Assembly: GCA_021827485.1 (NCBI GenBank) | Contig: JAKAVM010000101.1 | Location: 2,766 to 66,765, forward strand | DNA length: 64,000 nt | Direction of reading: 5' to 3' | DNA from: Actinomycetes bacterium | Lineage (GTDB): Bacteria > Actinomycetota > Acidimicrobiia > Acidimicrobiales > JAKAVM01 | Shown here: positions 1-64,000 of the stretch, piece after piece | How positions within the stretch are numbered: position 1 is the stretch's first letter | Layout of the letters: each line of letters begins with the position of its first letter | Translations under genes and position numbers: made by a program | Notes under the pieces: generated by a model | What the model saw: the letters and a program-made list of their open reading frames with translations, nothing else | What the model was told of the DNA's origin: nothing | The model's database searches: none

Positions 1-61
1 GATCGTGTCCATCTAGGCCTGGTTTAGCTACAACAACACGATACGGACGAAGCATCAGATC

Positions 62-262
62 GTCCCGATCGCCCTGGTGCTCAGTGACGTTACTGCCCTG
101 GTGCCCAATAGTATTATCGCCCTGGTGCTCAGTGACGTTACTGCCCTGGTGCCCAATAGTATTATCGCCCTGGCGCTCAGTGACGTTACTGCCCTGGTGC
201 CCAATAGTATTATCGCCCTGGTGCTCAGTGACGTTACTGCCCTGGCGCTCAATGAAATTGGA
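62..262. repeat. Tandem repeat with a 48-bp unit made of two related 24-bp half-units, about 4 copies
   Basis: gccctggtgctcagtgacgttact + gccctggtgcccaatagtattatc recurs at 71, 119, 167 and 215 (period 48). It is open in several frames on both strands, so coding status is unresolved. Confidence 0.9.
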
Positions 263-574
263 GAACTCACGGGGCAATTTTAGAACCTGATTCACTCCCA
301 TACTCAAACTCAAAGGAAAATTAGATCGAAAGCGTGCTCACGGTCCTGCAAAAAGTCCTATTCAGCAGGTATTTACGCTTAGAGGCCGAGCGGTTAGGGG
401 GGGCATCTGGATCCTCGACTAGGGCCGGAACCCACCTATCCGCTCGGCCTCTTACTTGAAGGCTTTCGCCAACCCAATCAAATAGACAGGAAAGCGTTGC
501 AAACGCAAAGTTACAGGCATAACCGAATTGGTGAGGTCCACGTGAATCACTAATATTAAAGTATTAGTGTTCCC

Positions 575-1321
575 ATGAATGACCGACCACATAACGATAT
601 ACGTTCCACGAATCAGGGTCTATGCGTCTTGATTCCTTGCTATAACGAACATGCGACAATTGAGCGCGCTCTTGAAGCAGTGCGAAATTCACCCGTTGTT
701 ACCCAAATCATAATCGTCGACGACGGCTCTACCGACGGTTCGCGTGAGATCCTCGGCAAACTTCAAGAGAAATATTCAACACTTTCAAATGTGCCGCGTC
801 TCGAAATACTTCTCCAACCTACCAACTTGGGTAAAGGGGCAGCATTGCGTCGAGGCTTTGCACATGTAACAGAACCGTACGTAGTTATTCAAGACGCAGA
901 TTTAGAATACGACCCAACAGAGTATCCAAAATTGCTTGCACCCCTATTGGATGGTCATGCCGAAGTGGTATATGGTTCACGATTTATAGGAACTGGTCCG
1001 CATCGCGTTTTGTACTTCTGGCATTCTGTTGGCAATCGCTTTCTGACCAATGTCTCCAACATGTTCACGAACCTAAATCTCACCGATATGGAGACCTGTT
1101 ACAAAGTCTTTCGCACCGATATATTACAGTCACTTGATCTAAAGGAAAACCGATTTGGGTTTGAGCCAGAAGTTACAGCAAAAATTGCCAAGAAAAAAGT
1201 AAGAGTATACGAAGTTGGAATCACTTACTGGGGAAGAACTTACGAGGATGGCAAGAAGATTGGATGGAAAGATGCAGTGCGAGCACTTTATTGCATCATC
1301 AAATATTCATTCATTGATTAA
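575..1321 (+). CDS. Family 2 glycosyltransferase (GT-A fold)
   Basis: Motifs LIPCYNE, VDDGSTDGS, GKGAALRRGF and IQDADLEYDP (DxD). Confidence 0.8.
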   Translation: MNDRPHNDIRSTNQGLCVLIPCYNEHATIERALEAVRNSPVVTQIIIVDDGSTDGSREILGKLQEKYSTLSNVPRLEILLQPTNLGKGAALRRGFAHVTEPYVVIQDADLEYDPTEYPKLLAPLLDGHAEVVYGSRFIGTGPHRVLYFWHSVGNRFLTNVSNMFTNLNLTDMETCYKVFRTDILQSLDLKENRFGFEPEVTAKIAKKKVRVYEVGITYWGRTYEDGKKIGWKDAVRALYCIIKYSFID

Positions 1322-1333
1322 GCACGTATCGAA

Positions 1334-3352
1334 CTATACCTCTTGTATTAGTTCTTGAGGAATCTCGTCTATAAAGCGACTTCTCTGGTTGTACAATGTG
1401 TCTCCCCACAACCCTCGGGAACTTGCGTAAGAAATGTAGAGCCTCTTACGGGCTCTAGTTATACCCACATAGGCAAGGCGGCGTTCTTCTTCAATCGAAT
1501 TATTGTCTCCCATAGAGCGTCCGTGAGGGAACATCCCCTCTTCCATGCCAACCATGAATACGTTGTCAAACTCTAGTCCTTTAGCGGTATGAATAGTCAT
1601 CAAGACGACTTTGCCGGAGGAAGAATCCATTGAGTCGCTATCGGACACAAGAGTTACGGCCTCCATCATCTCTTCTAGCGATGAATAGTTGGCAGCCATA
1701 CCGACCAGCTCCTTGATATTATCCCTGCGCATATCAGCCTCGGCCGTTGGCTCACTTTCCAGGTCCTCTAGATACCCGCATTCTTCTAGGAGGTGCTCGA
1801 TAGTCTCGCTCACACCAAGTCCTTCGGATGATGATTTTGCTATAGAACTGATCATTTCCAAGAATTGAGAAATGGCTTTGGCTGTCCTGGCCGATATTCC
1901 GAACTCTTGAGCTAACTCACATGCTTCGTATAACGATAAGTTATTTTCCCTTGATGCTTTCTCGAGTTTAGCAATAGTCGTATCTCCGATTCCCCTGCGT
2001 GGAACATTAATTACTCGTTTGAGAGATACCTCATCAGAATGATTCACTACTAAACGAAGATACGCAAGAATATCTTTTATCTCTTTACGATCATAGAACT
2101 TTACACCTCCCAATACCTGATAGGGTATAGTCCAACTAACAAGTTGCTCTTCAATTGCGCGGGACTGGGAGTTGGTGCGGTAAAACACGGCAACATCAGA
2201 GTAGGACTCTCCTTTCCCCTTCACTAGGCGCAAGATTTCGCTGACAATCCAACTTGCTTCGTCGCGCTCGTTAGAGCTTTCTCGTAGGTAGATCGGCTCA
2301 CCATCTTCAATTTCGGTCCAAAGATCCTTGGGTTTGCGCGAAATATTGTTTGCGATAACTGCATTTGCGGCATCCAGAATAGGCTTTGTGGAACGGTAGT
2401 TGCGTTCCAGTAAGACGACTTTGGCTCCGGGAAAGTGACGTTCAAAGTCCAAGATATTACGTATATCGGCTTTGCGCCAGGAGTAAATTGATTGGTCCGC
2501 ATCACCAACTACGCAGATATTACGATGATCTTGACTCAGCAAAAATGCTATTTGAGCTTGCGCTCGGTTCGTATCTTGATATTCGTCTACTAGGACATGA
2601 CTAAACCTTGATTTCCATCTTTTAATTACTTCAGAGTCACTCTTGAAAATCTCATAGGTCAACATCAGAAGATCATCAAAATCCATTGCGTTAGCAGCAA
2701 AAAGTCTCTTTTGGTATTGACTATATACGTCCCCTGCGACCTTCTCGACAAGGTCGCCTCCACGCGATTTTTCTGCAAAAGTTTCAAAATCTATCAGATC
2801 TGCTTTTGCCGAGGAGATGATGGAAGCCACCTTCTTGGGAGGGAACTTCTTGGCATCATAGTCTAGGTCTCTTAGAACATATTGAACCAGCCTCACCGAA
2901 TCAGACTGGTCATATATTGAAAAGTTTGACTTATATCCTCTCGATTTTGCTTCGGACCTGAGAATTCTAACGCAGGCTGAGTGAAATGTAGATACCCACA
3001 TTCTTTCTGCCACATCTCCGACTAAAGACTGGACTCGCCGTTGCATCTCTGATGCGGCTTTGTTGGTAAAGGTTATAGCAAGGATCGAGTTGGGATGGAT
3101 GCCGTGATTGGCAATCAAGTTGGCAATTCGATGGGTAAGTACTCTCGTCTTGCCTGACCCTGCCCCAGCAACAACTAGCAACGGTCCGCCCGAGTGTAAT
3201 ACCGCCTCACGCTGGGCGCCATTGAGTCCCTCTAGTATTCGTTCAGAGTCAATTGACACAGTACGATGCCTGGGTTCTATTCCAGAGTTAGCGCTCGCAG
3301 TCAGCCTCGACGCGTCAGTCGGCACCGCAGTCTGCCTAGCTTCTATTCCCAC
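1334..3352 (-). CDS. pcrA: ATP-dependent DNA helicase, PcrA/UvrD family
   Basis: Walker [34 protein letters not shown] and a C-terminal [14 protein letters not shown]. Start is uncertain because it overlaps the guaA end by 10 bp. Confidence 0.85.
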
Positions 3353-4881
3353 TCTATCGTTCCAGGAGGTTTGGAAGTAATATCATATGCAACACGATTT
3401 ACTCCCGCTACCTCATTTATTAACCTATTGGCAATTCGGTCCAACAGTTCGAATGGAAGTCGAGCCCAATCTGCAGTCATGGCGTCTTCACTAGTCACAG
3501 CCCTAACTATGATTGGATATGCGTAAGTACGCTCATCGCCCATGACCCCGACGCTTCTAACCGCTGGTAGTACTGCAAAACTCTGCCACAGTTCCTTCCA
3601 AAGTCCATAAGACTTGACTTCTTCCACAACAATTGCATCAGCAGCGCTGAGAATGTCTAGACGCTCTTTAGTTACTTCTCCAACAATCCTTACCGCCAAA
3701 CCTGGACCGGGAAATGGCTGTCGCCAAATGATCTCCTCCGAGAGACCCAGTTCCAAGCCAATAGTCCTAACTTCGTCCTTGAAAAGATCCCGTAACGGCT
3801 CAATAAGTTTGAAATCCATATCTTCGGGGAGTCCCCCGACATTATGATGGGTCTTGATGATGGCTGCATCTTGTCCCCCGGACTCGATAACGTCCGGATA
3901 GAGAGTTCCCTGGACTAAGAACTTATGATCCCCTAGCTTCTTGGCAATTGATTCAAATACTCGGATAAAATTCTCCCCAATAATCTTGCGCTTGGATTCT
4001 GGATCTTCAACCCCTTGAAGTTTTGACAAAAAGCGATCCTTTTCGTCTGCCATAATCAGCTCAACATGAAACTTCCCAGCAAAAAGTGCTTCTACTTCGT
4101 CAGCTTCTCCTTTGCGCATGAGACCTGTATCGACAAAAACGCAAGTTAGCTGCTCGCCTACCGCTCGGTGCACCAACGTTGCCGCTACAGCTGAGTCAAC
4201 GCCTCCGGAAAGAGCACATAAGACTTTCCCATCTCCTACCTGGGATCGTATCTTTGCAACTGACGCCTCGATTATAGAAGCACTTGTCCAATTAGGAGTT
4301 GCTCCACAGATTTCCCTGACAAAAAGGTTGATAAGTTCCCGTCCCCCGTCTGTATGAACTACTTCAGGATGAAACTGCACTCCATATATCTTCTTGCTCG
4401 CGTTTTCCAGCGCTGCTACCGGTGCTTGCAGTGAACTAGCGGAAATCTTATATCCATCTGGAACAGATACAATTGAATCTGAATGACTCATCCAGACTTG
4501 AGATTCTTGGCGTGCCAAACAGGCGAGGATGCCAGAGCGATCATTTACCTCAATAGTTGTACGACCATATTCGCCCCTGCCTGTCTTGAGAACCGTTCCT
4601 CCCTCAATCTGGGCAATTAGCTGTGCTCCGTAACAGATTCCGAGTATCGGAATCCCAAGTCCGAAAATATTCGGATCTAGGCTTGGTGCGCCAGGTTGAT
4701 GAACCGATTTAGGACCGCCAGAAAGTATAATTCCCACTGGCGCTCGATCCTTGATTTCACGCTCAGTTATCTCGTAACTAACAATTTCGGAGTAGACATT
4801 AGCCTCTCTGACTCTGCGAGCTATCAGTTGAGAGTATTGCGCACCAAAATCTACGACCAGAATCGCGCCGTTACTACTCAA
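3343..4881 (-). CDS. guaA: GMP synthase (glutamine-hydrolysing)
   Basis: N-terminal GATase ([10 protein letters not shown]), PP-loop SGGVDSAV and C-terminal KPPGTIEWE. Confidence 0.95.
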
Positions 4882-4908
4882 GGCAAGAACTATTCAATAG
4901 CGCCAGGG

Positions 4909-6072
4909 CTAGAGGCCCATGCCAACATGCTGAGCGCGCTGCAAAGCTTTACCTTCAGTTTGAAGAGCAGGCGCAACCATGACTTCAGCTTTATGAAACT
5001 CTCTTAGCGTTTCATAACCGCAAGTCGCCATTGATGTTCTAAGTGCCCCAAAAAGGTTGAGCTTGCCATCATTCTCATGCGCTGGTCCCACTAGTATCTC
5101 TTTGAGACTACCCCTTATCTTGGTCGCAACCCGAGTACCGCGGGGAAGGGTTGGGTGAAAGGTTGCCATTCCCCAGTGATAGCCGCGCCCCGGCGCTTCC
5201 TCGGCTGCGGCCAGTAAAGAACCAAGCATTACAGCATCAGCCCCGCAAGCAATTGCTTTGGCTACGTCACCACCATTTGACATCCCGCCATCGGCAATAA
5301 CGTGAACATATACCCCGGTCTCTTCCAAGTGGCGCATCCTCGCCCCAACCGCGTCAGCGATTGCGGTTGCTTGGGGAACGCCAATGCCTAATACTCCGCG
5401 AGATGTGCAAGCATTGCCCGGACCAACGCCTACCAATATCCCAACAGCGCCAGTCCTCATCAAATGTAATGCAGCAGGATATGAAGCGCAGCCACCTACG
5501 ATAATCGGAATGTCAAAATTCCTGATAAAAGACTTTAGGTTCAGTGGTTCGGCCGACTTGGAGACATGCTCAGCCGAGACAACGGTTCCTTGGACAATCA
5601 AGAGGTCTAACTCAGCTTCCAGTATCGCCTTTGCAAAACTCTCGGTACGCTGAGGTGTCACTGAAGCACAGGCAACAACACCAGCATCTTTGATCTCTCG
5701 AATCCTCTGAGAAACAAGCTCTACTTTAGGTGGCTCAGCATAGATCTGTTGCATGCGAGCAGTGACTTTATCTCCTTGCAGGGAGGCTATCTCGTCAAGA
5801 AGTGGCTCAGGATCTTCATATCGCGTCCAGAGACCTTCCAGATTCAATACTCCTACTCCGCCCAGTCTTCCAAGTTCAATTGCGCTCGCAGGACTTACTA
5901 CCCCGTCCATCGCTGCACCCATTAGGGGCAACTCAAATCGAAAAGCGTCAATCTCCCAAGAGATGTCGATGTCTTCGGGGTCACGGGTCCTGCGCGACGG
6001 TACAATTGCTATGTCGTCGAAACCATAGGCTCTTCGACCTGATTTCCCAATTCCAATTTCAACTTCGGCCAC
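4909..6072 (-). CDS. guaB3: GuaB3-like IMP dehydrogenase-family protein (no CBS pair)
   Basis: 387 aa. The N-terminus IGIGKSGRRAYGFDDIAIVPSRRTRD and the GGCASY / GADAVMLG barrel motifs resemble mycobacterial GuaB3 as I recall it. Confidence 0.75.
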   Translation of the reverse strand: MAEVEIGIGKSGRRAYGFDDIAIVPSRRTRDPEDIDISWEIDAFRFELPLMGAAMDGVVSPASAIELGRLGGVGVLNLEGLWTRYEDPEPLLDEIASLQGDKVTARMQQIYAEPPKVELVSQRIREIKDAGVVACASVTPQRTESFAKAILEAELDLLIVQGTVVSAEHVSKSAEPLNLKSFIRNFDIPIIVGGCASYPAALHLMRTGAVGILVGVGPGNACTSRGVLGIGVPQATAIADAVGARMRHLEETGVYVHVIADGGMSNGGDVAKAIACGADAVMLGSLLAAAEEAPGRGYHWGMATFHPTLPRGTRVATKIRGSLKEILVGPAHENDGKLNLFGALRTSMATCGYETLREFHKAEVMVAPALQTEGKALQRAQHVGMGL

Positions 6073-6279
6073 TTTTGTTGGTGCCTCCTACTTTCTACCG
6101 ATACGACACTTTTTGAAAACATTCTCAAGAGCCACGAAAGATCGTGGACACTTGAAAAATCAAAACCTAGTTCCACTATAGCCCAGCCCAGCTACAAGAA
6201 TACGACTCCCAGCTTGGCGAGTTGCAACCTGGTAGTTTGCCTTTTGGGTTGTGGTTAACCCTTGAGAAGCGCATGTGAC

Positions 6280-6490
6280 GGTGGGCGCTCGATTGGTTGG
6301 TGGGCGCTCGATTGGTTGGTGGGCGCTCGATTGGTTGGTGGGCGCTTCTATTGGGTAGTGGGCGCTCGATTGGTTGGTGGGCGCTCGATTGGTTGGTGGG
6401 CGCTCGATTGGTTGGTGGGCGCTCGATTGGTTGGTGGGCGCTCGGTTGGTTAGTGGGCGCTTCTATTGGGTAGTGGGCGCTCGGTTGGTT
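6280..6490. repeat. Tandem repeat with 19-bp unit ggtgggcgctcgattggtt, about 11 copies with a few variant units
   Basis: Period 19 read directly (6280, 6299, 6318 ...). Variant units read ggtgggcgcttctattgggta. Confidence 0.9.
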
Positions 6491-6748
6491 AGGGCTGGCT
6501 CGCTATTATGAGCAAAAAGGGGCAAGACCTTCCAATACGCCATAGCTGGCCCCATCGACAACTCCGGCTGCCAGAGGCTTTGCATAGGTTTCAAACAAAG
6601 TGATGACAACCTTCAAGAATCATCTTGCGATTCCACAGGTCGGTGCGCCAGGATAAAGTTTGGAAACTCCCTGTAAAAAAGATTAGCTTTTAGTTATAAA
6701 TGTTTGGAATAGTGCTATTGAATACTTTGAAAGATTTTTGATAAGCGG

Positions 6749-6883
6749 ATGAAAACTTCTGTACTGTTGGAAGGGGTTAGAGCAGTCGTAACCGGTGCCA
6801 CCAGCGGACTCGGCGCCGCGATGACTGATGCGCTTCTCCAAGCAGGTGCACGCGTGGCGATGGCTGCTAGACCAAGCTCCTGA
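6749..6883 (+). pseudogene. N-terminal fragment (44 codons) of a short-chain dehydrogenase/reductase, ending at the IS boundary
   Basis: Translates to MKTSVLLEGVRAVVTGATSGLGAAMTDALLQAGARVAMAARPSS*. It has the TGxxxGxG Rossmann motif, and the remainder of an SDR is absent from the window. Confidence 0.5.
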
Positions 6884-8488
6884 CTTCCGCGATCCTAGTG
6901 ACCACCCTCCAGTGAAAGTATGTTTGGCGGTATTTCCGGCGGTAGCTCAATGGTCTTTCCTCCGAATCTGATCACTGCACCCTTTAAGGGTCTAAGCATC
7001 TGAAGATATCTCCTGATAGATAAGTTGGTCCTGGCTTGTATGTGACGTGAGATTGCGAGGGCTCCGAAGACAACAGTCAGGTGTGCTTCTATTGAATCTC
7101 GCTTGTGGTGAAAGATTGGCCTGGCCTTCAAATCATGTTTTGACATTCGAAAGGATCTCTCGACTTCAAAGAGCTTGTGGTAGTGCCCTATTATCTGGGA
7201 AGCCTGAGCTGTTTCTATGTTCGTCACGTATCCTTTGATACCCGCTTTTGCTTTTGTATCTGCAATTAGGTCTTCATTGAGAGTTTTAGTCGTCCCTTCC
7301 AAGTTGACGAATCTAGTCCTGGTGACAGGGAGTTTATTTTCAAGCACTTTATTTGCCTTCGAAATCTGCTTTTCAATATTAGATAGATCTAAAGCCGCTC
7401 TCTTGGCCCTGTATTGGTAGATGACCCTGCGCTGCTTTTGACTCTCTCCTTTACCCATAACAATCGATTCCTCGAAGATCTGTCCGTCTTTGATCTCATC
7501 ACTTGGATTGTCTCTCTTGTATTCGCTCACCCCATGAGGTGTCTTATTGATTCGTGAACCGACGATGAAGGTAAAGCCCTGTTCTTCAAGTTCCAATAGA
7601 TTGGCAGCTGACAACATAGCGGCGTCTGCCACAATGACAGGGTTCGATAAACCGTTGAGCTTCGCAAAGGCCTTTATGACTGGCAGGATGGTGAGTGTCT
7701 CTGCCTTGTTTCCTTCAAATGAGTGGACCATAAGAGGAAAGCCCGACTCGTCTACGAGTAGGCCGACGATGATTTGAGGCTCTAAGCGCCTCTCTTTTGA
7801 GTACCCGGGTTTTCTGAACTCATCTTCCTTTTGTATTTCAAAGTAAAGAGTCGTCACGTCGTAGAGAAGAAGGGACATGCCGTTAGTCTGTGCGTTAGAA
7901 GAAAAGCAAGCTTTGGAGAACTTTTCTCTATAGTTTCTTTTCTGGCAACGCTGTAAAGACCGATAAATAGCATCGTCCGAGGGGGCTTTAAGACCAAGTT
8001 CTCCAAGAACTCTCACGCTATCAAGTTTTGAGACCGGTTCTATGATCCTCGCCAAAACAACCTGTTTAAAAACCTCGTCTCTTATTACATCAAATCCGAG
8101 TTGAGACCAGACCAACTCCAGCTGACTCCAAAGATAGGAGCTAGCAGTTGAGACGATCTTGGCTCCAAGTAGATCAGGAGCAAGCTCAAAAGATAGCTGA
8201 CCATCATGCATTTTTCTGGCAGCCTCGTCTAAGAGTAGAGCCAGTTCTTGGTCGTCGTGGGCTGAACCTATATGGTCGATTTTCGTCACATGGCGACCAT
8301 CTTTATGGACAATCTGGACTGCTCGTGCCCCAGACGTAGTCTTAACCTTACGGACGAACACTGACATCACCCCAGTCTACGATTTAAATCAAAATAGGCC
8401 TAGTAACCACATTGAAGATCAAAACCCCTGATCAGAAGGCTATGATATCCATAAATCGGCAAATGCGCGGAAGTCAGGAGGTCTAGCG
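6865..8488 (-). mobile_element. IS1634-family insertion sequence (IS4-like DDE transposase) with terminal inverted repeats
   Basis: A perfect 15-bp IR, ctcctgacttccgcg, lies at 6877-6891 with its reverse complement at 8466-8480. A possible extension (gctagac) with a 4-nt indel reaches 6865 and 8488. The element holds a single transposase ORF. Confidence 0.75.
6895..8370 (-). CDS. IS1634-family transposase
   Basis: The N-terminus VRKVKTTSGARAVQIVHKDGRHVTKIDHIGSAHDDQELALL is typical of actinobacterial IS1634/IS1549-type transposases. The C-terminus has a DDE region. Confidence 0.8.
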   Translation of the reverse strand: MMSVFVRKVKTTSGARAVQIVHKDGRHVTKIDHIGSAHDDQELALLLDEAARKMHDGQLSFELAPDLLGAKIVSTASSYLWSQLELVWSQLGFDVIRDEVFKQVVLARIIEPVSKLDSVRVLGELGLKAPSDDAIYRSLQRCQKRNYREKFSKACFSSNAQTNGMSLLLYDVTTLYFEIQKEDEFRKPGYSKERRLEPQIIVGLLVDESGFPLMVHSFEGNKAETLTILPVIKAFAKLNGLSNPVIVADAAMLSAANLLELEEQGFTFIVGSRINKTPHGVSEYKRDNPSDEIKDGQIFEESIVMGKGESQKQRRVIYQYRAKRAALDLSNIEKQISKANKVLENKLPVTRTRFVNLEGTTKTLNEDLIADTKAKAGIKGYVTNIETAQASQIIGHYHKLFEVERSFRMSKHDLKARPIFHHKRDSIEAHLTVVFGALAISRHIQARTNLSIRRYLQMLRPLKGAVIRFGGKTIELPPEIPPNILSLEGGH

Positions 8489-8663
8489 CCCCGGGTTTGA
8501 TGCAAACCTCCATTTTTGAGAGATGATATTGAAAAGTGTGCATGGGATTCAGGGACGTTTAGAGTGGCTTTAGTACGGGTGCCCACGCACGCCTGCTATT
8601 ACAACGGTTGACCGAAACCTAGAAAGTGTAGGTCGCGCGGCGATGATATACGCGACAGGCTCT
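8480..8663. repeat. Copy A of a ~184-bp dispersed repeat (direct orientation with copy B)
   Basis: Aligns by eye along its length with 10218-10400 with scattered mismatches, roughly 85-90% identity. Both copies share catttttgagagatgatattgaaaagtgtgcatgggattcagggacgtttagagtgg...gggtgcccacgcacgcctgctattac. Confidence 0.85.
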
Positions 8664-8860
8664 AAGTTCACCAGGGTTCCAACAAAATTGCAAGTATCTG
8701 GAAACGATAAACCTTAGGGGTAGCGAGAATACTTGAATATAATTTTTAGGCAAGCTGCAAATAGCCGAGTTACGATTGAAAAGCCTTATGAAGTAAAGTG
8801 GATACGATTATGACTTACGAAAATAGACACAGTGGTCCTGAATGGTTACACTAGTAAACT

Positions 8861-9106
8861 GTGACCGAGCTGCACGTCCTCGTTCCCGACGACATCGCCG
8901 AGCGTCTTCACGCAGAAGCCACGACTCGAGGGGTTACCGATGATCAGCTCGCAGCCCAGGCCCTCGATTCCTTTCTTCGCACTGAAGTCGAACAACCTCG
9001 ACGTGTCCCGAGCTTCATTGGTCTCGGAGACGCACCCGAAAGCTTTGACGTGCAACGCGCTGAAGAGCAGCTCGAAGATGAAGGGTTCGTCGCATCCTCC
9101 TCCTAG
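8861..9106 (+). CDS. Ribbon-helix-helix (CopG/VapB-like) antitoxin
   Basis: 81 aa. The N-terminus LHVLVPDDIAERLHAEATTRGVTDDQLAAQAL is paralogous to the ORF at 9278-9520. Confidence 0.6.
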   Translation: MTELHVLVPDDIAERLHAEATTRGVTDDQLAAQALDSFLRTEVEQPRRVPSFIGLGDAPESFDVQRAEEQLEDEGFVASSS

Positions 9107-9309
9107 ATACAGGCCCGCTGGCAGCTGCTGTCATCCGACCGGCTCAAGTCAATGAGGATACCAGGGACATTTCGGTTGGCAGAGCGCTTCACATTCTTGC
9201 TACCACACGCGCTACGTTCCCGATGGCCATAATCGGGGAGTTTTGCAAGGCCGCTTGTCAGAAGGTAGAATGTTTCTGTGAGTCAGGTCCATCTGGAGCT
9301 TCCCGTTGA
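9082..9309 (+). pseudogene. Decayed PIN (VapC) toxin remnant without a start codon
   Basis: The open frame reads RRILLLDTGPLAAAV..., a typical PIN N-terminus. It has no ATG/GTG/TTG start, is much shorter than a PIN domain, and runs into the next antitoxin gene. Confidence 0.35.
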
Positions 9310-9520
9310 GCTTGCCAAACGTCTCCATGAGGCGGCCGCACAGCGCGGGCTTACCGAGGATGAAGTAGCCTTTGAAGTCCTCTCGGCGCACTTACCGCCC
9401 GTTCCAGACGAATCTTCCACATTGCCGCGTCGCCTTGGCTTCGTGTCGCTCGGCGCCAGCGGCCGCTCCGACATTTCCGAAAAGGCCGAAGAGATCTTGC
9501 GAGCCGAGTTTCCCGAGTGA
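9278..9520 (+). CDS. Ribbon-helix-helix antitoxin partner of the downstream VapC
   Basis: 80 aa, VHLELPVELAKRLHEAAAQRGLTEDEV. It overlaps the PIN gene by 4 bp. Confidence 0.65.
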   Translation: MSQVHLELPVELAKRLHEAAAQRGLTEDEVAFEVLSAHLPPVPDESSTLPRRLGFVSLGASGRSDISEKAEEILRAEFPE

Positions 9521-9927
9521 TCGTTGTCGACACCGGCGTGCTATTTGCGGCTACCGATGCTAATGATCATTACCACGAAGCCGTAGTTTCCTTCTTCGAC
9601 TCCAACACTGAACCGCTCTTCTCCACTCCAGGTGTCATCACCGAAGTCTCATTCCTCGTCGAAAAGTTTCTTGGGCCGGAGCGCGAGGCGAACTTCCTCG
9701 ATTCCATTGCTAGGGGCGATATCGCCGTTGAGTACCTCATTACAAGCGACTATGAGCGCATGGCCGAACTAGTGAGAACCTATGCCGACCTTCATCTCGG
9801 TTCGACGGATGCATCAGTGGTCGCCATAGCCGAGAGGCTGAGAGCTACAACCGTGGCGACGTTGGACCATCGCCATTTCAATGTGGTCCGTCCTGCTCAT
9901 ATAGACGCATTCACCATAGTTCCGTGA
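9517..9927 (+). CDS. vapC: PIN-domain ribonuclease toxin (VapC)
   Basis: MIVVDTGVLFAATDANDHYH and later acidic residues (TEVSFL, GSTDASVV) fit a PIN domain. Confidence 0.85.
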   Translation: MIVVDTGVLFAATDANDHYHEAVVSFFDSNTEPLFSTPGVITEVSFLVEKFLGPEREANFLDSIARGDIAVEYLITSDYERMAELVRTYADLHLGSTDASVVAIAERLRATTVATLDHRHFNVVRPAHIDAFTIVP

Positions 9928-10217
9928 GACCGGTTTTCGAAAGCCATATGAAATGAGTTTCGCCTGAGACGACTTGCGGCCCATAGGTGAAATCGCCCGC
10001 TCGTTCTCTGCCTAAGTTAGAGCGAAGTGAGGAAGTCTTCGCCGCTGGCAAACTTCTGGGTTCGCCCGGCATCAAGGTCGTCAAGCGACCGTAGTGACCA
10101 AGCTTGTTGGCAATAGTTATGTGAGGAGTTGTGTGCAAATTTGGTCAAGGTGTTGAAGAATTGATTATAGGTTATAGAAAAATAAATAAGATGTCAAGAG
10201 ATTGAGAATCCTACAAG

Positions 10218-10400
10218 GTCTACCGCCCCAGGTTCGATGCGCACCTACATTTTTGAGAGATGATATTGAAAAGTGTGCATGGGATTCAGGGACGTTTAGA
10301 GTGGGTTTACTACGGGTGCCCACGCACGCCTGCTATTACGACGGTTGACCGAAACCGAGAAACAATAGATCGCACTGCGACGAAATGCGCGACAGGCTCT
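10218..10400. repeat. Copy B of the ~184-bp dispersed repeat
   Basis: See copy A (8480-8663). Confidence 0.85.
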
Positions 10401-10473
10401 TGGTTTGCCTCTTGGTTTAGAGATGATTGGTAATGATGCCTTCGCAGATCTCTCGCGCCATATAGACTTGTAC

Positions 10474-10827
10474 TTATTTAGAAGAAATCAGAGCTGAGCG
10501 AATCTGATCTCTAGTTGGTAAATCCAATCGGCAGGCACCTTCGCTTGGATTAGATCCGGTTTGATCTTGTCCAATAACGTCCTGACCGTTTATCAGTATG
10601 GTTGGCGATGGATAGTCGCCACACAATTCTAAGATTTCACAACCGCAGCCGAGTTCTTCAATAACTGACGCTAGATCAAGACGTACCTGATCTACATTTG
10701 GGCAATTGTCGACATAAAGCAGCTCTACTTTGCACCCTCTCGTGCGGTCTTTGCATTGCTTGCTCATTGATAGGCTTTCCGTTCTTCTTGCTTGAATGAA
10801 AGTAGGTTTCAGATTCAAATTATACAA
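10474..10827 (-). CDS. Small Cys-rich, possibly thioredoxin-fold protein of unknown function
   Basis: VELLYVDNCPNVDQVR...SPTILINGQDV...CRLDLP pattern. The real start is probably the internal MSKQCKD. Confidence 0.35.
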   Translation of the reverse strand: MYNLNLKPTFIQARRTESLSMSKQCKDRTRGCKVELLYVDNCPNVDQVRLDLASVIEELGCGCEILELCGDYPSPTILINGQDVIGQDQTGSNPSEGACRLDLPTRDQIRSALISSK

Positions 10828-10938
10828 GAAACATATTCCTATAACTTGCCAACTTGAGGTGTGGGCCTGTTGGGAGCCGTGGCGTGATTAAGCTGCAGGC
10901 TTGCGTCTATACTTGCACTGTTGCTTGCGTAAGTACTT

Positions 10939-11826
10939 GTGTCTATACTTGCACTGACGTATGATGATGTCATGCTCAACTACCGGACCAGCAACTTTGT
11001 GGCAAGCAACTCCTTAGCGGGAGCTTTCAGTGCTGAAAGCGCTGAAGAATGTGCCAGGCTCCTGGCAGATCTCGCCAACCAGTTCCATGCCTTTGAGGAA
11101 GTGATGCTGCGTGCTCTACGCGGAGAGTGGCCATCTGTCGTTGTCCTGGTAAATAGCTGGCACCGTCTTATTGGCGACGTGCTTGAGGCTGCCTCGGGCC
11201 AGTTTCCGGACCTCGTTCAAAAGTCGAACGACCAATTTTCTATCATGACCGCTTCGAGCGTTCTGAGCGCCGAGCCGATTGGGTATCTAAATCGCCTTAT
11301 CAGCGAGGTTCCCTTTTTGCCTTTAGTCTCTCGCTTTGGACGAAATATTGGTGCAAGTGTAGTGGCAATAAATGCTGTCCGTCTTCTATTGCCCGGTTGC
11401 CCGCCACTTCGCATAGACGTGTCTCCTGGGTGGCCTGATCTGCCAGAAGGGAGCGACATAGACCGCTATCGTCGGCTCGTGGACCTAGCGCTCCGTTCAA
11501 TGCAGCCACCGCTTTCACGACTAAAGGATCTGTTTAATCTCAACACAGGCGAGTGCGCAGAGTTGTTTAACGTGACGCGCCAAGCAGTCGAACAATGGGA
11601 GACGAACGGTGATGTCCCTACGGCTCGACGAGAGAAGCTGGCAAACCTTCTTTCGATTGGCGAGCTGATGGAGCGAAAGCTCAGCCCAGGACGTCTGCCG
11701 CTTGTTGCCCGGAGACGGGCTGATGTGTATGGCGGCCTCACGATGCTCGAGATGGTTCGTGCCGATCGTGATGACGAACTGCGCAAGCTTACCGAGCAAG
11801 CCTTTGACTGGTCGGGAGCCGCGTGA
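10939..11826 (+). CDS. Xre/MbcA(ParS)-type antitoxin with an unusually long N-terminal extension
   Basis: The C-terminal ~100 aa carry an HTH (TGECAELFNVTRQAVEQWE) plus a DUF2384-like toxin-binding tail (GGLTMLEMVRADRDDEL). It overlaps the RES gene by 4 bp. Confidence 0.6.
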   Translation: MSILALTYDDVMLNYRTSNFVASNSLAGAFSAESAEECARLLADLANQFHAFEEVMLRALRGEWPSVVVLVNSWHRLIGDVLEAASGQFPDLVQKSNDQFSIMTASSVLSAEPIGYLNRLISEVPFLPLVSRFGRNIGASVVAINAVRLLLPGCPPLRIDVSPGWPDLPEGSDIDRYRRLVDLALRSMQPPLSRLKDLFNLNTGECAELFNVTRQAVEQWETNGDVPTARREKLANLLSIGELMERKLSPGRLPLVARRRADVYGGLTMLEMVRADRDDELRKLTEQAFDWSGAA

Positions 11827-12374
11827 TGGAGTCCACCGATCGTTCTGGTGTGTATTATCGCATTGCCGATCCCTCATGGGAAGATCCCCTCAACGGGTCT
11901 TATTCAATGCGCTTTGGCGCACGGTGGAATGCACCTGGAAGTTTTCCCGTTACCTATCTAAATGCCGATCTCAATACCGCTCGGGCGAATGCCCGACGGG
12001 TTCTAACTGAGAAGCTAAGTGGGCAGCCCTTTGTTGCGGAAGATCTTGAGCGTTCGGAATTGCCAATTCTTATAGTGCTCGACGTTCCTGATCGTCGCTA
12101 CCTCGACGTTGTAGCGCGCGAAGCGATTGTTCGCAACGGCCTTCCAGCTACGTATCCCGATGATGGAATTGGCAATGTCGTTTCCTGGGATGTATGCCAG
12201 CCTGTAGGGCAACTAGCATGGGATGGCGCGCTTGCGGGTATCGCATACATATCGGCAGCAAAGCATGCACCATCTGATGGTGAGGAGTTGGCCTGGTTTG
12301 ATAGGCATGAAGTCGAGCTGCGGGCAAAACGCAAGCAGTCTTTCGAGGACTGGTATGGACCATTCGACTGGTAA
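11823..12374 (+). CDS. RES-domain toxin (NAD+-degrading family)
   Basis: YYRIADPSWEDPL...RFGARWNAPGSFPVTYLN...GIAYISAAK matches the R-E-S domain layout. Confidence 0.8.
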   Translation: MMESTDRSGVYYRIADPSWEDPLNGSYSMRFGARWNAPGSFPVTYLNADLNTARANARRVLTEKLSGQPFVAEDLERSELPILIVLDVPDRRYLDVVAREAIVRNGLPATYPDDGIGNVVSWDVCQPVGQLAWDGALAGIAYISAAKHAPSDGEELAWFDRHEVELRAKRKQSFEDWYGPFDW

Positions 12375-12532
12375 TCTCAACCTAAGTCCCAAATAGGAAG
12401 ATTCGCATCTTACCTGGTCACGGCGTGCCCGCCCCGGTCGGCAGGCGCTTTGTTGGGGCTAGTAAACTTCTCTACACAAGGGATCCACTACCGAAGTTCT
12501 AAGGCAAAAAACTATCCAGTGGTTCCACCTAC

Positions 12533-13405
12533 TTGCCCCGTGAGTCAGCTAATCTTCATTATGTGAGCTACGAGGTGTCAACTCCTGTCTATGAGGGCCC
12601 TTTTGACCTTTTACTGCATCTAATTACCTCTGAAGAGGTGGATCTCTATGAGATATCCATCTCTAAGATCGTAGATAGGTTTCTGGGCGAGCTAGAAAGG
12701 ATTGCTAGTGGTCTTGACCTGGCAAGTGCAACCGAGTTTGCATTGATTGCTGCAACTCTAATCCAACTAAAATGTCGAAAACTACTACCCGCGTCGGATG
12801 AAGTTGAACTCGATGAAGAGCTGGCAATGTGGGAGGAACGGGACTTACTACTCTCGAAGCTACTCGAATTTTCAGCGTTCAAAGAAGTTGCGGCGATGAT
12901 GCGTGAACGAATTGAACTGGCGTCAAAGTCTCTTCCAAGAGTTGCTGGGCTCGATGAAAGATACTTTGATCTAACTCCTGATCTCCTGCAGGGCGTTACC
13001 CCCGAGAAAGTTCGTAAAGCGATGCTTAGGGTAATTACTCCGAAACCGGTTCCCCAGTTGGAACTCGATCATGTAACGATAGTCAATATATCAGTAGCCC
13101 AAACCATCAAAGATATTGCTTACAAGCTTCGTGAAGTCCGTCGTGCTACTTTTCGCGAGCTAACTAGTGAGACGACACAAGTTTTGGAAGTAGTAGTTGC
13201 CTTCCTTGCAATTTTGGAGCTTTACAAACAAGATTTGGTCGAGATAGAGCAAGCGGAGCGTTTTGGCGACATAGTTGTCGAGTGGAGGCAAGATAGTGCC
13301 TGGGGAGAGTATATTGACATTGATTCAATAGAGGTTTCAGCCGAACTTTCTCAAGAAGCAGTAGATCGAGCGCTAGCCTCGGTTAGCGAGGAGTATGAAG
13401 GCTAG
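12533..13405 (+). CDS. scpA: Segregation and condensation protein A
   Basis: YEGPFDLLLHLITSEEVDLYEISISKIVDRFL signature, with scpB directly downstream. Confidence 0.85.
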   Translation: MPRESANLHYVSYEVSTPVYEGPFDLLLHLITSEEVDLYEISISKIVDRFLGELERIASGLDLASATEFALIAATLIQLKCRKLLPASDEVELDEELAMWEERDLLLSKLLEFSAFKEVAAMMRERIELASKSLPRVAGLDERYFDLTPDLLQGVTPEKVRKAMLRVITPKPVPQLELDHVTIVNISVAQTIKDIAYKLREVRRATFRELTSETTQVLEVVVAFLAILELYKQDLVEIEQAERFGDIVVEWRQDSAWGEYIDIDSIEVSAELSQEAVDRALASVSEEYEG

Positions 13406-13496
13406 GGAGGCTAGGGAGGATAGGGAGCGCAATAGATTTTCTAAAAGCAGCGGGGGAGTAGATGAGATATACTAATAAGAGATAGGATGGGCGCTA

Positions 13497-14330
13497 GTGG
13501 AAGCATCTGAAAATATAGGTCAACAGACCGGGCAAAGCGGACAGTACACTGTTGCAGGTGAAGTAAGTCAACAGGTCAGGCCTCTATCTGAGACCGAACT
13601 AGAGATTTCCAACGACTTCGAAGTAGGCGATGAAGCGGGCTACAGTAATGAGAACGCTGCCCAAGACGGCTATGTCGAAGAGAGTGGCAATCAAGATGGT
13701 CGATTAGAGAGGGCTAGTGAGCTAAGGGCAATTGAAGCAGTGTTAATGGTAGCTCTGGAGCCGATACAACCCCATCTATTGGCCGAGCTTCTCGAAGTCT
13801 CGATTGATCGGGTTGAAGAGCTTTGTGTAAAGCTACAAGAAGAGTACGCTAATGCACAGGCGGGATTTGAGATCGTAAAGATTGCTGGAGGATATCGTTT
13901 TCAGAGTCATCCAGACATGGCTGAGTTCGTTGAGAAGTTTGCCCTAGAGGGCCAGACAGGCCGGCTTACCAATGCAGCAATGGAAACTTTGGCAATCGTG
14001 GCCTATAAGCAGCCGATTTCAAGGGCTCAAATCTCTTCAGTACGCGGTGTCAATGTGGATTCCACCGTAGCTATGCTCGTCCAGCGAGGATATATTGCTG
14101 AGATTGGACGCGATCCAGGCCCTGGTAGAGCAGTTCTCTATGGCACGACAGATCTTTTCTTGGAGAAGTTGGGTCTTGGGTCGGTTGCCGATCTTCCTCC
14201 GTTGGCAGACTTTGTACCTGGCCCAGAGGTGGTGGAGCGTCTCGAAGCAGGTTTGAGACCAACCGAGGTGAGCTTAGATAGTATTGAAGATTCTAGTACA
14301 GACCCTGAGACTCCAATGGGAGATGATTAA
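13497..14330 (+). CDS. scpB: Segregation and condensation protein B with an acidic N-terminal extension
   Basis: AIEAVLMVALEPI, GGYRFQS, ETLAIVAYKQPISRAQISSVRGV. Confidence 0.8.
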   Translation: MEASENIGQQTGQSGQYTVAGEVSQQVRPLSETELEISNDFEVGDEAGYSNENAAQDGYVEESGNQDGRLERASELRAIEAVLMVALEPIQPHLLAELLEVSIDRVEELCVKLQEEYANAQAGFEIVKIAGGYRFQSHPDMAEFVEKFALEGQTGRLTNAAMETLAIVAYKQPISRAQISSVRGVNVDSTVAMLVQRGYIAEIGRDPGPGRAVLYGTTDLFLEKLGLGSVADLPPLADFVPGPEVVERLEAGLRPTEVSLDSIEDSSTDPETPMGDD

Positions 14331-15105
14331 CCAGACCGAACCCGACGGTGAGCGTTTACAGAAAATCCTCTCGCGAAGAGGCTATGGCTCTAGACGCAAG
14401 TGTGAGGAGCTGATTTCCCAAGGGCGCGTCAAGGTGAATGGCGAGCTAGCCCGCCTTGGCCAACGTGTTGTTTTTGGCAGAGATAGAGTTGAGGTGGATG
14501 GTGCACCTGTTTCTAGCCAGTCAGATTGCGTCTACTATCTTTTCAATAAACCAGCTGCGGTAATCTGCAGTGCTGACGACCCGCAAGGCCGCAAGACGAT
14601 ATATGATTATGTGCCATCAACTCCTAGGGTTTTTTCGATAGGTCGACTCGACTACGACTCCGAGGGCTTAATTATCCTTACAAATGACGGGGAGTTTGCC
14701 AACCTACTTGCCCATCCATCAAAAGGTGTTGAGAAGCATTATGTAGTTGAATTGGATTGCACTCCAACCGCAAACGCCTTACGGCAGCTGCGAAAAGGCG
14801 TCCAATTAGATGATGGGCTCACCTCTCCGGCTAAAGTATCTCAGATGGACGCAAAAGTTCTAAAGATAGTAATACACGAAGGAAGAAATCGACAGGTACG
14901 AAGAATGTGTGAAGTACTTGGCTATAACGTAACCAGGCTTGTAAGGGTATCGATTGGATCAGTTGCCGATCGTTCATTGAAACCTGGCCAGTACAGGGAG
15001 CTAACCTTGCAAGAGGTAAAGAGGCTAGCAACCGAAGGATCGTACTCAAGAGCGCACTCACGAGCGCACTCACGAGCGCACTCAAGAGGTAGAAATGGCA
15101 ACTAA
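14284..15105 (+). CDS. rluB: Pseudouridine synthase, RsuA/RluB family
   Basis: S4 domain (RLQKILSRRGYGSRRKCEELI) and catalytic GRLDYDSEGLIILTNDG. The true start is probably internal (MINQTEP). The C-terminus carries AHSR x3 from a 12-bp tandem repeat at 15051-15086. Confidence 0.85.
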   Translation: MKILVQTLRLQWEMINQTEPDGERLQKILSRRGYGSRRKCEELISQGRVKVNGELARLGQRVVFGRDRVEVDGAPVSSQSDCVYYLFNKPAAVICSADDPQGRKTIYDYVPSTPRVFSIGRLDYDSEGLIILTNDGEFANLLAHPSKGVEKHYVVELDCTPTANALRQLRKGVQLDDGLTSPAKVSQMDAKVLKIVIHEGRNRQVRRMCEVLGYNVTRLVRVSIGSVADRSLKPGQYRELTLQEVKRLATEGSYSRAHSRAHSRAHSRGRNGN

Positions 15106-15463
15106 GGTATTGGCTATTCGTGGCGCTACTGTAGTGGAGCACGACAGCGTGGCAGAGATCACAGAGCGGGTCGCAGAGCTTGTAGGCGAGATGATGTCTA
15201 GGAATAAACTAGCTTCCCAGGATATAATCTCTGCTATTTTTACTGCTACCGATGATATTGTCTCAATGTTTCCAGCCACTGCAGCCCGTAAGAGTTTTAT
15301 GGCCGATGTCCCACTTCTGTGCGCGAGAGAACTCTCGGTTGAAGGGGCTATTGAGCGGTGTATTCGTGTAATGATGCATGTTGAGACTTCTCTTTCAAGA
15401 CAAGAGCTTCAACACATCTACCTACACGAGGCAATCACCTTGCGAGATGAGCCTCGCAACTAA
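15095..15463 (+). CDS. aroH: Monofunctional chorismate mutase, AroH type
   Basis: IRGATVVEHD...IFTATDD...FPATAAR...CIRVMMHV...HIYL closely parallels B. subtilis AroH as I recall it. Confidence 0.85.
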   Translation: MATKVLAIRGATVVEHDSVAEITERVAELVGEMMSRNKLASQDIISAIFTATDDIVSMFPATAARKSFMADVPLLCARELSVEGAIERCIRVMMHVETSLSRQELQHIYLHEAITLRDEPRN

Positions 15464-16532
15464 CGTGTCTAGCGCTTGGATTATAGGAGTTGGTCTAATC
15501 GGAGGATCGATTGGTAAAGCTTTGCGCCAGAATGAGTGGACTGTTTATGGAACAGACCTTGACAACGATGTTCTCACAAAGGCGCTCAGTGTTGGAGCAA
15601 TAGATAAAGTTGGACCTTACCCCGAATGCGATGTGGTTTTCGTCTGCGTTCCTTCAAGCTCATCAGTAGAGGTGATAAAGAAGGCTTTGACCCAAGCGCC
15701 AGAGGCGATTGTTAGCGACGTGGCTGGGGTAAAAGAGTCGATATGCTCAGAAGTGGTGGACCCTCGTTTCATTGGCGGTCACCCGATGGCAGGATCCGAA
15801 AAACTCGGAGTGTCAGGCTCCGATAGCCAAATTTTTGAAGGACGTGCCTGGGTACTTACCCCAAATGAAACAACTGACCCAGCCATTTTTGCAAAGTTGC
15901 ATGGGATCGTAACCTTGCTTGGAGCACGCCCAATTGCAATGTCGCCAAAGCGTCATGATATTTTAGTGGCAACAGTTTCGCACCTACCACACCTTTTGGC
16001 AGCTTCGCTTATGAACTTAGCTGGTGATCAGGCCGAGGAGTTCGCCGAACTGCTTTTGTTGGCGGCGGGAGGTTTTCGCGATATGACTAGGATCTCATCT
16101 TCTGATCCTCAAGGGTGGCCTGATATTTGTATTGAAAATAAGCAAGCAATTGGGGTAGCAATTGATGCTATAGTTGAACGACTTGCTCAAGTAAACAAAG
16201 CAGTAGCAAATGAAGATCGTGAGGCGATCTTGTCAACGTTGATAAGTGCCCGACAGCGCCGCGAGATGCTTCCTGCCAAAGGTGACGTACCGCTAAGAAT
16301 CGCTCAAATTAGTGTTCGAATTCAAGACCGTCCCGGTGCTTTGGCCCAAATCACTACAAAAGCCGCGCAGATGGGTATCAACATAGAGGACCTTGCAATT
16401 GCACACGCGCTTGGTGGTGGAGCTGGCACCCTCTATCTTTCAGTTGATGAATCAAAGGCGTCTGACTTTATCGGCCAGCTACAAGCTGAGGACTTCCATG
16501 CGATGCTTGTTACGTCGAACGATCACGTTTAG
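15378..16532 (+). CDS. tyrA: Prephenate dehydrogenase with C-terminal ACT domain
   Basis: GVGLIGGSIGKAL and GGHPMAGSE. The likely real start is the ATG at 15447 (MSLATN). Confidence 0.85.
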   Translation: MLRLLFQDKSFNTSTYTRQSPCEMSLATNVSSAWIIGVGLIGGSIGKALRQNEWTVYGTDLDNDVLTKALSVGAIDKVGPYPECDVVFVCVPSSSSVEVIKKALTQAPEAIVSDVAGVKESICSEVVDPRFIGGHPMAGSEKLGVSGSDSQIFEGRAWVLTPNETTDPAIFAKLHGIVTLLGARPIAMSPKRHDILVATVSHLPHLLAASLMNLAGDQAEEFAELLLLAAGGFRDMTRISSSDPQGWPDICIENKQAIGVAIDAIVERLAQVNKAVANEDREAILSTLISARQRREMLPAKGDVPLRIAQISVRIQDRPGALAQITTKAAQMGINIEDLAIAHALGGGAGTLYLSVDESKASDFIGQLQAEDFHAMLVTSNDHV

Positions 16533-16608
16533 CTACTATGAGATCGCATGGTAATACATCATTGCTTGATTTTGGTCATTTCGGCCTAGCCCGTTTAGGC
16601 TGGAGCTA

Positions 16609-18063
16609 ATGGGAGATACTTTTGTTTCTGGTCCTGGCTATAAGCTGAGCGGCTCAGTTGATGTGCCTGGCGATAAATCTATCTCGCATCGCGCTCTTAT
16701 TGTCGGAGCACTTGCTAGCGGAAGGTCACAGATTGTTGGACTTTCTAACGGTCTAGATGTACTAAATACAGCAAGAGCAGTGAGGATGTTGGGAGCTACT
16801 CTCGAAAAGGGATCGAGCGTTGGCGGCCGCACTACCTTGCTAATTGACGGCGGTCCACGAAGACTGCATGAGCCAAGTGACGTTATTGATCTAGGTAACT
16901 CAGGGACTGGGATGCGGCTCTTGGCTGGCGCGGTAGCGGGATTTCAATGGGTAACTCTCTTGAGTGGTGATGATTCATTGTCTTCACGCCCAATGGACCG
17001 AATCACTAACCCTTTACGTCAGATGGGCGCCAAGATCTATGGGCGCCAAGATGCCATGTTTGCTCCGCTAATGGTTAAGGGAGGAGATTTATCGGGTATC
17101 GACTATGCGCCACCAGTCTCCTCTGCTCAGGTGAAGTCTGCAATCTTACTTGCGGGACTTAGGGCAGAAGGTGAGACGATAGTGCGTGAGAGTGTTACGA
17201 CTCGTTCTCACACCGAAGAGTTACTGCTCCAAAGTGGTGTCAATCTCAAAGTATCGCCTAATGGTGCTGGCCAGATTATAGAACTTGTCCCAGGGCCGCT
17301 TGACCCAATTGACATTGACGTATGCGCTGATCCATCTCAAGCAGCTTTTTGGATAGTAGCTGCGACAATTGTACCAGGCAGCCATATCGTCTTAGAGAAT
17401 GTTTACTGCGGGGCAGACCGAATTGGTTTTATTGACGTATTGAAAAAAATGGGTGCCGATATCCAGCTAGAGCCATCTGGCCCAACTGGCCATACTGGCG
17501 CAGCTAGCCATACTGACCCAACTAGCCATACTGACCCAACTAGCCATACTGGCCCAACTGGCAGTTCTGGAGGCGCTTTACGAGCAAGAATTGAGGTGAA
17601 ATACTCAGGAACCCTACAAGGGATTACAATATCAGGAGACGATATTATTGGACTCGACGAGGTTCCAATACTAGCTGTGGCAGCATGTTGCGCACAGGGT
17701 GAGACTATTTTTACCGACGTTGGAGATTTGCGAGCAAAGGAATCTGACCGCATTACAAGCTTGGATTCAGAACTAGGAAAACTCGGAGCGAAATTGACAG
17801 TTGAAGGCCAGGGATCCTTTCGGATAGAAGGCACACCCTTCGTCTCTGGTTCGGGGTCAAAGGTACGCTCCTCGCCATTTGAAGGTGGTCGGGTTGACTC
17901 ACGAGGCGATCATCGCATAGCAATGGCGTGCGCAATTGCGGGGTTAGTAAGTAAAGAGCCTGTTACTATATCTGGGTGGAGCTGTGTTGCCAGCAGTTAT
18001 CCAAGTTTTGCGGATCACTTTCGCAAACTCACTAGATGGAATACTGAGCCGGTCCTTTCATGA
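16609..18063 (+). CDS. aroA: 3-phosphoshikimate 1-carboxyvinyltransferase (EPSP synthase) with a repeat-encoded insertion
   Basis: PGDKSISHRALI, LGNSGTGMRLL, KESDRI, GDHRIAMA. Confidence 0.9.
   Translation: MGDTFVSGPGYKLSGSVDVPGDKSISHRALIVGALASGRSQIVGLSNGLDVLNTARAVRMLGATLEKGSSVGGRTTLLIDGGPRRLHEPSDVIDLGNSGTGMRLLAGAVAGFQWVTLLSGDDSLSSRPMDRITNPLRQMGAKIYGRQDAMFAPLMVKGGDLSGIDYAPPVSSAQVKSAILLAGLRAEGETIVRESVTTRSHTEELLLQSGVNLKVSPNGAGQIIELVPGPLDPIDIDVCADPSQAAFWIVAATIVPGSHIVLENVYCGADRIGFIDVLKKMGADIQLEPSGPTGHTGAASHTDPTSHTDPTSHTGPTGSSGGALRARIEVKYSGTLQGITISGDDIIGLDEVPILAVAACCAQGETIFTDVGDLRAKESDRITSLDSELGKLGAKLTVEGQGSFRIEGTPFVSGSGSKVRSSPFEGGRVDSRGDHRIAMACAIAGLVSKEPVTISGWSCVASSYPSFADHFRKLTRWNTEPVLS
17479..17562 (+). 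repeat. In-frame 18-bp tandem repeat (about 4.7 copies) inside aroA
   Basis: Units ggcccaactggccatact / ggcgcagctagccatact / gacccaactagccatact x2 encode GPTGHT GAASHT DPTSHT DPTSHT GPTG. Confidence 0.9.
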
Positions 18064-18112
18064 ATGCACTTGCTAATTGCCTAGGATTGGCTAGTTGAAG
18101 AGGATGGGCTAG

Positions 18113-19519
18113 TTGGACAGGTTAGTGATTGCTATTGACGGTCCCTCTGGATCCGGCAAGTCAACCTTGGCTAAAGCGCTTGCCTCAAATGTAGGGCTAG
18201 CTTATTTGGATACAGGAGCTATGTATCGATGCGTGGGTCTTAGTGTCTTGGAAGCAGGAATAGATTCAAGCGATTTCCAAGCAGTTGCCTCATTGGCCAA
18301 AGATGTCTCTTTCGAAGTAGGCGAGAGGATACTGATTGGCGCAAAGGATGTAACTGAGGCGATTCGCTCGCAAGAGGTTTCACAAATTGCCTCTATCGTG
18401 GCAGCTATTCCATCTGTACGAAGTGAATTAGTAGCGAGGCAGAGGCAGTGGATAGAAAGTCACCCGAGATGCGTAATAGAGGGTCGAGACATTGCTTCAG
18501 TCGTGTACCCAAGTGCACAATTGAAACTTTTTATGGTTGCTCGACAAGATGTCAGAGCGAAGAGGCGCTCTGAAGAGTTGCGCGACGATGAGTCGACAGT
18601 AGCGCAACAACTCCAAGAGCGAGACCTGCGAGATTCGAATCGAAGTGACTCCCCGTTGGTCAGAGTTGCAGATGCTGTGGAGGTCGATACTAGTGGCCAT
18701 AGTGTGGAGGAATCCCTTGATATCGTGATGAAGTTGCTAAAGGAGCGAAACTTGATTGAATCTAACTCAACGCAGCGCCCTCCAGAAAATCAAGACCCGC
18801 AAGCTCCAACGCAGCGTTCGTTGACTGTCCTTGCTGGCACACGGGCTAAAGTTGAATACAAACCACCTACTTCGGGCTCGCTGATTTTCTTTAGTGTCTG
18901 TCGGCTTATAGCTGCCACAATCTGTCGTGCATATTGCAGGGTAACTGTAGAAGGACGCTCAAATCTACCCAAGGATGGCACCTATATTATCGCTCCCGTG
19001 CATCGTTCTTATGTCGATTGGATCGTTATGAGTTGTGTTACTCGACGGCGCATAAGGTTTATGGCTAAAGATACTCTTTGGAGTTCGCGCTTCGTCGGTT
19101 GGCTTTTAGGCGCTCTGGGCACATTTCCGGTTCATCGAGGTAGTGCCGATCGTTCTGCACTAGGCATGTGTGTGACTATTCTAAAAGAAGGAGAACCTTG
19201 TGTGCTCTTCCCCGAAGGCCAGAGAATGAGCGGACCTGAAGTTGAAGAGGTATTCGATGGCGCAACTTATGTGGCGGCCAAGGCAAAGGTACCTATAGTG
19301 CCGGTCGGGATCGGAGGTAGCGAGAGAGTGATGCAAAAGGGTAAGCCTCTACCGCGTCCATACAAGATCCATATTGTCATTGGAAAACCGATTGAACCGC
19401 CTGAGTGCGGTCCAACAGGTAAAGTATCGAGGCGCGCTGTAAAAGAATCAAGTGATCATCTTAGAGAGACAATACAAGATCTTTTCGACCAGGCCCAGCG
19501 TAAGGTGGGCTTACTCTAA
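18113..19519 (+). CDS. cmk: Fusion of cytidylate kinase and a PlsC-type lysophospholipid acyltransferase
   Basis: The N-terminal half has IAIDGPSGSGKSTLAKALA and LDTGAMYR. The C-terminal half has the acyltransferase HX4D motif (VHRSYVDW) and FPEGQR. It is one uninterrupted ORF. Confidence 0.8.
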   Translation: MDRLVIAIDGPSGSGKSTLAKALASNVGLAYLDTGAMYRCVGLSVLEAGIDSSDFQAVASLAKDVSFEVGERILIGAKDVTEAIRSQEVSQIASIVAAIPSVRSELVARQRQWIESHPRCVIEGRDIASVVYPSAQLKLFMVARQDVRAKRRSEELRDDESTVAQQLQERDLRDSNRSDSPLVRVADAVEVDTSGHSVEESLDIVMKLLKERNLIESNSTQRPPENQDPQAPTQRSLTVLAGTRAKVEYKPPTSGSLIFFSVCRLIAATICRAYCRVTVEGRSNLPKDGTYIIAPVHRSYVDWIVMSCVTRRRIRFMAKDTLWSSRFVGWLLGALGTFPVHRGSADRSALGMCVTILKEGEPCVLFPEGQRMSGPEVEEVFDGATYVAAKAKVPIVPVGIGGSERVMQKGKPLPRPYKIHIVIGKPIEPPECGPTGKVSRRAVKESSDHLRETIQDLFDQAQRKVGLL

Positions 19520-19814
19520 GGCAAATCTAAAAATATCATATTAGGCTTTAGCTTTGAAGATACGCTTGCTCAATTTCGCTGAGCATATCGTCAATTTCGC
19601 CGGAAGGGAAGCTGTATTGCACAGCCGATCTTAATGCTGAAAGTTTCTTTTCGACGTCTTTATATGAATTATCGCGTTCTGCCGTTCTAATAGGTAGATT
19701 CTACCTTCCCTAGCCTCAGGGTGCCGCCCTGGTAGGTGTGCGCCGGTAGTTAGTCGATAGATTCGTTGTGCCGAATTAGGAAGAAAGATAGACATAGTAT
19801 GGTAGACTTCTTCC

Positions 19815-20078
19815 ATGAGCTTGAACATCAAGAATAGAGAAGCCGAGCAATTGGCGCGCGAACTGGCATCCATTACAGGTGAGAGTGTTACCCGAGCGGT
19901 GGCAATTGCGGTGCGCGAACGCCTCGACAGGGTGCAACACGAGGACAATGCAGCAATCGACGGGTGCGTAGGTCGATTGCAGGAAATCGCAAAGGATGCG
20001 GCTGGTCGGTGGACCGAGCCATACCGAAGCACCGATCACGGTGAACTTCTCTATGACGAGTTGGGTCTGCCTCGGTGA
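19815..20078 (+). CDS. vapB: VapB-family antitoxin
   Basis: MSLNIKNREAEQLARELASITGESVTRAV. It overlaps the PIN gene by 4 bp. Confidence 0.75.
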   Translation: MSLNIKNREAEQLARELASITGESVTRAVAIAVRERLDRVQHEDNAAIDGCVGRLQEIAKDAAGRWTEPYRSTDHGELLYDELGLPR

Positions 20079-20485
20079 TCGTCGATACTTCGGCAATCAT
20101 CGCGATTTTGCGTGGTGAGCCAGATGCCGATCAATACATAAGCGCCCTTGCGACGGATGCTCAGCCTCTGATCTCTTCAGGAACATATCTTGAAACGGCG
20201 ATCGTAATCGACTCGAGCCGCGATCCAATACTCAGTGGTCGATTGGATGATCTACTATCAATAGCTCGTATCAGGATAGAATCTGTTACGAAGGAGCACG
20301 CTGAGATTGCTCGGCAGGCCTACCGTAACTTTGGGAGATGCAGTGGCCACCCGGCAAGACTTAACCTAGGGGACTGCTTTGCATATGCATTATCTAGAGC
20401 AACACGAGTGCCACTTCTCTATAAAGGTGATGATTTCGCAAACACTGACATCGAGCCAGCGCTGCGAGGCACAAATGGAAAGTAG
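20075..20485 (+). CDS. vapC: PIN-domain toxin VapC
   Basis: MIVDTSAIIAILRGEPDA and LNLGDCFAYALS. Confidence 0.85.
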   Translation: MIVDTSAIIAILRGEPDADQYISALATDAQPLISSGTYLETAIVIDSSRDPILSGRLDDLLSIARIRIESVTKEHAEIARQAYRNFGRCSGHPARLNLGDCFAYALSRATRVPLLYKGDDFANTDIEPALRGTNGK

Positions 20486-20679
20486 TAAAGGAGTATTTCA
20501 CTCCTAGCAATAACAGTGGTACCGTAACACTGGTACGCAGACCTGTAAGCGCGTTGACGAACTCCTTCATCCCCAGTCTGATTCAGAGAAGTACGCCGAT
20601 GTTTCGTTAGGTGCCAATTTATTGTGTGTTTGTTGATTGAGTATTTCTTCTTTCGAGCCGATATGGCAAAGAGACCTAC

Positions 20680-21159
20680 GTGATATTAGGAGGAACCGTG
20701 CCAAGTCCACGACGCAGAGTACTCATAACCCTGGTAACAGCTGGAAGTGTAGCTGTCACCGGAGCAACCGCACTTGCAAGTGCGCCAGGATATCAGCCAG
20801 TACTTAGTCGCGCCTCTTATCCGATCACCAAGGTTGCCCCGTCGCAAGCTAGTTCGCTTGCAGGCCAAGTGAACTCACTGCTAACCCAAGAAAAAGGGCT
20901 CCAAGGTGCTATAGCTAGCGCCCGTCAAAGATTGGCAGCCACAGTAAATCAAGAGACTGCAAAGGAAAATACCCTTAATGCAGAAGCTGCTCAGATCCAG
21001 GCTCAACAAGCGCAAATCAATCAAGAGGAAGCTCAGTTGGCGGCACAACGGGCTAACATTGCTCAGGCTGCGGCTTCAACACCAGCTCCGACAACTCATG
21101 CATCAACTGGAGCGAGCAGCGCTCACTCTGGTGGAGATGACGGAGGCGGGGATGACTGA
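20680..21159 (+). CDS. Secreted Gln/Ala-rich coiled-coil protein, function unknown
   Basis: N-terminal signal-like segment (LITLVTAGSVAVTGATALASA), then a Q/A-rich heptad-like region. Confidence 0.4.
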   Translation: MILGGTVPSPRRRVLITLVTAGSVAVTGATALASAPGYQPVLSRASYPITKVAPSQASSLAGQVNSLLTQEKGLQGAIASARQRLAATVNQETAKENTLNAEAAQIQAQQAQINQEEAQLAAQRANIAQAAASTPAPTTHASTGASSAHSGGDDGGGDD

Positions 21160-21562
21160 CTCTTTCGATAAAGCACGTAAGCAGCTGAATCGCCAGCGCG
21201 CATTGAGAAGGTGGCTGCCTTCAGTTGTCGTGAGTTCGGCTGCAACTATAGGCGTTGGCTTAACCTCAGCTTGGGTCTGGAGTGCTTCGGGAAATGCATC
21301 GCCCGCCGCCATAAAGTCTGATCAGGCCAACACAAGATTAGCCACTCAAGTTACCCTGGACCAATCTCTTCTGAGCCACATTCGGTCAAACCTCTCTTCG
21401 GCGGAAAATCAGCTCGCAAATCTCCCCCAGCTTGCTTCACTGAATGGAGCGGCTTCTTCTCTGGGAACTTTGCCGCCACTTAGTGCTCTTCCGGTGGTAG
21501 GTCCTATAAGTGGTTTAGCCCCGGCTGTCCATGCCACTACCGGAGCATCGGGTGCCCCTTGA
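21137..21562 (+). CDS. Membrane-anchored protein, function unknown
   Basis: In-frame ATGs at 21137 and 21152 overlap the upstream stop. One TM segment is present (WLPSVVVSSAATIGVGLTSAWVW). Confidence 0.35.
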   Translation: MTEAGMTDSFDKARKQLNRQRALRRWLPSVVVSSAATIGVGLTSAWVWSASGNASPAAIKSDQANTRLATQVTLDQSLLSHIRSNLSSAENQLANLPQLASLNGAASSLGTLPPLSALPVVGPISGLAPAVHATTGASGAP

Positions 21563-22508
21563 TCTAGTTGGTAACGAAGTGGGCATTCAGGGAAGGGCAA
21601 TGGCCACCGAAATAAATATCCGTGCACGAGTCACCGATGTAAATAGCTCATCGAAAATTGAATTGGATGCAGCACTAGATATATTCGCTAAAGTTGAAAG
21701 AGCTTGTACCCGCTTTGACCCATCAAGTCCCTTAATGCAAGCCAACGCACGTCCAATGGGCTGGCAGTACGTAGGCAAGCTTTGTTTTGATGCCCTCAAA
21801 GAAGCGCGCTCTGCTTACACGCTTACTTCTGGGAGATTCGATCCTAGGATACTCCAAGATCTCATCGGACTAGGATATGATAAGTCTCTTGGATTTGCCA
21901 ATGGAGATGTCAGAGTGGAAGGGTCGCCATCCAAGCCACGACAACCATTTCGAGTTTGGCGACCGCGTTTTCGGGGAGCGTCTTGCGAAGTTATGCTCAA
22001 CGGAGTTCCGGTTGATTTGGGTGGAATCGGGAAAGGCCTGGCTGTCAGATGGGCTAGTCAACACCTCAGCAAATACTTTGAGAACTTTTTGGTTGAAGCC
22101 GGTGGTGATTGCTACTGCGCTGGCTTGGCGCCCGGTGATGAATATTGGCGAATCGCTGTTGAGAATCCAGCCGGGGGATCTTCCCCGGTGGCAGTTCTCT
22201 CGGTGAGTAACAATGCTTGCACAACTTCGTCAATCCGACTTCGTCACTGGACCCACGGGACTGAACAAGTCCATCATATTATCGACCCTCGTACGGGCCA
22301 ACCTGGAGGCGGTAACTTGGCCTCTGTGACAGTGGTCGACGACGATCCGGCTATCTCGGAAGTTTGGAGCAAAGTACTCTTTCTCTACGGTCACAACAAA
22401 ATTGCCGAAGTTGCACATAAGCGAGACATTGCAGCTTTGTGGATTTGTAAGTCGGGAGAGATGGCTTTCAGCCCTCATATGGCTCAGTTTGTAATCTGGC
22501 AGGCATAA
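21531..22508 (+). CDS. apbE: FAD:protein FMN transferase (ApbE family)
   Basis: RFDP, VDLGGIGKGLAV, GGDCYCAG and HHIIDPRTGQP. The start is probably internal (MATEINI). Confidence 0.8.
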   Translation: MPLPEHRVPLDLVGNEVGIQGRAMATEINIRARVTDVNSSSKIELDAALDIFAKVERACTRFDPSSPLMQANARPMGWQYVGKLCFDALKEARSAYTLTSGRFDPRILQDLIGLGYDKSLGFANGDVRVEGSPSKPRQPFRVWRPRFRGASCEVMLNGVPVDLGGIGKGLAVRWASQHLSKYFENFLVEAGGDCYCAGLAPGDEYWRIAVENPAGGSSPVAVLSVSNNACTTSSIRLRHWTHGTEQVHHIIDPRTGQPGGGNLASVTVVDDDPAISEVWSKVLFLYGHNKIAEVAHKRDIAALWICKSGEMAFSPHMAQFVIWQA

Positions 22509-23266
22509 TGATTCGATCGAATAAGACCGATTTTCGGGCTTCGAAAACCATGATCCCTATAGCTAAGAAAACTCCAAGAACTATGGTTTTTCCTTCTCCG
22601 GATGCAGCTGACAGCCAAGACAAGCAAAGTTGGCAAAGTGTTCTCAGCGCTGGTCTCTTTATCTTGATTCTTACGTTGTGCTTAATCGGTGGATTTGTAT
22701 TGGAAATTTTGGCCGCTCCAACTGTGCACAATCATCTCTTCCCATGGCTAATTGGGCGTTCATTTGGGTTGGCAGCATTTCTAGCGCTTGTTGCGCTGGT
22801 CGCTCTTGGAATGTGGATCTCTCATCCTTGGCGACTTACCCACGCTGGCATTTTACACCCCGCGAGTTTATTACGAGCTCACGTTGCACTGGCTATAACT
22901 GTAACTGTGCTTACAGTCGGCCATATAGTGTCTTTGGCCTCAGATCGCTATGCTGGAGTTGGGTGGGTAGCGGTTTTTGTACCTGGACTGGCCCATTATC
23001 GAACTGCAGCGGTCTCGCTGGGAACGATTGGGCTTTACTGCGGGATACTTTCAGGTGTAACTGCAACGTTAGCTGGCTCCCTTGCCCAAAAAGTCTGGTT
23101 ACCGGTTCATCGGCTAGCAGCGTTATCATTTTTGTTCGTCTGGTTCCATGCGGTTATAGCAGGGAGTGATACTCCAATGCTGCGCTCGCTCTATGCTCTA
23201 ACTGCTTTAGTGCTATTGGGACTGGGTGTTTCTCGGTATCTGGTTCCAATTCCTGTGGAGCCATGA
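22508..23266 (+). CDS. Ferric-reductase-like di-haem transmembrane protein
   Basis: Six predicted TM segments with His pairs spaced H-x13-H (RAH...VGH) and H-x12-H (PVH...WFH), as in FRD/NOX-type haem-b domains. Confidence 0.55.
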   Translation: MIRSNKTDFRASKTMIPIAKKTPRTMVFPSPDAADSQDKQSWQSVLSAGLFILILTLCLIGGFVLEILAAPTVHNHLFPWLIGRSFGLAAFLALVALVALGMWISHPWRLTHAGILHPASLLRAHVALAITVTVLTVGHIVSLASDRYAGVGWVAVFVPGLAHYRTAAVSLGTIGLYCGILSGVTATLAGSLAQKVWLPVHRLAALSFLFVWFHAVIAGSDTPMLRSLYALTALVLLGLGVSRYLVPIPVEP

Positions 23267-24624
23267 CAATTCCCATCTCCGAAGGCATTGGTTATGAGCA
23301 AGTCCATACAGGTCAAGCACCAGGGTATCGAGGTTTCGGACAACCAGGAGAGCAAGGAACGAGACTTCTTGCTGGTCCGAGATGTGAATCTGGACCAGAA
23401 TCTTTGGAAGGTCATTTATATCGCTTAGGGAGCCTTCCTGATGTTGCTAGTGACCGATCGAGGTTTATTGAAATGTTTTCGCGTAGCCAACTTCGAGGTC
23501 GAGGCGGATCTAGTTTCCCGTTAGCTCGTAAACTGGAGGTAGCGACATCGGTAAGGGGTTTGCCACTTGTAGTTGTGAATGGATCGGAAAGCGAACCAGC
23601 TAGCCGAAAGGACGCTGTCTTGTTGCAGTTGCGTCCCCACTTGGTACTTGATGGTGCAGTGCTATTGGCGCAAGCAGCGGGAGCCCAAGAGGTAATAGTT
23701 GTGCTTCACCGTGGGAGTATCAACTCCCAAGGATCTGTTGAGAAAGCCATAGCTGAGCGCAGTTCTCTAGGTATGTTTGGACCAAGAATCTCAGTGAAAG
23801 TTGGTCCAGAACACTACGTGTCCGGAGAGGCCAGTGCTGTGGTGCGCATGTTGGGTGGCCATGACGCCAAGCCATCCTTCAACCGAAAACCAGCGGCGCT
23901 TTTTGGCGTGAGCGGACGGCCAACGCTTGTTCAAAATGTCGAGACTTTGGCTCACTTAGCACTGGTAGCCCGTTTTGGGGACGAATGGTTCAAGACCGCA
24001 GGATCGGCTCGAAGACCGGGCTCAACTCTAGTGACGTTAGCTGGGGGTGTATGTGACCCAGGAGTTGTATTAGAGGTTATGGCACCTGTGCCTATTCGTG
24101 AACTTCTTATTTCGAGCGCGGGAGTAAGTAACCCTCCTCCAGGGTTACTGCTTGGTGGTTACGGCGGGGGGACTTGGCTAAAAGGTTCACTCGCTTGGAA
24201 CCTGCTACTGGCCGATGAGGAACTTATACCTCATGGTGCTTCTATCGGCTGTGGACTTGTCGGAGTTCTTCCACCGGGAGCTTGCGGCATCATAGAAACG
24301 GCCCGTTTGATCAACTATTTGGCCAGGGAAAGCGCTGGACAGTGCGGGCCATGCGTATCGGGACTTCCCGTATTGGCACAGACAATGTCATCTCTGGCCA
24401 TGGGTGAAGCTAGCCGTCGCGACATAGCCCGGATGCACAGGCTTGCCGTGAGCATTACGGGCCGAGGTGCTTGCCGCCATCCCGACGGAGTCATTGCACT
24501 GCTTGAAAGTACATTCGCAGCGTTTTCCGATCAGGTACGATTTCATTTGAAAGGAAATGCCTGTGCGGGAGCCAACCACCCTGGCGTTTTTCCGATTCCC
24601 TCAGAAGACCCTGTTTGGAGGTAG
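23263..24624 (+). CDS. NuoF-like (NADH dehydrogenase subunit F family) FMN/Fe-S protein
   Basis: RGRGGSSFP, NGSESEPASRKD and ESAGQCGPCVSG (4Fe-4S motif region). Confidence 0.7.
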   Translation: MTIPISEGIGYEQVHTGQAPGYRGFGQPGEQGTRLLAGPRCESGPESLEGHLYRLGSLPDVASDRSRFIEMFSRSQLRGRGGSSFPLARKLEVATSVRGLPLVVVNGSESEPASRKDAVLLQLRPHLVLDGAVLLAQAAGAQEVIVVLHRGSINSQGSVEKAIAERSSLGMFGPRISVKVGPEHYVSGEASAVVRMLGGHDAKPSFNRKPAALFGVSGRPTLVQNVETLAHLALVARFGDEWFKTAGSARRPGSTLVTLAGGVCDPGVVLEVMAPVPIRELLISSAGVSNPPPGLLLGGYGGGTWLKGSLAWNLLLADEELIPHGASIGCGLVGVLPPGACGIIETARLINYLARESAGQCGPCVSGLPVLAQTMSSLAMGEASRRDIARMHRLAVSITGRGACRHPDGVIALLESTFAAFSDQVRFHLKGNACAGANHPGVFPIPSEDPVWR

Positions 24625-24824
24625 CTACTATTCATGTGATTGTTGATCCAATTCGTTGTAAAGGCCATGGAATCTGCACACTGAAGTTTGCCGAGAGGAT
24701 CGATTTGGATAAGTGGGGTTATGCTGTAATAGATTCCGAGCCATTTGAAGAGGAAAGACTCATAAAGCGTGCCCAGCGCGCGGTGGCCGCGTGTCCAGAG
24801 CATGCATTGAGTATTGATGAGTGA
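24615..24824 (+). CDS. Small ferredoxin
   Basis: 69 aa with VDPIRCKGHGIC ... ACPEHAL cysteine ligands. Confidence 0.7.
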   Translation: MEVATIHVIVDPIRCKGHGICTLKFAERIDLDKWGYAVIDSEPFEEERLIKRAQRAVAACPEHALSIDE

Positions 24825-24950
24825 AGATACCGTGCTTGAGGTTTGCTTACCCAGGCTGCGATTGTCAGATACCGTGCTTGAGGTTTGCTTACCCAGGCTG
24901 CGATTGTCAGATACCGTGCTTGAGGTTTGCTTACCCAGGCTGCGATTGTC
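24825..24950. repeat. Tandem repeat, 42-bp unit x3, perfect
   Basis: agataccgtgcttgaggtttgcttacccaggctgcgattgtc at 24825, 24867 and 24909, immediately after the ferredoxin stop. Confidence 0.9.
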
Positions 24951-25033
24951 TTGATTTGCCAACGAAGTATCGAAAAGAAATGTGTCTGGGCTTTGGGAAT
25001 AGGTCCTCTTTACCTACAGCGGAGTTGCGACCT

Positions 25034-25870
25034 TTAGGCGCGAGCAGTTCTTCTTTGCTGACGTTCTTTGTATAAGGCTTCATCTGCTCTCCCCAACAGG
25101 TCCTCAAGCGAGTCTCGTTCCACCAACTCCGCAAGTCCAACAGTAACGGAAGCTTCCAAGGTATCTTTCAATTCAGCGTTGATTGCAGAGAACCGCATAA
25201 TCGCTTCCTCCAACGTCATATCCAGTAACCCGCAAACAAATTCATCGCCTCCGAATCGAACAACCAAGTCGTAAGAGCGCAGGTGGATCCGAAGAGTGTC
25301 AACAATTTGACGTAAGAGTTGATCGCCACCAGCATGGCCCTTCTCGTCGTTAGTTATTTTGAGACCATCCACATCCACATAGGCGAGTAGAAAAGGTTCA
25401 CCAGTTCTTCTCGCTCTTGATGCGTCACGCTCCAATTGCACGATTCCGGCATCCCTTCGAAGAGCACCCGTAAGTCCATCGACCGAAGAAATAACCCGTT
25501 CTTTGGCCGATACATCGCGATTGAGTAATGCGGCTTCTCGATCGGCGGCAGCATGTGCGCGATCGATAGCAGCTATCCCGCGGTCCCGTTGGGCCTCGAC
25601 ACGGTCGGAACCTGCTCCAGCATCCACCTTTCCCAAGGATCGATCACGGGCTTCAGCTCTGTCGTCGCGGGCTTCAGCCCGATTATCACGCAATTCAGCT
25701 CTATCATCGCGCGCCTCAGCAGCCCTGTCGTCGGCTTCGGAAGTAAGCTTGCGATCACTAGCGATTTGGTCTCGGTCATCAAGGACTTCGTTTGGTCCCT
25801 CGGAAGGTTTAACCTGATCAACGGTGTTTTGGGCTTTCTTGCTAGTCGCAAGTTTATTATCCGTATTCAT
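25034..25870 (-). CDS. GGDEF-domain diguanylate cyclase with a repetitive acidic N-terminus
   Basis: RFGGDEFV active-site motif. The N-terminus has DDRAEARD-type repeats. Confidence 0.8.
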   Translation of the reverse strand: MNTDNKLATSKKAQNTVDQVKPSEGPNEVLDDRDQIASDRKLTSEADDRAAEARDDRAELRDNRAEARDDRAEARDRSLGKVDAGAGSDRVEAQRDRGIAAIDRAHAAADREAALLNRDVSAKERVISSVDGLTGALRRDAGIVQLERDASRARRTGEPFLLAYVDVDGLKITNDEKGHAGGDQLLRQIVDTLRIHLRSYDLVVRFGGDEFVCGLLDMTLEEAIMRFSAINAELKDTLEASVTVGLAELVERDSLEDLLGRADEALYKERQQRRTARA

Positions 25871-26258
25871 TCAGGTCCTTTTTCTTTGTCTCGGGAGCAC
25901 TAGCACCACTTAGTTTATCATGTACGGTTCGATCTTGCGTAGCGAGGCCATTTACAGCTGTGCAAAAGTTATTCTCAATTGTTCGCGCTACCTAAAGGAT
26001 ATATCGAGATCAGATGCGAAAAGCAAGTAAATCAAGAGGACATTTACAAGACGATGAATCAACCGTGAGACTACTAAGGCTCATAGAACGAGACTTAGAA
26101 ACCATGCGACCAATTGATGTATGAATCAATGTTCCTAGATGGAAAGGGGTGTTCAATACATTAGAAATCAACCTTTCGGGATGATTGAAGGTATGCTAAG
26201 ATCAGTCAAGCAAAACAAGTCCTGAAGGTATTCTTACCGAACTTGCTGATAAGCTCCT

Positions 26259-26672
26259 ATGAGTCTACAGATATTGCAGAGAACGGAGATACCGATGAGT
26301 CAAATATGGGACCTGTGGTTCCCAAAGGGAGGCGCTACAGGGATTTCATTCTGCCGTTCTCGTATTGCTGATGATGTCGGCAATACCGTTCTTGTGCATG
26401 CTGCTCCTCCAGAGCTAGATGTAACTATCCGCGACCAAGAAGGGCACATGGTGGCCCAGGGGATGGGACTGGTCCGCGACCAACCCGGTCCGATGAGCTT
26501 TTTGCATCGCGAAGGGACGAGCGTGAAATTGAGCGATGGCTGGCCGAGTCCGAATGATGTCGGAAAGGTTGTCCTGCTGCCGGGAGGGGAGGCGGGGATA
26601 CTGACTGCCTGGTGGCATGCTGATGATTGTAGCGAGTGGCGATGGAGCGTCGAGTTCTACAACCATCAATGA
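26259..26672 (+). CDS. Hypothetical protein
   Basis: ORF only. It lies in the same GC-rich patch as katG. Confidence 0.35.
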   Translation: MSLQILQRTEIPMSQIWDLWFPKGGATGISFCRSRIADDVGNTVLVHAAPPELDVTIRDQEGHMVAQGMGLVRDQPGPMSFLHREGTSVKLSDGWPSPNDVGKVVLLPGGEAGILTAWWHADDCSEWRWSVEFYNHQ

Positions 26673-26738
26673 TGAAACTAAATAAGGGCGAAGAGCTGAT
26701 TGCGATTGTTACGCTGCCACACTTCACCTTTTGGGTAA

Positions 26739-28952
<2,214 letters not shown>

Positions 28953-29041
28953 TCGGTTATCGTAGCTCCCAGATTAGCTCCCAGCCCCCACCACCATAGC
29001 CCTGACCCATTCCCCATAAGCCTCTGAACAGGACTTATTTG

Positions 29042-29114
<73 letters not shown>

Positions 29115-29133
29115 GAATATGAATGAATTTACG

Positions 29134-30393
29134 TTAGCACGGAGTCGAGGTCTGATAGGAACTCAAGCTAGCATGACATTGAGTTTCATAGTTTTTGAAA
29201 GCATCGAATACGCTAGTTCGTCCATTGTAGAAGCTAATAAGGGCAGAAGAACTTGACGGCCGTGGCTGGTAGCTAGCAAAAAAATTCGTATAAAAAGGGC
29301 TTACACCTTGGGCTCCGATTGTCTTGGCAAAGTCGAGTAAGGCCTGAGCCCAGGTGGGGTCAAGTTGGGCCTGGAGTTGGGGGGAGGAGTGATTTCCCGT
29401 GGTACTCCACGCCTCATTGATCCAGACCGTCTTCCCGCCTGTTCCAAACTGTTTCAGGAATGCTTGGGTGTCGTAAAAGGCATTGGCTGTATAAATGTCA
29501 AAACCGAGAAAATCTAGCCCTGGCATTTTTACTGCTGCCTGCATCAACTTCATATCTAAACTATCGCCTATCGAGTTATTGTAGACATTTCCATCAACCG
29601 CAATCCCAACCTTAGTGGAAGGAGACACCGACTTAACAGCTGCGATTAACTTGGTCAAGAGATCCGTCCATGAGTTTACATTGTCTACTTGCTGGTCGGC
29701 AGGCGAGTTTATATTTGAGCGAGATAATCCGGCTATCATAGGCGCGTACCACGGAGGCTCTTTGATTACAGTGTAGTAATCGGGATGATACAGTCCAGCA
29801 ATCGTTTTGACTCGCTGGATCCACGCTGCAACAAACTGGTTCCAAGGTAGCGGAAAACTGCGGTACCTCTCTGCGCTTGCATCTTTCAAGACCACTAGGT
29901 GGCCGGAAGATCGAATTGAATCAATTATCGAAGTATCCTCTGCAATTGTGGAAGTATCGTTGGAAAGCCACGGATCGTAACCAAGATCAATAGTTATGCC
30001 TTGGGCTCCCGTGTCCTCTAACATGGATAGCTCATTCGAAACTGCTTGAGGTGAATTGTATCTGGAGAGGTTGTCATAGCTGGCACCTACGAGAGTGGGG
30101 GAGAGAATCAAAGGAACCTGGGGCGCACCCGACCAGGCAGTAATCTGTGAGGAAAGCCAGCTCGGGGAGATTCCGTTGGGATACTGGCTGGTAGCCAGAG
30201 CGCTCGAAGGAGTAATAGATTGACCCGTAGGGGAGTTGGACGAAGAACTGCTTGACAAATTAGATGGGTTCTGACTTAGCCCACCGCGACTGCGATGCCC
30301 CCCAAGGAGTCCGTGTAGGTGGCCACAACTAGTCATCAGGAGAACAACAAGTGTACTGGCAACAGCCAAGATTGCTCGATTGGTAAATCTCAT
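29134..30393 (-). CDS. Lipoprotein/secreted protein, possibly a TIM-barrel glycoside hydrolase
   Basis: Signal peptide with LLMTSCG and a Ser-rich linker. Candidate catalytic Glu contexts VIKEPPW and WINEAW are weak evidence. Confidence 0.4.
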   Translation of the reverse strand: MRFTNRAILAVASTLVVLLMTSCGHLHGLLGGHRSRGGLSQNPSNLSSSSSSNSPTGQSITPSSALATSQYPNGISPSWLSSQITAWSGAPQVPLILSPTLVGASYDNLSRYNSPQAVSNELSMLEDTGAQGITIDLGYDPWLSNDTSTIAEDTSIIDSIRSSGHLVVLKDASAERYRSFPLPWNQFVAAWIQRVKTIAGLYHPDYYTVIKEPPWYAPMIAGLSRSNINSPADQQVDNVNSWTDLLTKLIAAVKSVSPSTKVGIAVDGNVYNNSIGDSLDMKLMQAAVKMPGLDFLGFDIYTANAFYDTQAFLKQFGTGGKTVWINEAWSTTGNHSSPQLQAQLDPTWAQALLDFAKTIGAQGVSPFYTNFFASYQPRPSSSSALISFYNGRTSVFDAFKNYETQCHASLSSYQTSTPC

Positions 30394-30452
30394 CTCCCAC
30401 CTTTCTAAGGGTGTGTTTGTGCACGACAGCTGAATTTATTTAGCATCGTAGC

Positions 30453-33029
30453 ATGTCTGTCTACGAAAAAGAGCCTGAAAATACTTATAATCCTCAGGTA
30501 ATTGAAGCAAAATGGCAGTCAATCTGGCGCGACCAGGGTACTTACAATATAGAAAACAACGATAAGCGCGAGCCCTACTACGTCCTTTGCATGTATCCTT
30601 ACCCGAGTGGTCAAGCCCACCAAGGCCATATTCGTAACTACACATTTGGAGATCTGACAGTCCGCTATCGCACCATGCAAGGTTATGGTGTGCTCTCTCC
30701 GATTGGATTTGACTCTTTCGGGTTGCCTGCTGAGAACGCTGCAATCAAGAGTGGACGACACCCAAGAGAGTTTACCGATGAGCGCATTGGCGAGCTCAAA
30801 GAGAGCTTGATGAAACTTGGAGCATCCTATGATTGGAGACGTGAAGTAAAGAGCCACGATCCCAACTATATATATTGGAATCAGATAATTTTCAAAAAAT
30901 TTCTTGATGCAGGTCTTGCATATCGTTCAAACGCCCCAGTCAATTGGTGTCCTGGATGCAAGACGGTTTTGGCTAACGAGCAAGTCCTGGCAGATGGAAC
31001 ATGTGAGCGGTCTGGTGACGTAGTTGTAAAGCGAGATTTAGAACAGTGGTTTTTTGCAATTACCAAGTATGCTGATGAACTCCTATCTGGTCTTGAGGAC
31101 CTCGAATGGCCAGAGAGAGTCAAGATCATGCAGCGCAACTGGATTGGCCGCTCTGAAGGTGCTGAATTTTCAATGTCAATTGAAGGTCGTGACGATCTAG
31201 CTCTGAGAGTGTTCACCACTAGACCCGATACGAGCTTTGGTATGACTTATTGTGTTCTAGCTCCAGAGCATCCTTTGGTATCACAACTTACAACTGCTGA
31301 ACAACGCAGCGAAGTTGAAAGTTTGATTGAGCGTGTGGGATCTTCTAGCGACATCGACAGGCTCTCAACCGAGGGCGAAATAACCAAAAGGGGCGCGTTC
31401 ACGGGAAGTTATGCTATCAATCCTTTCAATGAGCAACCAGTTCCAATCTATATAGCCGATTATGTCCTTATGGGATATGGAACGGGAGCTATAATGGCAG
31501 TTCCTGCTGAAGACCAAAGAGATTTTGACTTTGCGAAAGCATATGGGTTGCCAGTTATCCGCACGGTTGAGCCGCCTAGTGGATGGGAGGGTGAGGCCTA
31601 TAGCGGAAGTGGCAGGAAGATAAATAGTGGCTTTTTGAATGGGTTGGAGGTTGACCAGGCCAAGGAACAGGCACTTTCCTGGCTTGAAGGCAAGGGCATA
31701 GGAGTCCGAAAGGTAAACTATCGACTCCGTGATTGGCTGGTATCACGCCAGAGATTCTGGGGTTGTCCGATTCCAATTATTTATTGCGATGCTTGTGGGA
31801 TGGTTCCAGTTCCTGATGAAGACTTACCCGTAGTGGCTCCAGACGATGTTGAATTTCGCCCAACCGGGGAGTCGCCTCTATCTTATCACGAGGAATTCAA
31901 ATCAGTCGCTTGCCCTATATGCGCTAAGCCAGCTAGGCGCGAAACCGATACGATGGATACTTTTGTCGATTCCTCTTGGTACTTTATGCGATTTTGTGAT
32001 CCATGGTCGACTGGCGAACCATTTTCAAAGCAAGCAGTTGAAAAATGGATGCCGGTTGATCAATACATTGGCGGAATTGAGCATGCGATATTGCATCTAA
32101 TGTATGCACGTTTTTATGTGAAGGCTCTATGTGATATTGGACTTGCTCCACCGGATCTGCGAGAGCCTTTCAAGCGACTCTTTACCCAAGGAATGATACG
32201 GATGGAAGGCTCAAAGATGTCTAAGTCCAAAGGTAATCTTGTTGCCCCAGCCAAATACTATGAAAGTGTTGGGGCGGATGCATTGAGGTTATTTCATCTT
32301 TTTGTTGGGCCGCCAAGCGATGATGTCGATTGGACAAATCAGACTGACAATCTAATTGAGGGATGTCATCGGTTTCTGTCAAAAGTATGGCGACTTTCCC
32401 TTGATAGTATTGCCAGTCCCAGTACTGACACCATTGATAACCTGGAAGCTAAGCGGGCAGGCGATGAAGCAGCCGATCAGACAGATGGTCAGAATCTGGG
32501 CCCTAATAGGCGAGGGTCTGGTGAGAACACGCAGGTCGATCAGGAGTTGATTCGGGCTAGCCATCGAGCCATTGATAAGGTGACCCGTGATTTAGAGAGA
32601 TGGGCTTACAACAGTGCTGTTGCACAAATAATGGACCTGACTAATCAATATGGGAAATACCTCCGAGAAGGGGCAGGGCCGGACTCTCTAGTGCTGGCAC
32701 GCGATACGATATTGCTCTTGTTATCACCCATGACACCACACATTTGCGCTGAACTATGGGAGCGAATCTACGGAGTATCGCAAGATAATACTATTCACCA
32801 CCAGACTTGGCCTGGGGCTGACCCCAATCTATTGGTTTCGGAATCGGCAATGATGATAGTGCAGGTCAATGGCAAGTTGCGTGACAAAGTCGAAGTACCA
32901 GTTGGCATAGGCGAAGAGGAGGCGACCAACCTTATCCTAGATCTTCCTAAGGTTCGAGCATTGCTTGATGGAAAATCCCCCAGAAAAGTAATTGCAAGGC
33001 TGCCAAACCTTATCAATGTCGTCGTCTAA
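30453..33029 (+). CDS. leuS: Leucyl-tRNA synthetase
   Basis: HIGH-type motif (GQAHQGHIRNY), KMSKSKGN and a CP1 editing domain. Confidence 0.95.
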   Translation: MSVYEKEPENTYNPQVIEAKWQSIWRDQGTYNIENNDKREPYYVLCMYPYPSGQAHQGHIRNYTFGDLTVRYRTMQGYGVLSPIGFDSFGLPAENAAIKSGRHPREFTDERIGELKESLMKLGASYDWRREVKSHDPNYIYWNQIIFKKFLDAGLAYRSNAPVNWCPGCKTVLANEQVLADGTCERSGDVVVKRDLEQWFFAITKYADELLSGLEDLEWPERVKIMQRNWIGRSEGAEFSMSIEGRDDLALRVFTTRPDTSFGMTYCVLAPEHPLVSQLTTAEQRSEVESLIERVGSSSDIDRLSTEGEITKRGAFTGSYAINPFNEQPVPIYIADYVLMGYGTGAIMAVPAEDQRDFDFAKAYGLPVIRTVEPPSGWEGEAYSGSGRKINSGFLNGLEVDQAKEQALSWLEGKGIGVRKVNYRLRDWLVSRQRFWGCPIPIIYCDACGMVPVPDEDLPVVAPDDVEFRPTGESPLSYHEEFKSVACPICAKPARRETDTMDTFVDSSWYFMRFCDPWSTGEPFSKQAVEKWMPVDQYIGGIEHAILHLMYARFYVKALCDIGLAPPDLREPFKRLFTQGMIRMEGSKMSKSKGNLVAPAKYYESVGADALRLFHLFVGPPSDDVDWTNQTDNLIEGCHRFLSKVWRLSLDSIASPSTDTIDNLEAKRAGDEAADQTDGQNLGPNRRGSGENTQVDQELIRASHRAIDKVTRDLERWAYNSAVAQIMDLTNQYGKYLREGAGPDSLVLARDTILLLLSPMTPHICAELWERIYGVSQDNTIHHQTWPGADPNLLVSESAMMIVQVNGKLRDKVEVPVGIGEEEATNLILDLPKVRALLDGKSPRKVIARLPNLINVVV

Positions 33030-33127
33030 CCAGAGCGAGAGTTGGCGGTCTAAGCTCAGTTGTCCGTTAGGAATTATGATTACTGGGGTTTATATATACT
33101 TGAAAAGTTTCGTATGTACTATAGATC

Positions 33128-33322
33128 ATGACAAAGCATCTAATTGATATAGACGAAGCAATTCTTACAGCTGCACAAGCTGAGTTGGGGACGGCGACGA
33201 TGAAAGATACAGTTCATGAGGCTCTCCGCCGGACAACTGCGAGTCGGAGTACCCGAGTGAAGAAAGCGCTTGACCGTTTGGGCCGCCTCCAACTCGAACC
33301 CAGAGAGAATGCATGGCGCTGA
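33128..33322 (+). CDS. VapB-like (DUF2191-type) antitoxin, apparently orphaned
   Basis: MTKHLIDIDEAILTAAQAELGTATMKDTVHEALRR. No intact toxin gene lies downstream. Confidence 0.55.
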   Translation: MTKHLIDIDEAILTAAQAELGTATMKDTVHEALRRTTASRSTRVKKALDRLGRLQLEPRENAWR

Positions 33323-33598
33323 CTCGTATCGCTTCGGTAACTGGCCAAGATTGCCAGTGGGTAGTTGCACAAGGATCAATTGATTAGCACCTCGGTGATT
33401 CGCGAAATTTTCATCAATCTGGCCCGGCGTTCAGTGTGGGGTGGCCGTGGCCGTGCGTTCAGCGATTGATATCGGACGACCCTGGTCAAGAACGGTAGGA
33501 GTAATAGTTTCGAGGATTCTCTACATGCCTGGGAATCAGCGTCTGCCTATGTGGTATGATAATTCTATAAGCTACTAGAAAAATAGTGGAGACAATTA

Positions 33599-34252
33599 GT
33601 GGTAGGATTTGATGATACGCAAGGCGAAGCACGGGCGCTCGGAGATCCAACGCGCTATAGCTTATTCAGATATATCGTCGAATCAGACCACGAGGTTAGC
33701 GTTGGTGAGCTGACCGATTTTGTTAGATTGAACCACAATGCGGTTCGACAGCACCTTGCACTTCTAAGCCAATCCGGTTTAGTCGAAGAAAGTATCGAAA
33801 AGCGTGATCGTCCTGGAAGACCAAGATTGTTCTATCGAATACATCCGGATATTGCAGGCAAATGGGGGACTAGTGGACCCTATGAATGGCTCTCAGGAGT
33901 TCTTGCTCGCGCACTGGCCGAGCAGCTTGACCCAAGAACGGCAGGGTTCTTAGAGGGAAATAAGATCAGCTCCAAGGCTCGCAGAGGAGTTGACCCAATG
34001 GACTTGCTGGAAGATGATATGCAAGCCCGAGGATTTCGACCAACTCGAAAGGGTAAGAATCAACAGATTGAATTTGTGCTGGAACGGTGTCCGTTCGCCC
34101 AAGTAGCTGAGAATAATCCTGAGATGATATGTAAGTTGCACCTTGGGTATTCAGAAGGGTTAGTCCAAGGCTCAGACGAGCACGTCATTAGAGAACTAAT
34201 AGTGAAGAATCCCCACAAAGCTGGTTGTCGCCTCATTATAGACAAGAGTTAA
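33599..34252 (+). CDS. ArsR-type winged-helix transcriptional regulator with a C-terminal extension
   Basis: LGDPTRYSLFRYI...VSVGELTDFVRLNHNAVRQHLALLSQSGLV. Confidence 0.6.
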   Translation: MVGFDDTQGEARALGDPTRYSLFRYIVESDHEVSVGELTDFVRLNHNAVRQHLALLSQSGLVEESIEKRDRPGRPRLFYRIHPDIAGKWGTSGPYEWLSGVLARALAEQLDPRTAGFLEGNKISSKARRGVDPMDLLEDDMQARGFRPTRKGKNQQIEFVLERCPFAQVAENNPEMICKLHLGYSEGLVQGSDEHVIRELIVKNPHKAGCRLIIDKS

Positions 34253-36795
34253 ACAATCACAGTATAGAATTTGTCGCTAAAGTGGGCAGCGTGAATGATG
34301 ATAAGAATACCGATGGCCTCAGCGACCTAGAGCTTCCAAGCGTTGAAGTAGTGTTTGGGCTTATAGCGAGTCTGTTGCGCCAGAGGCGCCAAATGGCATT
34401 CGATGATTTGGTCCATCAAGTCGTAGGCCAAATGGAATCTATTGGTGATGAAGCCCTACTAGAAAACTCGGTGTCTATTATCATCGATAAATTGGTCGAA
34501 ATGGATTTTGCCCTGATGATGATACATCCCGATATTTTGGTTACTCCTTCATCATTATTCAATCGTGCGGTACTAACTCATCGCATTACTGAGGAAGAGG
34601 TAGACAACAGTTTAGTTCACATTGCTGGTGATTTGCTCCCCTTCACTTGGTTTAGTTTGCCTATATATCTTGTTTCAGGTGAGGAGTTGAAAAGATTCGA
34701 GATTGGGAATGGAGAAGAGAGTTGGGCAGGTCCTCCAGGTTGGCTTGATAGATTTGAACAAGGTTCAATGTTGGCCTTTAGCCTCGATTGTGATTCGGGA
34801 TTGTTGTCGATTGAGCCCGTGAATGGTTTATTCGAACTTGACAGGGAACTGATCGAGCAATTACGCGAAGCTTACGATATAGAAGTTGAAGGGTCTGGAC
34901 TTCCAGTCCGCGCAGATGAAATAGCTACGCGAGTTATTCTAGAGAGTCCGCTTACCTTTGCGAAACCTGTCTTGCCTCTCACTGAACTCCTTGATGCAGC
35001 AGGGCTGGAAAGTCGCGGTAGCGAGTACGTCCACGATGAATCGGTATGGGCTGCACGCGAAATACTTGGTGCGGCACTGGAGATTTCCGAGCAATTAGAT
35101 GATTCTAACCTCCGGATGCAGGCAATGAAAGTACTAACCTGTTTCTGGAATGGTGAGCGAAACCATGGAAAGCTGCGCGAAGCTCTTGCGTCTTTGCGAA
35201 TCCCGGCAATTGCATCCACAATCGGTAATGTGTTAGTCGGTGATGAAACCGATTCTCTATGCCTTGACGAGATTGACGGATTTCTAGCCGCGTTACTAAT
35301 GGTTGGTTCGAATACTTACGATTGTGCCGCTGTTCACTGGCTTGCCGCCCTTGTGGCGGAGAATCGCCGTGATTTGGTCACTGCCCAAGCTCGCCTTGAG
35401 CGCGCTGTAGAATCAGATCCGAATTGGCCTTTAGGACTGGATCGTCTTGCGTGGTATCTTTCGGATCGTGGAGATGCAAACAGGGCAGTTAAACTTTGGC
35501 AGCGCTTAGCAGAATATCAAGATGTCGATGTTGACTTGCGCGAAGTTGGAAAGTTTGCAACAGGCGAAGGCCCTTCACTTGGCCGCAATGAGCCATGCTG
35601 GTGTGGCTCAGGGCGTAAGTTTAAGCAGTGTCATCTTGGGAGGCCAACTCTAGCACCGCTGGTAGATCGAGTGAGTTGGCTATATCGCAAGGGTGTTGCA
35701 TATCTTGAGCACAATGCCCAGGACTCAATGCAGCAATCGTACGAATTAGCGCTTATTCGTGCAGGAGGTGATTCCAGTGAAAGTGCGATTGATAAGGCTT
35801 TTGAAGACCCACTTCTCGTCGATGTGATGTTTAGTGAGGAGGGTTGGTTCGAGAGTTTTGTTGACGAGAGGGGGCCATTGCTTCCCGACGATGAAGCACT
35901 TCTTGCTCGGGCGTGGTGCTATACCCAACGGACACTATTTGAGATTGAGGAGGTTCATATCGGGGAGGGACTTATAGTCCGAGATCTTCGTAGCGCTGAA
36001 GTTATTGAGGTACGCGAACGCGCTTTTAGTTACCAAGCGCAAAAAGGAATTGTCATCTGCGCTCGCGCTTTGCCTGATGGAGTTAGCCATCAGTTTTTTG
36101 GAGGAATGTTCTACGTACCTCCAGGTTATGAGGGGCAACTCTTGGATCTCTTAGACGAAGGTGACGGTGAGGGCATTCTGGAGTGGGTTAGTGCTTCTGA
36201 AAAGCCACCAACCATGTATAATAGAGAATCTGAATTGTGGGTATTTTGTAAGGCACTTGTCGAAGGTAATGACATTGGACAGATGCGCGAGGCTCTCGAT
36301 GAAATGTTTATCATCGAGGATAAAGATAAATGGCGTCAAGTATTCGAGCTTCCAAATGGCGATTCGGTCCTTCGGGCCAGTATTTGCCTTGTTGGAGAAT
36401 CTATTCAAGTTGATACCAATAGTGTCGAGCGTATGGATCGGGTGCTTGAGATGCTTGAGAATAAAGTTTCAGGATACCGTCTGGTTTCAAATGAGAGAAA
36501 GGAATTTGACTTTGCAGACCTTCCTCAAGGCGATCGTCCAAAGCAAGAGCGTATTGATGATCCAAAGCTCCGTGAATACATGAAGAAATTCATAGCTGAG
36601 CAGGAACTGAAGTGGTGTGATGAAGAGATTCCAGCCCTTGGTGGTATCACTCCACGTCAAGCAGCACAAGACCCGACTCGGCGCGAGTCATTGGATCGGC
36701 TCTTGCTTAGCTACGAACGTGATAGCGATGAAGAAGATGAAGAACTGATCATGCAGTACCCACCTCGTCTGCGAAAACTCCTCGGGATAGGATAA
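34225..36795 (+). CDS. Large SEC-C-motif protein, function unknown
   Basis: NEPCWCGSGRKFKQCH (SEC-C zinc motif) mid-protein. The start is uncertain. The last 89 bp lie inside direct repeat DR-L. Confidence 0.55.
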   Translation: MSPHYRQELNNHSIEFVAKVGSVNDDKNTDGLSDLELPSVEVVFGLIASLLRQRRQMAFDDLVHQVVGQMESIGDEALLENSVSIIIDKLVEMDFALMMIHPDILVTPSSLFNRAVLTHRITEEEVDNSLVHIAGDLLPFTWFSLPIYLVSGEELKRFEIGNGEESWAGPPGWLDRFEQGSMLAFSLDCDSGLLSIEPVNGLFELDRELIEQLREAYDIEVEGSGLPVRADEIATRVILESPLTFAKPVLPLTELLDAAGLESRGSEYVHDESVWAAREILGAALEISEQLDDSNLRMQAMKVLTCFWNGERNHGKLREALASLRIPAIASTIGNVLVGDETDSLCLDEIDGFLAALLMVGSNTYDCAAVHWLAALVAENRRDLVTAQARLERAVESDPNWPLGLDRLAWYLSDRGDANRAVKLWQRLAEYQDVDVDLREVGKFATGEGPSLGRNEPCWCGSGRKFKQCHLGRPTLAPLVDRVSWLYRKGVAYLEHNAQDSMQQSYELALIRAGGDSSESAIDKAFEDPLLVDVMFSEEGWFESFVDERGPLLPDDEALLARAWCYTQRTLFEIEEVHIGEGLIVRDLRSAEVIEVRERAFSYQAQKGIVICARALPDGVSHQFFGGMFYVPPGYEGQLLDLLDEGDGEGILEWVSASEKPPTMYNRESELWVFCKALVEGNDIGQMREALDEMFIIEDKDKWRQVFELPNGDSVLRASICLVGESIQVDTNSVERMDRVLEMLENKVSGYRLVSNERKEFDFADLPQGDRPKQERIDDPKLREYMKKFIAEQELKWCDEEIPALGGITPRQAAQDPTRRESLDRLLLSYERDSDEEDEELIMQYPPRLRKLLGIG

Positions 36796-36816
36796 GGAAC
36801 AACTAAACAGGTAACT
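36707..36816. repeat. DR-L, the left copy of a perfect 110-bp direct repeat flanking the CRISPR-Cas locus
   Basis: ttagctacgaacgtgatagcgatgaagaagatgaagaactgatc...aactaaacaggtaact is identical at 46687-46796 (offset 9980 bp). Identity breaks on both sides. Confidence 0.95.
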
Positions 36817-36996
36817 AGTCAGATGGGCTGGACGAAATTACTTGGAAAATTGGGCGTTTATTGCTTAATTGGTCTGCAAATGTATCCGATGACTATATGA
36901 ACGTAGTTTCTTAAGATTGGATTGTGCGCAATGGATTCAAAGGTGAAAACTGTTCAAGTGGGAGATTCAACTAGCACCTATAAAATATAGCTCCTC

Positions 36997-38676
36997 ATGG
37001 AAGCTCCCTTGGAGAACGATATTCAAATCAGCGTCGAGCCTGAGCTAGTTCCAGCACGAATGGTGAATGAGTTCGCGTACTGTCCGCGTTTGTTTTATCT
37101 CGAATGGATTGATTCACAATTTGTTGATAACGATTATACCGCTGATGGCAGCTATAAGCATCGGGCAATGGACGTGGAAACTGGTGCTGCTCCTTTACCT
37201 GAGGATGGTAAATTGAAGGAGGCACGGTCACTTCTTTTATCTTCGACGAAGTTGGGCCTGGTTGCCAGAATCGATTTAGTTGAAGGAAACGGTGATGAAG
37301 TTCACCCAGTTGATCTGAAAAGGGGACGACCTGCTCCAACGCCAGAAAGAGCGTGGGAACCAGACCGAGTACAGGTGTGTATTGCAGGCCTATTACTTCG
37401 AGAAGCTGGCTACAACTGCAATTCGGGTTATCTCTCGTATGCCGCTACACGCGAACGGGTCGAAGTTATTTTTGAAGAAAAATTGATTACCAGGACGCTT
37501 GAATTGTTAGGAGATTTGCGGCAAGTTGCATTAAACGCCCAAGCCCCACCTCCACTTATCGCAAGCCCTAAGTGCCCTCGTTGTTCAATGGTAGGGATTT
37601 GCCTGCCTGATGAGAAAAATGCTCTATCTGAAAGAAGTCAGCGTCCTATTCGTAAGCTGTTGCCCAGCGATCCAGCATCAGCTCCGCTTTACGTAGTTCA
37701 ACAAGGGGCAAAGATTGGCTTGAGTTCAGGCCGGGTCACGGTTGAATGCGAAGGCAAGGAGACTGTTTCTGTCCGAGCAATTGACGTTTCTCAAATATGT
37801 ATTTACGGCAATATTCAGATTAGTTCGCAAGCAATCCGTGAGATGATGGCGAGGCAAGTGCCGATATGTTGGTTTAGCTATGGAGGTTGGTTCGCCGGTA
37901 TAGCCGAGGGTCTACCATCAAAAAATATTGAGCTTCGGGCTCGACAAGTCGCACGGGCACATACAGGTTCTTCTGAAATTGCTGGTTCTATCGTAAGAGG
38001 AAAGATTAGAAATTGTAGAACTCTTTTGAGACGTAATTCCAGAACCGATGTCGCTAACACAATTGAATCATTGGCCAGGATCGAAGCATCAATTGCCAAC
38101 GACTGTCCGATAGAATCCTTACTTGGTTACGAAGGTGCGGCAGCTCGTCTTTACTTCGAGTCGTTTCCTGCCATGATACGTCCTGATCTAGGATTACCAG
38201 GGGGGCCTTTTTGTTTTGAGTCACGAAATCGGCGGCCTCCCTTAGACGCTGTCAACTGTCTTCTCTCCTACGTGTACGCGCTTTTAGTCAAGGAACTGAC
38301 TGTCACAAGCTTGGCGGTAGGATTCGATCCGTACCTTGGTTTTTATCATCGTCCGCGATTTGGCCGTCCAGCTCTTGCCCTTGATCTTGCAGAGGAGTTT
38401 CGGCCGTTGGTGGGCGATTCGGTAGTTATTCAACTTATCAATAACGGCGAGGTTCATCCTTCTCACTTTATTGTGCGGGCAGGGGGAGTAGCTCTCACTC
38501 CTGCTGGTCGTAGAGCAGTACTTAGTGCTTTTGAAAGAAGACTTAAAAAGGAAATTCGGCATCCTATCTTCGGTTATAGTGTGACATATCGGAGGCTTTT
38601 TGAAGTTCAAGCACGGTTGCTGGGGGCCACGTTACTTGGCGAGATACCAGCCTATACAGCGTTCACAACCCGTTAG
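36997..38676 (+). CDS. cas1: Cas4-Cas1 fusion (adaptation nuclease/integrase)
   Basis: The N-terminal Cas4/RecB-type domain has C29 in FAYCPRLFYLEW, VDLKRG and CPRCSMVGIC, giving a 4-Cys cluster. The Cas1 part has YEGAAARLYF, NCLLSYVYALL and GFYHRPRFGRPALALDLAEEFRP. Confidence 0.9.
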   Translation: MEAPLENDIQISVEPELVPARMVNEFAYCPRLFYLEWIDSQFVDNDYTADGSYKHRAMDVETGAAPLPEDGKLKEARSLLLSSTKLGLVARIDLVEGNGDEVHPVDLKRGRPAPTPERAWEPDRVQVCIAGLLLREAGYNCNSGYLSYAATRERVEVIFEEKLITRTLELLGDLRQVALNAQAPPPLIASPKCPRCSMVGICLPDEKNALSERSQRPIRKLLPSDPASAPLYVVQQGAKIGLSSGRVTVECEGKETVSVRAIDVSQICIYGNIQISSQAIREMMARQVPICWFSYGGWFAGIAEGLPSKNIELRARQVARAHTGSSEIAGSIVRGKIRNCRTLLRRNSRTDVANTIESLARIEASIANDCPIESLLGYEGAAARLYFESFPAMIRPDLGLPGGPFCFESRNRRPPLDAVNCLLSYVYALLVKELTVTSLAVGFDPYLGFYHRPRFGRPALALDLAEEFRPLVGDSVVIQLINNGEVHPSHFIVRAGGVALTPAGRRAVLSAFERRLKKEIRHPIFGYSVTYRRLFEVQARLLGATLLGEIPAYTAFTTR

Positions 38677-38689
38677 GAGTTGAAGACCA

Positions 38690-38989
38690 ATGGCTAACCG
38701 ACGCCGTCATCTTATCGCGTATGACATACATGATCCCAAGAGACTTAGGCAAGTTCACAAAGTATTGGTTTCCTATGGATACTCTGTCCAGTACTCGGTC
38801 TTTGTATGCGACCTAACAACTCAGGAAAAGATCGCCTTCCGATGGGATATAGGGGAAGTAATAAACCATCGCGAAGACAGCGTTGTTATCGTCGATTTAG
38901 GGGAAGCGGGGGAAGCGTCCAGTGATCGATTTGAATTCCTCGGGGTATCGCTCGAGTTACCTGAGGATGGAGGGGTAACGATAATATAA
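38690..38989 (+). CDS. cas2: Cas2
   Basis: 99 aa with HLIAYDI (catalytic Asp context) and VQYSVFVCDL, 13 bp downstream of cas1. Confidence 0.85.
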   Translation: MANRRRHLIAYDIHDPKRLRQVHKVLVSYGYSVQYSVFVCDLTTQEKIAFRWDIGEVINHREDSVVIVDLGEAGEASSDRFEFLGVSLELPEDGGVTII

Positions 38990-39050
38990 GTTTAGAAAAT
39001 TGTGAATTATCTCTGGTTTGACCCGCAAATAACGGAGAGCGACAGAGTAT

Positions 39051-39437
39051 CTAATGGCTTGATAGGTTTATAACAAAGATAAAAACGACTCTATGAGGAT
39101 CGCCATTTGAAGAAGTTTGATAGGAATCACTGTATTGGTAGTCGATTCGCCCTGCGCCACTGATCTCGTAATGAATTGTCCTTGAAAACCCGTCTCGTTT
39201 AGGTTTGCCAGCTTTCCCGCGAAGTATATTTGCCTTGCCAACTAAAGGGATCTTACCAGGCGATTGAGCAACGTGATCCCAAAATCGCTGGGCACTTTGC
39301 AACCCAATCCGTTGAACAAGCTTGTCCCAAAGGGATAAATATTTTTGATGAACCAACACTCGGTATTGTGGAGCCAGATCTGGTTTGCCGCCGGGGCGTC
39401 GAGCAGGCACAAACGGCTGATAGGAACCACAAGGCAT
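39051..39437 (-). CDS. Putative RelE/ParE-superfamily toxin
   Basis: The C-terminal half, ILRGKAGKPKRDGFSRTIHYEISGAGRIDYQY...VVFIFVI, resembles the RelE/ParE beta-sheet core. It lies 25 bp downstream of an antitoxin-like gene. Confidence 0.4.
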   Translation of the reverse strand: MPCGSYQPFVPARRPGGKPDLAPQYRVLVHQKYLSLWDKLVQRIGLQSAQRFWDHVAQSPGKIPLVGKANILRGKAGKPKRDGFSRTIHYEISGAGRIDYQYSDSYQTSSNGDPHRVVFIFVINLSSH

Positions 39438-39462
39438 CTAAGTTCAGACGGCAAATGTCAGA

Positions 39463-39987
39463 TTATGCGGGTCGGGATACTTCGATAAAGTTATCTGGAT
39501 CGAAAGTCTCGCAAAGTGTCGCACTGTCGTTTGGATCACTAAGTACATTTGCTGTGGTTTCCCAGTCGGAAACCAGTTGCCGTAAGCAATCCAAATGGTT
39601 TGAATCGACGGCCTCAAGCAAAGATTGACGTAGTTCTTCAAGAAAGGTGTCAAGATCTTCGTCGTCAAGATACTGGAGCCAGGAAGCACCTGGGAAATCT
39701 TCACCTGTTCGGAGGGCTGCAGGTTTGCGACTTGCTTTAGTGGCTTGGAGATGAGCACGAACCCAATAGAGGATTTCATCCGAGCGATCAAGCTGGTCTT
39801 CTGGCACCATAAGAATACCGCTTTGCCCCTCAATAGATAGTCGAACTGGCTGGTGGCGAGCAAGATCGACCATACCACGAACATCGGATTCGAGTTCTTC
39901 AAGGGTATGGGCCGAAGGTTCAATGATTGCCATACTCTTATTATAGAAGTTTGTAAAGGAGTTTTCACTAAGAATCATCAGAGCCAA
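39463..39987 (-). CDS. Putative Phd/YefM-type antitoxin with a long C-terminal tail
   Basis: MAIIEPSAHTLEELESDVRGMVDLARHQPVRLSIEGQSGILMVPEDQ looks like a Phd/YefM N-domain. The real start is probably the internal ATG at 39933. Confidence 0.45.
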   Translation of the reverse strand: MALMILSENSFTNFYNKSMAIIEPSAHTLEELESDVRGMVDLARHQPVRLSIEGQSGILMVPEDQLDRSDEILYWVRAHLQATKASRKPAALRTGEDFPGASWLQYLDDEDLDTFLEELRQSLLEAVDSNHLDCLRQLVSDWETTANVLSDPNDSATLCETFDPDNFIEVSRPA

Positions 39988-40196
39988 TCCAACTTGCTCA
40001 AATACCGCACATAATTATCTATTTACCCAGCCAGCAATGACATCGAAAGGAGGTATAAATATATCCAAGACAACACCCCAGGTAATCAAAGCTTGAGCGC
40101 AACATCGGCTTTCAACCGGGGTCTGTGGTAGTCTAAAATTAGGTGGTAAAGAATTACTGGATCACCTGGTAAAGAGTTGTGGAATAGTCATAACCG
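39988..40196 (+). promoter_or_regulatory. Candidate CRISPR leader and divergent promoter region
   Basis: AT-rich 209-bp non-coding stretch between the TA operon start and the first repeat. Function is inferred from position only. Confidence 0.45.
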
Positions 40197-42687
40197 GCGG
40201 ACATTTCTTTTATCCATCATCGATACCGCGACTCAGCCGGACTTACCGGACCAGAATACGATGGATCAGCGGACATTTCTTTTATCCATCATCGATACCG
40301 CGACCAGCTCAAGCCGAGGCTAAATTATCCCAAGGTATTAGAGTGCGGACATTTCTTTTATCCATCATCGATACCGCGACATGAGTACCGTAATACACGT
40401 TTGTGGCGATGGATACAGCGGACATTTCTTTTATCCATCATCGATACCGCGACGACTATTTCGGGGTTAACACTAACAATATATTCTGGCGGACATTTCT
40501 TTTATCCATCATCGATACCGCGACTATTTCTGCCTCTCACCGGCCGCACGTTATGAGGGCGCGGACATTTCTTTTATCCATCATCGATACCGCGACGGTT
40601 GAGGCCCGGGACGTTTACGGCTGGTCCGTTGCGGCGGACATTTCTTTTATCCATCATCGATACCGCGACCCGGCTCAGTATAGACACTATAAGGAATTCA
40701 TAGATGCGGACATTTCTTTTATCCATCATCGATACCGCGACAGTACTGTTTGCATAGGTGCCTCCTACTTTCCGTGTGCGGACATTTCTTTTATCCATCA
40801 TCGATACCGCGACGCGTTGGTGAAGTTTGCATCCGTGAAGTCTCCTCCGGTGCGGACATTTCTTTTATCCATCATCGATACCGCGACCCTTGCGCATCTA
40901 ATGGACTTGTAATATCCACATTGGCGGACATTTCTTTTATCCATCATCGATACCGCGACTCGAGTCCACCCAGTGCCAGAATTCTTCTGGTGAGAGCGGA
41001 CATTTCTTTTATCCATCATCGATACCGCGACGTGGCTGGCCTGAAGAGCAGGCAAGAGGAGAAACAGCGGACATTTCTTTTATCCATCATCGATACCGCG
41101 ACCCGGGGAATCTATACTAACAAGGTAGATCTGGATCTAGGCGGACATTTCTTTTATCCATCATCGATACCGCGACGCGATCTGCCGCGTACACTTGCCC
41201 GCCATGCTCATGCGGCGGACATTTCTTTTATCCATCATCGATACCGCGACCCGATCTTCGAGCTGCCACTCTTGAAGGTGCCAATCTTGCGGACATTTCT
41301 TTTATCCATCATCGATACCGCGACAAGACAATCAAGGAGGTAGTAATTTGAGCAATATTGCGGACATTTCTTTTATCCATCATCGATACCGCGACTAAAG
41401 GGACTTGGCAGTGCAGCCGATAAGATCGCTGGCGGACATTTCTTTTATCCATCATCGATACCGCGACGAGTAAAAGAACTGATCGTAGGTTTGCAGAAGT
41501 TTTGGCGGACATTTCTTTTATCCATCATCGATACCGCGACTTGGCTGTAGAGCTTAGATCGGCTAGTGAGGTGTCGCGGACATTTCTTTTATCCATCATC
41601 GATACCGCGACTGGACGACTTATATCTGCTGGGAGAGGGTAATTGGAGCGGACATTTCTTTTATCCATCATCGATACCGCGACTAGATGTTGCCCTATGT
41701 GTCGGTTGACGACGTAATAGCGGACATTTCTTTTATCCATCATCGATACCGCGACTTGAAAATGCTCAAGATCTCCTGCAAGTATTTCAAGCGCGGACAT
41801 TTCTTTTATCTATCATCGATACCGCGACGAGTTGACGGATGTATACATCGAGATACGCGATTACGCGGACATTTCTTTTATCCATCATCGATACCGCGAC
41901 CTCGGCTGCCCGTTCGACGGCTGTGCCTGTCGCTGGCGGACATTTCTTTTATCCATCATCGATACCGCGACTCATCCCAGTTCGGTTTTTGTACTAATGG
42001 GAGAGTGGCGGACATTTCTTTTATCCATCATCGATACCGCGACACGGCCCTACCCACGGTTGGGCTAAATCTTGTTCCGGCGGACATTTCTTTTATCCAT
42101 CATCGATACCGCGACGAAGACATGGGTGACGTTTGCGAGGAGTGTTTTTGGGCGGACATTTCTTTTATCCATCATCGATACCGCGACTTGAGGAAGGGGC
42201 ATCCCAGGATGCCGCGACGATGGCGGACATTTCTTTTATCCATCATCGATACCGCGACGCTAGTAGCGGTAAGGATCGAGCGAGCGATAAAAGAAGCGGA
42301 CATTTCTTTTATCCATCATCGATACCGCGACCTAACAGCGCAACTTAGTTATGGCATACCTGAACATGCGGACATTTCTTTTATCCATCATCGATACCGC
42401 GACCTCCAACTTGAGTGCCGCCTGCTAGAAACGCTCTTGCGGACATTTCTTTTATCCATCATCGATACCGCGACGGCACATGTCGTATATGGTAGAGCGC
42501 TTAGGGATGAGCGGACATTTCTTTTATCCATCATCGATACCGCGACATGTGGCAGGATTGCTAATCGAACTTGGTGCGCTTGCGGACATTTCTTTTATCC
42601 ATCATCGATACCGCGACCCGCCGATCATGCGTGAGGGCAGCATCTTGGCGTGCGGACATTTCTTTTATCCATCATCGATACCGCGAC
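40197..42687 (+). CRISPR. CRISPR array with 35 repeats of 36 nt and 34 unique spacers of 34-40 nt
   Basis: The repeat is GCGGACATTTCTTTTATCCATCATCGATACCGCGAC, first at 40197 and last at 42652-42687. The only variant is C-to-T at 41811 in repeat 23. Strand is inferred from the GCGAC 3' end, which resembles the ...GCAC end of Cas12b repeats. Confidence 0.98.
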
Positions 42688-43015
42688 ACCTATCGAAATT
42701 AGGTACACTTTACAAGGGATAACCGGAACGAGTTCGAGCGGTATCCTTCTGCTGATTCTACCAGATTTGATTACAACGCATTCTGGCGATCGGATCTGTA
42801 ATCTATCAGGAGATTCCCCCGTGCGAGCGCTAACCGAGATCTGACAGTCAAATCAGCCCTCGCAAAGAGCGTGACTCTACAAGAAATGCACTCGGATGCC
42901 CTACTTTTGCAGGGTCGCCTTTCACGGCACCGCTACTCCGAGCCTCGCTGCCACCTAAGTGCTAGCTAGCCCTAGTCTAACACGATGCAGTGCCGTGGTC
43001 AACAACTCCGGGCAT

Positions 43016-46000
43016 TTACTTCGGGAGTCGCGAGCGAAGTGCCTTCTGAGCCTTGGCCTGCCTGTTCTTGGGTTTCGACGAGGGAGCGGACCCTTCGGAA
43101 GTCTTTTGGGCGTAAGGCGTCAGAGCTCTTAGAGCAATATTGGCCGCGGCGTTCTGGTCGGCATCTTCCAATCGCCACTCAGAGGGATGCGCATCGATCG
43201 GGAATGCCAGGTGGGTTCCTCCACGGTCTGGTACCGGTACGTTGCAATCATTGCCCGGAGTCGGTGGTTTCCCGCTATTAATCGCGCTGTCAACATCCAA
43301 GACTGCTTGGTGCAGCGGCCAGAGTTCCCCGCCATCCTTCTTAGCCTTGGTCTCAGCTCGCCGGGCAGTCTCGATCTTCTTTGACCATTGCTCAGCAAAT
43401 TTATTCTTGCCGGTCAGATCTGCCGCAGGCGTCAGATGGACTCGCACTCCGCGCTCTTTGAGCGCGAACGATTCCTGGCTCGTCCCGAACGGATTAACGG
43501 ATTTGAGCGCAAGTCCGTGCAACTCACATAGCTCGTTCAAATACTTTCCGGTATCTGCCTTGCCCCACAAGCTTACTTTGCGGTTCTCTACATGGCCTCG
43601 CTTCTCATCAGTTCGATACTTACTCAAGTCCTCAAAGGCGATACCGTGACACCGGTTCACGAGAGCAGTTCGGACAATCGCCGACGCGATCTGCTTGGAG
43701 CAATCGTCTCGTATTGCTTTTCTGAGTTCGAGTATTTCCGCTCCGAAGCCATCAGGGAGTTCCGTTCCCCGCGGCCCGTCAGGAGTCGGGCGGGCAAACA
43801 CGCGAGCGCTATTGCGATAGAGGTCGTAAAGTAGATTGAGGCGGTCGAGCGGAGAAAGCCACCGTACGCCCCGGAACTGGACCGGACCATCGAAGCCGAG
43901 TCTCCGTGCTGGGCTCTCGGCGAGAAGCCCGCCGATCACCATTGTCCGGACCCCTCGCCATACACTCCGGAGAATCTCATCCTCTTCGGTCCATAAGGTT
44001 GCCGCCTTATCCGCTAGACCTGTCCGGTTCTTCTCCATTGCCGCCAACCACATGCGAATATCCGTGACGTTGCCATTAGCGTCTACCGCGACGCCCGAGC
44101 ACGACTCGTTCCACAGACCGCTGACCCGGTGAGTCTGGTTTTCCTCGGCAATTCTCTTCCATCGGTCATACAATCGCTTGATCGGCAAGGCGTCATCATG
44201 AGATCCAAGCGACGCGGCAACTCGTGCCAGGAATCCATGCAGTAACATCCAACGCTTGAAATTCTTGAGCACTTGGTGCGCCAGCTCTTTTTGCGTTGTC
44301 TGAGGCCGATAGTCTTCACCCACACACCCTGCGACCCTCTGAGCAAGCAGTTTCTCCGATAACGACGGATGATATGAACGCTGGCCGACCACCACGTTCC
44401 CCGAAGAACTCCCGTCTCTCCGTGCCCACAAATCTGTCCCCTCGATGCGCCTGTACACACATGATGACCCGTCCGGACCACCAATTTCGACCGAAATGGT
44501 TCCTGCGTCGGGTTGTGGCTGGCTGTCCTTTTTGCATACAGCAACTACTTCGTTCTCGTCGCAGACGTGGAGTACCGCATAGCTAGCTTCTGCCCGGATA
44601 CCCAAGTCTATTCCCAATACCCGCCAACCGGGCGCAAGATCATCTTCCTTCGGCCACCTACCCTTGAGGTTTCGTACCGGTATCAACCCCTTCTTCTCCC
44701 GCCAGGTGATGGCAGGTCCGGCAGGTTTCAGTCTCAACGAAAGGGAGACGTGCCACCTCGGCAGCGAGTCCCTCCCCGGATCGCTTCCGCGTTCGCAATA
44801 GAGCTGGGCACTTGTCCAATCTTGCTTTGCAGCGACAGAGGCGACATCCGAACCGCCAACCGCCAACCGCCCCAGTCGATCACGTCTTGCCGCGCGCGGA
44901 CGACCAGGGTAGTCCCCGCGGTCCTTTCGCATGCGGGCCGACACCATGCGACCTGTGACTCTGCGAAGGGACGCACCATCCCACACCTTGTTAAAGGTCA
45001 CGCGCCCAGGGACACCTTGTACATTCCATTTCGCTGGCCACACATTCGTTCCGAACCTGACCCACAGCGGGTGCTGAGCGGGATCGGGGTGGCAGATGGC
45101 AGGAAGCTTGAGCCGTTGCTGGCGTTCCTCCTTATCCACCAGCTCCGCGTAATTACCGAGCAATTTGCCAAGCCCATCGAGTCCGCCCAGATCGTCCACA
45201 TGACCGGCGATCCACTTGAAAAGCGCATGGTCCCCGAATGCACGACCTGTAATGGCTGAGTCCGCTTGAAGTTCACTTACCGCCACCAATCTGTCTTCTG
45301 CCGTAGCGAGACCTTTCCATTCCGATATGACGTCGGCACTGTTCCTCGTCGCCTTACGCCGGATCCGGTAAGGACCGCCACTTTCCTCCGCACGTTCACG
45401 TTCGTACTCCTCCAAAGTCTTGAGTGGACCATCTGCTAATTCATCACGCCCCACTTTGATGTCGTCGTCGAGTTTCAGTAGTTCGTCTACTCGCTTGCGA
45501 ATATTGGTCGTTTGTGGGATGACAGCGGCGGCGGCGCCCACGACAATTTCACACTGCCCGTCGACTCCGATGTCACGCCAATTGCCGATGAAATTGGCCT
45601 TTTCGATCCGGAGGCGTATTGCCTCCGACCAGGGACGGGTGCCCTTCTTCCCGATCTTCAGTCTGGTTCCCTCGACATCACCCAAAAGCTTGCTGAGCTT
45701 GTCTGCGTCGTCATCGGAGATCGACGCTGAGGGATCCAACTTACAGCTCTCCGCCATTCGCTCCAAACGCAGCGTCAACTTATCTTTCCGACCCGGCTTC
45801 TTCCTGGATTCGAGAACGATCTTGATGGGATCGCCCCCGGATGAAACAGGTTCCAGTGCACCAGCCATTGAAGCAAACAGCCCCGCAATGTTGGCTCCGG
45901 CTTTGATAACGACCGATGTTAGCGCATCTTCCTTCTTCGCGACGCCTGCCCAGTCGGTTCCTTTGCCGGCGCCATACCGGTTTGACACCCAATCTCGTGC

Positions 46001-46618
46001 CGGAGCGTTGAGGCTGTTCTGGACGAGGGACGCATCAGTTTCGTCGTCTTCACTTTCCCCGGGTGCAAAGAGAATGCTGATAATGCTGGATGCTAGCTGT
46101 GTGCCATGCGGCTCGACCGCCTTCAACATGCCGCCCAGCATGTCTTCAAGGGGTTCAAGGGAATCGGTTCCGATCTTGCATTCCTGAGCGAAGTCAAGCC
46201 ACCCCTGTCTCCTGTCGATGATGGCAGTTCCCTCCCCCAGAGCACATTCGACCGCTGTCTTGGCGTCGACCACCCACTCATCGATTTCCGGATTAGACAA
46301 TCCGCAACCCGACAGATGTTCCCGAAAACGATTCTGCCGCTCATCCGGGTCGATGAGATACGGGCACGCTGTGACCTTTTCTCCCCGTTCGGGAGACAAC
46401 CAGTACGCGCAAAGTAGTGACCGGGCAAGCGCCCGCCGATCATCTCCAATATTTGCAAGGTCGCCCGGCGATACTGAGGCTCGGATCGTCAGAAACGCAT
46501 CAAGGAAGATTCCCTTGGCCCTGTTCACACCCACATGGTGGTTCCAGAGGGCTCGGGCATCCTCGTCACTCGTCCATAGTCGGGCAGTATAAGTACGGAT
46601 CGAATTCTTCTCCTTCAT
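43016..46618 (-). CDS. cas12b: Cas12b-family (type V-B-like) effector, 1200 aa
   Basis: RuvC-I is VLGIDLGIR (D671, nt 44606-44608). RuvC-II is IAFEDLS (E996, nt 43631-43633). RuvC-III is EDADQNAAANIALR (D1154, nt 43157-43159). Further blocks resemble AacCas12b as I recall it: ALWNHHVGVN, FGDHALFKWIA and HPDPAQHPLWVRF. Confidence 0.85.
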   Translation of the reverse strand: MKEKNSIRTYTARLWTSDEDARALWNHHVGVNRAKGIFLDAFLTIRASVSPGDLANIGDDRRALARSLLCAYWLSPERGEKVTACPYLIDPDERQNRFREHLSGCGLSNPEIDEWVVDAKTAVECALGEGTAIIDRRQGWLDFAQECKIGTDSLEPLEDMLGGMLKAVEPHGTQLASSIISILFAPGESEDDETDASLVQNSLNAPARDWVSNRYGAGKGTDWAGVAKKEDALTSVVIKAGANIAGLFASMAGALEPVSSGGDPIKIVLESRKKPGRKDKLTLRLERMAESCKLDPSASISDDDADKLSKLLGDVEGTRLKIGKKGTRPWSEAIRLRIEKANFIGNWRDIGVDGQCEIVVGAAAAVIPQTTNIRKRVDELLKLDDDIKVGRDELADGPLKTLEEYERERAEESGGPYRIRRKATRNSADVISEWKGLATAEDRLVAVSELQADSAITGRAFGDHALFKWIAGHVDDLGGLDGLGKLLGNYAELVDKEERQQRLKLPAICHPDPAQHPLWVRFGTNVWPAKWNVQGVPGRVTFNKVWDGASLRRVTGRMVSARMRKDRGDYPGRPRAARRDRLGRLAVGGSDVASVAAKQDWTSAQLYCERGSDPGRDSLPRWHVSLSLRLKPAGPAITWREKKGLIPVRNLKGRWPKEDDLAPGWRVLGIDLGIRAEASYAVLHVCDENEVVAVCKKDSQPQPDAGTISVEIGGPDGSSCVYRRIEGTDLWARRDGSSSGNVVVGQRSYHPSLSEKLLAQRVAGCVGEDYRPQTTQKELAHQVLKNFKRWMLLHGFLARVAASLGSHDDALPIKRLYDRWKRIAEENQTHRVSGLWNESCSGVAVDANGNVTDIRMWLAAMEKNRTGLADKAATLWTEEDEILRSVWRGVRTMVIGGLLAESPARRLGFDGPVQFRGVRWLSPLDRLNLLYDLYRNSARVFARPTPDGPRGTELPDGFGAEILELRKAIRDDCSKQIASAIVRTALVNRCHGIAFEDLSKYRTDEKRGHVENRKVSLWGKADTGKYLNELCELHGLALKSVNPFGTSQESFALKERGVRVHLTPAADLTGKNKFAEQWSKKIETARRAETKAKKDGGELWPLHQAVLDVDSAINSGKPPTPGNDCNVPVPDRGGTHLAFPIDAHPSEWRLEDADQNAAANIALRALTPYAQKTSEGSAPSSKPKNRQAKAQKALRSRLPK

Positions 46619-46686
46619 ACCTAGAGCATATCATGGTGTTAGTTTCAGCTCGCCGAAATTTCTAAGAGGCTGTCGCTATTTTGATG

Positions 46687-46796
46687 TTAGCTACGAACGT
46701 GATAGCGATGAAGAAGATGAAGAACTGATCATGCAGTACCCACCTCGTCTGCGAAAACTCCTCGGGATAGGATAAGGAACAACTAAACAGGTAACT
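46687..46796. repeat. DR-R, the right copy of the perfect 110-bp direct repeat
   Basis: Identical to 36707-36816. It duplicates the last 89 bp plus 21 bp downstream of the SEC-C-motif gene. Confidence 0.95.
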
Positions 46797-46803
46797 CGCT
46801 GAT

Positions 46804-47934
46804 TCATGACCGCAAAATCCATTGTTTGAAAAAAGGGTCGTCGACACTCCACTCGCCCGCTCTTTCGACGATTAGGTCTGCCGATTCGAGAGCGGTCAAC
46901 GCCTTTTTTACTGACGATGCATTGGCTACAGCTGCTCGCGATACAAATGCCGAGCTAAATGGATTACGTTCCGCGCCTTGTGCCAATGCAAGCAACACTT
47001 TTCGCTGATTATTTGTCAGGCGGCTGAATACGCTAGCGTAGTTATTCGATTGATGGGAGATTGCATTTTCCATACCACTGAGAACTGTATCGGTTCCAAT
47101 TGTATGATCCCCTAATGCCCACGATTCATAGGCCAAGCGCTGAATGTCATTCGGCACGGGGTTGCTGAGTGAGAGTATAAGCCTTGCTGCCGCTTCGCTA
47201 ATAGGTTTTTCGGAACTTTCAGCTCTCGCTCGTAAGTACTCAATCATTGTAGTTTCTGGTAGTGGTTCAAGAAACATCGTTTCGGTCATTCCGTATAGTG
47301 GTGAGCTATGAGTGAGGAGCAAGTTTTTCATCATGTGACGGTTCGACCCTGCTATCGCAAGAGAAACCAATGGATAAGTATCGGACATCGACTTGAAAAA
47401 GTTTGCCATATTTACTCCGATAGAAGTTATCTCTTGGAATTCATCGAGAATTAATACAGCTGGCCTATCGTTAGCTATCCGATTGAGAAGTGAATATACC
47501 TCTTCTATCGAACGAAGATAGTCTAGATTAGAGAGATGTGGGCTAAAGCTAAAGGTGGGACGATTGTCGAGACCTAAGGAGATTGATGGGGTAATTCGGA
47601 ATCGACGCAAGAAATCGGATATCCCATCTCGGCTGCGTCTCCAGCCACCCGGAACTCGGTAAGCACTGGTGACTAGTGCGCTGGAAAAGTCAGCCAAGCT
47701 AGGTGTCTTGAGAACTGACACCGAAACGACTGCTCCAGAGCGGGGGCGTGCTTGAATTCTCCCAGCTGCCGCCTCAAGCAGCGATGTCTTGCCATAGCGT
47801 CGTGGCGATATGAGAGAGATATTGATCGAATCGTTCAATCGCTTGGTTAGTGTTGAGAGTTCTTCCTTGCGTCCAGCAAAATGTGGTCCAGAAACTGGGG
47901 ATCCATACTGATAGGGATTGCCGCTGCGGTACAT
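46804..47934 (-). CDS. AAA-type ATPase (Arch_ATPase/DUF234-like), function unknown
   Basis: Walker A SPRRYGKTSL and Walker B LILDEFQE, with a C-terminal winged-helix-like tail. Confidence 0.65.
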   Translation of the reverse strand: MYRSGNPYQYGSPVSGPHFAGRKEELSTLTKRLNDSINISLISPRRYGKTSLLEAAAGRIQARPRSGAVVSVSVLKTPSLADFSSALVTSAYRVPGGWRRSRDGISDFLRRFRITPSISLGLDNRPTFSFSPHLSNLDYLRSIEEVYSLLNRIANDRPAVLILDEFQEITSIGVNMANFFKSMSDTYPLVSLAIAGSNRHMMKNLLLTHSSPLYGMTETMFLEPLPETTMIEYLRARAESSEKPISEAAARLILSLSNPVPNDIQRLAYESWALGDHTIGTDTVLSGMENAISHQSNNYASVFSRLTNNQRKVLLALAQGAERNPFSSAFVSRAAVANASSVKKALTALESADLIVERAGEWSVDDPFFKQWILRS

Positions 47935-47939
47935 TGCCA

Positions 47940-47991
47940 GTATTATACCACTAGTATTATGTAGTTGGTATTATACCTTAGGTAAAATACC
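47940..47991. promoter_or_regulatory. Four copies of a GTAWWATAC(C)-like motif directly upstream of the ATPase gene
   Basis: gtattatacc (47940), agtattatg (47953), ggtattatacc (47967) and ggtaaaatacc (47981). The first copy is 6 bp from the start codon at 47934. Confidence 0.4.
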
Positions 47992-48131
47992 TCAAGCCAA
48001 GCGTAAGCATAGTACCTGGCTCTTATAACCTATCGGTGGGTCAACTTTGCTAGTTTTCGACTATTACCGATCAATACGAGTGGGCTTACCTGCAATTTCC
48101 TAGGTCAGCTCAAAGGTCACTCAATAGAACC

Positions 48132-48164
48132 TTGTAAATCCGAATATCAAGTTCGGATTTACAA
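48132..48164. promoter_or_regulatory. Perfect 13-bp inverted repeat (operator- or hairpin-like) upstream of the second ATPase gene
   Basis: ttgtaaatccgaa-tatcaag-ttcggatttacaa, 23 bp upstream of the ATG at 48187. Confidence 0.4.
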
Positions 48165-48186
48165 AACAATATGCTACTGTATTAGT

Positions 48187-49371
48187 ATGATTATTCGAGA
48201 AATAACCCAGGAACTGAGAGAATCAGCAGCCGAATTTCCTGCAGTCACTATTCTTGGGCCTCGCCAGTCAGGTAAGACAACACTTGCAAGATATGCATTC
48301 CCGAATTACCGATATATTTCCTTGGAGGATCCTGATACCAACCTCAGGGCCAATGATGACCCTCGAGGACTGCTCTCCGAACTAGGTGACGGTGGCATTA
48401 TCGATGAGATCCAAAGAGTTCCCGATATCGCTTCATATCTTCAAGGGCTCATCGATTCAAAGCGAGGCAACGGTCGATATATCCTTACGGGATCTAACCA
48501 GCCGATTTTAAGAGACACCGTTTCACAATCTCTAGCGGGGCGGACATCTATCTTGGAATTGATGCCGTATTCCTTCCAAGAAATTAATCAATACGAGTCA
48601 ATCCAAAATGCTTTCGAGCTGATTATCAAAGGTTCATTCCCGAGGGTATACGAAGAAAGAGTGAGGCCAGATAGGTTTTATAATTCATACGTACAAACCT
48701 ACATTGAGCGAGATGTTCGTTTGATGATCAATGTCAGAAACACTCTTCAGTTCCAAAGGTTCGTCACTTTGCTTGCCGCTAGAGTTGGTCAGCTGCTGAA
48801 CTTTGAGTCGATTTCCAACGATATAGGAATTTCTGCAACTGCTCTTAGGAACTGGTTTTCTGTTCTCAAAGCAACCTATGTGGTCTACGAACTCCGCCCA
48901 TGGCATGCCAATATACGAAAAAGGCTTATTAAATCATCGAAGGTTTACTTTACCGACGTAGGATTAGCAGCTTTCTTGTTGGGGATTCACACATCTGATC
49001 AATTGAGAACTCATCCACTGCGGGGGAGCCTATATGAAAACCTCATCCTCACAGAGCTTCTCAAAGGAGCATACAATAAAGGGGCCAGGCCGGACCTCTA
49101 TTTTTTTCGAGACTCCGGTGGAAATGAGATTGATCTGGTTGCCCAAATCGCAGGCAAATGGATTCCAATTGAGGTTAAGTCCTCTGCCACGTTTTCGAAG
49201 GACTTTGTTCGGACAATCAATATGTTCCAAGGTCTCGGAATCGGAGAGGTCGAAAATGGCATAGTTTTCTATAATGGTGAGGCCAATATGAATTACAACG
49301 GTATTTCAATCTTGAATCCTCTCCATATAGGTACTCGAACGCTTTGGGACGTAATTCAAAGCCCAGGTTAA
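48187..49371 (+). CDS. AAA ATPase with DUF4143-like C-terminal domain, function unknown
   Basis: Walker A GPRQSGKTTL, IIDEIQ, and the C-terminal YFFRDSGGNEIDLV nuclease-fold-like segment typical of this family. Confidence 0.7.
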   Translation: MIIREITQELRESAAEFPAVTILGPRQSGKTTLARYAFPNYRYISLEDPDTNLRANDDPRGLLSELGDGGIIDEIQRVPDIASYLQGLIDSKRGNGRYILTGSNQPILRDTVSQSLAGRTSILELMPYSFQEINQYESIQNAFELIIKGSFPRVYEERVRPDRFYNSYVQTYIERDVRLMINVRNTLQFQRFVTLLAARVGQLLNFESISNDIGISATALRNWFSVLKATYVVYELRPWHANIRKRLIKSSKVYFTDVGLAAFLLGIHTSDQLRTHPLRGSLYENLILTELLKGAYNKGARPDLYFFRDSGGNEIDLVAQIAGKWIPIEVKSSATFSKDFVRTINMFQGLGIGEVENGIVFYNGEANMNYNGISILNPLHIGTRTLWDVIQSPG

Positions 49372-49423
49372 TAGACTTGTGCGCGAAATTGCACCCAAAA
49401 AGCTGACCTAAAGAAAGATATGC

Positions 49424-50803
49424 TCAATCAGGTGGAGCGATTAGCTGGATAGTTCGACGAGGGGTGACTGAGCGGCTTAGGTGTATAAGCTTCAATGGTG
49501 TAAATGTAAAATTAGCAGCAAGAAGTAGTCCTGACACGATAAGTAAAGCTCCACTAATAATAACTGCTGGGGTGTCGGAAAAGGCAAAACCGCAGCAAAT
49601 GGAAGCAATTGCAATCGTGATAGTCAAGAAAGTAATTGATGCTACGCGATGATTATAAAGGTCTGCAAAAAGCAGTTGTTTGCCAGAAGGAACTTTTTCG
49701 ATTCCCCTTTGGCGCATTGCCGACCACACAATAAACGGAACAACTTTTTGAACGTGTCCGACTAAAGCTTCGAGTAACCATCCAGCGAAGGCGCTTATCG
49801 ATGCGCCGACAAGTGCAACTCCAAGATGGTGGTTCTTGTCTATTGTTAGATATGCACTGAGTGCAAACCCAATCCCCACAACTAGCCACAGTGCTGAAGT
49901 AATTACAGAAACTGCGTAAAGATCAACCCTTCTATTTCTACCTCGAATATGTACTGACAAAGAATGTAGATGGGTGCTAAGTCCAATGACTATCAAGACA
50001 CTCCCAGCCCAAGCCAGAATTTGTTGACCAATAAGCAGACCCGGAGCTAATAAAGCCAGACCAATAGCAATTGCCCAAATCCCTAGCCGGACTAGCTGAG
50101 TTTTCTTCTCGTTATGGGCCAAGAAAAACATGGGCCAAAGTTTCTCGGCCACAGCTACATAGGTAAGCCCTAGCCAGCCGAAAAGACCAATTAGCGCGTG
50201 GGCGAGCACAATGTGTCCTGAAAGCGTAAACCAGTTAGCCTTACGATCACCAACGTACAAAACACCAAAGCATGCTGTTACGATAAAAGCGCTTACTGAG
50301 AGTCTAAGTCCGGTTACCGGGACACCCTTGCCTCTGACCGAAAGCGGTGGTATCAAATTGACGACAAGGCAAACAATTGCGACACTTGCAAGTGCGCCGC
50401 CGCACTCGACGACTAAAGGATGCTCAGTTCCAATGCCAAGTGGTAAGAGCCACGAAGCTCCAAGCCATGTAAGCAATGTGATTTTAGAAAGCACTAGAGA
50501 TCTAAGAGCTTTGCCGGTTACAACGGGAACAAACTGGTGCATTGCCCCCAAAACCCCCATTGAAAGTGTTGCCAACATGGCCAAGTGTGCGGCGCAAACA
50601 ACCCCGTCTTGGGTGGGGTCGGTAACGACAGCACTATGGGCGTTAACTAGTGCAACTCCACATCCAATCATTCCTGCACACCCAAGAGCAAAAAAGCTCA
50701 AGGGTAGCCAAGGAGGTGGAACTCCGGCAGGCATTCCAGTTGCGTTTGTCTTCTTCGAATTCATTTGTGCAATTGGTCGACTAGGGCTTGGTGAAGAACC
50801 CAC
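49424..50803 (-). CDS. Polytopic membrane protein (about 12 TM), function unknown
   Basis: Hydrophobic periodicity with several conserved-looking His. It overlaps the DUF488 gene by 43 bp, so its start is uncertain. Confidence 0.5.
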   Translation of the reverse strand: MGSSPSPSRPIAQMNSKKTNATGMPAGVPPPWLPLSFFALGCAGMIGCGVALVNAHSAVVTDPTQDGVVCAAHLAMLATLSMGVLGAMHQFVPVVTGKALRSLVLSKITLLTWLGASWLLPLGIGTEHPLVVECGGALASVAIVCLVVNLIPPLSVRGKGVPVTGLRLSVSAFIVTACFGVLYVGDRKANWFTLSGHIVLAHALIGLFGWLGLTYVAVAEKLWPMFFLAHNEKKTQLVRLGIWAIAIGLALLAPGLLIGQQILAWAGSVLIVIGLSTHLHSLSVHIRGRNRRVDLYAVSVITSALWLVVGIGFALSAYLTIDKNHHLGVALVGASISAFAGWLLEALVGHVQKVVPFIVWSAMRQRGIEKVPSGKQLLFADLYNHRVASITFLTITIAIASICCGFAFSDTPAVIISGALLIVSGLLLAANFTFTPLKLIHLSRSVTPRRTIQLIAPPD

Positions 50804-51135
50804 GCACTTGAGTGTGGAATATCTTTGCTGGCTGTAAGGAGGATCAATCTTTCCTTCCTCGCCTTGTCGATCAATAGCTCGACTTCGGCCTTTGCAGGCA
50901 AGGAGCTTAGTTCTGAAAGATATCTATCTTTGAACAATTCAAAGCGCTCTAATTCATGGCTATAGAACTTACGAAGTTCAGGTGTTGGTGCAATGTCTTT
51001 GGCCCACCTATCAAAACTAAGGGCTTCTTTCCGAATGCCACGAGGCCAAAGTCTATCTATCAGTACTCGATATTCGTTCTTGGCAGGTACAAGGTGATCA
51101 TAAACACGCACGATCTCCACCTGGGGTGCTCTCAT
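50761..51135 (-). CDS. DUF488-family protein
   Basis: VLIDRLWPRGIRKEALSFDRWAKDIAPTPELRKFYSH is the family signature as I recall it. Confidence 0.65.
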   Translation of the reverse strand: MRAPQVEIVRVYDHLVPAKNEYRVLIDRLWPRGIRKEALSFDRWAKDIAPTPELRKFYSHELERFELFKDRYLSELSSLPAKAEVELLIDKARKERLILLTASKDIPHSSAWVLHQALVDQLHK

Positions 51136-51186
51136 GGAGATAAATTTACCATGTCGGCCCCTGGCGCTTTCATAGGCATATCATTT

Positions 51187-51513
51187 TTATCTATCCGCAT
51201 TAATCATTGAAGGATCCCACGGTGGCTCCCACACTAGGTTTACCTCAACTTGGAGATCACCACCAACCCCATCTCGAACAGCTGCTTTTGCCATCAACGG
51301 AAGGCTTTCTGCCGCGGGGCACCCTATGGTTGTCAAAGTCATCTCAACTATAATTGCGTCATCGGTTGCATTTACTGAGTAAACTAACCCCAACGACACA
51401 ACGTCAATACCAAGCTCCGGATCAAACACAGTACGTAAAGCATCCCAGGCCTTGCCTTCTAATGTTCCGTTCTCTAAAGCGCCGTTCTCTGCTGGAGTTG
51501 GTCTACTATGCAC
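51187..51513 (-). CDS. DUF59/MIP18-family Fe-S assembly-related protein
   Basis: ALRTVFDPELGIDVVSLGLVY ... TLTTIGCPA. Confidence 0.75.
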   Translation of the reverse strand: MHSRPTPAENGALENGTLEGKAWDALRTVFDPELGIDVVSLGLVYSVNATDDAIIVEMTLTTIGCPAAESLPLMAKAAVRDGVGGDLQVEVNLVWEPPWDPSMINADR

Positions 51514-52228
51514 TGCGACAGATTCTTATTCGCCATCTCTCTGGCCCAGCTTCTATGGGGTCCCAGGTGAACTGTCCGGGAAGTTCAGCTTCGAATTGAT
51601 AACGAAGCGGTTTGGGATCATGATCATTTTGAAGTACAAATCCCTGTCCAGGAGCAAGGCCTCCAAAAGTTTCAAAGATCTTTTCGTGACGCTCACGCGG
51701 AGCAATTTGCGTAGCATCTAACACTTGCTCATTTGCACTCAGCCGCTCTAATACTTTATGCATGTTATCCAGCAACTCGGCAAGCCCAACTTCTGCATCG
51801 CTGTCGAGCCTAGGAAGAATCAACTCATTCTCCTTGGCAACGTGGTTTTCAAAAAGACTTGCAATCTCTTGAACGCTATCGCTAGTTATATCACTGGCAG
51901 ATAGTGATTCTAAAGTAGTTACGTGAGCAATCAAGACCTCGTGCTCTGCTTTCATCTGTGCAATAAGCTGGGTCAGATCGGGATAAATAAGTGCCCGAGC
52001 ATAAATTACTTCCTCTTCGGCATAGGCGTGGGGGATTATTTCAGCTCGAAAGTAGGCAGCAAAGTCACCAATGGACCTCCCTGCATCTTTACCATCTTTT
52101 TTCTCTAGAGTGATATTTTCTACTCTTGAGTTCACGCCTTGGACTAAGGCTTTGTGGTGCCCAATCATTGCATCAAATGCGCTACTTACTTGCTTGGTCA
52201 TAATGGACACCTCCAACTTGTAGGTCAA
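51506..52228 (-). CDS. Hemerythrin-like domain fused to a DUF2249-like domain
   Basis: HHK...HAYAEEE...EHEVL...NHVAKENE His/Glu ligand pattern, then a C-terminal RERHEKIFETF...FVLQNDHDPKPL. Confidence 0.6.
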   Translation of the reverse strand: MTYKLEVSIMTKQVSSAFDAMIGHHKALVQGVNSRVENITLEKKDGKDAGRSIGDFAAYFRAEIIPHAYAEEEVIYARALIYPDLTQLIAQMKAEHEVLIAHVTTLESLSASDITSDSVQEIASLFENHVAKENELILPRLDSDAEVGLAELLDNMHKVLERLSANEQVLDATQIAPRERHEKIFETFGGLAPGQGFVLQNDHDPKPLRYQFEAELPGQFTWDPIEAGPERWRIRICRSA

Positions 52229-52304
52229 CTTGGCCTGTTACTATATTTCTAGTCTAAACTAGAATAATTGTTAGTGCAAGTAGAAGATGATGCTTAAATA
52301 TGGG

Positions 52305-53324
52305 TTACTTAGCGGCCTTTAGTTGAGCTACAGTATTGTTCCAAATTTCGGAGTCAATGTTGTAGGGAGCATAGAAGCTAATACGATCAACCACTCCGCC
52401 AAACCTTTCAAGTAGGCTTTTAGCAATTTGATCGGGTTCGCACACAATTGCGAAGGCTTCCAAGATATCTTGGTCAATTAGCTCGCCCATCTTGACCCAT
52501 TCACCTTGTTTGGAAAGTATATTGAGGTCTTTTTGCAAATCTCCCCAGCCGTGAAGCTCTAGTACTCCTTTGTAGGCTGGCGTTGACCCATAAAAGGCGA
52601 TCTGGCTCTTGACCATTTGGGTAGCTGCCATGATCTCGCCTTCATTTTCTCCAGTAGCGACAAAAGCTGGATATGAAATAATAAAGTCATCTCGTGACTT
52701 GCCAGAAGCCTTGAGGCCTGCCTCTACGGCTGGCATTGTGATTTGCTTGAGATAGCGTTCAGTTGTAAAACCATGAACGAGAAGTCCATCGGCTACTTCA
52801 CCAGCAACTTGAGTCATCAACTCTCCAACGGCTGCTAATAGAACTTTCGGTGGTCCGTATGGATTTGGACCCGCAGAGAAGAAGGGTGTCATAAGAGTGT
52901 GAGTATAGAACTCTCCTCGAAATTCCAGTTTAGTACCATTATGCCAGCTATCCCAGATAGCTCGCATTGCGAGGATAAATTCGCGCATTCGTGGAGCTGG
53001 ATGAGACCAAGGCATGGAGAACCGCTTTTCGATATGGGCCTTGATTTGCGATCCGAGGCCAAGCATGAGTCGTCCCTTGGACATAAGTTGAATATCATTT
53101 GCAACTGACGCAAGATTCATCGGGCTACGAGCAAAAGCAACAGCAATCCCAGTACCAAGCATCATGTTCTCAGTGTGTTCAGCCGCGATAGCTAAAGGGA
53201 AAAATGGGTCATGTCCAGTTTCGGGTGACCATACTCCGTCATAACCTGCTAATTCGATATTTTTTGCTATTTTTCCAATCTGAGCTGGGTCAGGGTTGAA
53301 TCCAATTCCTCCGTCTACATACAT
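52305..53324 (-). CDS. Luciferase-like (LLM class) oxidoreductase, probably F420-dependent
   Basis: The LLM TIM-barrel pattern GLGSQIKAHIEKRFSMPW fits an actinobacterial context. Confidence 0.7.
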   Translation of the reverse strand: MYVDGGIGFNPDPAQIGKIAKNIELAGYDGVWSPETGHDPFFPLAIAAEHTENMMLGTGIAVAFARSPMNLASVANDIQLMSKGRLMLGLGSQIKAHIEKRFSMPWSHPAPRMREFILAMRAIWDSWHNGTKLEFRGEFYTHTLMTPFFSAGPNPYGPPKVLLAAVGELMTQVAGEVADGLLVHGFTTERYLKQITMPAVEAGLKASGKSRDDFIISYPAFVATGENEGEIMAATQMVKSQIAFYGSTPAYKGVLELHGWGDLQKDLNILSKQGEWVKMGELIDQDILEAFAIVCEPDQIAKSLLERFGGVVDRISFYAPYNIDSEIWNNTVAQLKAAK

Positions 53325-53524
53325 ATCCTAAAGCTAACCCAATTTCTTGCCTGTGTGCTATTTTCGGTCTAGTGAGCTGGTCGCGACATCCGTACGGATT
53401 GCCACCATCCGGTGTTGGCAAACAAATAGAATGTGACTTGTGACCACCATCAACCATACGTCCAAGAGCTACTGGCAAGGGACTTGCTCGCAGGTCCGAC
53501 GCCATATCATACGTCTGTGCTGGA

Positions 53525-54724
53525 ATGAACATCGAAAATTGTGGTGAACGGAGACACTGGCAAATGAAGAATGGAAGATGTCAGGGTGACGGAGAAATTA
53601 GCCCGACAAAGTCAAAAGCTCTTCGCGCTGTAAGTCTCTTTGCGGGTGCTGGCGGTCTTGATCTTGGGATTGAAGAGGCTGGCTATTCCATTTGTTACGC
53701 AGTCGAGCACGACTCCGTCGCCGTTGAAACACTCAATCGAAATCGACGATCGTGGTTTCCGAGCCTGCAAGAAGTTCGCCCATTGGACATCACGAAGCTT
53801 GATCCTCACCAAGTAATGGATGAAATAGGAGTAGTTCGAGGAGAGATTGACCTGTTGGTTGGTGGACCACCGTGCGTCGCGTTCTCAAAGTCTGGTTTTC
53901 ACCTTGAGTACAAACGACTTGGGAATGATCCGCAAGCAAGTCTCCTTGATGATTACCTTCGCTTTCTCGATGCGATGCGTCCCGCTGCATTCATGATGGA
54001 AAATGTCTTCGGACTCGCTTATCGTAATCAGTCGGCTCCATTCCTCGAAAAGTTACGCTCTGGAATCACACATCTGGGCTATTCATTTTCCTATGAAGTC
54101 CTAAATTCGGCAGACTATGGAGTACCTCAGAATCGCCAGCGCCTATTCCTATTGGGATCACGGAACGGAAATCCACTCGGTCATCCACTTCCTACACACT
54201 GGGGAGAACATGAGCGACGGAAGCCCCCGGCGAACGTCTCGGCACTTCTTCCTCATGTTACGACCCGACAAGCATTCAAAGGCCTACGTACTAAGGCCGA
54301 ACCAGGCGAAGAAGTGAATGGAAAATATGGGTATCTCCTACCTGCAATCCCACCGGGGGGAAATTACTTGTTTTACACAGACCATGAGGGACACCCAGAG
54401 CCTCTCTTCCAATGGCGATCTCGATATTGGACTTTCCTTCTCAAACTTGATCCCAAACGTCCTTCTCCAACATTGCAAGCACAGCCTGGTCCGTATGTTG
54501 GACCCTTTCATTGGCAAAATCGACGCCTTCGAGTTCCTGAGCTGAAGCGGCTTCATACATTCCCTGATGAGTACGAGTTTGCAGGAACTCGTCGAGAAAT
54601 CCAAGTTCAAATCGGAAACGCCGTTCCACCCCTAATTGGGAAGATAGTTGGAGAGGCAGTTCGGGATCAATTAATGGGAGTTTTTCTAGATAATGTTGCA
54701 AAGCCAGTTCCAACTGTCTCGTAG
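53525..54724 (+). CDS. dcm: DNA (cytosine-5)-methyltransferase
   Basis: Motif I LFAGAGGLDLG, motif IV GGPPCVAFS, motif VI ENV, motif VIII QNRQRLFLLG and motif X GNAVPP. Confidence 0.9.
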   Translation: MNIENCGERRHWQMKNGRCQGDGEISPTKSKALRAVSLFAGAGGLDLGIEEAGYSICYAVEHDSVAVETLNRNRRSWFPSLQEVRPLDITKLDPHQVMDEIGVVRGEIDLLVGGPPCVAFSKSGFHLEYKRLGNDPQASLLDDYLRFLDAMRPAAFMMENVFGLAYRNQSAPFLEKLRSGITHLGYSFSYEVLNSADYGVPQNRQRLFLLGSRNGNPLGHPLPTHWGEHERRKPPANVSALLPHVTTRQAFKGLRTKAEPGEEVNGKYGYLLPAIPPGGNYLFYTDHEGHPEPLFQWRSRYWTFLLKLDPKRPSPTLQAQPGPYVGPFHWQNRRLRVPELKRLHTFPDEYEFAGTRREIQVQIGNAVPPLIGKIVGEAVRDQLMGVFLDNVAKPVPTVS

Positions 54725-54754
54725 TTTTCCTAAGGCTTTAGCTTCGCCTCAGGG

Positions 54755-55900
54755 TTGTGGCAGGACGGGGGGATCTCACCGAGGATTGCCCTGTATAGAA
54801 GAACGCGGGCCGTGGGAGTAACTATGCGTGTGACCGAGTTGCACGAGAAGCTCGGAGAGGCGCGAGCGTGGGCGTTGGATCAAGACCGTGCCATTCCAGA
54901 CGAGTGGATGAACGCGGCTCAGGTTGTCACAGATAGTCCGACGAAAACGATAGTGCCAGCATACGCCACCGCACTGCTCGCAAAAGCAACCTATCCACGA
55001 GTAGATGCTCTTGCGATCAAGGAGAACCATTCCAGTTCTGCATTTTCTCTCAGAACGGTTGGGCATCAAGTTCTAGTTCCAGCGTCTCACGATGACGAAA
55101 ACCCATTTGACCTTATGGCTCGAGGTCCAGAACCGCTAAATAACCAGCCATTTTTTCGCTACAACCATTGGACAGAGATCCAAAGAATCAATGCGAGTGC
55201 TCGTCCATTTTTCGATTTTGCACTCGAGCGGCTCGCATACCTGAACTCACTGACTGAACCTCAGGCGTCATCGGAAGCACTTGCTGGCCTCGCAGCTTTT
55301 CTTAGGCAGCGCTTCGCTGCGGTGTCTGCGATACTCCCTGATTTGAGTGGGACTGCCCTCACGCTGACGAGTGCAGTTCAAATATGCGAATCGTTCTTGT
55401 CCGACGGCGATGATCGTCCCCTCCGAAGTCAAGCCGTTGTCGCAGCAATATATGACTTAGCGTACGGTCGAGAACATGTCGATTCACGAGGTCTCAATGA
55501 CCCGTCCCGACATGGCCCTGGCGATATACGAGTACTTGATGGCGAGAAGATTCTGGTAGCAGTGGAAGTGCGTGCAAAAGAAGTATCGGCTACAGATGCG
55601 AGAATCTTTGCCTCCGCTTGTCAGAGAGCTGATATCAGGCGCGCCCATATCGTTGCTCTCGGGCAGTATTCATTGCTAGATCGACGGGCCTTATCTAAAC
55701 GAAGCTCCCAACTCGGAGTTCTGGTAGTCGTTTTTGAATCTGTCATCGAACTGGTTACGACCTTGCTGGGTACTGTGCCGGTTCCTCTGTCAATGCTCCT
55801 GGACGATTTTCCTATCAGAGGAGCAGAACGTCTACTTGTAATGGGGGCGTCGCAAATGACGCTGGATCAATGGGCAACGTTGTGTGCACTCGAAGACTAG
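54755..55900 (+). CDS. Putative type II restriction endonuclease partner of the methyltransferase
   Basis: The call rests on position alone, directly downstream and co-oriented. The candidate PD-(D/E)xK-like segment ILVAVEVRAK is weak. The start is probably the internal MRVTEL. Confidence 0.35.
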   Translation: MWQDGGISPRIALYRRTRAVGVTMRVTELHEKLGEARAWALDQDRAIPDEWMNAAQVVTDSPTKTIVPAYATALLAKATYPRVDALAIKENHSSSAFSLRTVGHQVLVPASHDDENPFDLMARGPEPLNNQPFFRYNHWTEIQRINASARPFFDFALERLAYLNSLTEPQASSEALAGLAAFLRQRFAAVSAILPDLSGTALTLTSAVQICESFLSDGDDRPLRSQAVVAAIYDLAYGREHVDSRGLNDPSRHGPGDIRVLDGEKILVAVEVRAKEVSATDARIFASACQRADIRRAHIVALGQYSLLDRRALSKRSSQLGVLVVVFESVIELVTTLLGTVPVPLSMLLDDFPIRGAERLLVMGASQMTLDQWATLCALED

Positions 55901-55929
55901 GCACTGATTTGAAAATTGTCGTTGTGTAG

Positions 55930-56616
55930 ATGAGCAAATGGATTGAACCTCGGCCAATAGAGCGTCCCCAAGTATCTGGTGGTTCCAGGGCGCTGGCGGG
56001 AATAGGTGGCATATCGCTAATTGCCTTTTTTGCCTGCACCGAGATCTTGCCCTTTACGGCACATTTCCATGGCGTTGCCAAGAATGCAACTGCACATTTG
56101 GTGGTTGTGATGTTCGGCTCTAATTGGCATAACGCTTCAACGTTGCTATTTCTAATCCCCGCCATGGTATTTCTTGTTCTTGCTTGCTTACCATTTCGAG
56201 ACCGGGGGTTTCAACCGCTTTGCGCCTTGCTATGCCTAGTTGGAATGCTATTTTTCCCGTTATCCGAAATCCTGCCCAACCCAACCCACATTGGCTTTCT
56301 GTGGGGCCTTTTTGGATTTACCTGGATAGGGGCAAATTTATGGGTATGGGAGCGAGACTATCTGTTTGCATCTCTAGTAGGGCTGTTCTTGTGGGATCTA
56401 AGCGCTGGGGCACAGGGATTGGCCTATCACATGAAAGCCTTGGCTGAGCCATATGGTAATGCTATACATCCCCAAACGATTGTTATTATTGATTGCACGG
56501 CAATTTGCATTGTTGTCATCGCGTGGTTCTTAGGTCTTGATTTTGAGAAGCTTTGGTATAGGTTTGTACTTCCCAGATTTTCTAAGGCCAACAAGACCAA
56601 CAATGCCAGCGATTAG
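55930..56616 (+). CDS. Hypothetical membrane protein
   Basis: Five to six hydrophobic segments. The 3' end overlaps the convergent lnt by 87 bp, so the extent is uncertain. Confidence 0.35.
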   Translation: MSKWIEPRPIERPQVSGGSRALAGIGGISLIAFFACTEILPFTAHFHGVAKNATAHLVVVMFGSNWHNASTLLFLIPAMVFLVLACLPFRDRGFQPLCALLCLVGMLFFPLSEILPNPTHIGFLWGLFGFTWIGANLWVWERDYLFASLVGLFLWDLSAGAQGLAYHMKALAEPYGNAIHPQTIVIIDCTAICIVVIAWFLGLDFEKLWYRFVLPRFSKANKTNNASD

Positions 56617-58092
56617 CAAGACGATAACTGCACCATAAGGCACCCAATAGCCCCAACGTACAAAGAAATCAGTCGGATAGGTCAAGGGTAGGTTTACAAC
56701 AAATGCCCCTCGCTTGTTGGTTTGATACCAAGCCAGTTGTTTGCCACCGGCGTCGAATGCCGAAGTGATGCCGGTAAGAGCTACGTTTATAGCGGGTCTT
56801 TCATCTTCAACTGCTCGTACTGCCGCCAAGCTAGCCTGTTGGGCGGGTTCCCAACTTTGTTGAAAAGTTGAATCAGAAGTTTGATAGATGAGAATTTGGG
56901 CATCGAGTCCGGCTAGTTTGCGAGACATATCAGGAAAGGTCTCTTCGAAGCAGATCAGAGGACCAATTGGAGGCAGTCCCACTCCCAACTCCATAACTTT
57001 CAGAGATTTACCGCGCTTCCTATTGACGCCAGCGGCCTTGGAGATATCTGAAAGCCATCCCAGCTCATCTCGAAAAGGAATATACTCTCCAAAAGGTACC
57101 AAACGCATCTTCTCGTAGGTCGAGATAATACCGCTGGAATTGATTAGGGCAGCAGTCTTGTAAATACCAGCTTTAGTCTTGTAGGTACCTACCTTGCTAA
57201 CCATGTAAGCATCTTCGTTTACCAAGATGTCGGCTTTCATTTGGAGACTAAGCGCTTTTAGTTGATCTAGGCGGGCCTTGTCACTAGCCAAGTCATAGCT
57301 AACACTTGACTCTCCCCAGACGATCAGTTGCGGATGGTACTTGGCCACTGAAGCGCTTTCCTTGATCTCAGCCCTAAAACGGGCTGCTGGTCCGAGACCG
57401 GGGCCTGGTTGGACCATTGCGACCTTGAACCATCCGTTGGGCTTAGGGTCGCCACGAATAATCCCAAAGCTAAAACCAAAGACAGCTACAGCTACCGCCA
57501 ATCCAAGTGCAACAATTCGAGCAGATCGATTTGATTGGTGCGTTAGAGAAATTGCAATCGCGCTATTGATACCAACCAGTGCCAGACTAACAAGCCAAAC
57601 TCCTCCAAAGGAAGCCATGGATAGAAAGTTTCGATCATTGAATTGGCTTACCCCAAGTAGAGCCCAAGGGCCCCCAAGGCTGGACCAGGATCTGGCCAAC
57701 TCGGCTGTAAGCCAAGCGCAAGGGATTACAATGAATGCCTCTATGGTGCGCATCACGGTGAGAGGTTTGCTAAGAAATTCCCATACCAACCATCCCCATA
57801 AGATATATAACGCTCCGAGAGCAAAAGCCACAAGCAAAAGTGCCGGCCCAATATTGGGTATAGTCCAATAGATTGCCGTCATCGCATAGCCAGCTGCGGC
57901 CCACCATCCTCGAATGATCCCAGTTCTACGAGTAGGTGCCCGCCCTATCACCAAAGTCGCAGGCACGAGCGAGAAAAATGCCCACCACCATAGAGCTGGG
58001 GCCGGGAAGGCAAAAACAGAAAGGCCACCGCAAAGTAGTGCCCCGAGTCGCCACAACCATTCTAATCTTACGCGTCCAGCGACTTTGGACAA
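56530..58092 (-). CDS. lnt: Apolipoprotein N-acyltransferase
   Basis: N-terminal multi-TM region plus a CN-hydrolase domain (VWGESS, LICFEETFPD). Confidence 0.85.
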   Translation of the reverse strand: MSKVAGRVRLEWLWRLGALLCGGLSVFAFPAPALWWWAFFSLVPATLVIGRAPTRRTGIIRGWWAAAGYAMTAIYWTIPNIGPALLLVAFALGALYILWGWLVWEFLSKPLTVMRTIEAFIVIPCAWLTAELARSWSSLGGPWALLGVSQFNDRNFLSMASFGGVWLVSLALVGINSAIAISLTHQSNRSARIVALGLAVAVAVFGFSFGIIRGDPKPNGWFKVAMVQPGPGLGPAARFRAEIKESASVAKYHPQLIVWGESSVSYDLASDKARLDQLKALSLQMKADILVNEDAYMVSKVGTYKTKAGIYKTAALINSSGIISTYEKMRLVPFGEYIPFRDELGWLSDISKAAGVNRKRGKSLKVMELGVGLPPIGPLICFEETFPDMSRKLAGLDAQILIYQTSDSTFQQSWEPAQQASLAAVRAVEDERPAINVALTGITSAFDAGGKQLAWYQTNKRGAFVVNLPLTYPTDFFVRWGYWVPYGAVIVLLIAGIVGLVGLRKSGKYKPIPKLLKIKT

Positions 58093-58099
58093 TCGAAAG

Positions 58100-58993
58100 T
58101 TATTCGTCGGTCAGCTTAGATCGCTTCTTGAGAAAGCTTTCAAGTTCGGCGGCAATCTCATCTCCAGTTGGAAGGTTGCCAAACTGGAAGTCAGCATTTT
58201 CTTGAAAGCGGTCTTGCTCGGTGTCTACATGAAGCTCAAGCATCCGGACCATCTCTTTGTGCTCTTCGCTTTGCGATATAAGGTTATCGATCTTGTTACG
58301 CGTTTCTTCGGCCTGGTCGTGAAGCTCCTGAGAACTAAGTGCTATTCCAGTGAGTTTGGATAACCCATCTACCAGGGCAGCACTGGCAGGCGGATAGCTC
58401 ATTGCTGCAACGTAGTGTGGAACACGCGCCCATAGGCCTATTGCCGGAATTCCCCTGGCATCAAAAGTTCTCTCTAGCACTGATTCAATCCCAGCTGGAA
58501 CTTCGATTGTTCCGGTAAGATACCCAACTTGATCGGCAAGTGAAGCTGAAGTTGCGGTACATGTAAGCTTTACCGGTCTGGTATGAGGAGCTGGGGCCGG
58601 AAATGCACCAAGACCCACAACCATGCGAGTTCCCATATCTGTTGCCAAGTCACCCACCGCTTCAGTGAAGGCATTCCAGCGGAAATCAGGTTCTGGCCCA
58701 ACTAAGAAAGCGATGTCATTTCCATTATTGGTCCGCGCAAGGCGCAATTCGATCTGAGGCCATTCAATAGACATATTCACGCCGTCAGTTATTTGCAAGG
58801 TTGGCCTTCGAGAACGATGATCGAGAAAATCGTCAGTATCAAAACTGACGATAACCTCATTAGGTAACTGTCCAAGCACTGTTCGCAGCGCCATTTGAGC
58901 AGCGTATCCAGAGTCAATCCAGCCATCCATACAGACGACAAGTACGGGTTCACTGGGCTTAGTGTTTCTATGAACCCAATAAAGTGGTGGCAT
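58100..58993 (-). CDS. PAC2 (proteasome assembly chaperone 2-like) family protein
   Basis: VVCMDGWIDSGYAAQ and the overall actinobacterial PAC2 layout. Confidence 0.7.
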   Translation of the reverse strand: MPPLYWVHRNTKPSEPVLVVCMDGWIDSGYAAQMALRTVLGQLPNEVIVSFDTDDFLDHRSRRPTLQITDGVNMSIEWPQIELRLARTNNGNDIAFLVGPEPDFRWNAFTEAVGDLATDMGTRMVVGLGAFPAPAPHTRPVKLTCTATSASLADQVGYLTGTIEVPAGIESVLERTFDARGIPAIGLWARVPHYVAAMSYPPASAALVDGLSKLTGIALSSQELHDQAEETRNKIDNLISQSEEHKEMVRMLELHVDTEQDRFQENADFQFGNLPTGDEIAAELESFLKKRSKLTDE

Positions 58994-59083
58994 AAATTAT
59001 ATTTTCTCACACTTTAGCTCCAATCACCACTAGGTAATTACCCTTTGGTAGTAGTTGAGCTAATCAAATCTCAATTCTATTCG

Positions 59084-60124
59084 CTATAAAGACTTCCCAC
59101 TAATTATTTCCAGAGCTCTATTAGCCAAAATATCGACTTGTTCTCCATAAATTCGATAGTCCCTTTGATCTCCGGCTCCAGCTCCAAGGGCATATCTTGA
59201 AAATACTCCTTCTAGAATACAAGCTAGTTTCCAATATCCAAAAGCTACATAGTAGTCAAGTTTCTCAATATCTATATCGCCCAGCGAACTATAAATATTA
59301 GCCATTTCTTGCCGACTCATGAACCCCCCTTCTGCGGTCGGGGCCGATTCGAGTGCTGTGATTGGGTCTCCCTCCTCTGCCCAGTAGACCATCAAAAGAC
59401 CAAGGTCGGCCATAGGATCACCGAGAGTACAAAGTTCCCAGTCCAAAACTGCCAAGAGATTTCCTTGAAAATCAAGTACACAATTGTCGAGACGATAATC
59501 CCCGTGGACTATAGAGGTACGGGTTTGAGCAGGAACATTGGAACTCAGATAATGGTATGCCTGCTCTACGCTTTTCACGACCCGCCCAGTTAGTTCCTGT
59601 GAACTTAGAAATTGAGAGAACCAACGCTTTAGTTGTCGTTCTATGTAGCCTTGCTTTTTGGATAGATCGCCTAATCCGATTGCATCTGGGTCAATTGAAT
59701 GTAGTGCATATAGTGCCTCGATCAACGAGCGTGATGCTTTGCTACGAAAAGGTGTCCCGAGATCGGCTAAAGCCTCAACATCTCGCAAGATATAGCCTTC
59801 GACAAACTCCATCAGGTAGAAGGTTGAGCCTGTGATATTTAGATCTGTACAGATCCCAATGGTTTTGGGAACAGCAAAGTTCACTTGATTGAGGGAACTG
59901 ATAATTTTAAATTCTCGGGCCATATCGTGAGCGGTTGGCAGCACATGGGAAACTGGGGGACGGCGCAGGCAGACTTTATGCCCAAGAGAGTCTGTTACCT
60001 CAAAGGTCAGATTGGATCGCCCTCCCGAGATTAGATTGAATTCATAAGGAGCTTTCAAGTGCTCATACCTGGAAGAAATCCACTCCGAGGTTTGTTGAAT
60101 ATCAATACCGAATTCGTTTTGCAT
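59084..60124 (-). CDS. Phosphotransferase (APH/choline-kinase-like) family protein
   Basis: HGDYRLDN catalytic loop and DWELCTLGDP. Confidence 0.75.
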   Translation of the reverse strand: MQNEFGIDIQQTSEWISSRYEHLKAPYEFNLISGGRSNLTFEVTDSLGHKVCLRRPPVSHVLPTAHDMAREFKIISSLNQVNFAVPKTIGICTDLNITGSTFYLMEFVEGYILRDVEALADLGTPFRSKASRSLIEALYALHSIDPDAIGLGDLSKKQGYIERQLKRWFSQFLSSQELTGRVVKSVEQAYHYLSSNVPAQTRTSIVHGDYRLDNCVLDFQGNLLAVLDWELCTLGDPMADLGLLMVYWAEEGDPITALESAPTAEGGFMSRQEMANIYSSLGDIDIEKLDYYVAFGYWKLACILEGVFSRYALGAGAGDQRDYRIYGEQVDILANRALEIISGKSL

Positions 60125-60153
60125 AGACTAAGTGCCGTTCATAAAGTGAGTGT

Positions 60154-60927
60154 TTGTTAGAGATGATAGATGTAACTGACCAAGATTTCCAAGAAAGAGT
60201 CTTAGAGGCTTCCAAGGCGCATCCCGTCGTGGTAGATCTATGGGCGCCTTGGTGCGGACCGTGTCGCCAGTTGGGACCGATCTTAGAAGAGGTGATAGAC
60301 GCCACTGAAGGTAAAGTTGTATTGGCAAAGGTAAATGTGGATGAAAATCCTCAGATTTCCGCTCGCTTTTCGGTTCAATCTATCCCGGCCGTTTATGCCA
60401 TCAAAGACGCAAAGGCAGTTGATGGATTTGTGGGTGCTCAGCCAAGACAGTTCATTGAAAACTTTGTCAAAGGCCTGCTTCCCTCTCAGGCAGATATGCT
60501 TGTTGCACTAGGTGATGAAAGCTCCCTACGGTATGCACTTGAACTTGAAGCTGATCATCAAGGTGCGATCGAAGCTCTTTCGGAACTTTTGGTAGGGAAA
60601 GGGGTAATCGACGAAGCCGAGGAACTCATCAAGCGCATTCCAGAAACTCCAAGAACTCGGAAGCTAGCAGCAAAGTGTAGGTTGATTCGGGCTAATCTTC
60701 TAAGCGATGATGTGAGTGGCCAAAACAATCGTGACGAGATCGTTGCAAATCAAGTCAAGAGTAATGGGAGTCTTACAAAGATTGAATCAGAGCTGGAAGA
60801 GCTACTTGCCAAGATACCTGGTGATGATAGTGCGAAGAGTCAATTCTTAGACATTTTGGCAACTCTTGAGCCCGACGATCCTATTGTTGTAAGTTATCGC
60901 AAGAAACTAGCGGCAAAAATCTTTTGA
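60154..60927 (+). CDS. Thioredoxin-domain protein with TPR-like C-terminal domain (YbbN-like)
   Basis: WAPWCGPCRQL active site followed by a helical repeat region. Confidence 0.8.
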   Translation: MLEMIDVTDQDFQERVLEASKAHPVVVDLWAPWCGPCRQLGPILEEVIDATEGKVVLAKVNVDENPQISARFSVQSIPAVYAIKDAKAVDGFVGAQPRQFIENFVKGLLPSQADMLVALGDESSLRYALELEADHQGAIEALSELLVGKGVIDEAEELIKRIPETPRTRKLAAKCRLIRANLLSDDVSGQNNRDEIVANQVKSNGSLTKIESELEELLAKIPGDDSAKSQFLDILATLEPDDPIVVSYRKKLAAKIF

Positions 60928-61793
60928 GCACCCCCAGAACCGTAGTTGAAGGCGTGGCTCGCTCGCTTAGGCTTGGCGAAAAGAGCTTTAACATTCACAG
61001 GAGGCCACTTGTGATGGCCATCCTGAATCGAACTCCAGATTCATTTTCGGAAAAGGGAAAATACTATGCGATTGATGATCTGCTTAGACGTTCCGAACAA
61101 GTGATATCTCAAGGGGCGGATATCTTAGATATTGGAGGTGTAAAAGCTGGCCCCGGTCCTGAGGTTAGCCAAGCAGAAGAGCTAGATAGAGTCCTTCCAG
61201 TTGTAGAGCGTTTAGCAAAAAGCTTCGACATTCCTATTTCAGTTGATACGTGGAGCGCAACGGTTGCAGAAGAATCCTTTCGACTAGGGGCATGTATCGG
61301 CAATGATATTTCAGGTTTTCAAGATCCCCACTACCTAGAGGTGGCTTATAAGTATGGGGCTTGCGTTGTGGCAACACATATTCGGCTAGCCCCGCGAGTG
61401 GCTGACCCACAACCACACTACAATGATTTAGTCAATGACGTAGTTGGAAGGTTGGAGGAGTTGTCTAATATGGCTTTGGCAATTGGAATTAGACCAGACC
61501 AGATAATTGTAGATGCAGGTCTCGATCTTGGAAAAACGTCACAACAATCGCTGGAGTTATTGCGAGCGACCGATAAACTGTGTGCACTTGGATATCCAGT
61601 GCTCTTGTCTGCATCCAACAAGACCTTTTTGGGAGACTTACTCGGGCTAGAGGTTGAGTTAAGGCGAGATGCTTCACTGGCCAGTGCGGGAGTTGGAGTT
61701 GCATTGGGAGCACGTATTCTAAGAGTTCACGACGTAATTGGGACGCGTCGACTTTGCGATGGGTTGACCTTGATACTCGAGGCCCTTAGATGA
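60924..61793 (+). CDS. folP: Dihydropteroate synthase
   Basis: MAILNRTPDSFS, DILDIGG, SVDT, RVHDV. Confidence 0.85.
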   Translation: MSTPRTVVEGVARSLRLGEKSFNIHRRPLVMAILNRTPDSFSEKGKYYAIDDLLRRSEQVISQGADILDIGGVKAGPGPEVSQAEELDRVLPVVERLAKSFDIPISVDTWSATVAEESFRLGACIGNDISGFQDPHYLEVAYKYGACVVATHIRLAPRVADPQPHYNDLVNDVVGRLEELSNMALAIGIRPDQIIVDAGLDLGKTSQQSLELLRATDKLCALGYPVLLSASNKTFLGDLLGLEVELRRDASLASAGVGVALGARILRVHDVIGTRRLCDGLTLILEALR

Positions 61794-62839
61794 GTATTCA
61801 AGCATCGGTTGCCAATCTCTATTATGTCAAAGGTGAAGAAGGAACTCTTGTCGAAAATGAGATCAGAAAGATTGTTGCAAGTCTAGTTGGAATCACTGAG
61901 GTTAGTACCTCAAACACCAAGTCATCAGGTGGATCGAGTGATTTTGATGAAGCTTGTGAGATTGAGCATTTTATCGCTGGGCAGTGCGAGATAGGTCAGG
62001 TAATTCAATCGTGCTCGACACCTGCATTTCTTACCGACAAACGTATTATTGTATTACGACAGATAGGGATGCTTTCTGCAGCGCAAGCCAATGAGTTGGT
62101 TGAGTATTTGAAAGAGCCGCTTAATACTACTTTTCTTATTCTCGTTGGTGGGGGCGGGCGTATTAGCTCGTCACTCGAGAAACTACTGAAATCTTCATCT
62201 GCTTTGACGGTCGATGTCTCGGTTCCAAGCGGAGCGAAGGCCAAAGCTCAGTGGCTGGATGAGAAATTAAATCAAGCTAACGTGAAGATGGACTTAAAGG
62301 CAAAGGAATTGCTGCTTGATCATATTGGTGAAGAGGTGGATCGAGTTGACAGCCTACTTGAGACAATCATCGCCTCATCAGATCGGAAGGCTAAGATAAC
62401 ACCTGACGTCCTCTTGCCTTTACTGGGGGCAGGTGGCGGAGTTCCTCCGTGGGAACTAACTGATGCAATTGATACAGGCGATACCGATCTAGCGCTTCGA
62501 AAACTATCTCGAATGACATTCTCTGGGGGCAAGAATGCAATCTCTATTTTGGCAATCTTGCATCGACACTTTAGGGACATGTTCGCCCTCGATGGTTCAG
62601 GGGCAGGCAACGATGCGGCGGCGGGCGAGATTTTAGGAATTGCTTCCACTTTCCGAGCAGGAAAACTTAGGAGGCAGTCAACGAAACTTGGGTCCGAGAA
62701 GCTAGCAAGAGCAATCGTTCTTTTGCAAGAAGCCGATCTAGATCTGCGAGGCAGGATAGATTGGCCAGCTGAGCTGATTATGGAAGTGTTAGTTGCGAGG
62801 CTTAGCAGGCTACCTGCTCAAGGTGTCCAGAGACGCTAG
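61790..62839 (+). CDS. holA: DNA polymerase III delta subunit
   Basis: Size and the conserved position before rpsT. The C-terminal LLQEADLDLRG pattern fits. Confidence 0.7.
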   Translation: MSIQASVANLYYVKGEEGTLVENEIRKIVASLVGITEVSTSNTKSSGGSSDFDEACEIEHFIAGQCEIGQVIQSCSTPAFLTDKRIIVLRQIGMLSAAQANELVEYLKEPLNTTFLILVGGGGRISSSLEKLLKSSSALTVDVSVPSGAKAKAQWLDEKLNQANVKMDLKAKELLLDHIGEEVDRVDSLLETIIASSDRKAKITPDVLLPLLGAGGGVPPWELTDAIDTGDTDLALRKLSRMTFSGGKNAISILAILHRHFRDMFALDGSGAGNDAAAGEILGIASTFRAGKLRRQSTKLGSEKLARAIVLLQEADLDLRGRIDWPAELIMEVLVARLSRLPAQGVQRR

Positions 62840-62887
62840 TTGTGAGGAGGCTTTGCGTCTAGTTACTTGACCGCTCGGAGGCGCTAG

Positions 62888-63163
62888 CTATGAGGAGGCT
62901 TTGAGAGCGTTGATCCGCTTCATCAACTTAGATTTGCGGTTTGCTGCTTGATTTGCATGCATGACGCCCTTGGATTTGGCCGAATCAATATTTTTTATAG
63001 CCAGTCGTAGTGCCTCTTGAGATTCAGCACTGGAGGGATCAGCTTCTGCGAGACTTACAGCATTCTTTACCCTAGTTTTCATCTCTGAGCGCACCGACTT
63101 ATTCCGAAGTCTTCGGGTCTCATTCTGTTTATTCCGCTTGATCTGACTCTTGATATTGGCCAT
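62888..63163 (-). CDS. rpsT: 30S ribosomal protein S20
   Basis: MANIKSQIKRNKQNETRRLRNKSVRS. Confidence 0.95.
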   Translation of the reverse strand: MANIKSQIKRNKQNETRRLRNKSVRSEMKTRVKNAVSLAEADPSSAESQEALRLAIKNIDSAKSKGVMHANQAANRKSKLMKRINALKASS

Positions 63164-63198
63164 GGGTTCAAAATGTTATCAAATATAAGGACTGAAAG

Positions 63199-63990
63199 CT
63201 AATCTTCTTGGTTCGCATGGTCCGGTGGGCAGGTTGGTTGACCTGGTTGGGGCTCGCCTGGCGCAGTGGGCTGGCCCTGCTGCATCTCTTGTTCGGAAGT
63301 TGCCTGGCCCGGCTGCATCTCTTGTTCGGAAGTTGCCTGGCCCGGCCGCATCTCTTCCAAATTCTCAAAGAATGTAAATAGATCTTTCGGACGGGCTTTG
63401 CGAATCTTGCGTGAAGAACTCCTCGAAGTAGCAGAGACAAATAGGAAAACCAATATCGCAAGTCCCAGTAAGATAACAAATGCAATTGAGCCTGGACTGA
63501 GAGCTATGGTTTGAACGCTTTGGCGGGCTAAAGTTGTGGGCCTTGGTCCAAAGGACCCATCGAGTTCGTTTAGAGTATATGCAACTGTCGGTACTTGATT
63601 GATTTGTATCTCAAGTTCAGTGAAATAGTATGGATAGCTACTCCAGATAATGCTTGCTGCATCTTCTTGTGCTACATAGCTGGGAACACAACTCCCATTG
63701 GCGGTGATTTTGGAACTAGGTACAGTCGGGCAAAGTTTTTTGTTGAATTTTGCAGTCAGCAAAATTAACGACGGTGAAATCGAATTTGGGTTTGTCGTGA
63801 TCTTAGCGTCATAAAAACCCGCGTGATTTAGTGAGTCCAATGTTTTGTATGAACCACCTAGACTTCCGCAGCTGCCGAGCACTAGTGCCATGGTCAAGAG
63901 CAACCCTGGCTTCCAATAAGCAATCCGATGCCCACCGACCGGGGCGGGCTCGCCGCGACCAGACAAGATAGGGGTTTTCGTATTAGGCAA
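63199..63990 (-). CDS. Putative lipoprotein with one C-proximal TM segment and a repeat-encoded Pro/Gln/Glu-rich tail
   Basis: LTMALVLGSCG lipobox-like signal. The tail is EMQPGQATSEQ x2-3. Confidence 0.45.
   Translation of the reverse strand: MPNTKTPILSGRGEPAPVGGHRIAYWKPGLLLTMALVLGSCGSLGGSYKTLDSLNHAGFYDAKITTNPNSISPSLILLTAKFNKKLCPTVPSSKITANGSCVPSYVAQEDAASIIWSSYPYYFTELEIQINQVPTVAYTLNELDGSFGPRPTTLARQSVQTIALSPGSIAFVILLGLAILVFLFVSATSRSSSRKIRKARPKDLFTFFENLEEMRPGQATSEQEMQPGQATSEQEMQQGQPTAPGEPQPGQPTCPPDHANQED
63280..63358. repeat. 33-bp in-frame tandem repeat, about 2.4 copies
   Basis: ctgcatctcttgttcggaagttgcctggcccgg at 63280 and 63313, with a partial third copy. Confidence 0.85.
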
Positions 63991-64000
63991 AGAAAGTGAG

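Follow-up and report, generated by a model that had tools for sequence, protein, structure and literature searches.

How a type V CRISPR-Cas locus came to lie between two identical copies of the end of a neighbouring gene is the question raised by the 64-kb stretch of DNA analysed here (the window). The left, attL-like repeat (36707..36816, + strand) and the right, attR-like repeat (46687..46796, + strand) were identical at 110 of 110 positions, in direct orientation, with a start-to-start distance of 9980 bp. A search of the window with up to 3 mismatches found only these two copies (shuffled sequences are expected to give 0), and similarity ended abruptly at all four repeat edges. The left copy consists of the last 89 bp of a SEC-C-motif gene, the insertion target (34282..36795, + strand; stop codon at 36793-36795), plus 21 bp downstream. 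The right copy holds the same 3' fragment without the gene body, and it runs directly into the native downstream flank, ending 7 bp from the stop codon (46804-46806) of an AAA/STAND-like ATPase gene (46804..47934, - strand; weak Pfam matches to ATPase_2, AAA_14 and nSTAND1). This gene is convergent with the SEC-C gene and formed the same right flank in all loci compared. Removal of one copy and the interior would leave the two convergent stops 28 bp apart. The identity, spacing and composition of the repeats, as well as this spacing after removal, were all as originally predicted. Defence-type genes also occur in the neighbourhood (a PDC-S01 ATPase and an R-M pair).

The SEC-C gene encodes 837 aa when read from GTG at 34282 (the longest ORF begins at TTG 34225), with the Pfam SEC-C motif at residues 435-452. 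It has 259 homologues, and identity to the nearest one from another species is 46%. The protein ends in ...RLRKLLGIG, and homologues at 40-46% identity finish in ...RLRxLLGIG; the repeat thus encodes a C-terminus conserved in the family, which marks it as host sequence and not as an imported foreign site. On these comparisons, the repeat duplicates the native 3' end of the SEC-C gene, and the position of the right copy against the ATPase flank shows it to be a displaced fragment of that gene.

Since the source is metagenomic and strain variants with different cargo coexist in it, two variants with a common SEC-C tail could in principle have been fused into a chimeric contig, and Logan contigs assembled at k=31 do stop within the repeat. 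Such an artefact is, however, extremely improbable. Over 710 bp, both junctions were reproduced at 100% identity by NCBI MAGs and by contigs that MEGAHIT had assembled independently, at k=141, from different metagenome samples: the right junction at 100% identity in eight of them (L001-L004, L006, L008, L012 and L015), and the left junction over 710 bp at 100% in L018, L019 and L021 and at 99.9% in L020, with the left 110-bp copy itself 100% identical in all four of the latter. A k of 141 exceeds the length of the repeat, so these contigs require reads that physically cross it, and junction k-mers necessarily come from single reads. Furthermore, one 22-kb contig (L011) covered both repeat copies, and alternative flank-repeat-flank junctions were never seen. 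These observations argue strongly that the two-copy arrangement is real, and the artefact explanation is essentially refuted.

Between the repeats, an AT-rich spacer of 180 bp (36817..36996, + strand; GC 0.39) separates the left copy from a cas4-cas1 fusion gene (36997..38676, + strand; Pfam Cas_Cas4 and Cas_Cas1; PADLOC Cas1g, E=4.6e-186), which is followed by cas2 (38690..38989, + strand; Pfam CRISPR_Cas2, E=1.5e-18; PADLOC Cas2g). Two small ORFs lie on the - strand: p128 (39051..39437; 128 aa), which was also predicted as a gene in independent assemblies, and p174 (39463..39987; 174 aa). The CRISPR array (40197..42687, - strand) is built from a 36-nt repeat (GCGGACATTTCTTTTATCCATCATCGATACCGCGAC, + strand) that occurs 35 times, with 34 spacers in between (34-40 bp each). 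Spacers adjoining the repeat at 42652 varied between samples, and the leader is probably on the cas12b side, in the 328 bp that separate the array from the cas12b stop (42688..43015, - strand). This presumed leader is also the candidate tracrRNA region, in which we found no Rfam match and, by local alignment, no clear anti-repeat. cas12b (43016..46618, - strand; 1200 aa; PADLOC Cas12b, E=6e-62; Pfam C2c1_RuvC-like) encodes a protein with 36% identity to the nearest cluster representative and only one relative above 50% identity. Its upstream region (46619..46686, - strand; 68 bp) forms the right end of the interior and was identical in all contigs carrying the right junction. The predicted content of the interior was therefore confirmed for cas4-cas1, cas2, the array and cas12b. 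The proposed toxin-antitoxin pair lacks family support: p128 had no match in Pfam, PADLOC or NCBIfam, and p174 had only a weak, sub-threshold match to DUF6247, so we dropped that label.

As had been predicted, the interior contained no integrase, transposase or other recombinase by Pfam and PADLOC profile searches, and no terminal inverted repeats. No recombinase was found within ~10 kb on either side of the cassette, and the nearest and only transposase of the window lies ~28 kb away. The Cas4-Cas1 gene is located beside the left repeat, and casposons, too, target gene 3' ends; one could thus imagine that the cassette was integrated in casposon-like fashion by its own Cas1, in which case the 110 bp would be the target-site duplication. 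We consider this a very remote prospect. Known Cas1-type duplications are of 14-15 bp or of one CRISPR repeat, there are neither terminal inverted repeats nor polB, and an analogue of the same architecture in a relative (L052, described below) is entirely without Cas1.

The original prediction had treated everything between the repeats as one cassette. The interior is mosaic in composition and genealogy, which makes its unity doubtful. cas12b is compositionally foreign (GC3 0.61) and showed 0 SNPs across at least 12 contigs, whereas cas4-cas1 is host-like (GC3 0.39) and polymorphic, as are cas2 and the two small ORFs (host-like GC3); the entire 9.9 kb need not, therefore, have arrived in one integration. 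The junction between SEC-C and cas4-cas1 was present on haplotypes that differ by ~7%, whereas the divergence between the two repeat copies was 0%, and at 7% divergence the probability of finding 0 differences in 110 bp is ~3e-4. L036, the GCA_027390235.1-type strain variant, carried 5 SNPs within the left copy, and 36817-36870 was unchanged even in this diverged haplotype. Either the adaptation module was already resident here when the duplication arose, or gene conversion homogenizes the copies. Mosaic SEC-C alleles (P0124/L036) show that homologous recombination acts across the left junction.

Relatives of the SEC-C gene offered independent views of the same gene end. In a distant homologue (L052), two copies of the gene end (312 bp, 95% identity) enclose 1.67 kb of HTH_17 and PIN toxin-antitoxin cargo, and the same metagenome contained a matching empty-site allele (L053). 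The downstream copy in L052 retains the stop region of the empty site, and a new stop is present in the copy attached to the gene; the SNP pattern showed no switch of polarity between host and element around a core. In L038, L040 and L042, the closest SEC-C relatives, the SEC-C homologue is followed after 64-116 bp by a tyrosine integrase in tail-to-tail orientation, and the variable region starts past the integrase. No right-hand repeat was found within 9.6 kb of these integrases, and their adjacency to the gene may reflect a single inherited event. Given filled and empty alleles in one relative and integrases directly behind the gene in the closest ones, sequence comparison shows the tail of the SEC-C gene family to be a recurrent insertion point.

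Within the species, all recovered variants had an occupied site, and most carried the cassette. We found no empty-site allele and no circle junction for this cassette among the recovered contigs; SEC-C and the ATPase gene occurred on one contig only in cassette-bearing contigs (among all contigs on record). Neither the JGI metagenomes nor the GTDB genomes include the species, so exact-pattern scans there are uninformative. The site did vary in content. In one strain (L025), a different CRISPR array adjoins a shorter SEC-C remnant (~97 bp) at the location of the right copy; the remnant starts at repeat position ~14, has 1 SNP and has one GATGAAGAA unit fewer. Compared with the window, its right edge, into the ATPase flank, is the same and its left edge differs, as expected if the fragment is the original gene end in situ; a later deletion with slippage can also explain it. 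In a sister lineage, an IS3 element occupies the site, and a fragment homologous to p174 adjoins SEC-C as a pseudogene (tblastn against L022, 54% over 39 aa, interrupted by an in-frame stop).

We hypothesize, with about even confidence, that an additive (Campbell-type) integration at the 3' end of the SEC-C gene left the 110-bp repeats behind as its scar. A circular DNA would have carried the cargo together with a copy of the last 89 bp of the gene and 21 bp downstream, and it would have recombined with the chromosome inside that 110-bp homology. The gene would thereby have retained an intact end, now the left copy, and the original end, displaced by ~10 kb and still abutting the ATPase flank, would be the right copy. 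The polarity of insertion is modelled by analogy on L052 and L053. We infer that a circular intermediate existed and that catalysis was either by RecA, using the 110-bp homology, or by a tyrosine integrase supplied in trans. The integration probably took place after the adaptation module had become resident, and it may have gone together with the arrival of the foreign cas12b segment. Since the duplications differ in length (110, ~97 and 312 bp) and in left edge, and the duplicated sequence is the host's own allele, homology-driven integration of a circle is favoured over a fixed att core; the alternative cargo found at the site within the species also counts in favour of an integration scar. 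The original prediction of an attL/attR or Campbell-type signature thus stands with respect to the duplicated native end, the geometry of the right copy and the support from L052 and L053, but not with respect to mobility or an empty site in the species, and the overall interpretation is partly supported.

The repeats could instead be true att sites of a tyrosine integrase, bounding an integrase-less island of the CIME type that is excisable or mobile when an element with the cognate integrase is in the cell. Direct repeats derived from a gene 3' end are the classic signature, and the integrases directly behind SEC-C in the closest relatives, the occurrence of filled and empty alleles of this gene end in a second family member, the two cargoes in this species, each beside a SEC-C remnant, and an interior without its own recombinase would all fit. 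We nevertheless consider this unlikely: neither the window nor any locus of the species holds an integrase or a remnant of one, repeat lengths and edges vary widely, with the 312-bp identity segment unusually long, the L052 SNPs show no polarity switch around a core, empty and circular forms were not seen, and half of the cassette is host-like in composition. Integrative islands and prophages at gene 3' ends bring a replacement end, as do e14 and phage 21 in icd, and att identity segments of ~50-110 bp occur in integrative elements of actinomycetes. The locus resembles these islands and prophages in its direct repeats from the 3' end of the target gene, with an intact gene at one junction and the displaced end at the other, in its accessory (defence) cargo, and in the tail-to-tail tyrosine integrase of SEC-C relatives. 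It differs in having no integrase or excisionase inside and no observed empty or circular form in the species, in a repeat that is 100% identical to, and consists of, the host's own allele, and in its half host-like interior. CIMEs are att-flanked, recombinase-less, cis-mobilizable islands, described at the 3' end of fda in Streptococcus thermophilus. They, too, are bounded by direct repeats at a gene 3' end and are without recombination and transfer modules, but this species is not known to harbour a cognate integrative element whose att sites would match.

It is similarly improbable that no circle or excisable element was involved and that linear DNA entered by illegitimate or homology-facilitated illegitimate recombination during a hotspot cargo swap, with the identity of the copies recent or gene-converted; an earlier effector module, for example, may have given way to the foreign cas12b segment. 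The abutment of this invariant segment on the right copy, together with a host-like, polymorphic adaptation module, is consistent with such a swap, as are a left junction that appears older than the duplication, the hypervariable content of the site (the IS3 element and p174 pseudogene in the sister lineage, the other array in L025) and the absence of a recombinase. However, duplication of the same tail would have to arise independently in L052 and probably also in L025, illegitimate joins delete more often than they duplicate, and the integrases behind SEC-C in relatives would be left unexplained.

Integration of a circle by a Campbell-type single crossover thus remains our preferred reading. 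Such crossovers leave precisely the homology segment, whatever its length, as direct repeats on either side of the insert, in line with the lengths seen here and in L025 and L052 (110, ~97 and 312 bp). The circular donor is hypothetical; the interior contains no replicon or plasmid genes and had no match in PLSDB or IMG/VR. The original prediction of an excisable or recombination-mobilized island was not supported, in that we saw no sign of present-day mobility. The locus now acts as a fixed slot in the chromosome, itself non-autonomous, whose CRISPR and defence cargo is swapped between strains through homologous recombination, and the identical repeats should still permit RecA-dependent precise loss. 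It shares cas12b, fused cas4-cas1, cas2 and an array of 36-nt repeats with type V-B loci, but differs from others in its very divergent Cas12b (36%), in a tracrRNA that was not found and in the sharply different composition of effector and adaptation genes. Chromosomal defence hotspots reportedly hold variable cargo between conserved flanking genes; here, likewise, CRISPR or other cargo alternates among near-identical strains between conserved SEC-C and ATPase flanks, but a long duplicated tail of one flanking gene marks this slot, which is not general among defence hotspots.

The two 110-nt stretches at positions 36707 to 36816 and 46687 to 46796 are identical direct repeats (110 of 110 positions) whose starts lie 9,980 bp apart, as the original prediction had stated. 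A search allowing up to three mismatches found no copies of the 110-mer in the window beyond these two (0 expected by chance), and similarity between the copies drops abruptly at all four edges. The left copy consists of the final 89 bp of the host gene with a SEC-C motif (SEC-C; 34282 or 34225 to 36795) plus 21 bp. The right copy lacks the gene body, is continuous with the native downstream flank, and ends 7 bp short of the stop codon of the convergent ATPase gene (46804 to 47934, minus strand). Were the interior and one copy excised, the two convergent stops would lie 28 bp apart, the same spacing that had been predicted. SEC-C homologues with 35 to 46% identity share the C-terminal motif ...QHPDRLRRLLGIG; thus, the repeat is a native, conserved host gene end and not an imported site. 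Direct repeats of a gene's 3' end at both boundaries, with the target gene restored at one junction, are the hallmark of an att-flanked island, and this arrangement is what we observed.

Using 710-bp windows centered on each junction as BLAST queries against loci recovered by exact-protein look-ups, we assessed whether both junctions are authentic. The right junction was 100% identical in contigs L001 to L004, L006, L008, L012, and L015 from other assemblies, and the left junction was likewise 100% identical in L018, L019, and L021, with L020 at 99.9%. A single 22-kb MEGAHIT contig (L011) covers the locus from the ATPase gene through SEC-C; since the assembly k of 141 behind all these contigs exceeds the repeat length, single reads must cross the 110-bp repeat. 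Logan contigs (k = 31) end exactly 30 bp into the repeat on both sides, as expected of a true two-copy repeat. Because the junctions recur in many independent assemblies, misassembly is excluded for practical purposes.

The interior encodes cas4-cas1 (36997 to 38676), cas2 (38690 to 38989), two small open reading frames of 128 and 174 amino acids (p128 and p174; 39051 to 39987, minus strand), a CRISPR array with 35 repeats (40197 to 42687), and cas12b (43016 to 46618, minus strand). Profile searches of all interior open reading frames with Pfam, PADLOC, and NCBIfam returned only Cas4-Cas1, Cas2, Cas12b, and the two unknowns. The effector matched the PADLOC Cas12b profile across residues 8 to 1189 (E = 6.2e-62) and the Pfam C2c1_RuvC-like domain at 27.7 bits (cutoff, 27). 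A Cas12b protein with a RuvC-like domain, accompanied by a Cas4-Cas1 fusion, Cas2, and an array, defines the system as type V-B. For a tracrRNA, Rfam gave no match and simple local alignment gave no clear anti-repeat; promoter and terminator scans did not rise above shuffled sequences. A word search of 5.8 billion proteins found one Cas12b relative with more than 50% identity (P0256, 53%), the nearest 50%-cluster representative was 36% identical, and no Cas12b match was found in IMG/VR or PLSDB plasmids; judged by these comparisons, the effector is a rare and very divergent Cas12b. The p128 and p174 genes had been labeled a toxin-antitoxin (TA) pair, a label that found no family support in Pfam, PADLOC, or NCBIfam. 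Neither matched TA, defense, or Cas families, and their sole family match was a sub-threshold one to DUF6247. Both are kept in all cassette-bearing strains.

The earlier observation that no integrase, transposase, or terminal inverted repeat is visible inside was borne out, as none of these enzymes was detected by Pfam, PADLOC, or NCBIfam and no terminal inverted repeat was present at the interior ends. A transposon or CRISPR-associated transposon was rejected because the interior has neither a transposase domain nor terminal inverted repeats. Casposon-like self-integration was likewise rejected, there being no polB and no terminal inverted repeat at the interior ends and the duplication being 110 bp rather than 14 to 15 bp. 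The only transposase in the window is a DDE_Tnp_1 gene at 6895 to 8370 (minus strand), and the flanks, to about 10 kb, carry housekeeping or defense-type genes. The window has a single tRNA, which precedes the left repeat by 7.6 kb, and the locus is therefore not a tRNA-linked island. Rfam found nothing between 33 and 48.5 kb, a search of IMG/VR with a 47-mer from the repeat, both CRISPR repeats, and the SEC-C profile found nothing, and PLSDB plasmids gave no match to the whole 10.4-kb locus.

Variation among strains revealed that the interior is a mosaic. The third-position GC content (GC3) is 0.61 in cas12b, 0.39 in cas4-cas1, and 0.47 in cas2, compared with 0.38 to 0.48 in neighboring host genes; cas4-cas1, cas2, p128, and p174 are all host-like (0.39 to 0.47), and cas12b alone is foreign. 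With its GC3 of 0.61 versus about 0.4 in the host, cas12b appears to have been recently acquired. Across at least 12 contigs, no single-nucleotide polymorphisms (SNPs) were present between 42652 and 46800, a segment that holds the leader region and cas12b as well as the right copy; the contigs did differ in SEC-C and in the 5' portion of cas4-cas1. In the strain GCA_027390235.1 (L036), a tract at 3100 to 5000, corresponding to window positions 35950 to 37400, is only 92 to 97% identical to the window and is recombinant. This tract runs from the SEC-C tail through the left repeat, where it carries 5 SNPs, into the start of cas4-cas1, and within it 82 bp across the repeat edge (36789 to 36870) are perfectly conserved. 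Because it spans the junction, the SEC-C/cas4-cas1 junction is present on haplotypes about 7% apart. At that divergence, two 110-bp copies would be free of differences with a probability of about 3e-4. Either the adaptation module has resided at this site for much longer than the duplication has existed, or gene conversion has homogenized the copies. A younger duplication perhaps arrived together with the cas12b segment. Illegitimate recombination during a swap of the effector at a static hotspot is another possible source of the duplication, and, were the cassette static, the finding would amount to a well-documented insertion scar at a defense hotspot. One or more spacers beside the cas12b-proximal repeat (42617 to 42687) vary between samples (L004, L008, L013, and L015), and the remaining array is common to them, which places the leader at 42688 to 43015. 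Sample-specific leader-proximal spacers indicate ongoing spacer acquisition and hence an active system.

We then compared occupants of the same position in other strains. The recovered SEC-C variants of the species form a cluster of 10 members (P0001); none directly precedes the ATPase gene, and cas4-cas1 comes after SEC-C in most variants (L018 to L021, L036, and L094). Strain GCA_027390295.1 (L025) is 99.83% identical to the window across 6.4 kb of the right flank, with 10 SNPs in the ATPase gene versus 0 in the following 5 kb. It carries a SEC-C fragment at the same place and with the same right edge, whose left edge lies at about repeat position 14; the remnant is one GATGAAGAA unit short and differs by one SNP. 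A different CRISPR array, with the class-1-like repeat GTTTTCCCGGTCAATATGATCGGGCTTCATTGAAG, lies 10 bp ahead of this remnant (L025, 6349 to 6698). A fixed right edge and a variable left edge are what an original gene end would show had it stayed in place as DNA entered upstream of it. A sister lineage (L022 and L023) is 91 to 94% identical to the window at the nucleotide level over 12.5 kb of the left flank; this homology stops exactly at the SEC-C stop codon (36792), the protein gaining -INN. In this lineage (L022, 12515 to 13347), a fragment of a p174-homologue pseudogene is followed by an IS3-family transposase (HTH_Tnp_1 plus HTH_21), where the contigs end. These comparisons show cargo turnover at one slot among near-identical strains, with a Cas12b system, another CRISPR array, or an insertion sequence as occupant.

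The original prediction of an element integrated at the 3' end of SEC-C was partly supported, in the geometry of insertion, but the corresponding empty site was not found in the species. SEC-C and ATPase occurred on one contig only with the cassette, so none of the contigs with SEC-C or ATPase variants of the species represents an empty site, and the junction order of a circle (interior right end, repeat, interior left end) did not occur among the fetched loci. A pattern search for the empty site (left flank joined to the right flank through 108 to 112 nt) gave 0 matches in JGI metagenomes and GTDB genomes, from which the species is absent, so that this count carries no weight. A protein search of GTDB genomes with SEC-C confirmed no relative. 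Two further candidates were set aside, an ATPase homologue with 66% identity (P0131) whose context differs and a short cluster member (P0250) that is unrelated.

Distant relatives of SEC-C do not allow the ancestral site to be read, since 57 JGI loci with SEC-C homologues showed no conserved synteny and no ATPase, LeuRS, HTH_20, or cas neighbors. One of the relatives did, however, yield both alleles of an insertion. Locus L052 (3639 to 5930) encodes a homologue with 38% amino acid identity to SEC-C and carries, 1,980 bp downstream, a second copy of the last ~312 bp of its own gene that is 95% identical. The cargo between the copies consists of an HTH_17 (excisionase-family) protein and an RSP_2648-type PIN protein, with no recombinase; window p128 and p174 have no homology to it. 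Locus L053 (2602 to 3155), which comes from the metagenome of L052 and is 92% identical to it, has a gene end that runs directly into the downstream gene and is the matching empty site. The downstream copy in L052 retains the stop region of the empty site and the gene-attached copy has a new stop, a pattern indicating that the insertion entered the gene tail and displaced the original end. The geometry proposed for the window is thus shown, in both alleles, by L052 and L053.

The best-supported explanation is additive integration, in which a circular molecule bearing its own copy of the SEC-C 3' end would recombine into the end of the host gene. With respect to the catalyst, the evidence leans towards a RecA-type single crossover, because what is duplicated is the host's own allele, its length (110, ~97, or 312 bp) and left edge being arbitrary, and because the L052 SNPs do not switch polarity around a core. 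Site-specific recombination in trans, as in a CIME-like element, is a less probable rival that the integrases of relatives keep alive; the locus does have att-type flanking repeats and lacks recombination and transfer genes, as such an element would. Tyrosine integrases lie tail to tail, 64 to 116 bp behind the SEC-C homologue, in L038 (10936 to 12198), L040 (12624 to 13799), and L042 (5460 to 6689), all on the minus strand. These loci are the closest relatives, yet their hosts share only 45% SEC-C identity with the window, and no attR was found within 9.6 kb, the matches beyond the L040 integrase being short and at chance level. Homology between the lineages ends just past the integrase, which is 76.6% conserved, versus 71.5% for SEC-C, and no identity jump that might betray an element-borne end was evident at the SEC-C tail between L038 and L040; the adjacency may reflect a single inherited event. 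We regard this evidence as suggestive only. With the relatives' integrases as tblastn queries, no remnant was detected in the window or the species loci, and no cognate integrase-bearing element is known in the species. An autonomous att-flanked island has an internal integrase, so the locus does not belong to that class; it fits the description of a recombinase-less att-flanked island and resembles an integrative island or a Campbell insertion at the 3' end of a gene.

CRISPR-Cas systems are known from mobile or exchangeable islands; how whole systems move other than on plasmids, phages, and Tn7-like carriers, however, is only partly understood, and our literature search on direct-repeat-flanked CRISPR loci found nothing directly relevant. 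This locus offers a concrete, testable case of a complete type V-B system between repeats. With identical direct repeats of 110 bp at a distance of 10 kb, RecA should be able to remove the whole CRISPR-Cas system precisely, and the system might also re-integrate. What lifts the locus above the routine is the recurrent use of the SEC-C tail, which relatives have used independently as an insertion point (the filled/empty pair and the adjacent integrases), together with the turnover of cargo among strains that are nearly identical and the strong divergence of the Cas12b. A broader reading, which we think improbable, is that the tail of the SEC-C family serves across Actinobacteria as a landing pad for small recombinase-less defense cassettes (TA systems or whole CRISPR-Cas systems) that carry or copy a replacement end and are moved in trans by tyrosine integrases of the kind seen next to the gene in relatives. 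If so, a complete, active, and highly divergent Cas12b system would be excisable, cis-mobilizable cargo.

Several features of the flanks were also observed. The right flank (46804 to 49371 and 53525 to 55900) resembles a defense neighborhood, with a STAND/AAA-like ATPase, an AAA_14-plus-DUF4143 protein that matches PDC-S01 (a candidate system in PADLOC), and a SacI-like restriction enzyme paired with a cytosine methylase. On the left, a 64-amino-acid VapB-like antitoxin open reading frame (33128 to 33322, plus strand; just under the Pfam cutoff) separates leuS from the HTH_20 gene, with no VapC partner noted for it. Farther upstream, katG (26739 to 28952, plus strand) has a GC3 of 0.61 and is as foreign looking as cas12b.

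Follow-up and report, generated by a model that had tools for sequence, protein, structure and literature searches.

In the canonical type V-B systems of Alicyclobacillus and Bacillus, genes run in the order cas12b-cas4/1-cas2-array and repeats end in GGCAC. The effectors of these systems, AacCas12b and BthCas12b (PDB 5U30, 5WTI), have a domain plan like that of the Cas12b described here, which is encoded in a 64,000-nt stretch of actinobacterial DNA (hereafter the window). All have a single RuvC site, and the loci share a dual-RNA guide (predicted in the window) and a Cas4-Cas1 fusion with Cas2, but sequence similarity between the canonical effectors and ours is very low. Among solved structures, ChCas12b from Candidatus Hydrogenedentes (PDB 9KLN-9KLQ; PMC12204704) comes closest to the window protein in both sequence and predicted fold. 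ChCas12b-like loci have the same order of cas12b, tracrRNA, leader with CGCTCGCA-type boxes and co-directional array, and the modules of the published ChCas12b sgRNA follow one another as in the window: stem 2 5' arm, anti-repeat 2, stem 3 (3 bp with a 6-nt loop in both), stem 2 3' arm and anti-repeat 1. In contrast, the two proteins are only 20-21% identical over their structural alignment (the ChCas12b-like representatives listed reach about 27-39% over HMMER-matched stretches), ours is some 300 aa shorter (1200 versus 1496), the repeat ends in GUCCGC, not GACAC, and GCGG takes the place of GUGUC as anti-repeat 2. ChCas12b-type proteins also form a separate neighbor-joining clade, and a covariance model of their tracrRNAs misses the window candidate.

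Locus organization and the predicted effector

The window locus is, with high probability, a complete and apparently intact type V-B system (Table 1). On the minus strand, cas12b is followed by the candidate tracrRNA gene, the leader and the array; past the array lie two small conserved ORFs and then cas2 and cas4-cas1 on the plus strand, pointing toward the array. That the cas12b-tracrRNA part arrived later is a second and weaker suggestion. If the system follows the known Cas12b pathway, the array would be transcribed from the cas12b-proximal leader and the tracrRNA would pair with the 3' part of each repeat (positions 24-36), anti-repeat 1 (GCAUUUCUU) with positions 24-32 and anti-repeat 2, inside the stem-2 loop, with the last four bases (CCGC). 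This duplex would be bound by Cas12b, whose RuvC site would cut spacer-matching double-stranded DNA beside a PAM, and Cas4/Cas1-Cas2 would insert new spacers at the leader end. Expression, PAM and cleavage are all extrapolated here from that pathway. Since such a mechanism is ordinary for type V-B, knowledge of how these systems work is unchanged.

Table 1. Features of the predicted type V-B locus, in window coordinates
Feature	Position	Strand	Remarks
cas12b CDS	43016..46618	minus	1200 aa, ATG start; RuvC residues D671, E996, D1154
Promoter-like site for tracrRNA	42974..43002	minus	TTGACC, 17-nt spacer, TG-extended TAGACT; consensus match only
Candidate tracrRNA	about 42967-42870	minus	ends approximate; starts ~50 nt after cas12b stop, within 328-nt gap
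tracrRNA stem 2	42943-42937 paired with 42896-42890	minus	
tracrRNA anti-repeat 2	42933-42930	minus	GCGG; sits in stem-2 loop
tracrRNA stem 3	42928-42917	minus	
Extra tracrRNA hairpin	42914-42899	minus	window-specific
tracrRNA anti-repeat 1	42889-42881	minus	GCATTTCTT
CRISPR leader	42688..42869	minus	~180 nt, two boxes conserved with L001
Leader box	42864-42822	minus	TGCGAG...GCGCTCGCA
Leader box	42742-42732	minus	ACCGCTCGAAC
CRISPR array	40197..42687	minus	35 repeats of 36 nt, 34 spacers of 34-40 nt
Small conserved ORF	39463..39987	minus	antitoxin-like by eye; weak Pfam DUF6247 match
Small conserved ORF	39051..39437	minus	128 aa, toxin-like by eye
cas2	38690..38989	plus	Pfam CRISPR_Cas2 67.2 bits
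cas4-cas1 fusion	36997..38676	plus	NCBIfam cas4g_cas1g 728 bits vs cut-off 560

Profile and structure comparisons agree that the 1200-aa ORF encodes Cas12b, as the original prediction had it. The ORF scores 210.6 bits against the NCBIfam Cas12b model NF033949 (cut-off 150), its best PADLOC match is Cas12b (208 bits, covering residues 8-1189), and it passes the Pfam C2c1_RuvC-like cut-off (27.7 versus 27). A sequence search of the PDB returned ChCas12b (9kln) first, at E 1.9e-34, and BthCas12b at 8.5e-7, with AacCas12b absent from the matches at E <= 0.01. An AlphaFold2 model of moderate quality (mean pLDDT 74.9, residues 523-617 poorly predicted) has what appears to be the bilobed Cas12b fold; Foldseek places ChCas12b at the top of its matches (E 4e-41, TMq 0.64), above AacCas12b (6e-19) and BthCas12b (1.4e-18).

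The proposed catalytic residues are likewise borne out by comparison. D671 (in LGIDLG), E996 (IAFEDL) and D1154 (DADQNAAANI) are invariant in an alignment of 10 relatives and align to the RuvC segments of ChCas12b, and a domain scan of the ORF found no nuclease-domain match besides RuvC. The protein thus has, as predicted from its sequence, the single split RuvC with a D/E/D triad and no HNH that is expected of a type V-B effector with an intact active site. The three peptide blocks that the original prediction matched to AacCas12b, ALWNHHVGVN, FGDHALFKWIA and HPLWVRF, are all in the ORF, and HPLWVRF is identical in BthCas12b (5wti). Beside the effector are an array, cas2 and the anticipated cas4-cas1 fusion, the last recognized by NCBIfam, as in other type V-B loci.

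The nearest relative of this Cas12b is 53% identical over its full length and comes from the metagenome-assembled genome "clean4" (loci L001/L002; GCA_027452005.1, contig DAIDHF010000085, labelled Acidimicrobiales); it is the sole close relative, the next protein being 36% identical. In a simple neighbor-joining tree that includes no AacCas12b or BthCas12b outgroups, the window protein and about nine other clusters form a compact clade of 11 members (1069-1282 aa) apart from the ChCas12b-like proteins of roughly 1400-1500 aa. The latter are recognized by a length of roughly 1350-1500 aa, a repeat that finishes in GACAC, and the tracrRNA motifs GUGUC and UUGGCAC. The window locus falls outside that group, with its 1200-aa effector in a separate clade, a repeat end of GTCCGC and no covariance-model match at the tracrRNA candidate. 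Among the 150 nearest cluster representatives there was no close BthCas12b relative, two Bth segments being matched at 28% and 46% identity at best. These results support the original suggestion of a distinct branch, and the window Cas12b belongs to a rare, sparsely populated one far from the Alicyclobacillus and Bacillus proteins. The literature yielded no report of an experimentally characterized member of the compact clade. The window provides an apparently intact example of this clade (about 1.1-1.3 kaa) beside the large ChCas12b-type proteins, and its array is the longest seen among the clade in this analysis.

Composition and history of the effector unit

Several measures support the view of cas12b as compositionally foreign to cas4/cas1, cas2 and the host genes. 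GC content is 0.571 in cas12b and 0.487 in the rest of the window, and a windowed profile reproduces the step predicted at the gene's boundaries, with a sharp rise at about 42800 and a fall at about 46600. At third codon positions, cas12b reaches 0.611 and cas4/1 0.388, other sampled window ORFs lying at 0.38-0.49 except for a katG-like gene and a wrong-frame ORF; GC1 and GC2 are only slightly higher than in host genes. The codon-usage distance of cas12b is the largest among 21 genes, despite its being the longest, and the GC3 difference between cas12b and cas1 (+0.225) makes the window an outlier within the family, where it averages -0.04 +/- 0.08 with a maximum of 0.165 across 68 other loci.

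This composition supports but does not prove a later arrival of the effector-tracrRNA unit, separate from the adaptation genes. Of the proposal that the effector was foreign and separately acquired, the first half stands and the second is unproven, given a clade-typical adaptation module and small ORFs at 61-64% identity. If the later arrival is real, a lineage of roughly 48% GC that already had the adaptation genes would have received the unit from a donor of higher GC content with a related system of the compact clade; the contig flanks of other compact-clade cas12b genes are 62-71% GC. The cas12b gene of L001 is also GC3-richer than its cas4/1 (0.548 versus 0.405), so the acquisition may be old and shared. 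Relative to the adaptation block, the effector-tracrRNA-array unit of L001 has the opposite orientation to its counterpart in the window.

The alternative that survives best, which we consider possible though unlikely, is joint inheritance of the entire V-B locus, with the GC content of cas12b set by gene-specific constraints (amino-acid content, expression, mRNA structure) and the orientation difference from L001 due to a local inversion. Judged by sequence identity, the adaptation module is of the type that accompanies this compact Cas12b clade: Cas4-Cas1 is 45% identical to the Cas4/Cas1 beside a compact-clade cas12b (L104) and roughly 29-40% identical, in full-length matches, to those of ChCas12b-like loci. 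The contrast between Cas12b (53%) and Cas1 (85%) in identity to L001 is matched by the adjacent small ORFs (61-64%), and the Cas1 value may reflect slower evolution. The GC3 offset also recurs in L001, and GC1 and GC2 of cas12b barely exceed those of host genes. However, this same confinement of the excess to GC3 (0.61 versus 0.39) argues against gene-specific constraints, as does the comparison with the 68 other loci, in which cas12b is not GC3-richer than cas1. The high GC content, moreover, extends to the non-coding tracrRNA (0.566), and the step matches the boundaries of the unit.

L001 has a syntenic counterpart, at 72% nucleotide identity, of the block of cas4/1, cas2 and two small ORFs, and its Cas4-Cas1 and Cas2 are 85% and 83% identical to those of the window. 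Only the adaptation genes face the opposite way to cas12b and the array, an arrangement that recurs in L042. The small ORF at 39463..39987 is 61% identical in amino acids to its syntenic L001 ORF and matched nothing in NCBIfam or PADLOC; that at 39051..39437, for which Pfam, NCBIfam and PADLOC searches returned no family, is 64% identical to a syntenic L001 sequence interrupted by two stop codons.

Returning to a later arrival of the effector unit, one tentative and rather doubtful extension is that cas12b and the tracrRNA, perhaps with the array, form a self-contained cassette, exchanged or re-inserted in either orientation beside a resident cas4/1, cas2 and toxin-antitoxin-like pair in the ~48% GC lineage. 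Its source would be GC-rich compact-clade carriers. The CGCTCGCA-type leader boxes that recur across the family would then mark a junction that allows an incoming effector cassette to function with the adaptation module already in place. Two features of the window bear on modular exchange in class 2 loci: the strong difference in GC3 that separates the effector-tracrRNA unit from the adaptation genes, and the inversion relative to L001.

Array direction and the candidate tracrRNA

Comparison with related loci shows the predicted crRNA and tracrRNA to lie on the cas12b (minus) strand. Read on this strand, the functional repeat is GTCGCGGTATCGATGATGGATAAAAGAAATGTCCGC (GTCGCGG...ATGTCCGC), with a start, GTCGCGGTA, as in L035 and L042 and an end of GTCCGC, which puts the array downstream of cas12b, in the same direction, 328 nt past its stop codon. 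The array is downstream of and co-directional with cas12b in all 46 related loci that have one, and in 44 of these the repeat on the cas12b strand ends in GACAC, which is also the repeat end in the ChCas12b sgRNA that was validated experimentally (PMC12204704). The layout in which cas12b is followed by the array occurs in 20 of the 46 (gaps of 316-803 nt) and is the commonest compact one, cas4/1 and cas2 intervening in the other 26; in the compact-clade loci L103, L105 and L107, co-directional arrays begin 270-311 nt after the cas12b stop. The original prediction had correctly given the repeat as 36 nt long, but it read an end of GCGAC and consequently an oddly placed array convergent with cas12b. 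The oddity came from taking the repeat on the wrong strand, and the locus is a clear example of how such a reading can create a seemingly unusual architecture. The public contig with cas12b ends inside the array, so the join across it is visible only in the window. Type V-B effectors recognize a 5' T-rich PAM and make staggered cuts in double-stranded DNA; searches of phage, plasmid and IMG/VR sequences found no protospacers for the array spacers.

Between cas12b and the leader, comparative evidence establishes a conserved non-coding RNA gene with repeat-matched anti-repeats, a candidate tracrRNA. A 29-nt block there is identical in the window and L001, with conserved flanking sequence, although the two Cas12b proteins are only 53% identical, and the promoter-like site ends 4 nt ahead of where this non-coding conservation starts. 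The repeats of the two loci start and finish alike (GTCGC...ATGTCCGC) but are not the same in between, and anti-repeat 1 varies at the corresponding positions; L001 keeps the helix by having C-G and U-G where the window has U-A pairs. RNAalifold recovers stems 1-3, and in each locus RNAcofold predicts pairing of anti-repeat 1 with the repeat. Boxes similar to those of the window leader recur in compact-clade and ChCas12b-like loci.

The anti-repeats complement repeat positions 24-32 and 33-36 in the window, L001, L103, L105 and L107, across which they covary with the repeat, and also in L112, inspected by eye. The window, L103, L105 and L107 each have, at the equivalent location, a stretch of 8 nt or more that is Watson-Crick complementary to positions 24-32 (chance 0.015-0.08 per locus), and anti-repeat 2 tracks the repeat end, as GCGG/CCGC, GUGGC/GCCAC and GCGU/ACGC, with GUGUC/GACAC in ChCas12b. 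The anti-repeat helices are short, at 8-9 bp, and by a longest-helix statistic allowing G-U pairs no locus did better than shuffled sequences. A covariance model built from 35 ChCas12b-type tracrRNAs does not recover the candidate, its best window matches (E >= 0.8) lying elsewhere, so homology to mainstream tracrRNAs rests on architecture, not score. Taken comparatively, these features point to a tracrRNA gene whose anti-repeats match the spacer-proximal (3') part of the repeat, as in other type V-B systems; its expression and RNA ends we infer. Both the crRNA handle and the tracrRNA are predicted in enough detail for a single-guide RNA to be designed from them.

That the array is instead transcribed from the plus strand, with repeats ending in GCGAC, convergent with cas12b and with any tracrRNA elsewhere, is very improbable. 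In its favor, GCGAC is loosely similar to the GGCAC with which repeats of Alicyclobacillus and Bacillus end, cas4/1 and cas2 precede the array on the plus strand, and Watson-Crick complementarity by itself does not discriminate strands. But the G-U pairs of the L001 anti-repeat and stem 2 exist on the cas12b strand only, the minus strand carries the promoter-like site, and the related arrays are without exception co-directional with cas12b. A plus-strand anti-repeat scan of all flanks gave no clear candidate. A plus-strand reading, moreover, would put the pairing of the anti-repeat at repeat positions 5-13, well away from the spacer, unlike in Cas12b guide RNAs (PMC12204704); pairing adjacent to the spacer makes sense only in the cas12b-sense orientation, which supports it.

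Other nuclease families and the reading frame

It is extremely improbable that the ORF is a TnpB/IS605-type nuclease, another Cas12 subtype or a decayed, non-functional effector, since weak TnpB-family matches over the RuvC-II region and the presence of Cas12i2 among the Foldseek matches of the model (E 8e-19) stand against near full-length Cas12b profile matches above their own cut-off, an uninterrupted 1200-aa frame whose triad is invariant, and an accompanying 35-repeat array, tracrRNA candidate and adaptation module. TnpB proteins are ~400 aa long, exceed the threshold of a TnpB profile and occur in a transposon context. The 1200-aa window protein scores 36 bits against NF040570 (cut-off 100), over residues 965-1050 only, and no transposase was found among the neighboring genes looked up or the ORFs scanned. 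Type V-I loci have Cas12i as the best profile and carry neither a tracrRNA nor adaptation genes. Here the Cas12i match is 40 bits, over RuvC-II only, versus 208 for Cas12b (PADLOC), and a tracrRNA candidate and cas1, cas2 and cas4 are present. Cas12b profiles outscore those of both families, so neither displaces the original assignment.

The public annotation of cas12b (P0001) is 1172 aa long and starts at V29. Because that start loses the conserved residues R8, Y10, H27 and H28, the longer 1200-aa ORF is the better call.

The effector and its branch

The window was originally predicted to encode, in a 1200-aa open reading frame, a Cas12b-family effector with an intact RuvC triad, and comparison with profiles, structures, and relatives upholds both claims. 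The three peptide blocks quoted for it (ALWNHHVGVN, FGDHALFKWIA, and HPLWVRF) are all found in the translation. The product scores 210.6 bits with the NCBIfam Cas12b equivalog model (cut-off 150), its top PADLOC match is Cas12b at 208 bits across residues 8-1189, with Cas12i at 40 bits, and it lies narrowly above threshold for Pfam C2c1_RuvC-like (27.7 vs 27). A TnpB-type protein is disfavored: the TnpB model reaches 36 bits, under its cut-off of 100, and covers RuvC-II only, whereas the Cas12b score exceeds its own cut-off. When sequences of solved structures were compared, ChCas12b from Candidatus Hydrogenedentes (9kln) came first (E 1.9e-34) and BthCas12b far lower (8.5e-7), with AacCas12b absent among matches at E <= 0.01. 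The predicted fold (AlphaFold2, mean pLDDT 74.9) likewise appears closest to ChCas12b (E 4e-41, TM 0.64), with AacCas12b, Cas12i2, and BthCas12b as the next structural matches at ~1e-18. The catalytic residues D671 (LGxDLGxR), E996 (IxxEDL), and D1154 (DADxNAAANI) are unchanged in an alignment of the protein with nine relatives. The public annotation of the gene (1172 aa) begins at V29 and is missing 28 N-terminal residues (46535-46618, minus), including R8, Y10, H27, and H28, which are conserved across relatives; because the V29 start loses these residues, we prefer the 1200-aa ORF.

The window system is a new divergent member of type V-B whose crRNA handle and tracrRNA are derived. The suggestion that it might form a distinct branch is supported by how few relatives it has and by where it falls in a tree. 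A search of 5.8 billion proteins returned 2 clusters only, the window protein itself and P0002 (53% identity). P0002 is encoded on a contig of 7.9 kb from a MAG carrying the label Acidimicrobiales, the one direct line of support for the proposed actinobacterial host. A profile search of the same set gave these two proteins again and no additional relatives, and a metagenome scan for further close relatives found none above 30% identity. A HMMER pass over all 1.84 billion cluster representatives gave 294 clusters at E <= 0.001; outside the protein's own cluster, identity to the closest representative is 36%. In a simple neighbor-joining tree of 132 near-full-length representatives, built without an Aac/Bth outgroup, the window protein and P0002 fall inside an 11-member compact clade (1069-1282 aa) set apart from the ChCas12b-like proteins of ~1350-1500 aa, and we retrieved the contexts of the compact-clade proteins individually. 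BthCas12b had no close relative in the 150 nearest representatives, the best being 28% and 46% identical over two Bth segments. This clade of large ChCas12b-like proteins has been described, as has the way Cas12b varies in size generally (PMC10691335); we found no report of a characterized member of the small compact clade.

Features of the Cas12b locus and other window genes discussed in the text
Feature	Coordinates	Strand	Remarks
Catalase-peroxidase-like gene	26739-28952	plus	Pfam peroxidase, 236 bits
cas4-cas1 fusion	36997-38676	plus	NCBIfam cas4g_cas1g match
cas2	38690-38989	plus	between cas4-cas1 and array
Small ORF	39051-39437	minus	between cas2 and array trailer end
Small ORF	39463-39987	minus	between cas2 and array trailer end
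CRISPR array	40197-42687	minus (cas12b strand)	35 copies of 36-nt repeat, spacers 34-40 nt
Leader boxes	42822-42864 and 42732-42742	minus	conserved, built around (G)CGCTCG(C/A)A; between tracrRNA and first repeat
Promoter-like site	ends 42974	minus	TTGACC, 17 nt, TG-TAGACT; consensus match only
cas12b	43016-46618	minus	ORF, 1200 aa, ATG start
STAND-like NTPase	46804-47934	minus	near cas12b
AAA_14/DUF4143 ATPase	48187-49371	plus	near cas12b

Array orientation and a candidate tracrRNA

The original prediction was largely right, correct in the family and in the foreign composition of the effector and wrong in holding that the array is convergent with cas12b, oddly placed, and built of a repeat ending GCGAC. 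We retrieved ~100 related loci and set cas12b to the plus strand; in 46 of them the 3' end of cas12b is complete and an array is present. Every one of these arrays lies downstream of cas12b and is co-directional with it, and the repeat, in cas12b-strand reading, ends in GACAC in 44. In the single-guide RNA of the ChCas12b cryo-EM work, the repeat-derived handle ends ...CAACGGACAC and is followed by the guide (PMC12204704). Because the GACAC end is the handle end in this RNA, the repeat orientation is anchored by experiment, and on the 46-locus comparison the GCGAC form is the opposite-strand reading of the functional repeat. The window repeat, GTCGCGGTATCGATGATGGATAAAAGAAATGTCCGC in cas12b-strand reading, starts like those of L035 and the ChCas12b-like locus L042 (GTCGCGGT...); its copies are identical save one with a single change. 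The array begins 328 nt past the cas12b stop codon, and among the 46 loci this distance is 316-803 nt in 20 and 2.3-3.9 kb in 26, the latter fitting an intervening cas4/1-cas2. Three compact-clade loci (L103, L105, and L107) have arrays co-directional with cas12b 270-311 nt past the stop, with GTCGC or GTGAC at the start of their repeats and GACGC, GCCAC, or GCCGC at the end. It is the adaptation genes alone that run opposite to cas12b in the window, and L042 is arranged likewise. Since the public contig (DAHYFS010000012.1, GCA_027390445.1, 94 kb) stops within the array at ~41875, after 12 repeats, the link between effector and adaptation genes is seen in the window only, and the window must derive from another assembly or a longer one.

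Sequence comparison points to a non-coding gene 3' of cas12b (predicted at about 42967-42870, minus strand) as a candidate tracrRNA with short helices. Aligned to the corresponding gap in L001, the locus encoding P0002, the cas12b-array gap holds a strongly conserved non-coding block, with 29 identical bases (42950-42922), that has been kept although the Cas12b proteins are so diverged; a promoter-like site lies just 5' of it. RNAalifold yields a stem 1 that is short and has a single compensatory change, a stem 2 in which GCUCGGA is paired with UCCGAG(U/C), and a stem 3 of 3 bp with a 6-nt loop. Directly 3' of stem 2, anti-repeat 1 (GCAUUUCUU) complements repeat positions 24-32 (AAGAAAUGU). 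The L001 counterparts are GCAUCCCUU and GGGGGAUGU, and the helix is preserved there through two U-A to C-G and two U-A to U-G changes. In both loci RNAcofold recovered this pairing, and with the opposite repeat orientation it gave weaker and different pairings. Anti-repeat 2 (GCGG), within the stem-2 loop, can pair with the final four repeat bases, CCGC, and across loci it tracks the repeat end (GUGGC/GCCAC, GCGU/ACGC, GCGG/CCGC). Anti-repeat 1 is CCACACUCU in L103, GACGCCUC in L105, and CCAUCGUCG in L107, matching repeat positions 24-31/32, and begins 81-128 nt past the stop codon in these loci, the window, and L001; by-eye inspection of L112 agrees (CACCACGAC). In shuffled intergenic regions, a Watson-Crick match of this kind within repeat positions 22-33 has a probability of 0.015-0.08 at each locus. 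The order of modules (stem 2 5' arm, anti-repeat 2, stem 3, stem 2 3' arm, anti-repeat 1) matches the ChCas12b guide RNA exactly.

Watson-Crick complementarity alone does not separate the two possible transcribed strands. We chose the cas12b strand because G-U pairs occur there only, spacer-adjacent anti-repeat pairing exists in that orientation alone, the promoter-like site is on this strand, and the family-wide orientation agrees. RNAduplex comparison of the plus-strand repeat with all flanks gave no clear anti-repeat, the best matches being within ORFs. An anti-repeat scan of the intergenic region in both orientations did not discriminate between them, and a longest-helix statistic with G-U allowed was not above shuffles, so we relied on position-restricted Watson-Crick matches and cross-locus consistency. 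A covariance model from 35 ChCas12b-type tracrRNAs, in which three helices co-vary strongly with 97.5% of cells paired (a co-variation reached by 0/500 shuffles), missed both the window and L001 candidates. Rfam gave no match at E <= 1 within 42600-43100 and one tRNA only in the whole window. A plus-strand 8-mer, GCGGTATC (42735-42742), is an exact complement of repeat positions 4-11 overlapping the second leader box; the other loci lack it, and the complementarity is probably chance.

The first leader box carries a GCGAG...CTCGC inverted pair flanking ~30 nt. Related boxes occur in every related locus inspected, including L001, L103-L112, and distant ChCas12b-like loci such as L015, L042, and L060, the ChCas12b-like form being GCGAGYGYGA.GGTGGTG...ACGCTCGCAG. 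They might be an integration or transcription signal.

Composition and history of the locus

The impression that cas12b is compositionally foreign was confirmed by computed profiles. GC is 0.571 in cas12b and 0.487 elsewhere in the window, stepping up near 42800 and down near 46600, with the tracrRNA (0.566) inside the step and the leader (0.477) and repeat (0.472) outside it. The excess sits in third codon positions, where cas12b has a GC3 of 0.611, cas4/1 0.388, cas2 0.47, and other sampled window ORFs 0.38-0.49 except a katG-like gene and one wrong-frame ORF. Of 21 genes, cas12b has the largest codon-usage distance from pooled host genes, despite being the longest. The family does not share the excess. 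The GC of cas12b minus that of its flank is -0.011 +/- 0.038 in 86 other loci and +0.085 in the window, and GC3 of cas12b minus that of cas1 is -0.041 +/- 0.079 (max 0.165) in 68 loci and +0.225 in the window. Because other compact-clade cas12b genes occupy contigs with flanks of 62-71% GC, with matching GC3 of 0.63-0.88, a GC-richer donor is plausible.

Acquisition of the effector separately from the adaptation module, as was proposed, would fit the GC and GC3 step but is not proven. The block of cas4/1, cas2, and two small ORFs aligns with L001 at 72% nucleotide identity (85%, 83%, 64%, and 61% for the proteins), and relative to it the cas12b-tracrRNA-array unit is inverted between the two loci. 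L001 has a similar GC3 offset between cas12b and cas4/1 (0.548 vs 0.405). The window Cas4/Cas1 is 45% identical to its counterpart beside a compact-clade cas12b in L104, and roughly 29-40% identical, in full-length matches, to those of ChCas12b-like loci; the window and L104 fusions match one NCBIfam model. The L001 offset, the L104-like Cas4/Cas1, the shared model, and the divergence of the small ORFs argue against a simple separate origin. We rejected the contrast between 85% and 53% identity as proof of separate histories, since the adjacent small ORFs, at 61-64%, are about as diverged as Cas12b. The balance tips slightly toward the effector-tracrRNA unit having been resident in the lineage for less time than the adaptation genes; such a later arrival could have been one event before the split of the two MAG lineages, or two.

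The predicted Cas4-Cas1 fusion is present, with cas2 adjacent. Its cas4g_cas1g match could be read as a foreign type I-G adaptation module, a reading we rejected because the L104 Cas4/Cas1, beside a compact-clade cas12b, scores 706 bits with that model too.

Proposed mechanism and neighboring genes

The mechanism would follow the established Cas12b pathway. What the analysis demonstrates is the family, the catalytic residues, and the RNA architecture; expression, processing, PAM, and cleavage we infer. The cas12b-proximal leader would drive transcription of the array, the tracrRNA would pair with repeat positions 24-36, and Cas12b would bind the resulting duplex, the crRNA carrying a 5' handle ending ...AAAUGUCCGC and then the spacer. 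The RuvC site would cut PAM-flanked double-stranded DNA, and Cas4/Cas1-Cas2 would insert new spacers at the leader end of the array. The whole array gave no protospacer match in phage and plasmid records, nor did the three leader-proximal spacers in IMG/VR, and comparison of spacers with the window and every retrieved locus yielded chance matches only (13-16 nt).

The two small ORFs are positionally conserved in L001, where the copy of the first (39051-39437) has two stop codons. The second has a Phd/YefM-like N-terminus by eye, and family searches of the pair gave a weak DUF6247 match only; on visual inspection the two resemble a toxin-antitoxin pair. On the other side of the locus, the AAA_14/DUF4143 ATPase matches the PADLOC candidate system PDC-S01 (328 bits), and a SacI-like restriction enzyme and DNA methylase lie a few kb farther on the public contig (L102 635-2971), so that the surroundings of cas12b look like a defense island. 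The catalase-peroxidase-like gene, with a GC3 of 0.606, equal to that of cas12b and well above its neighbors, may be a second foreign gene.
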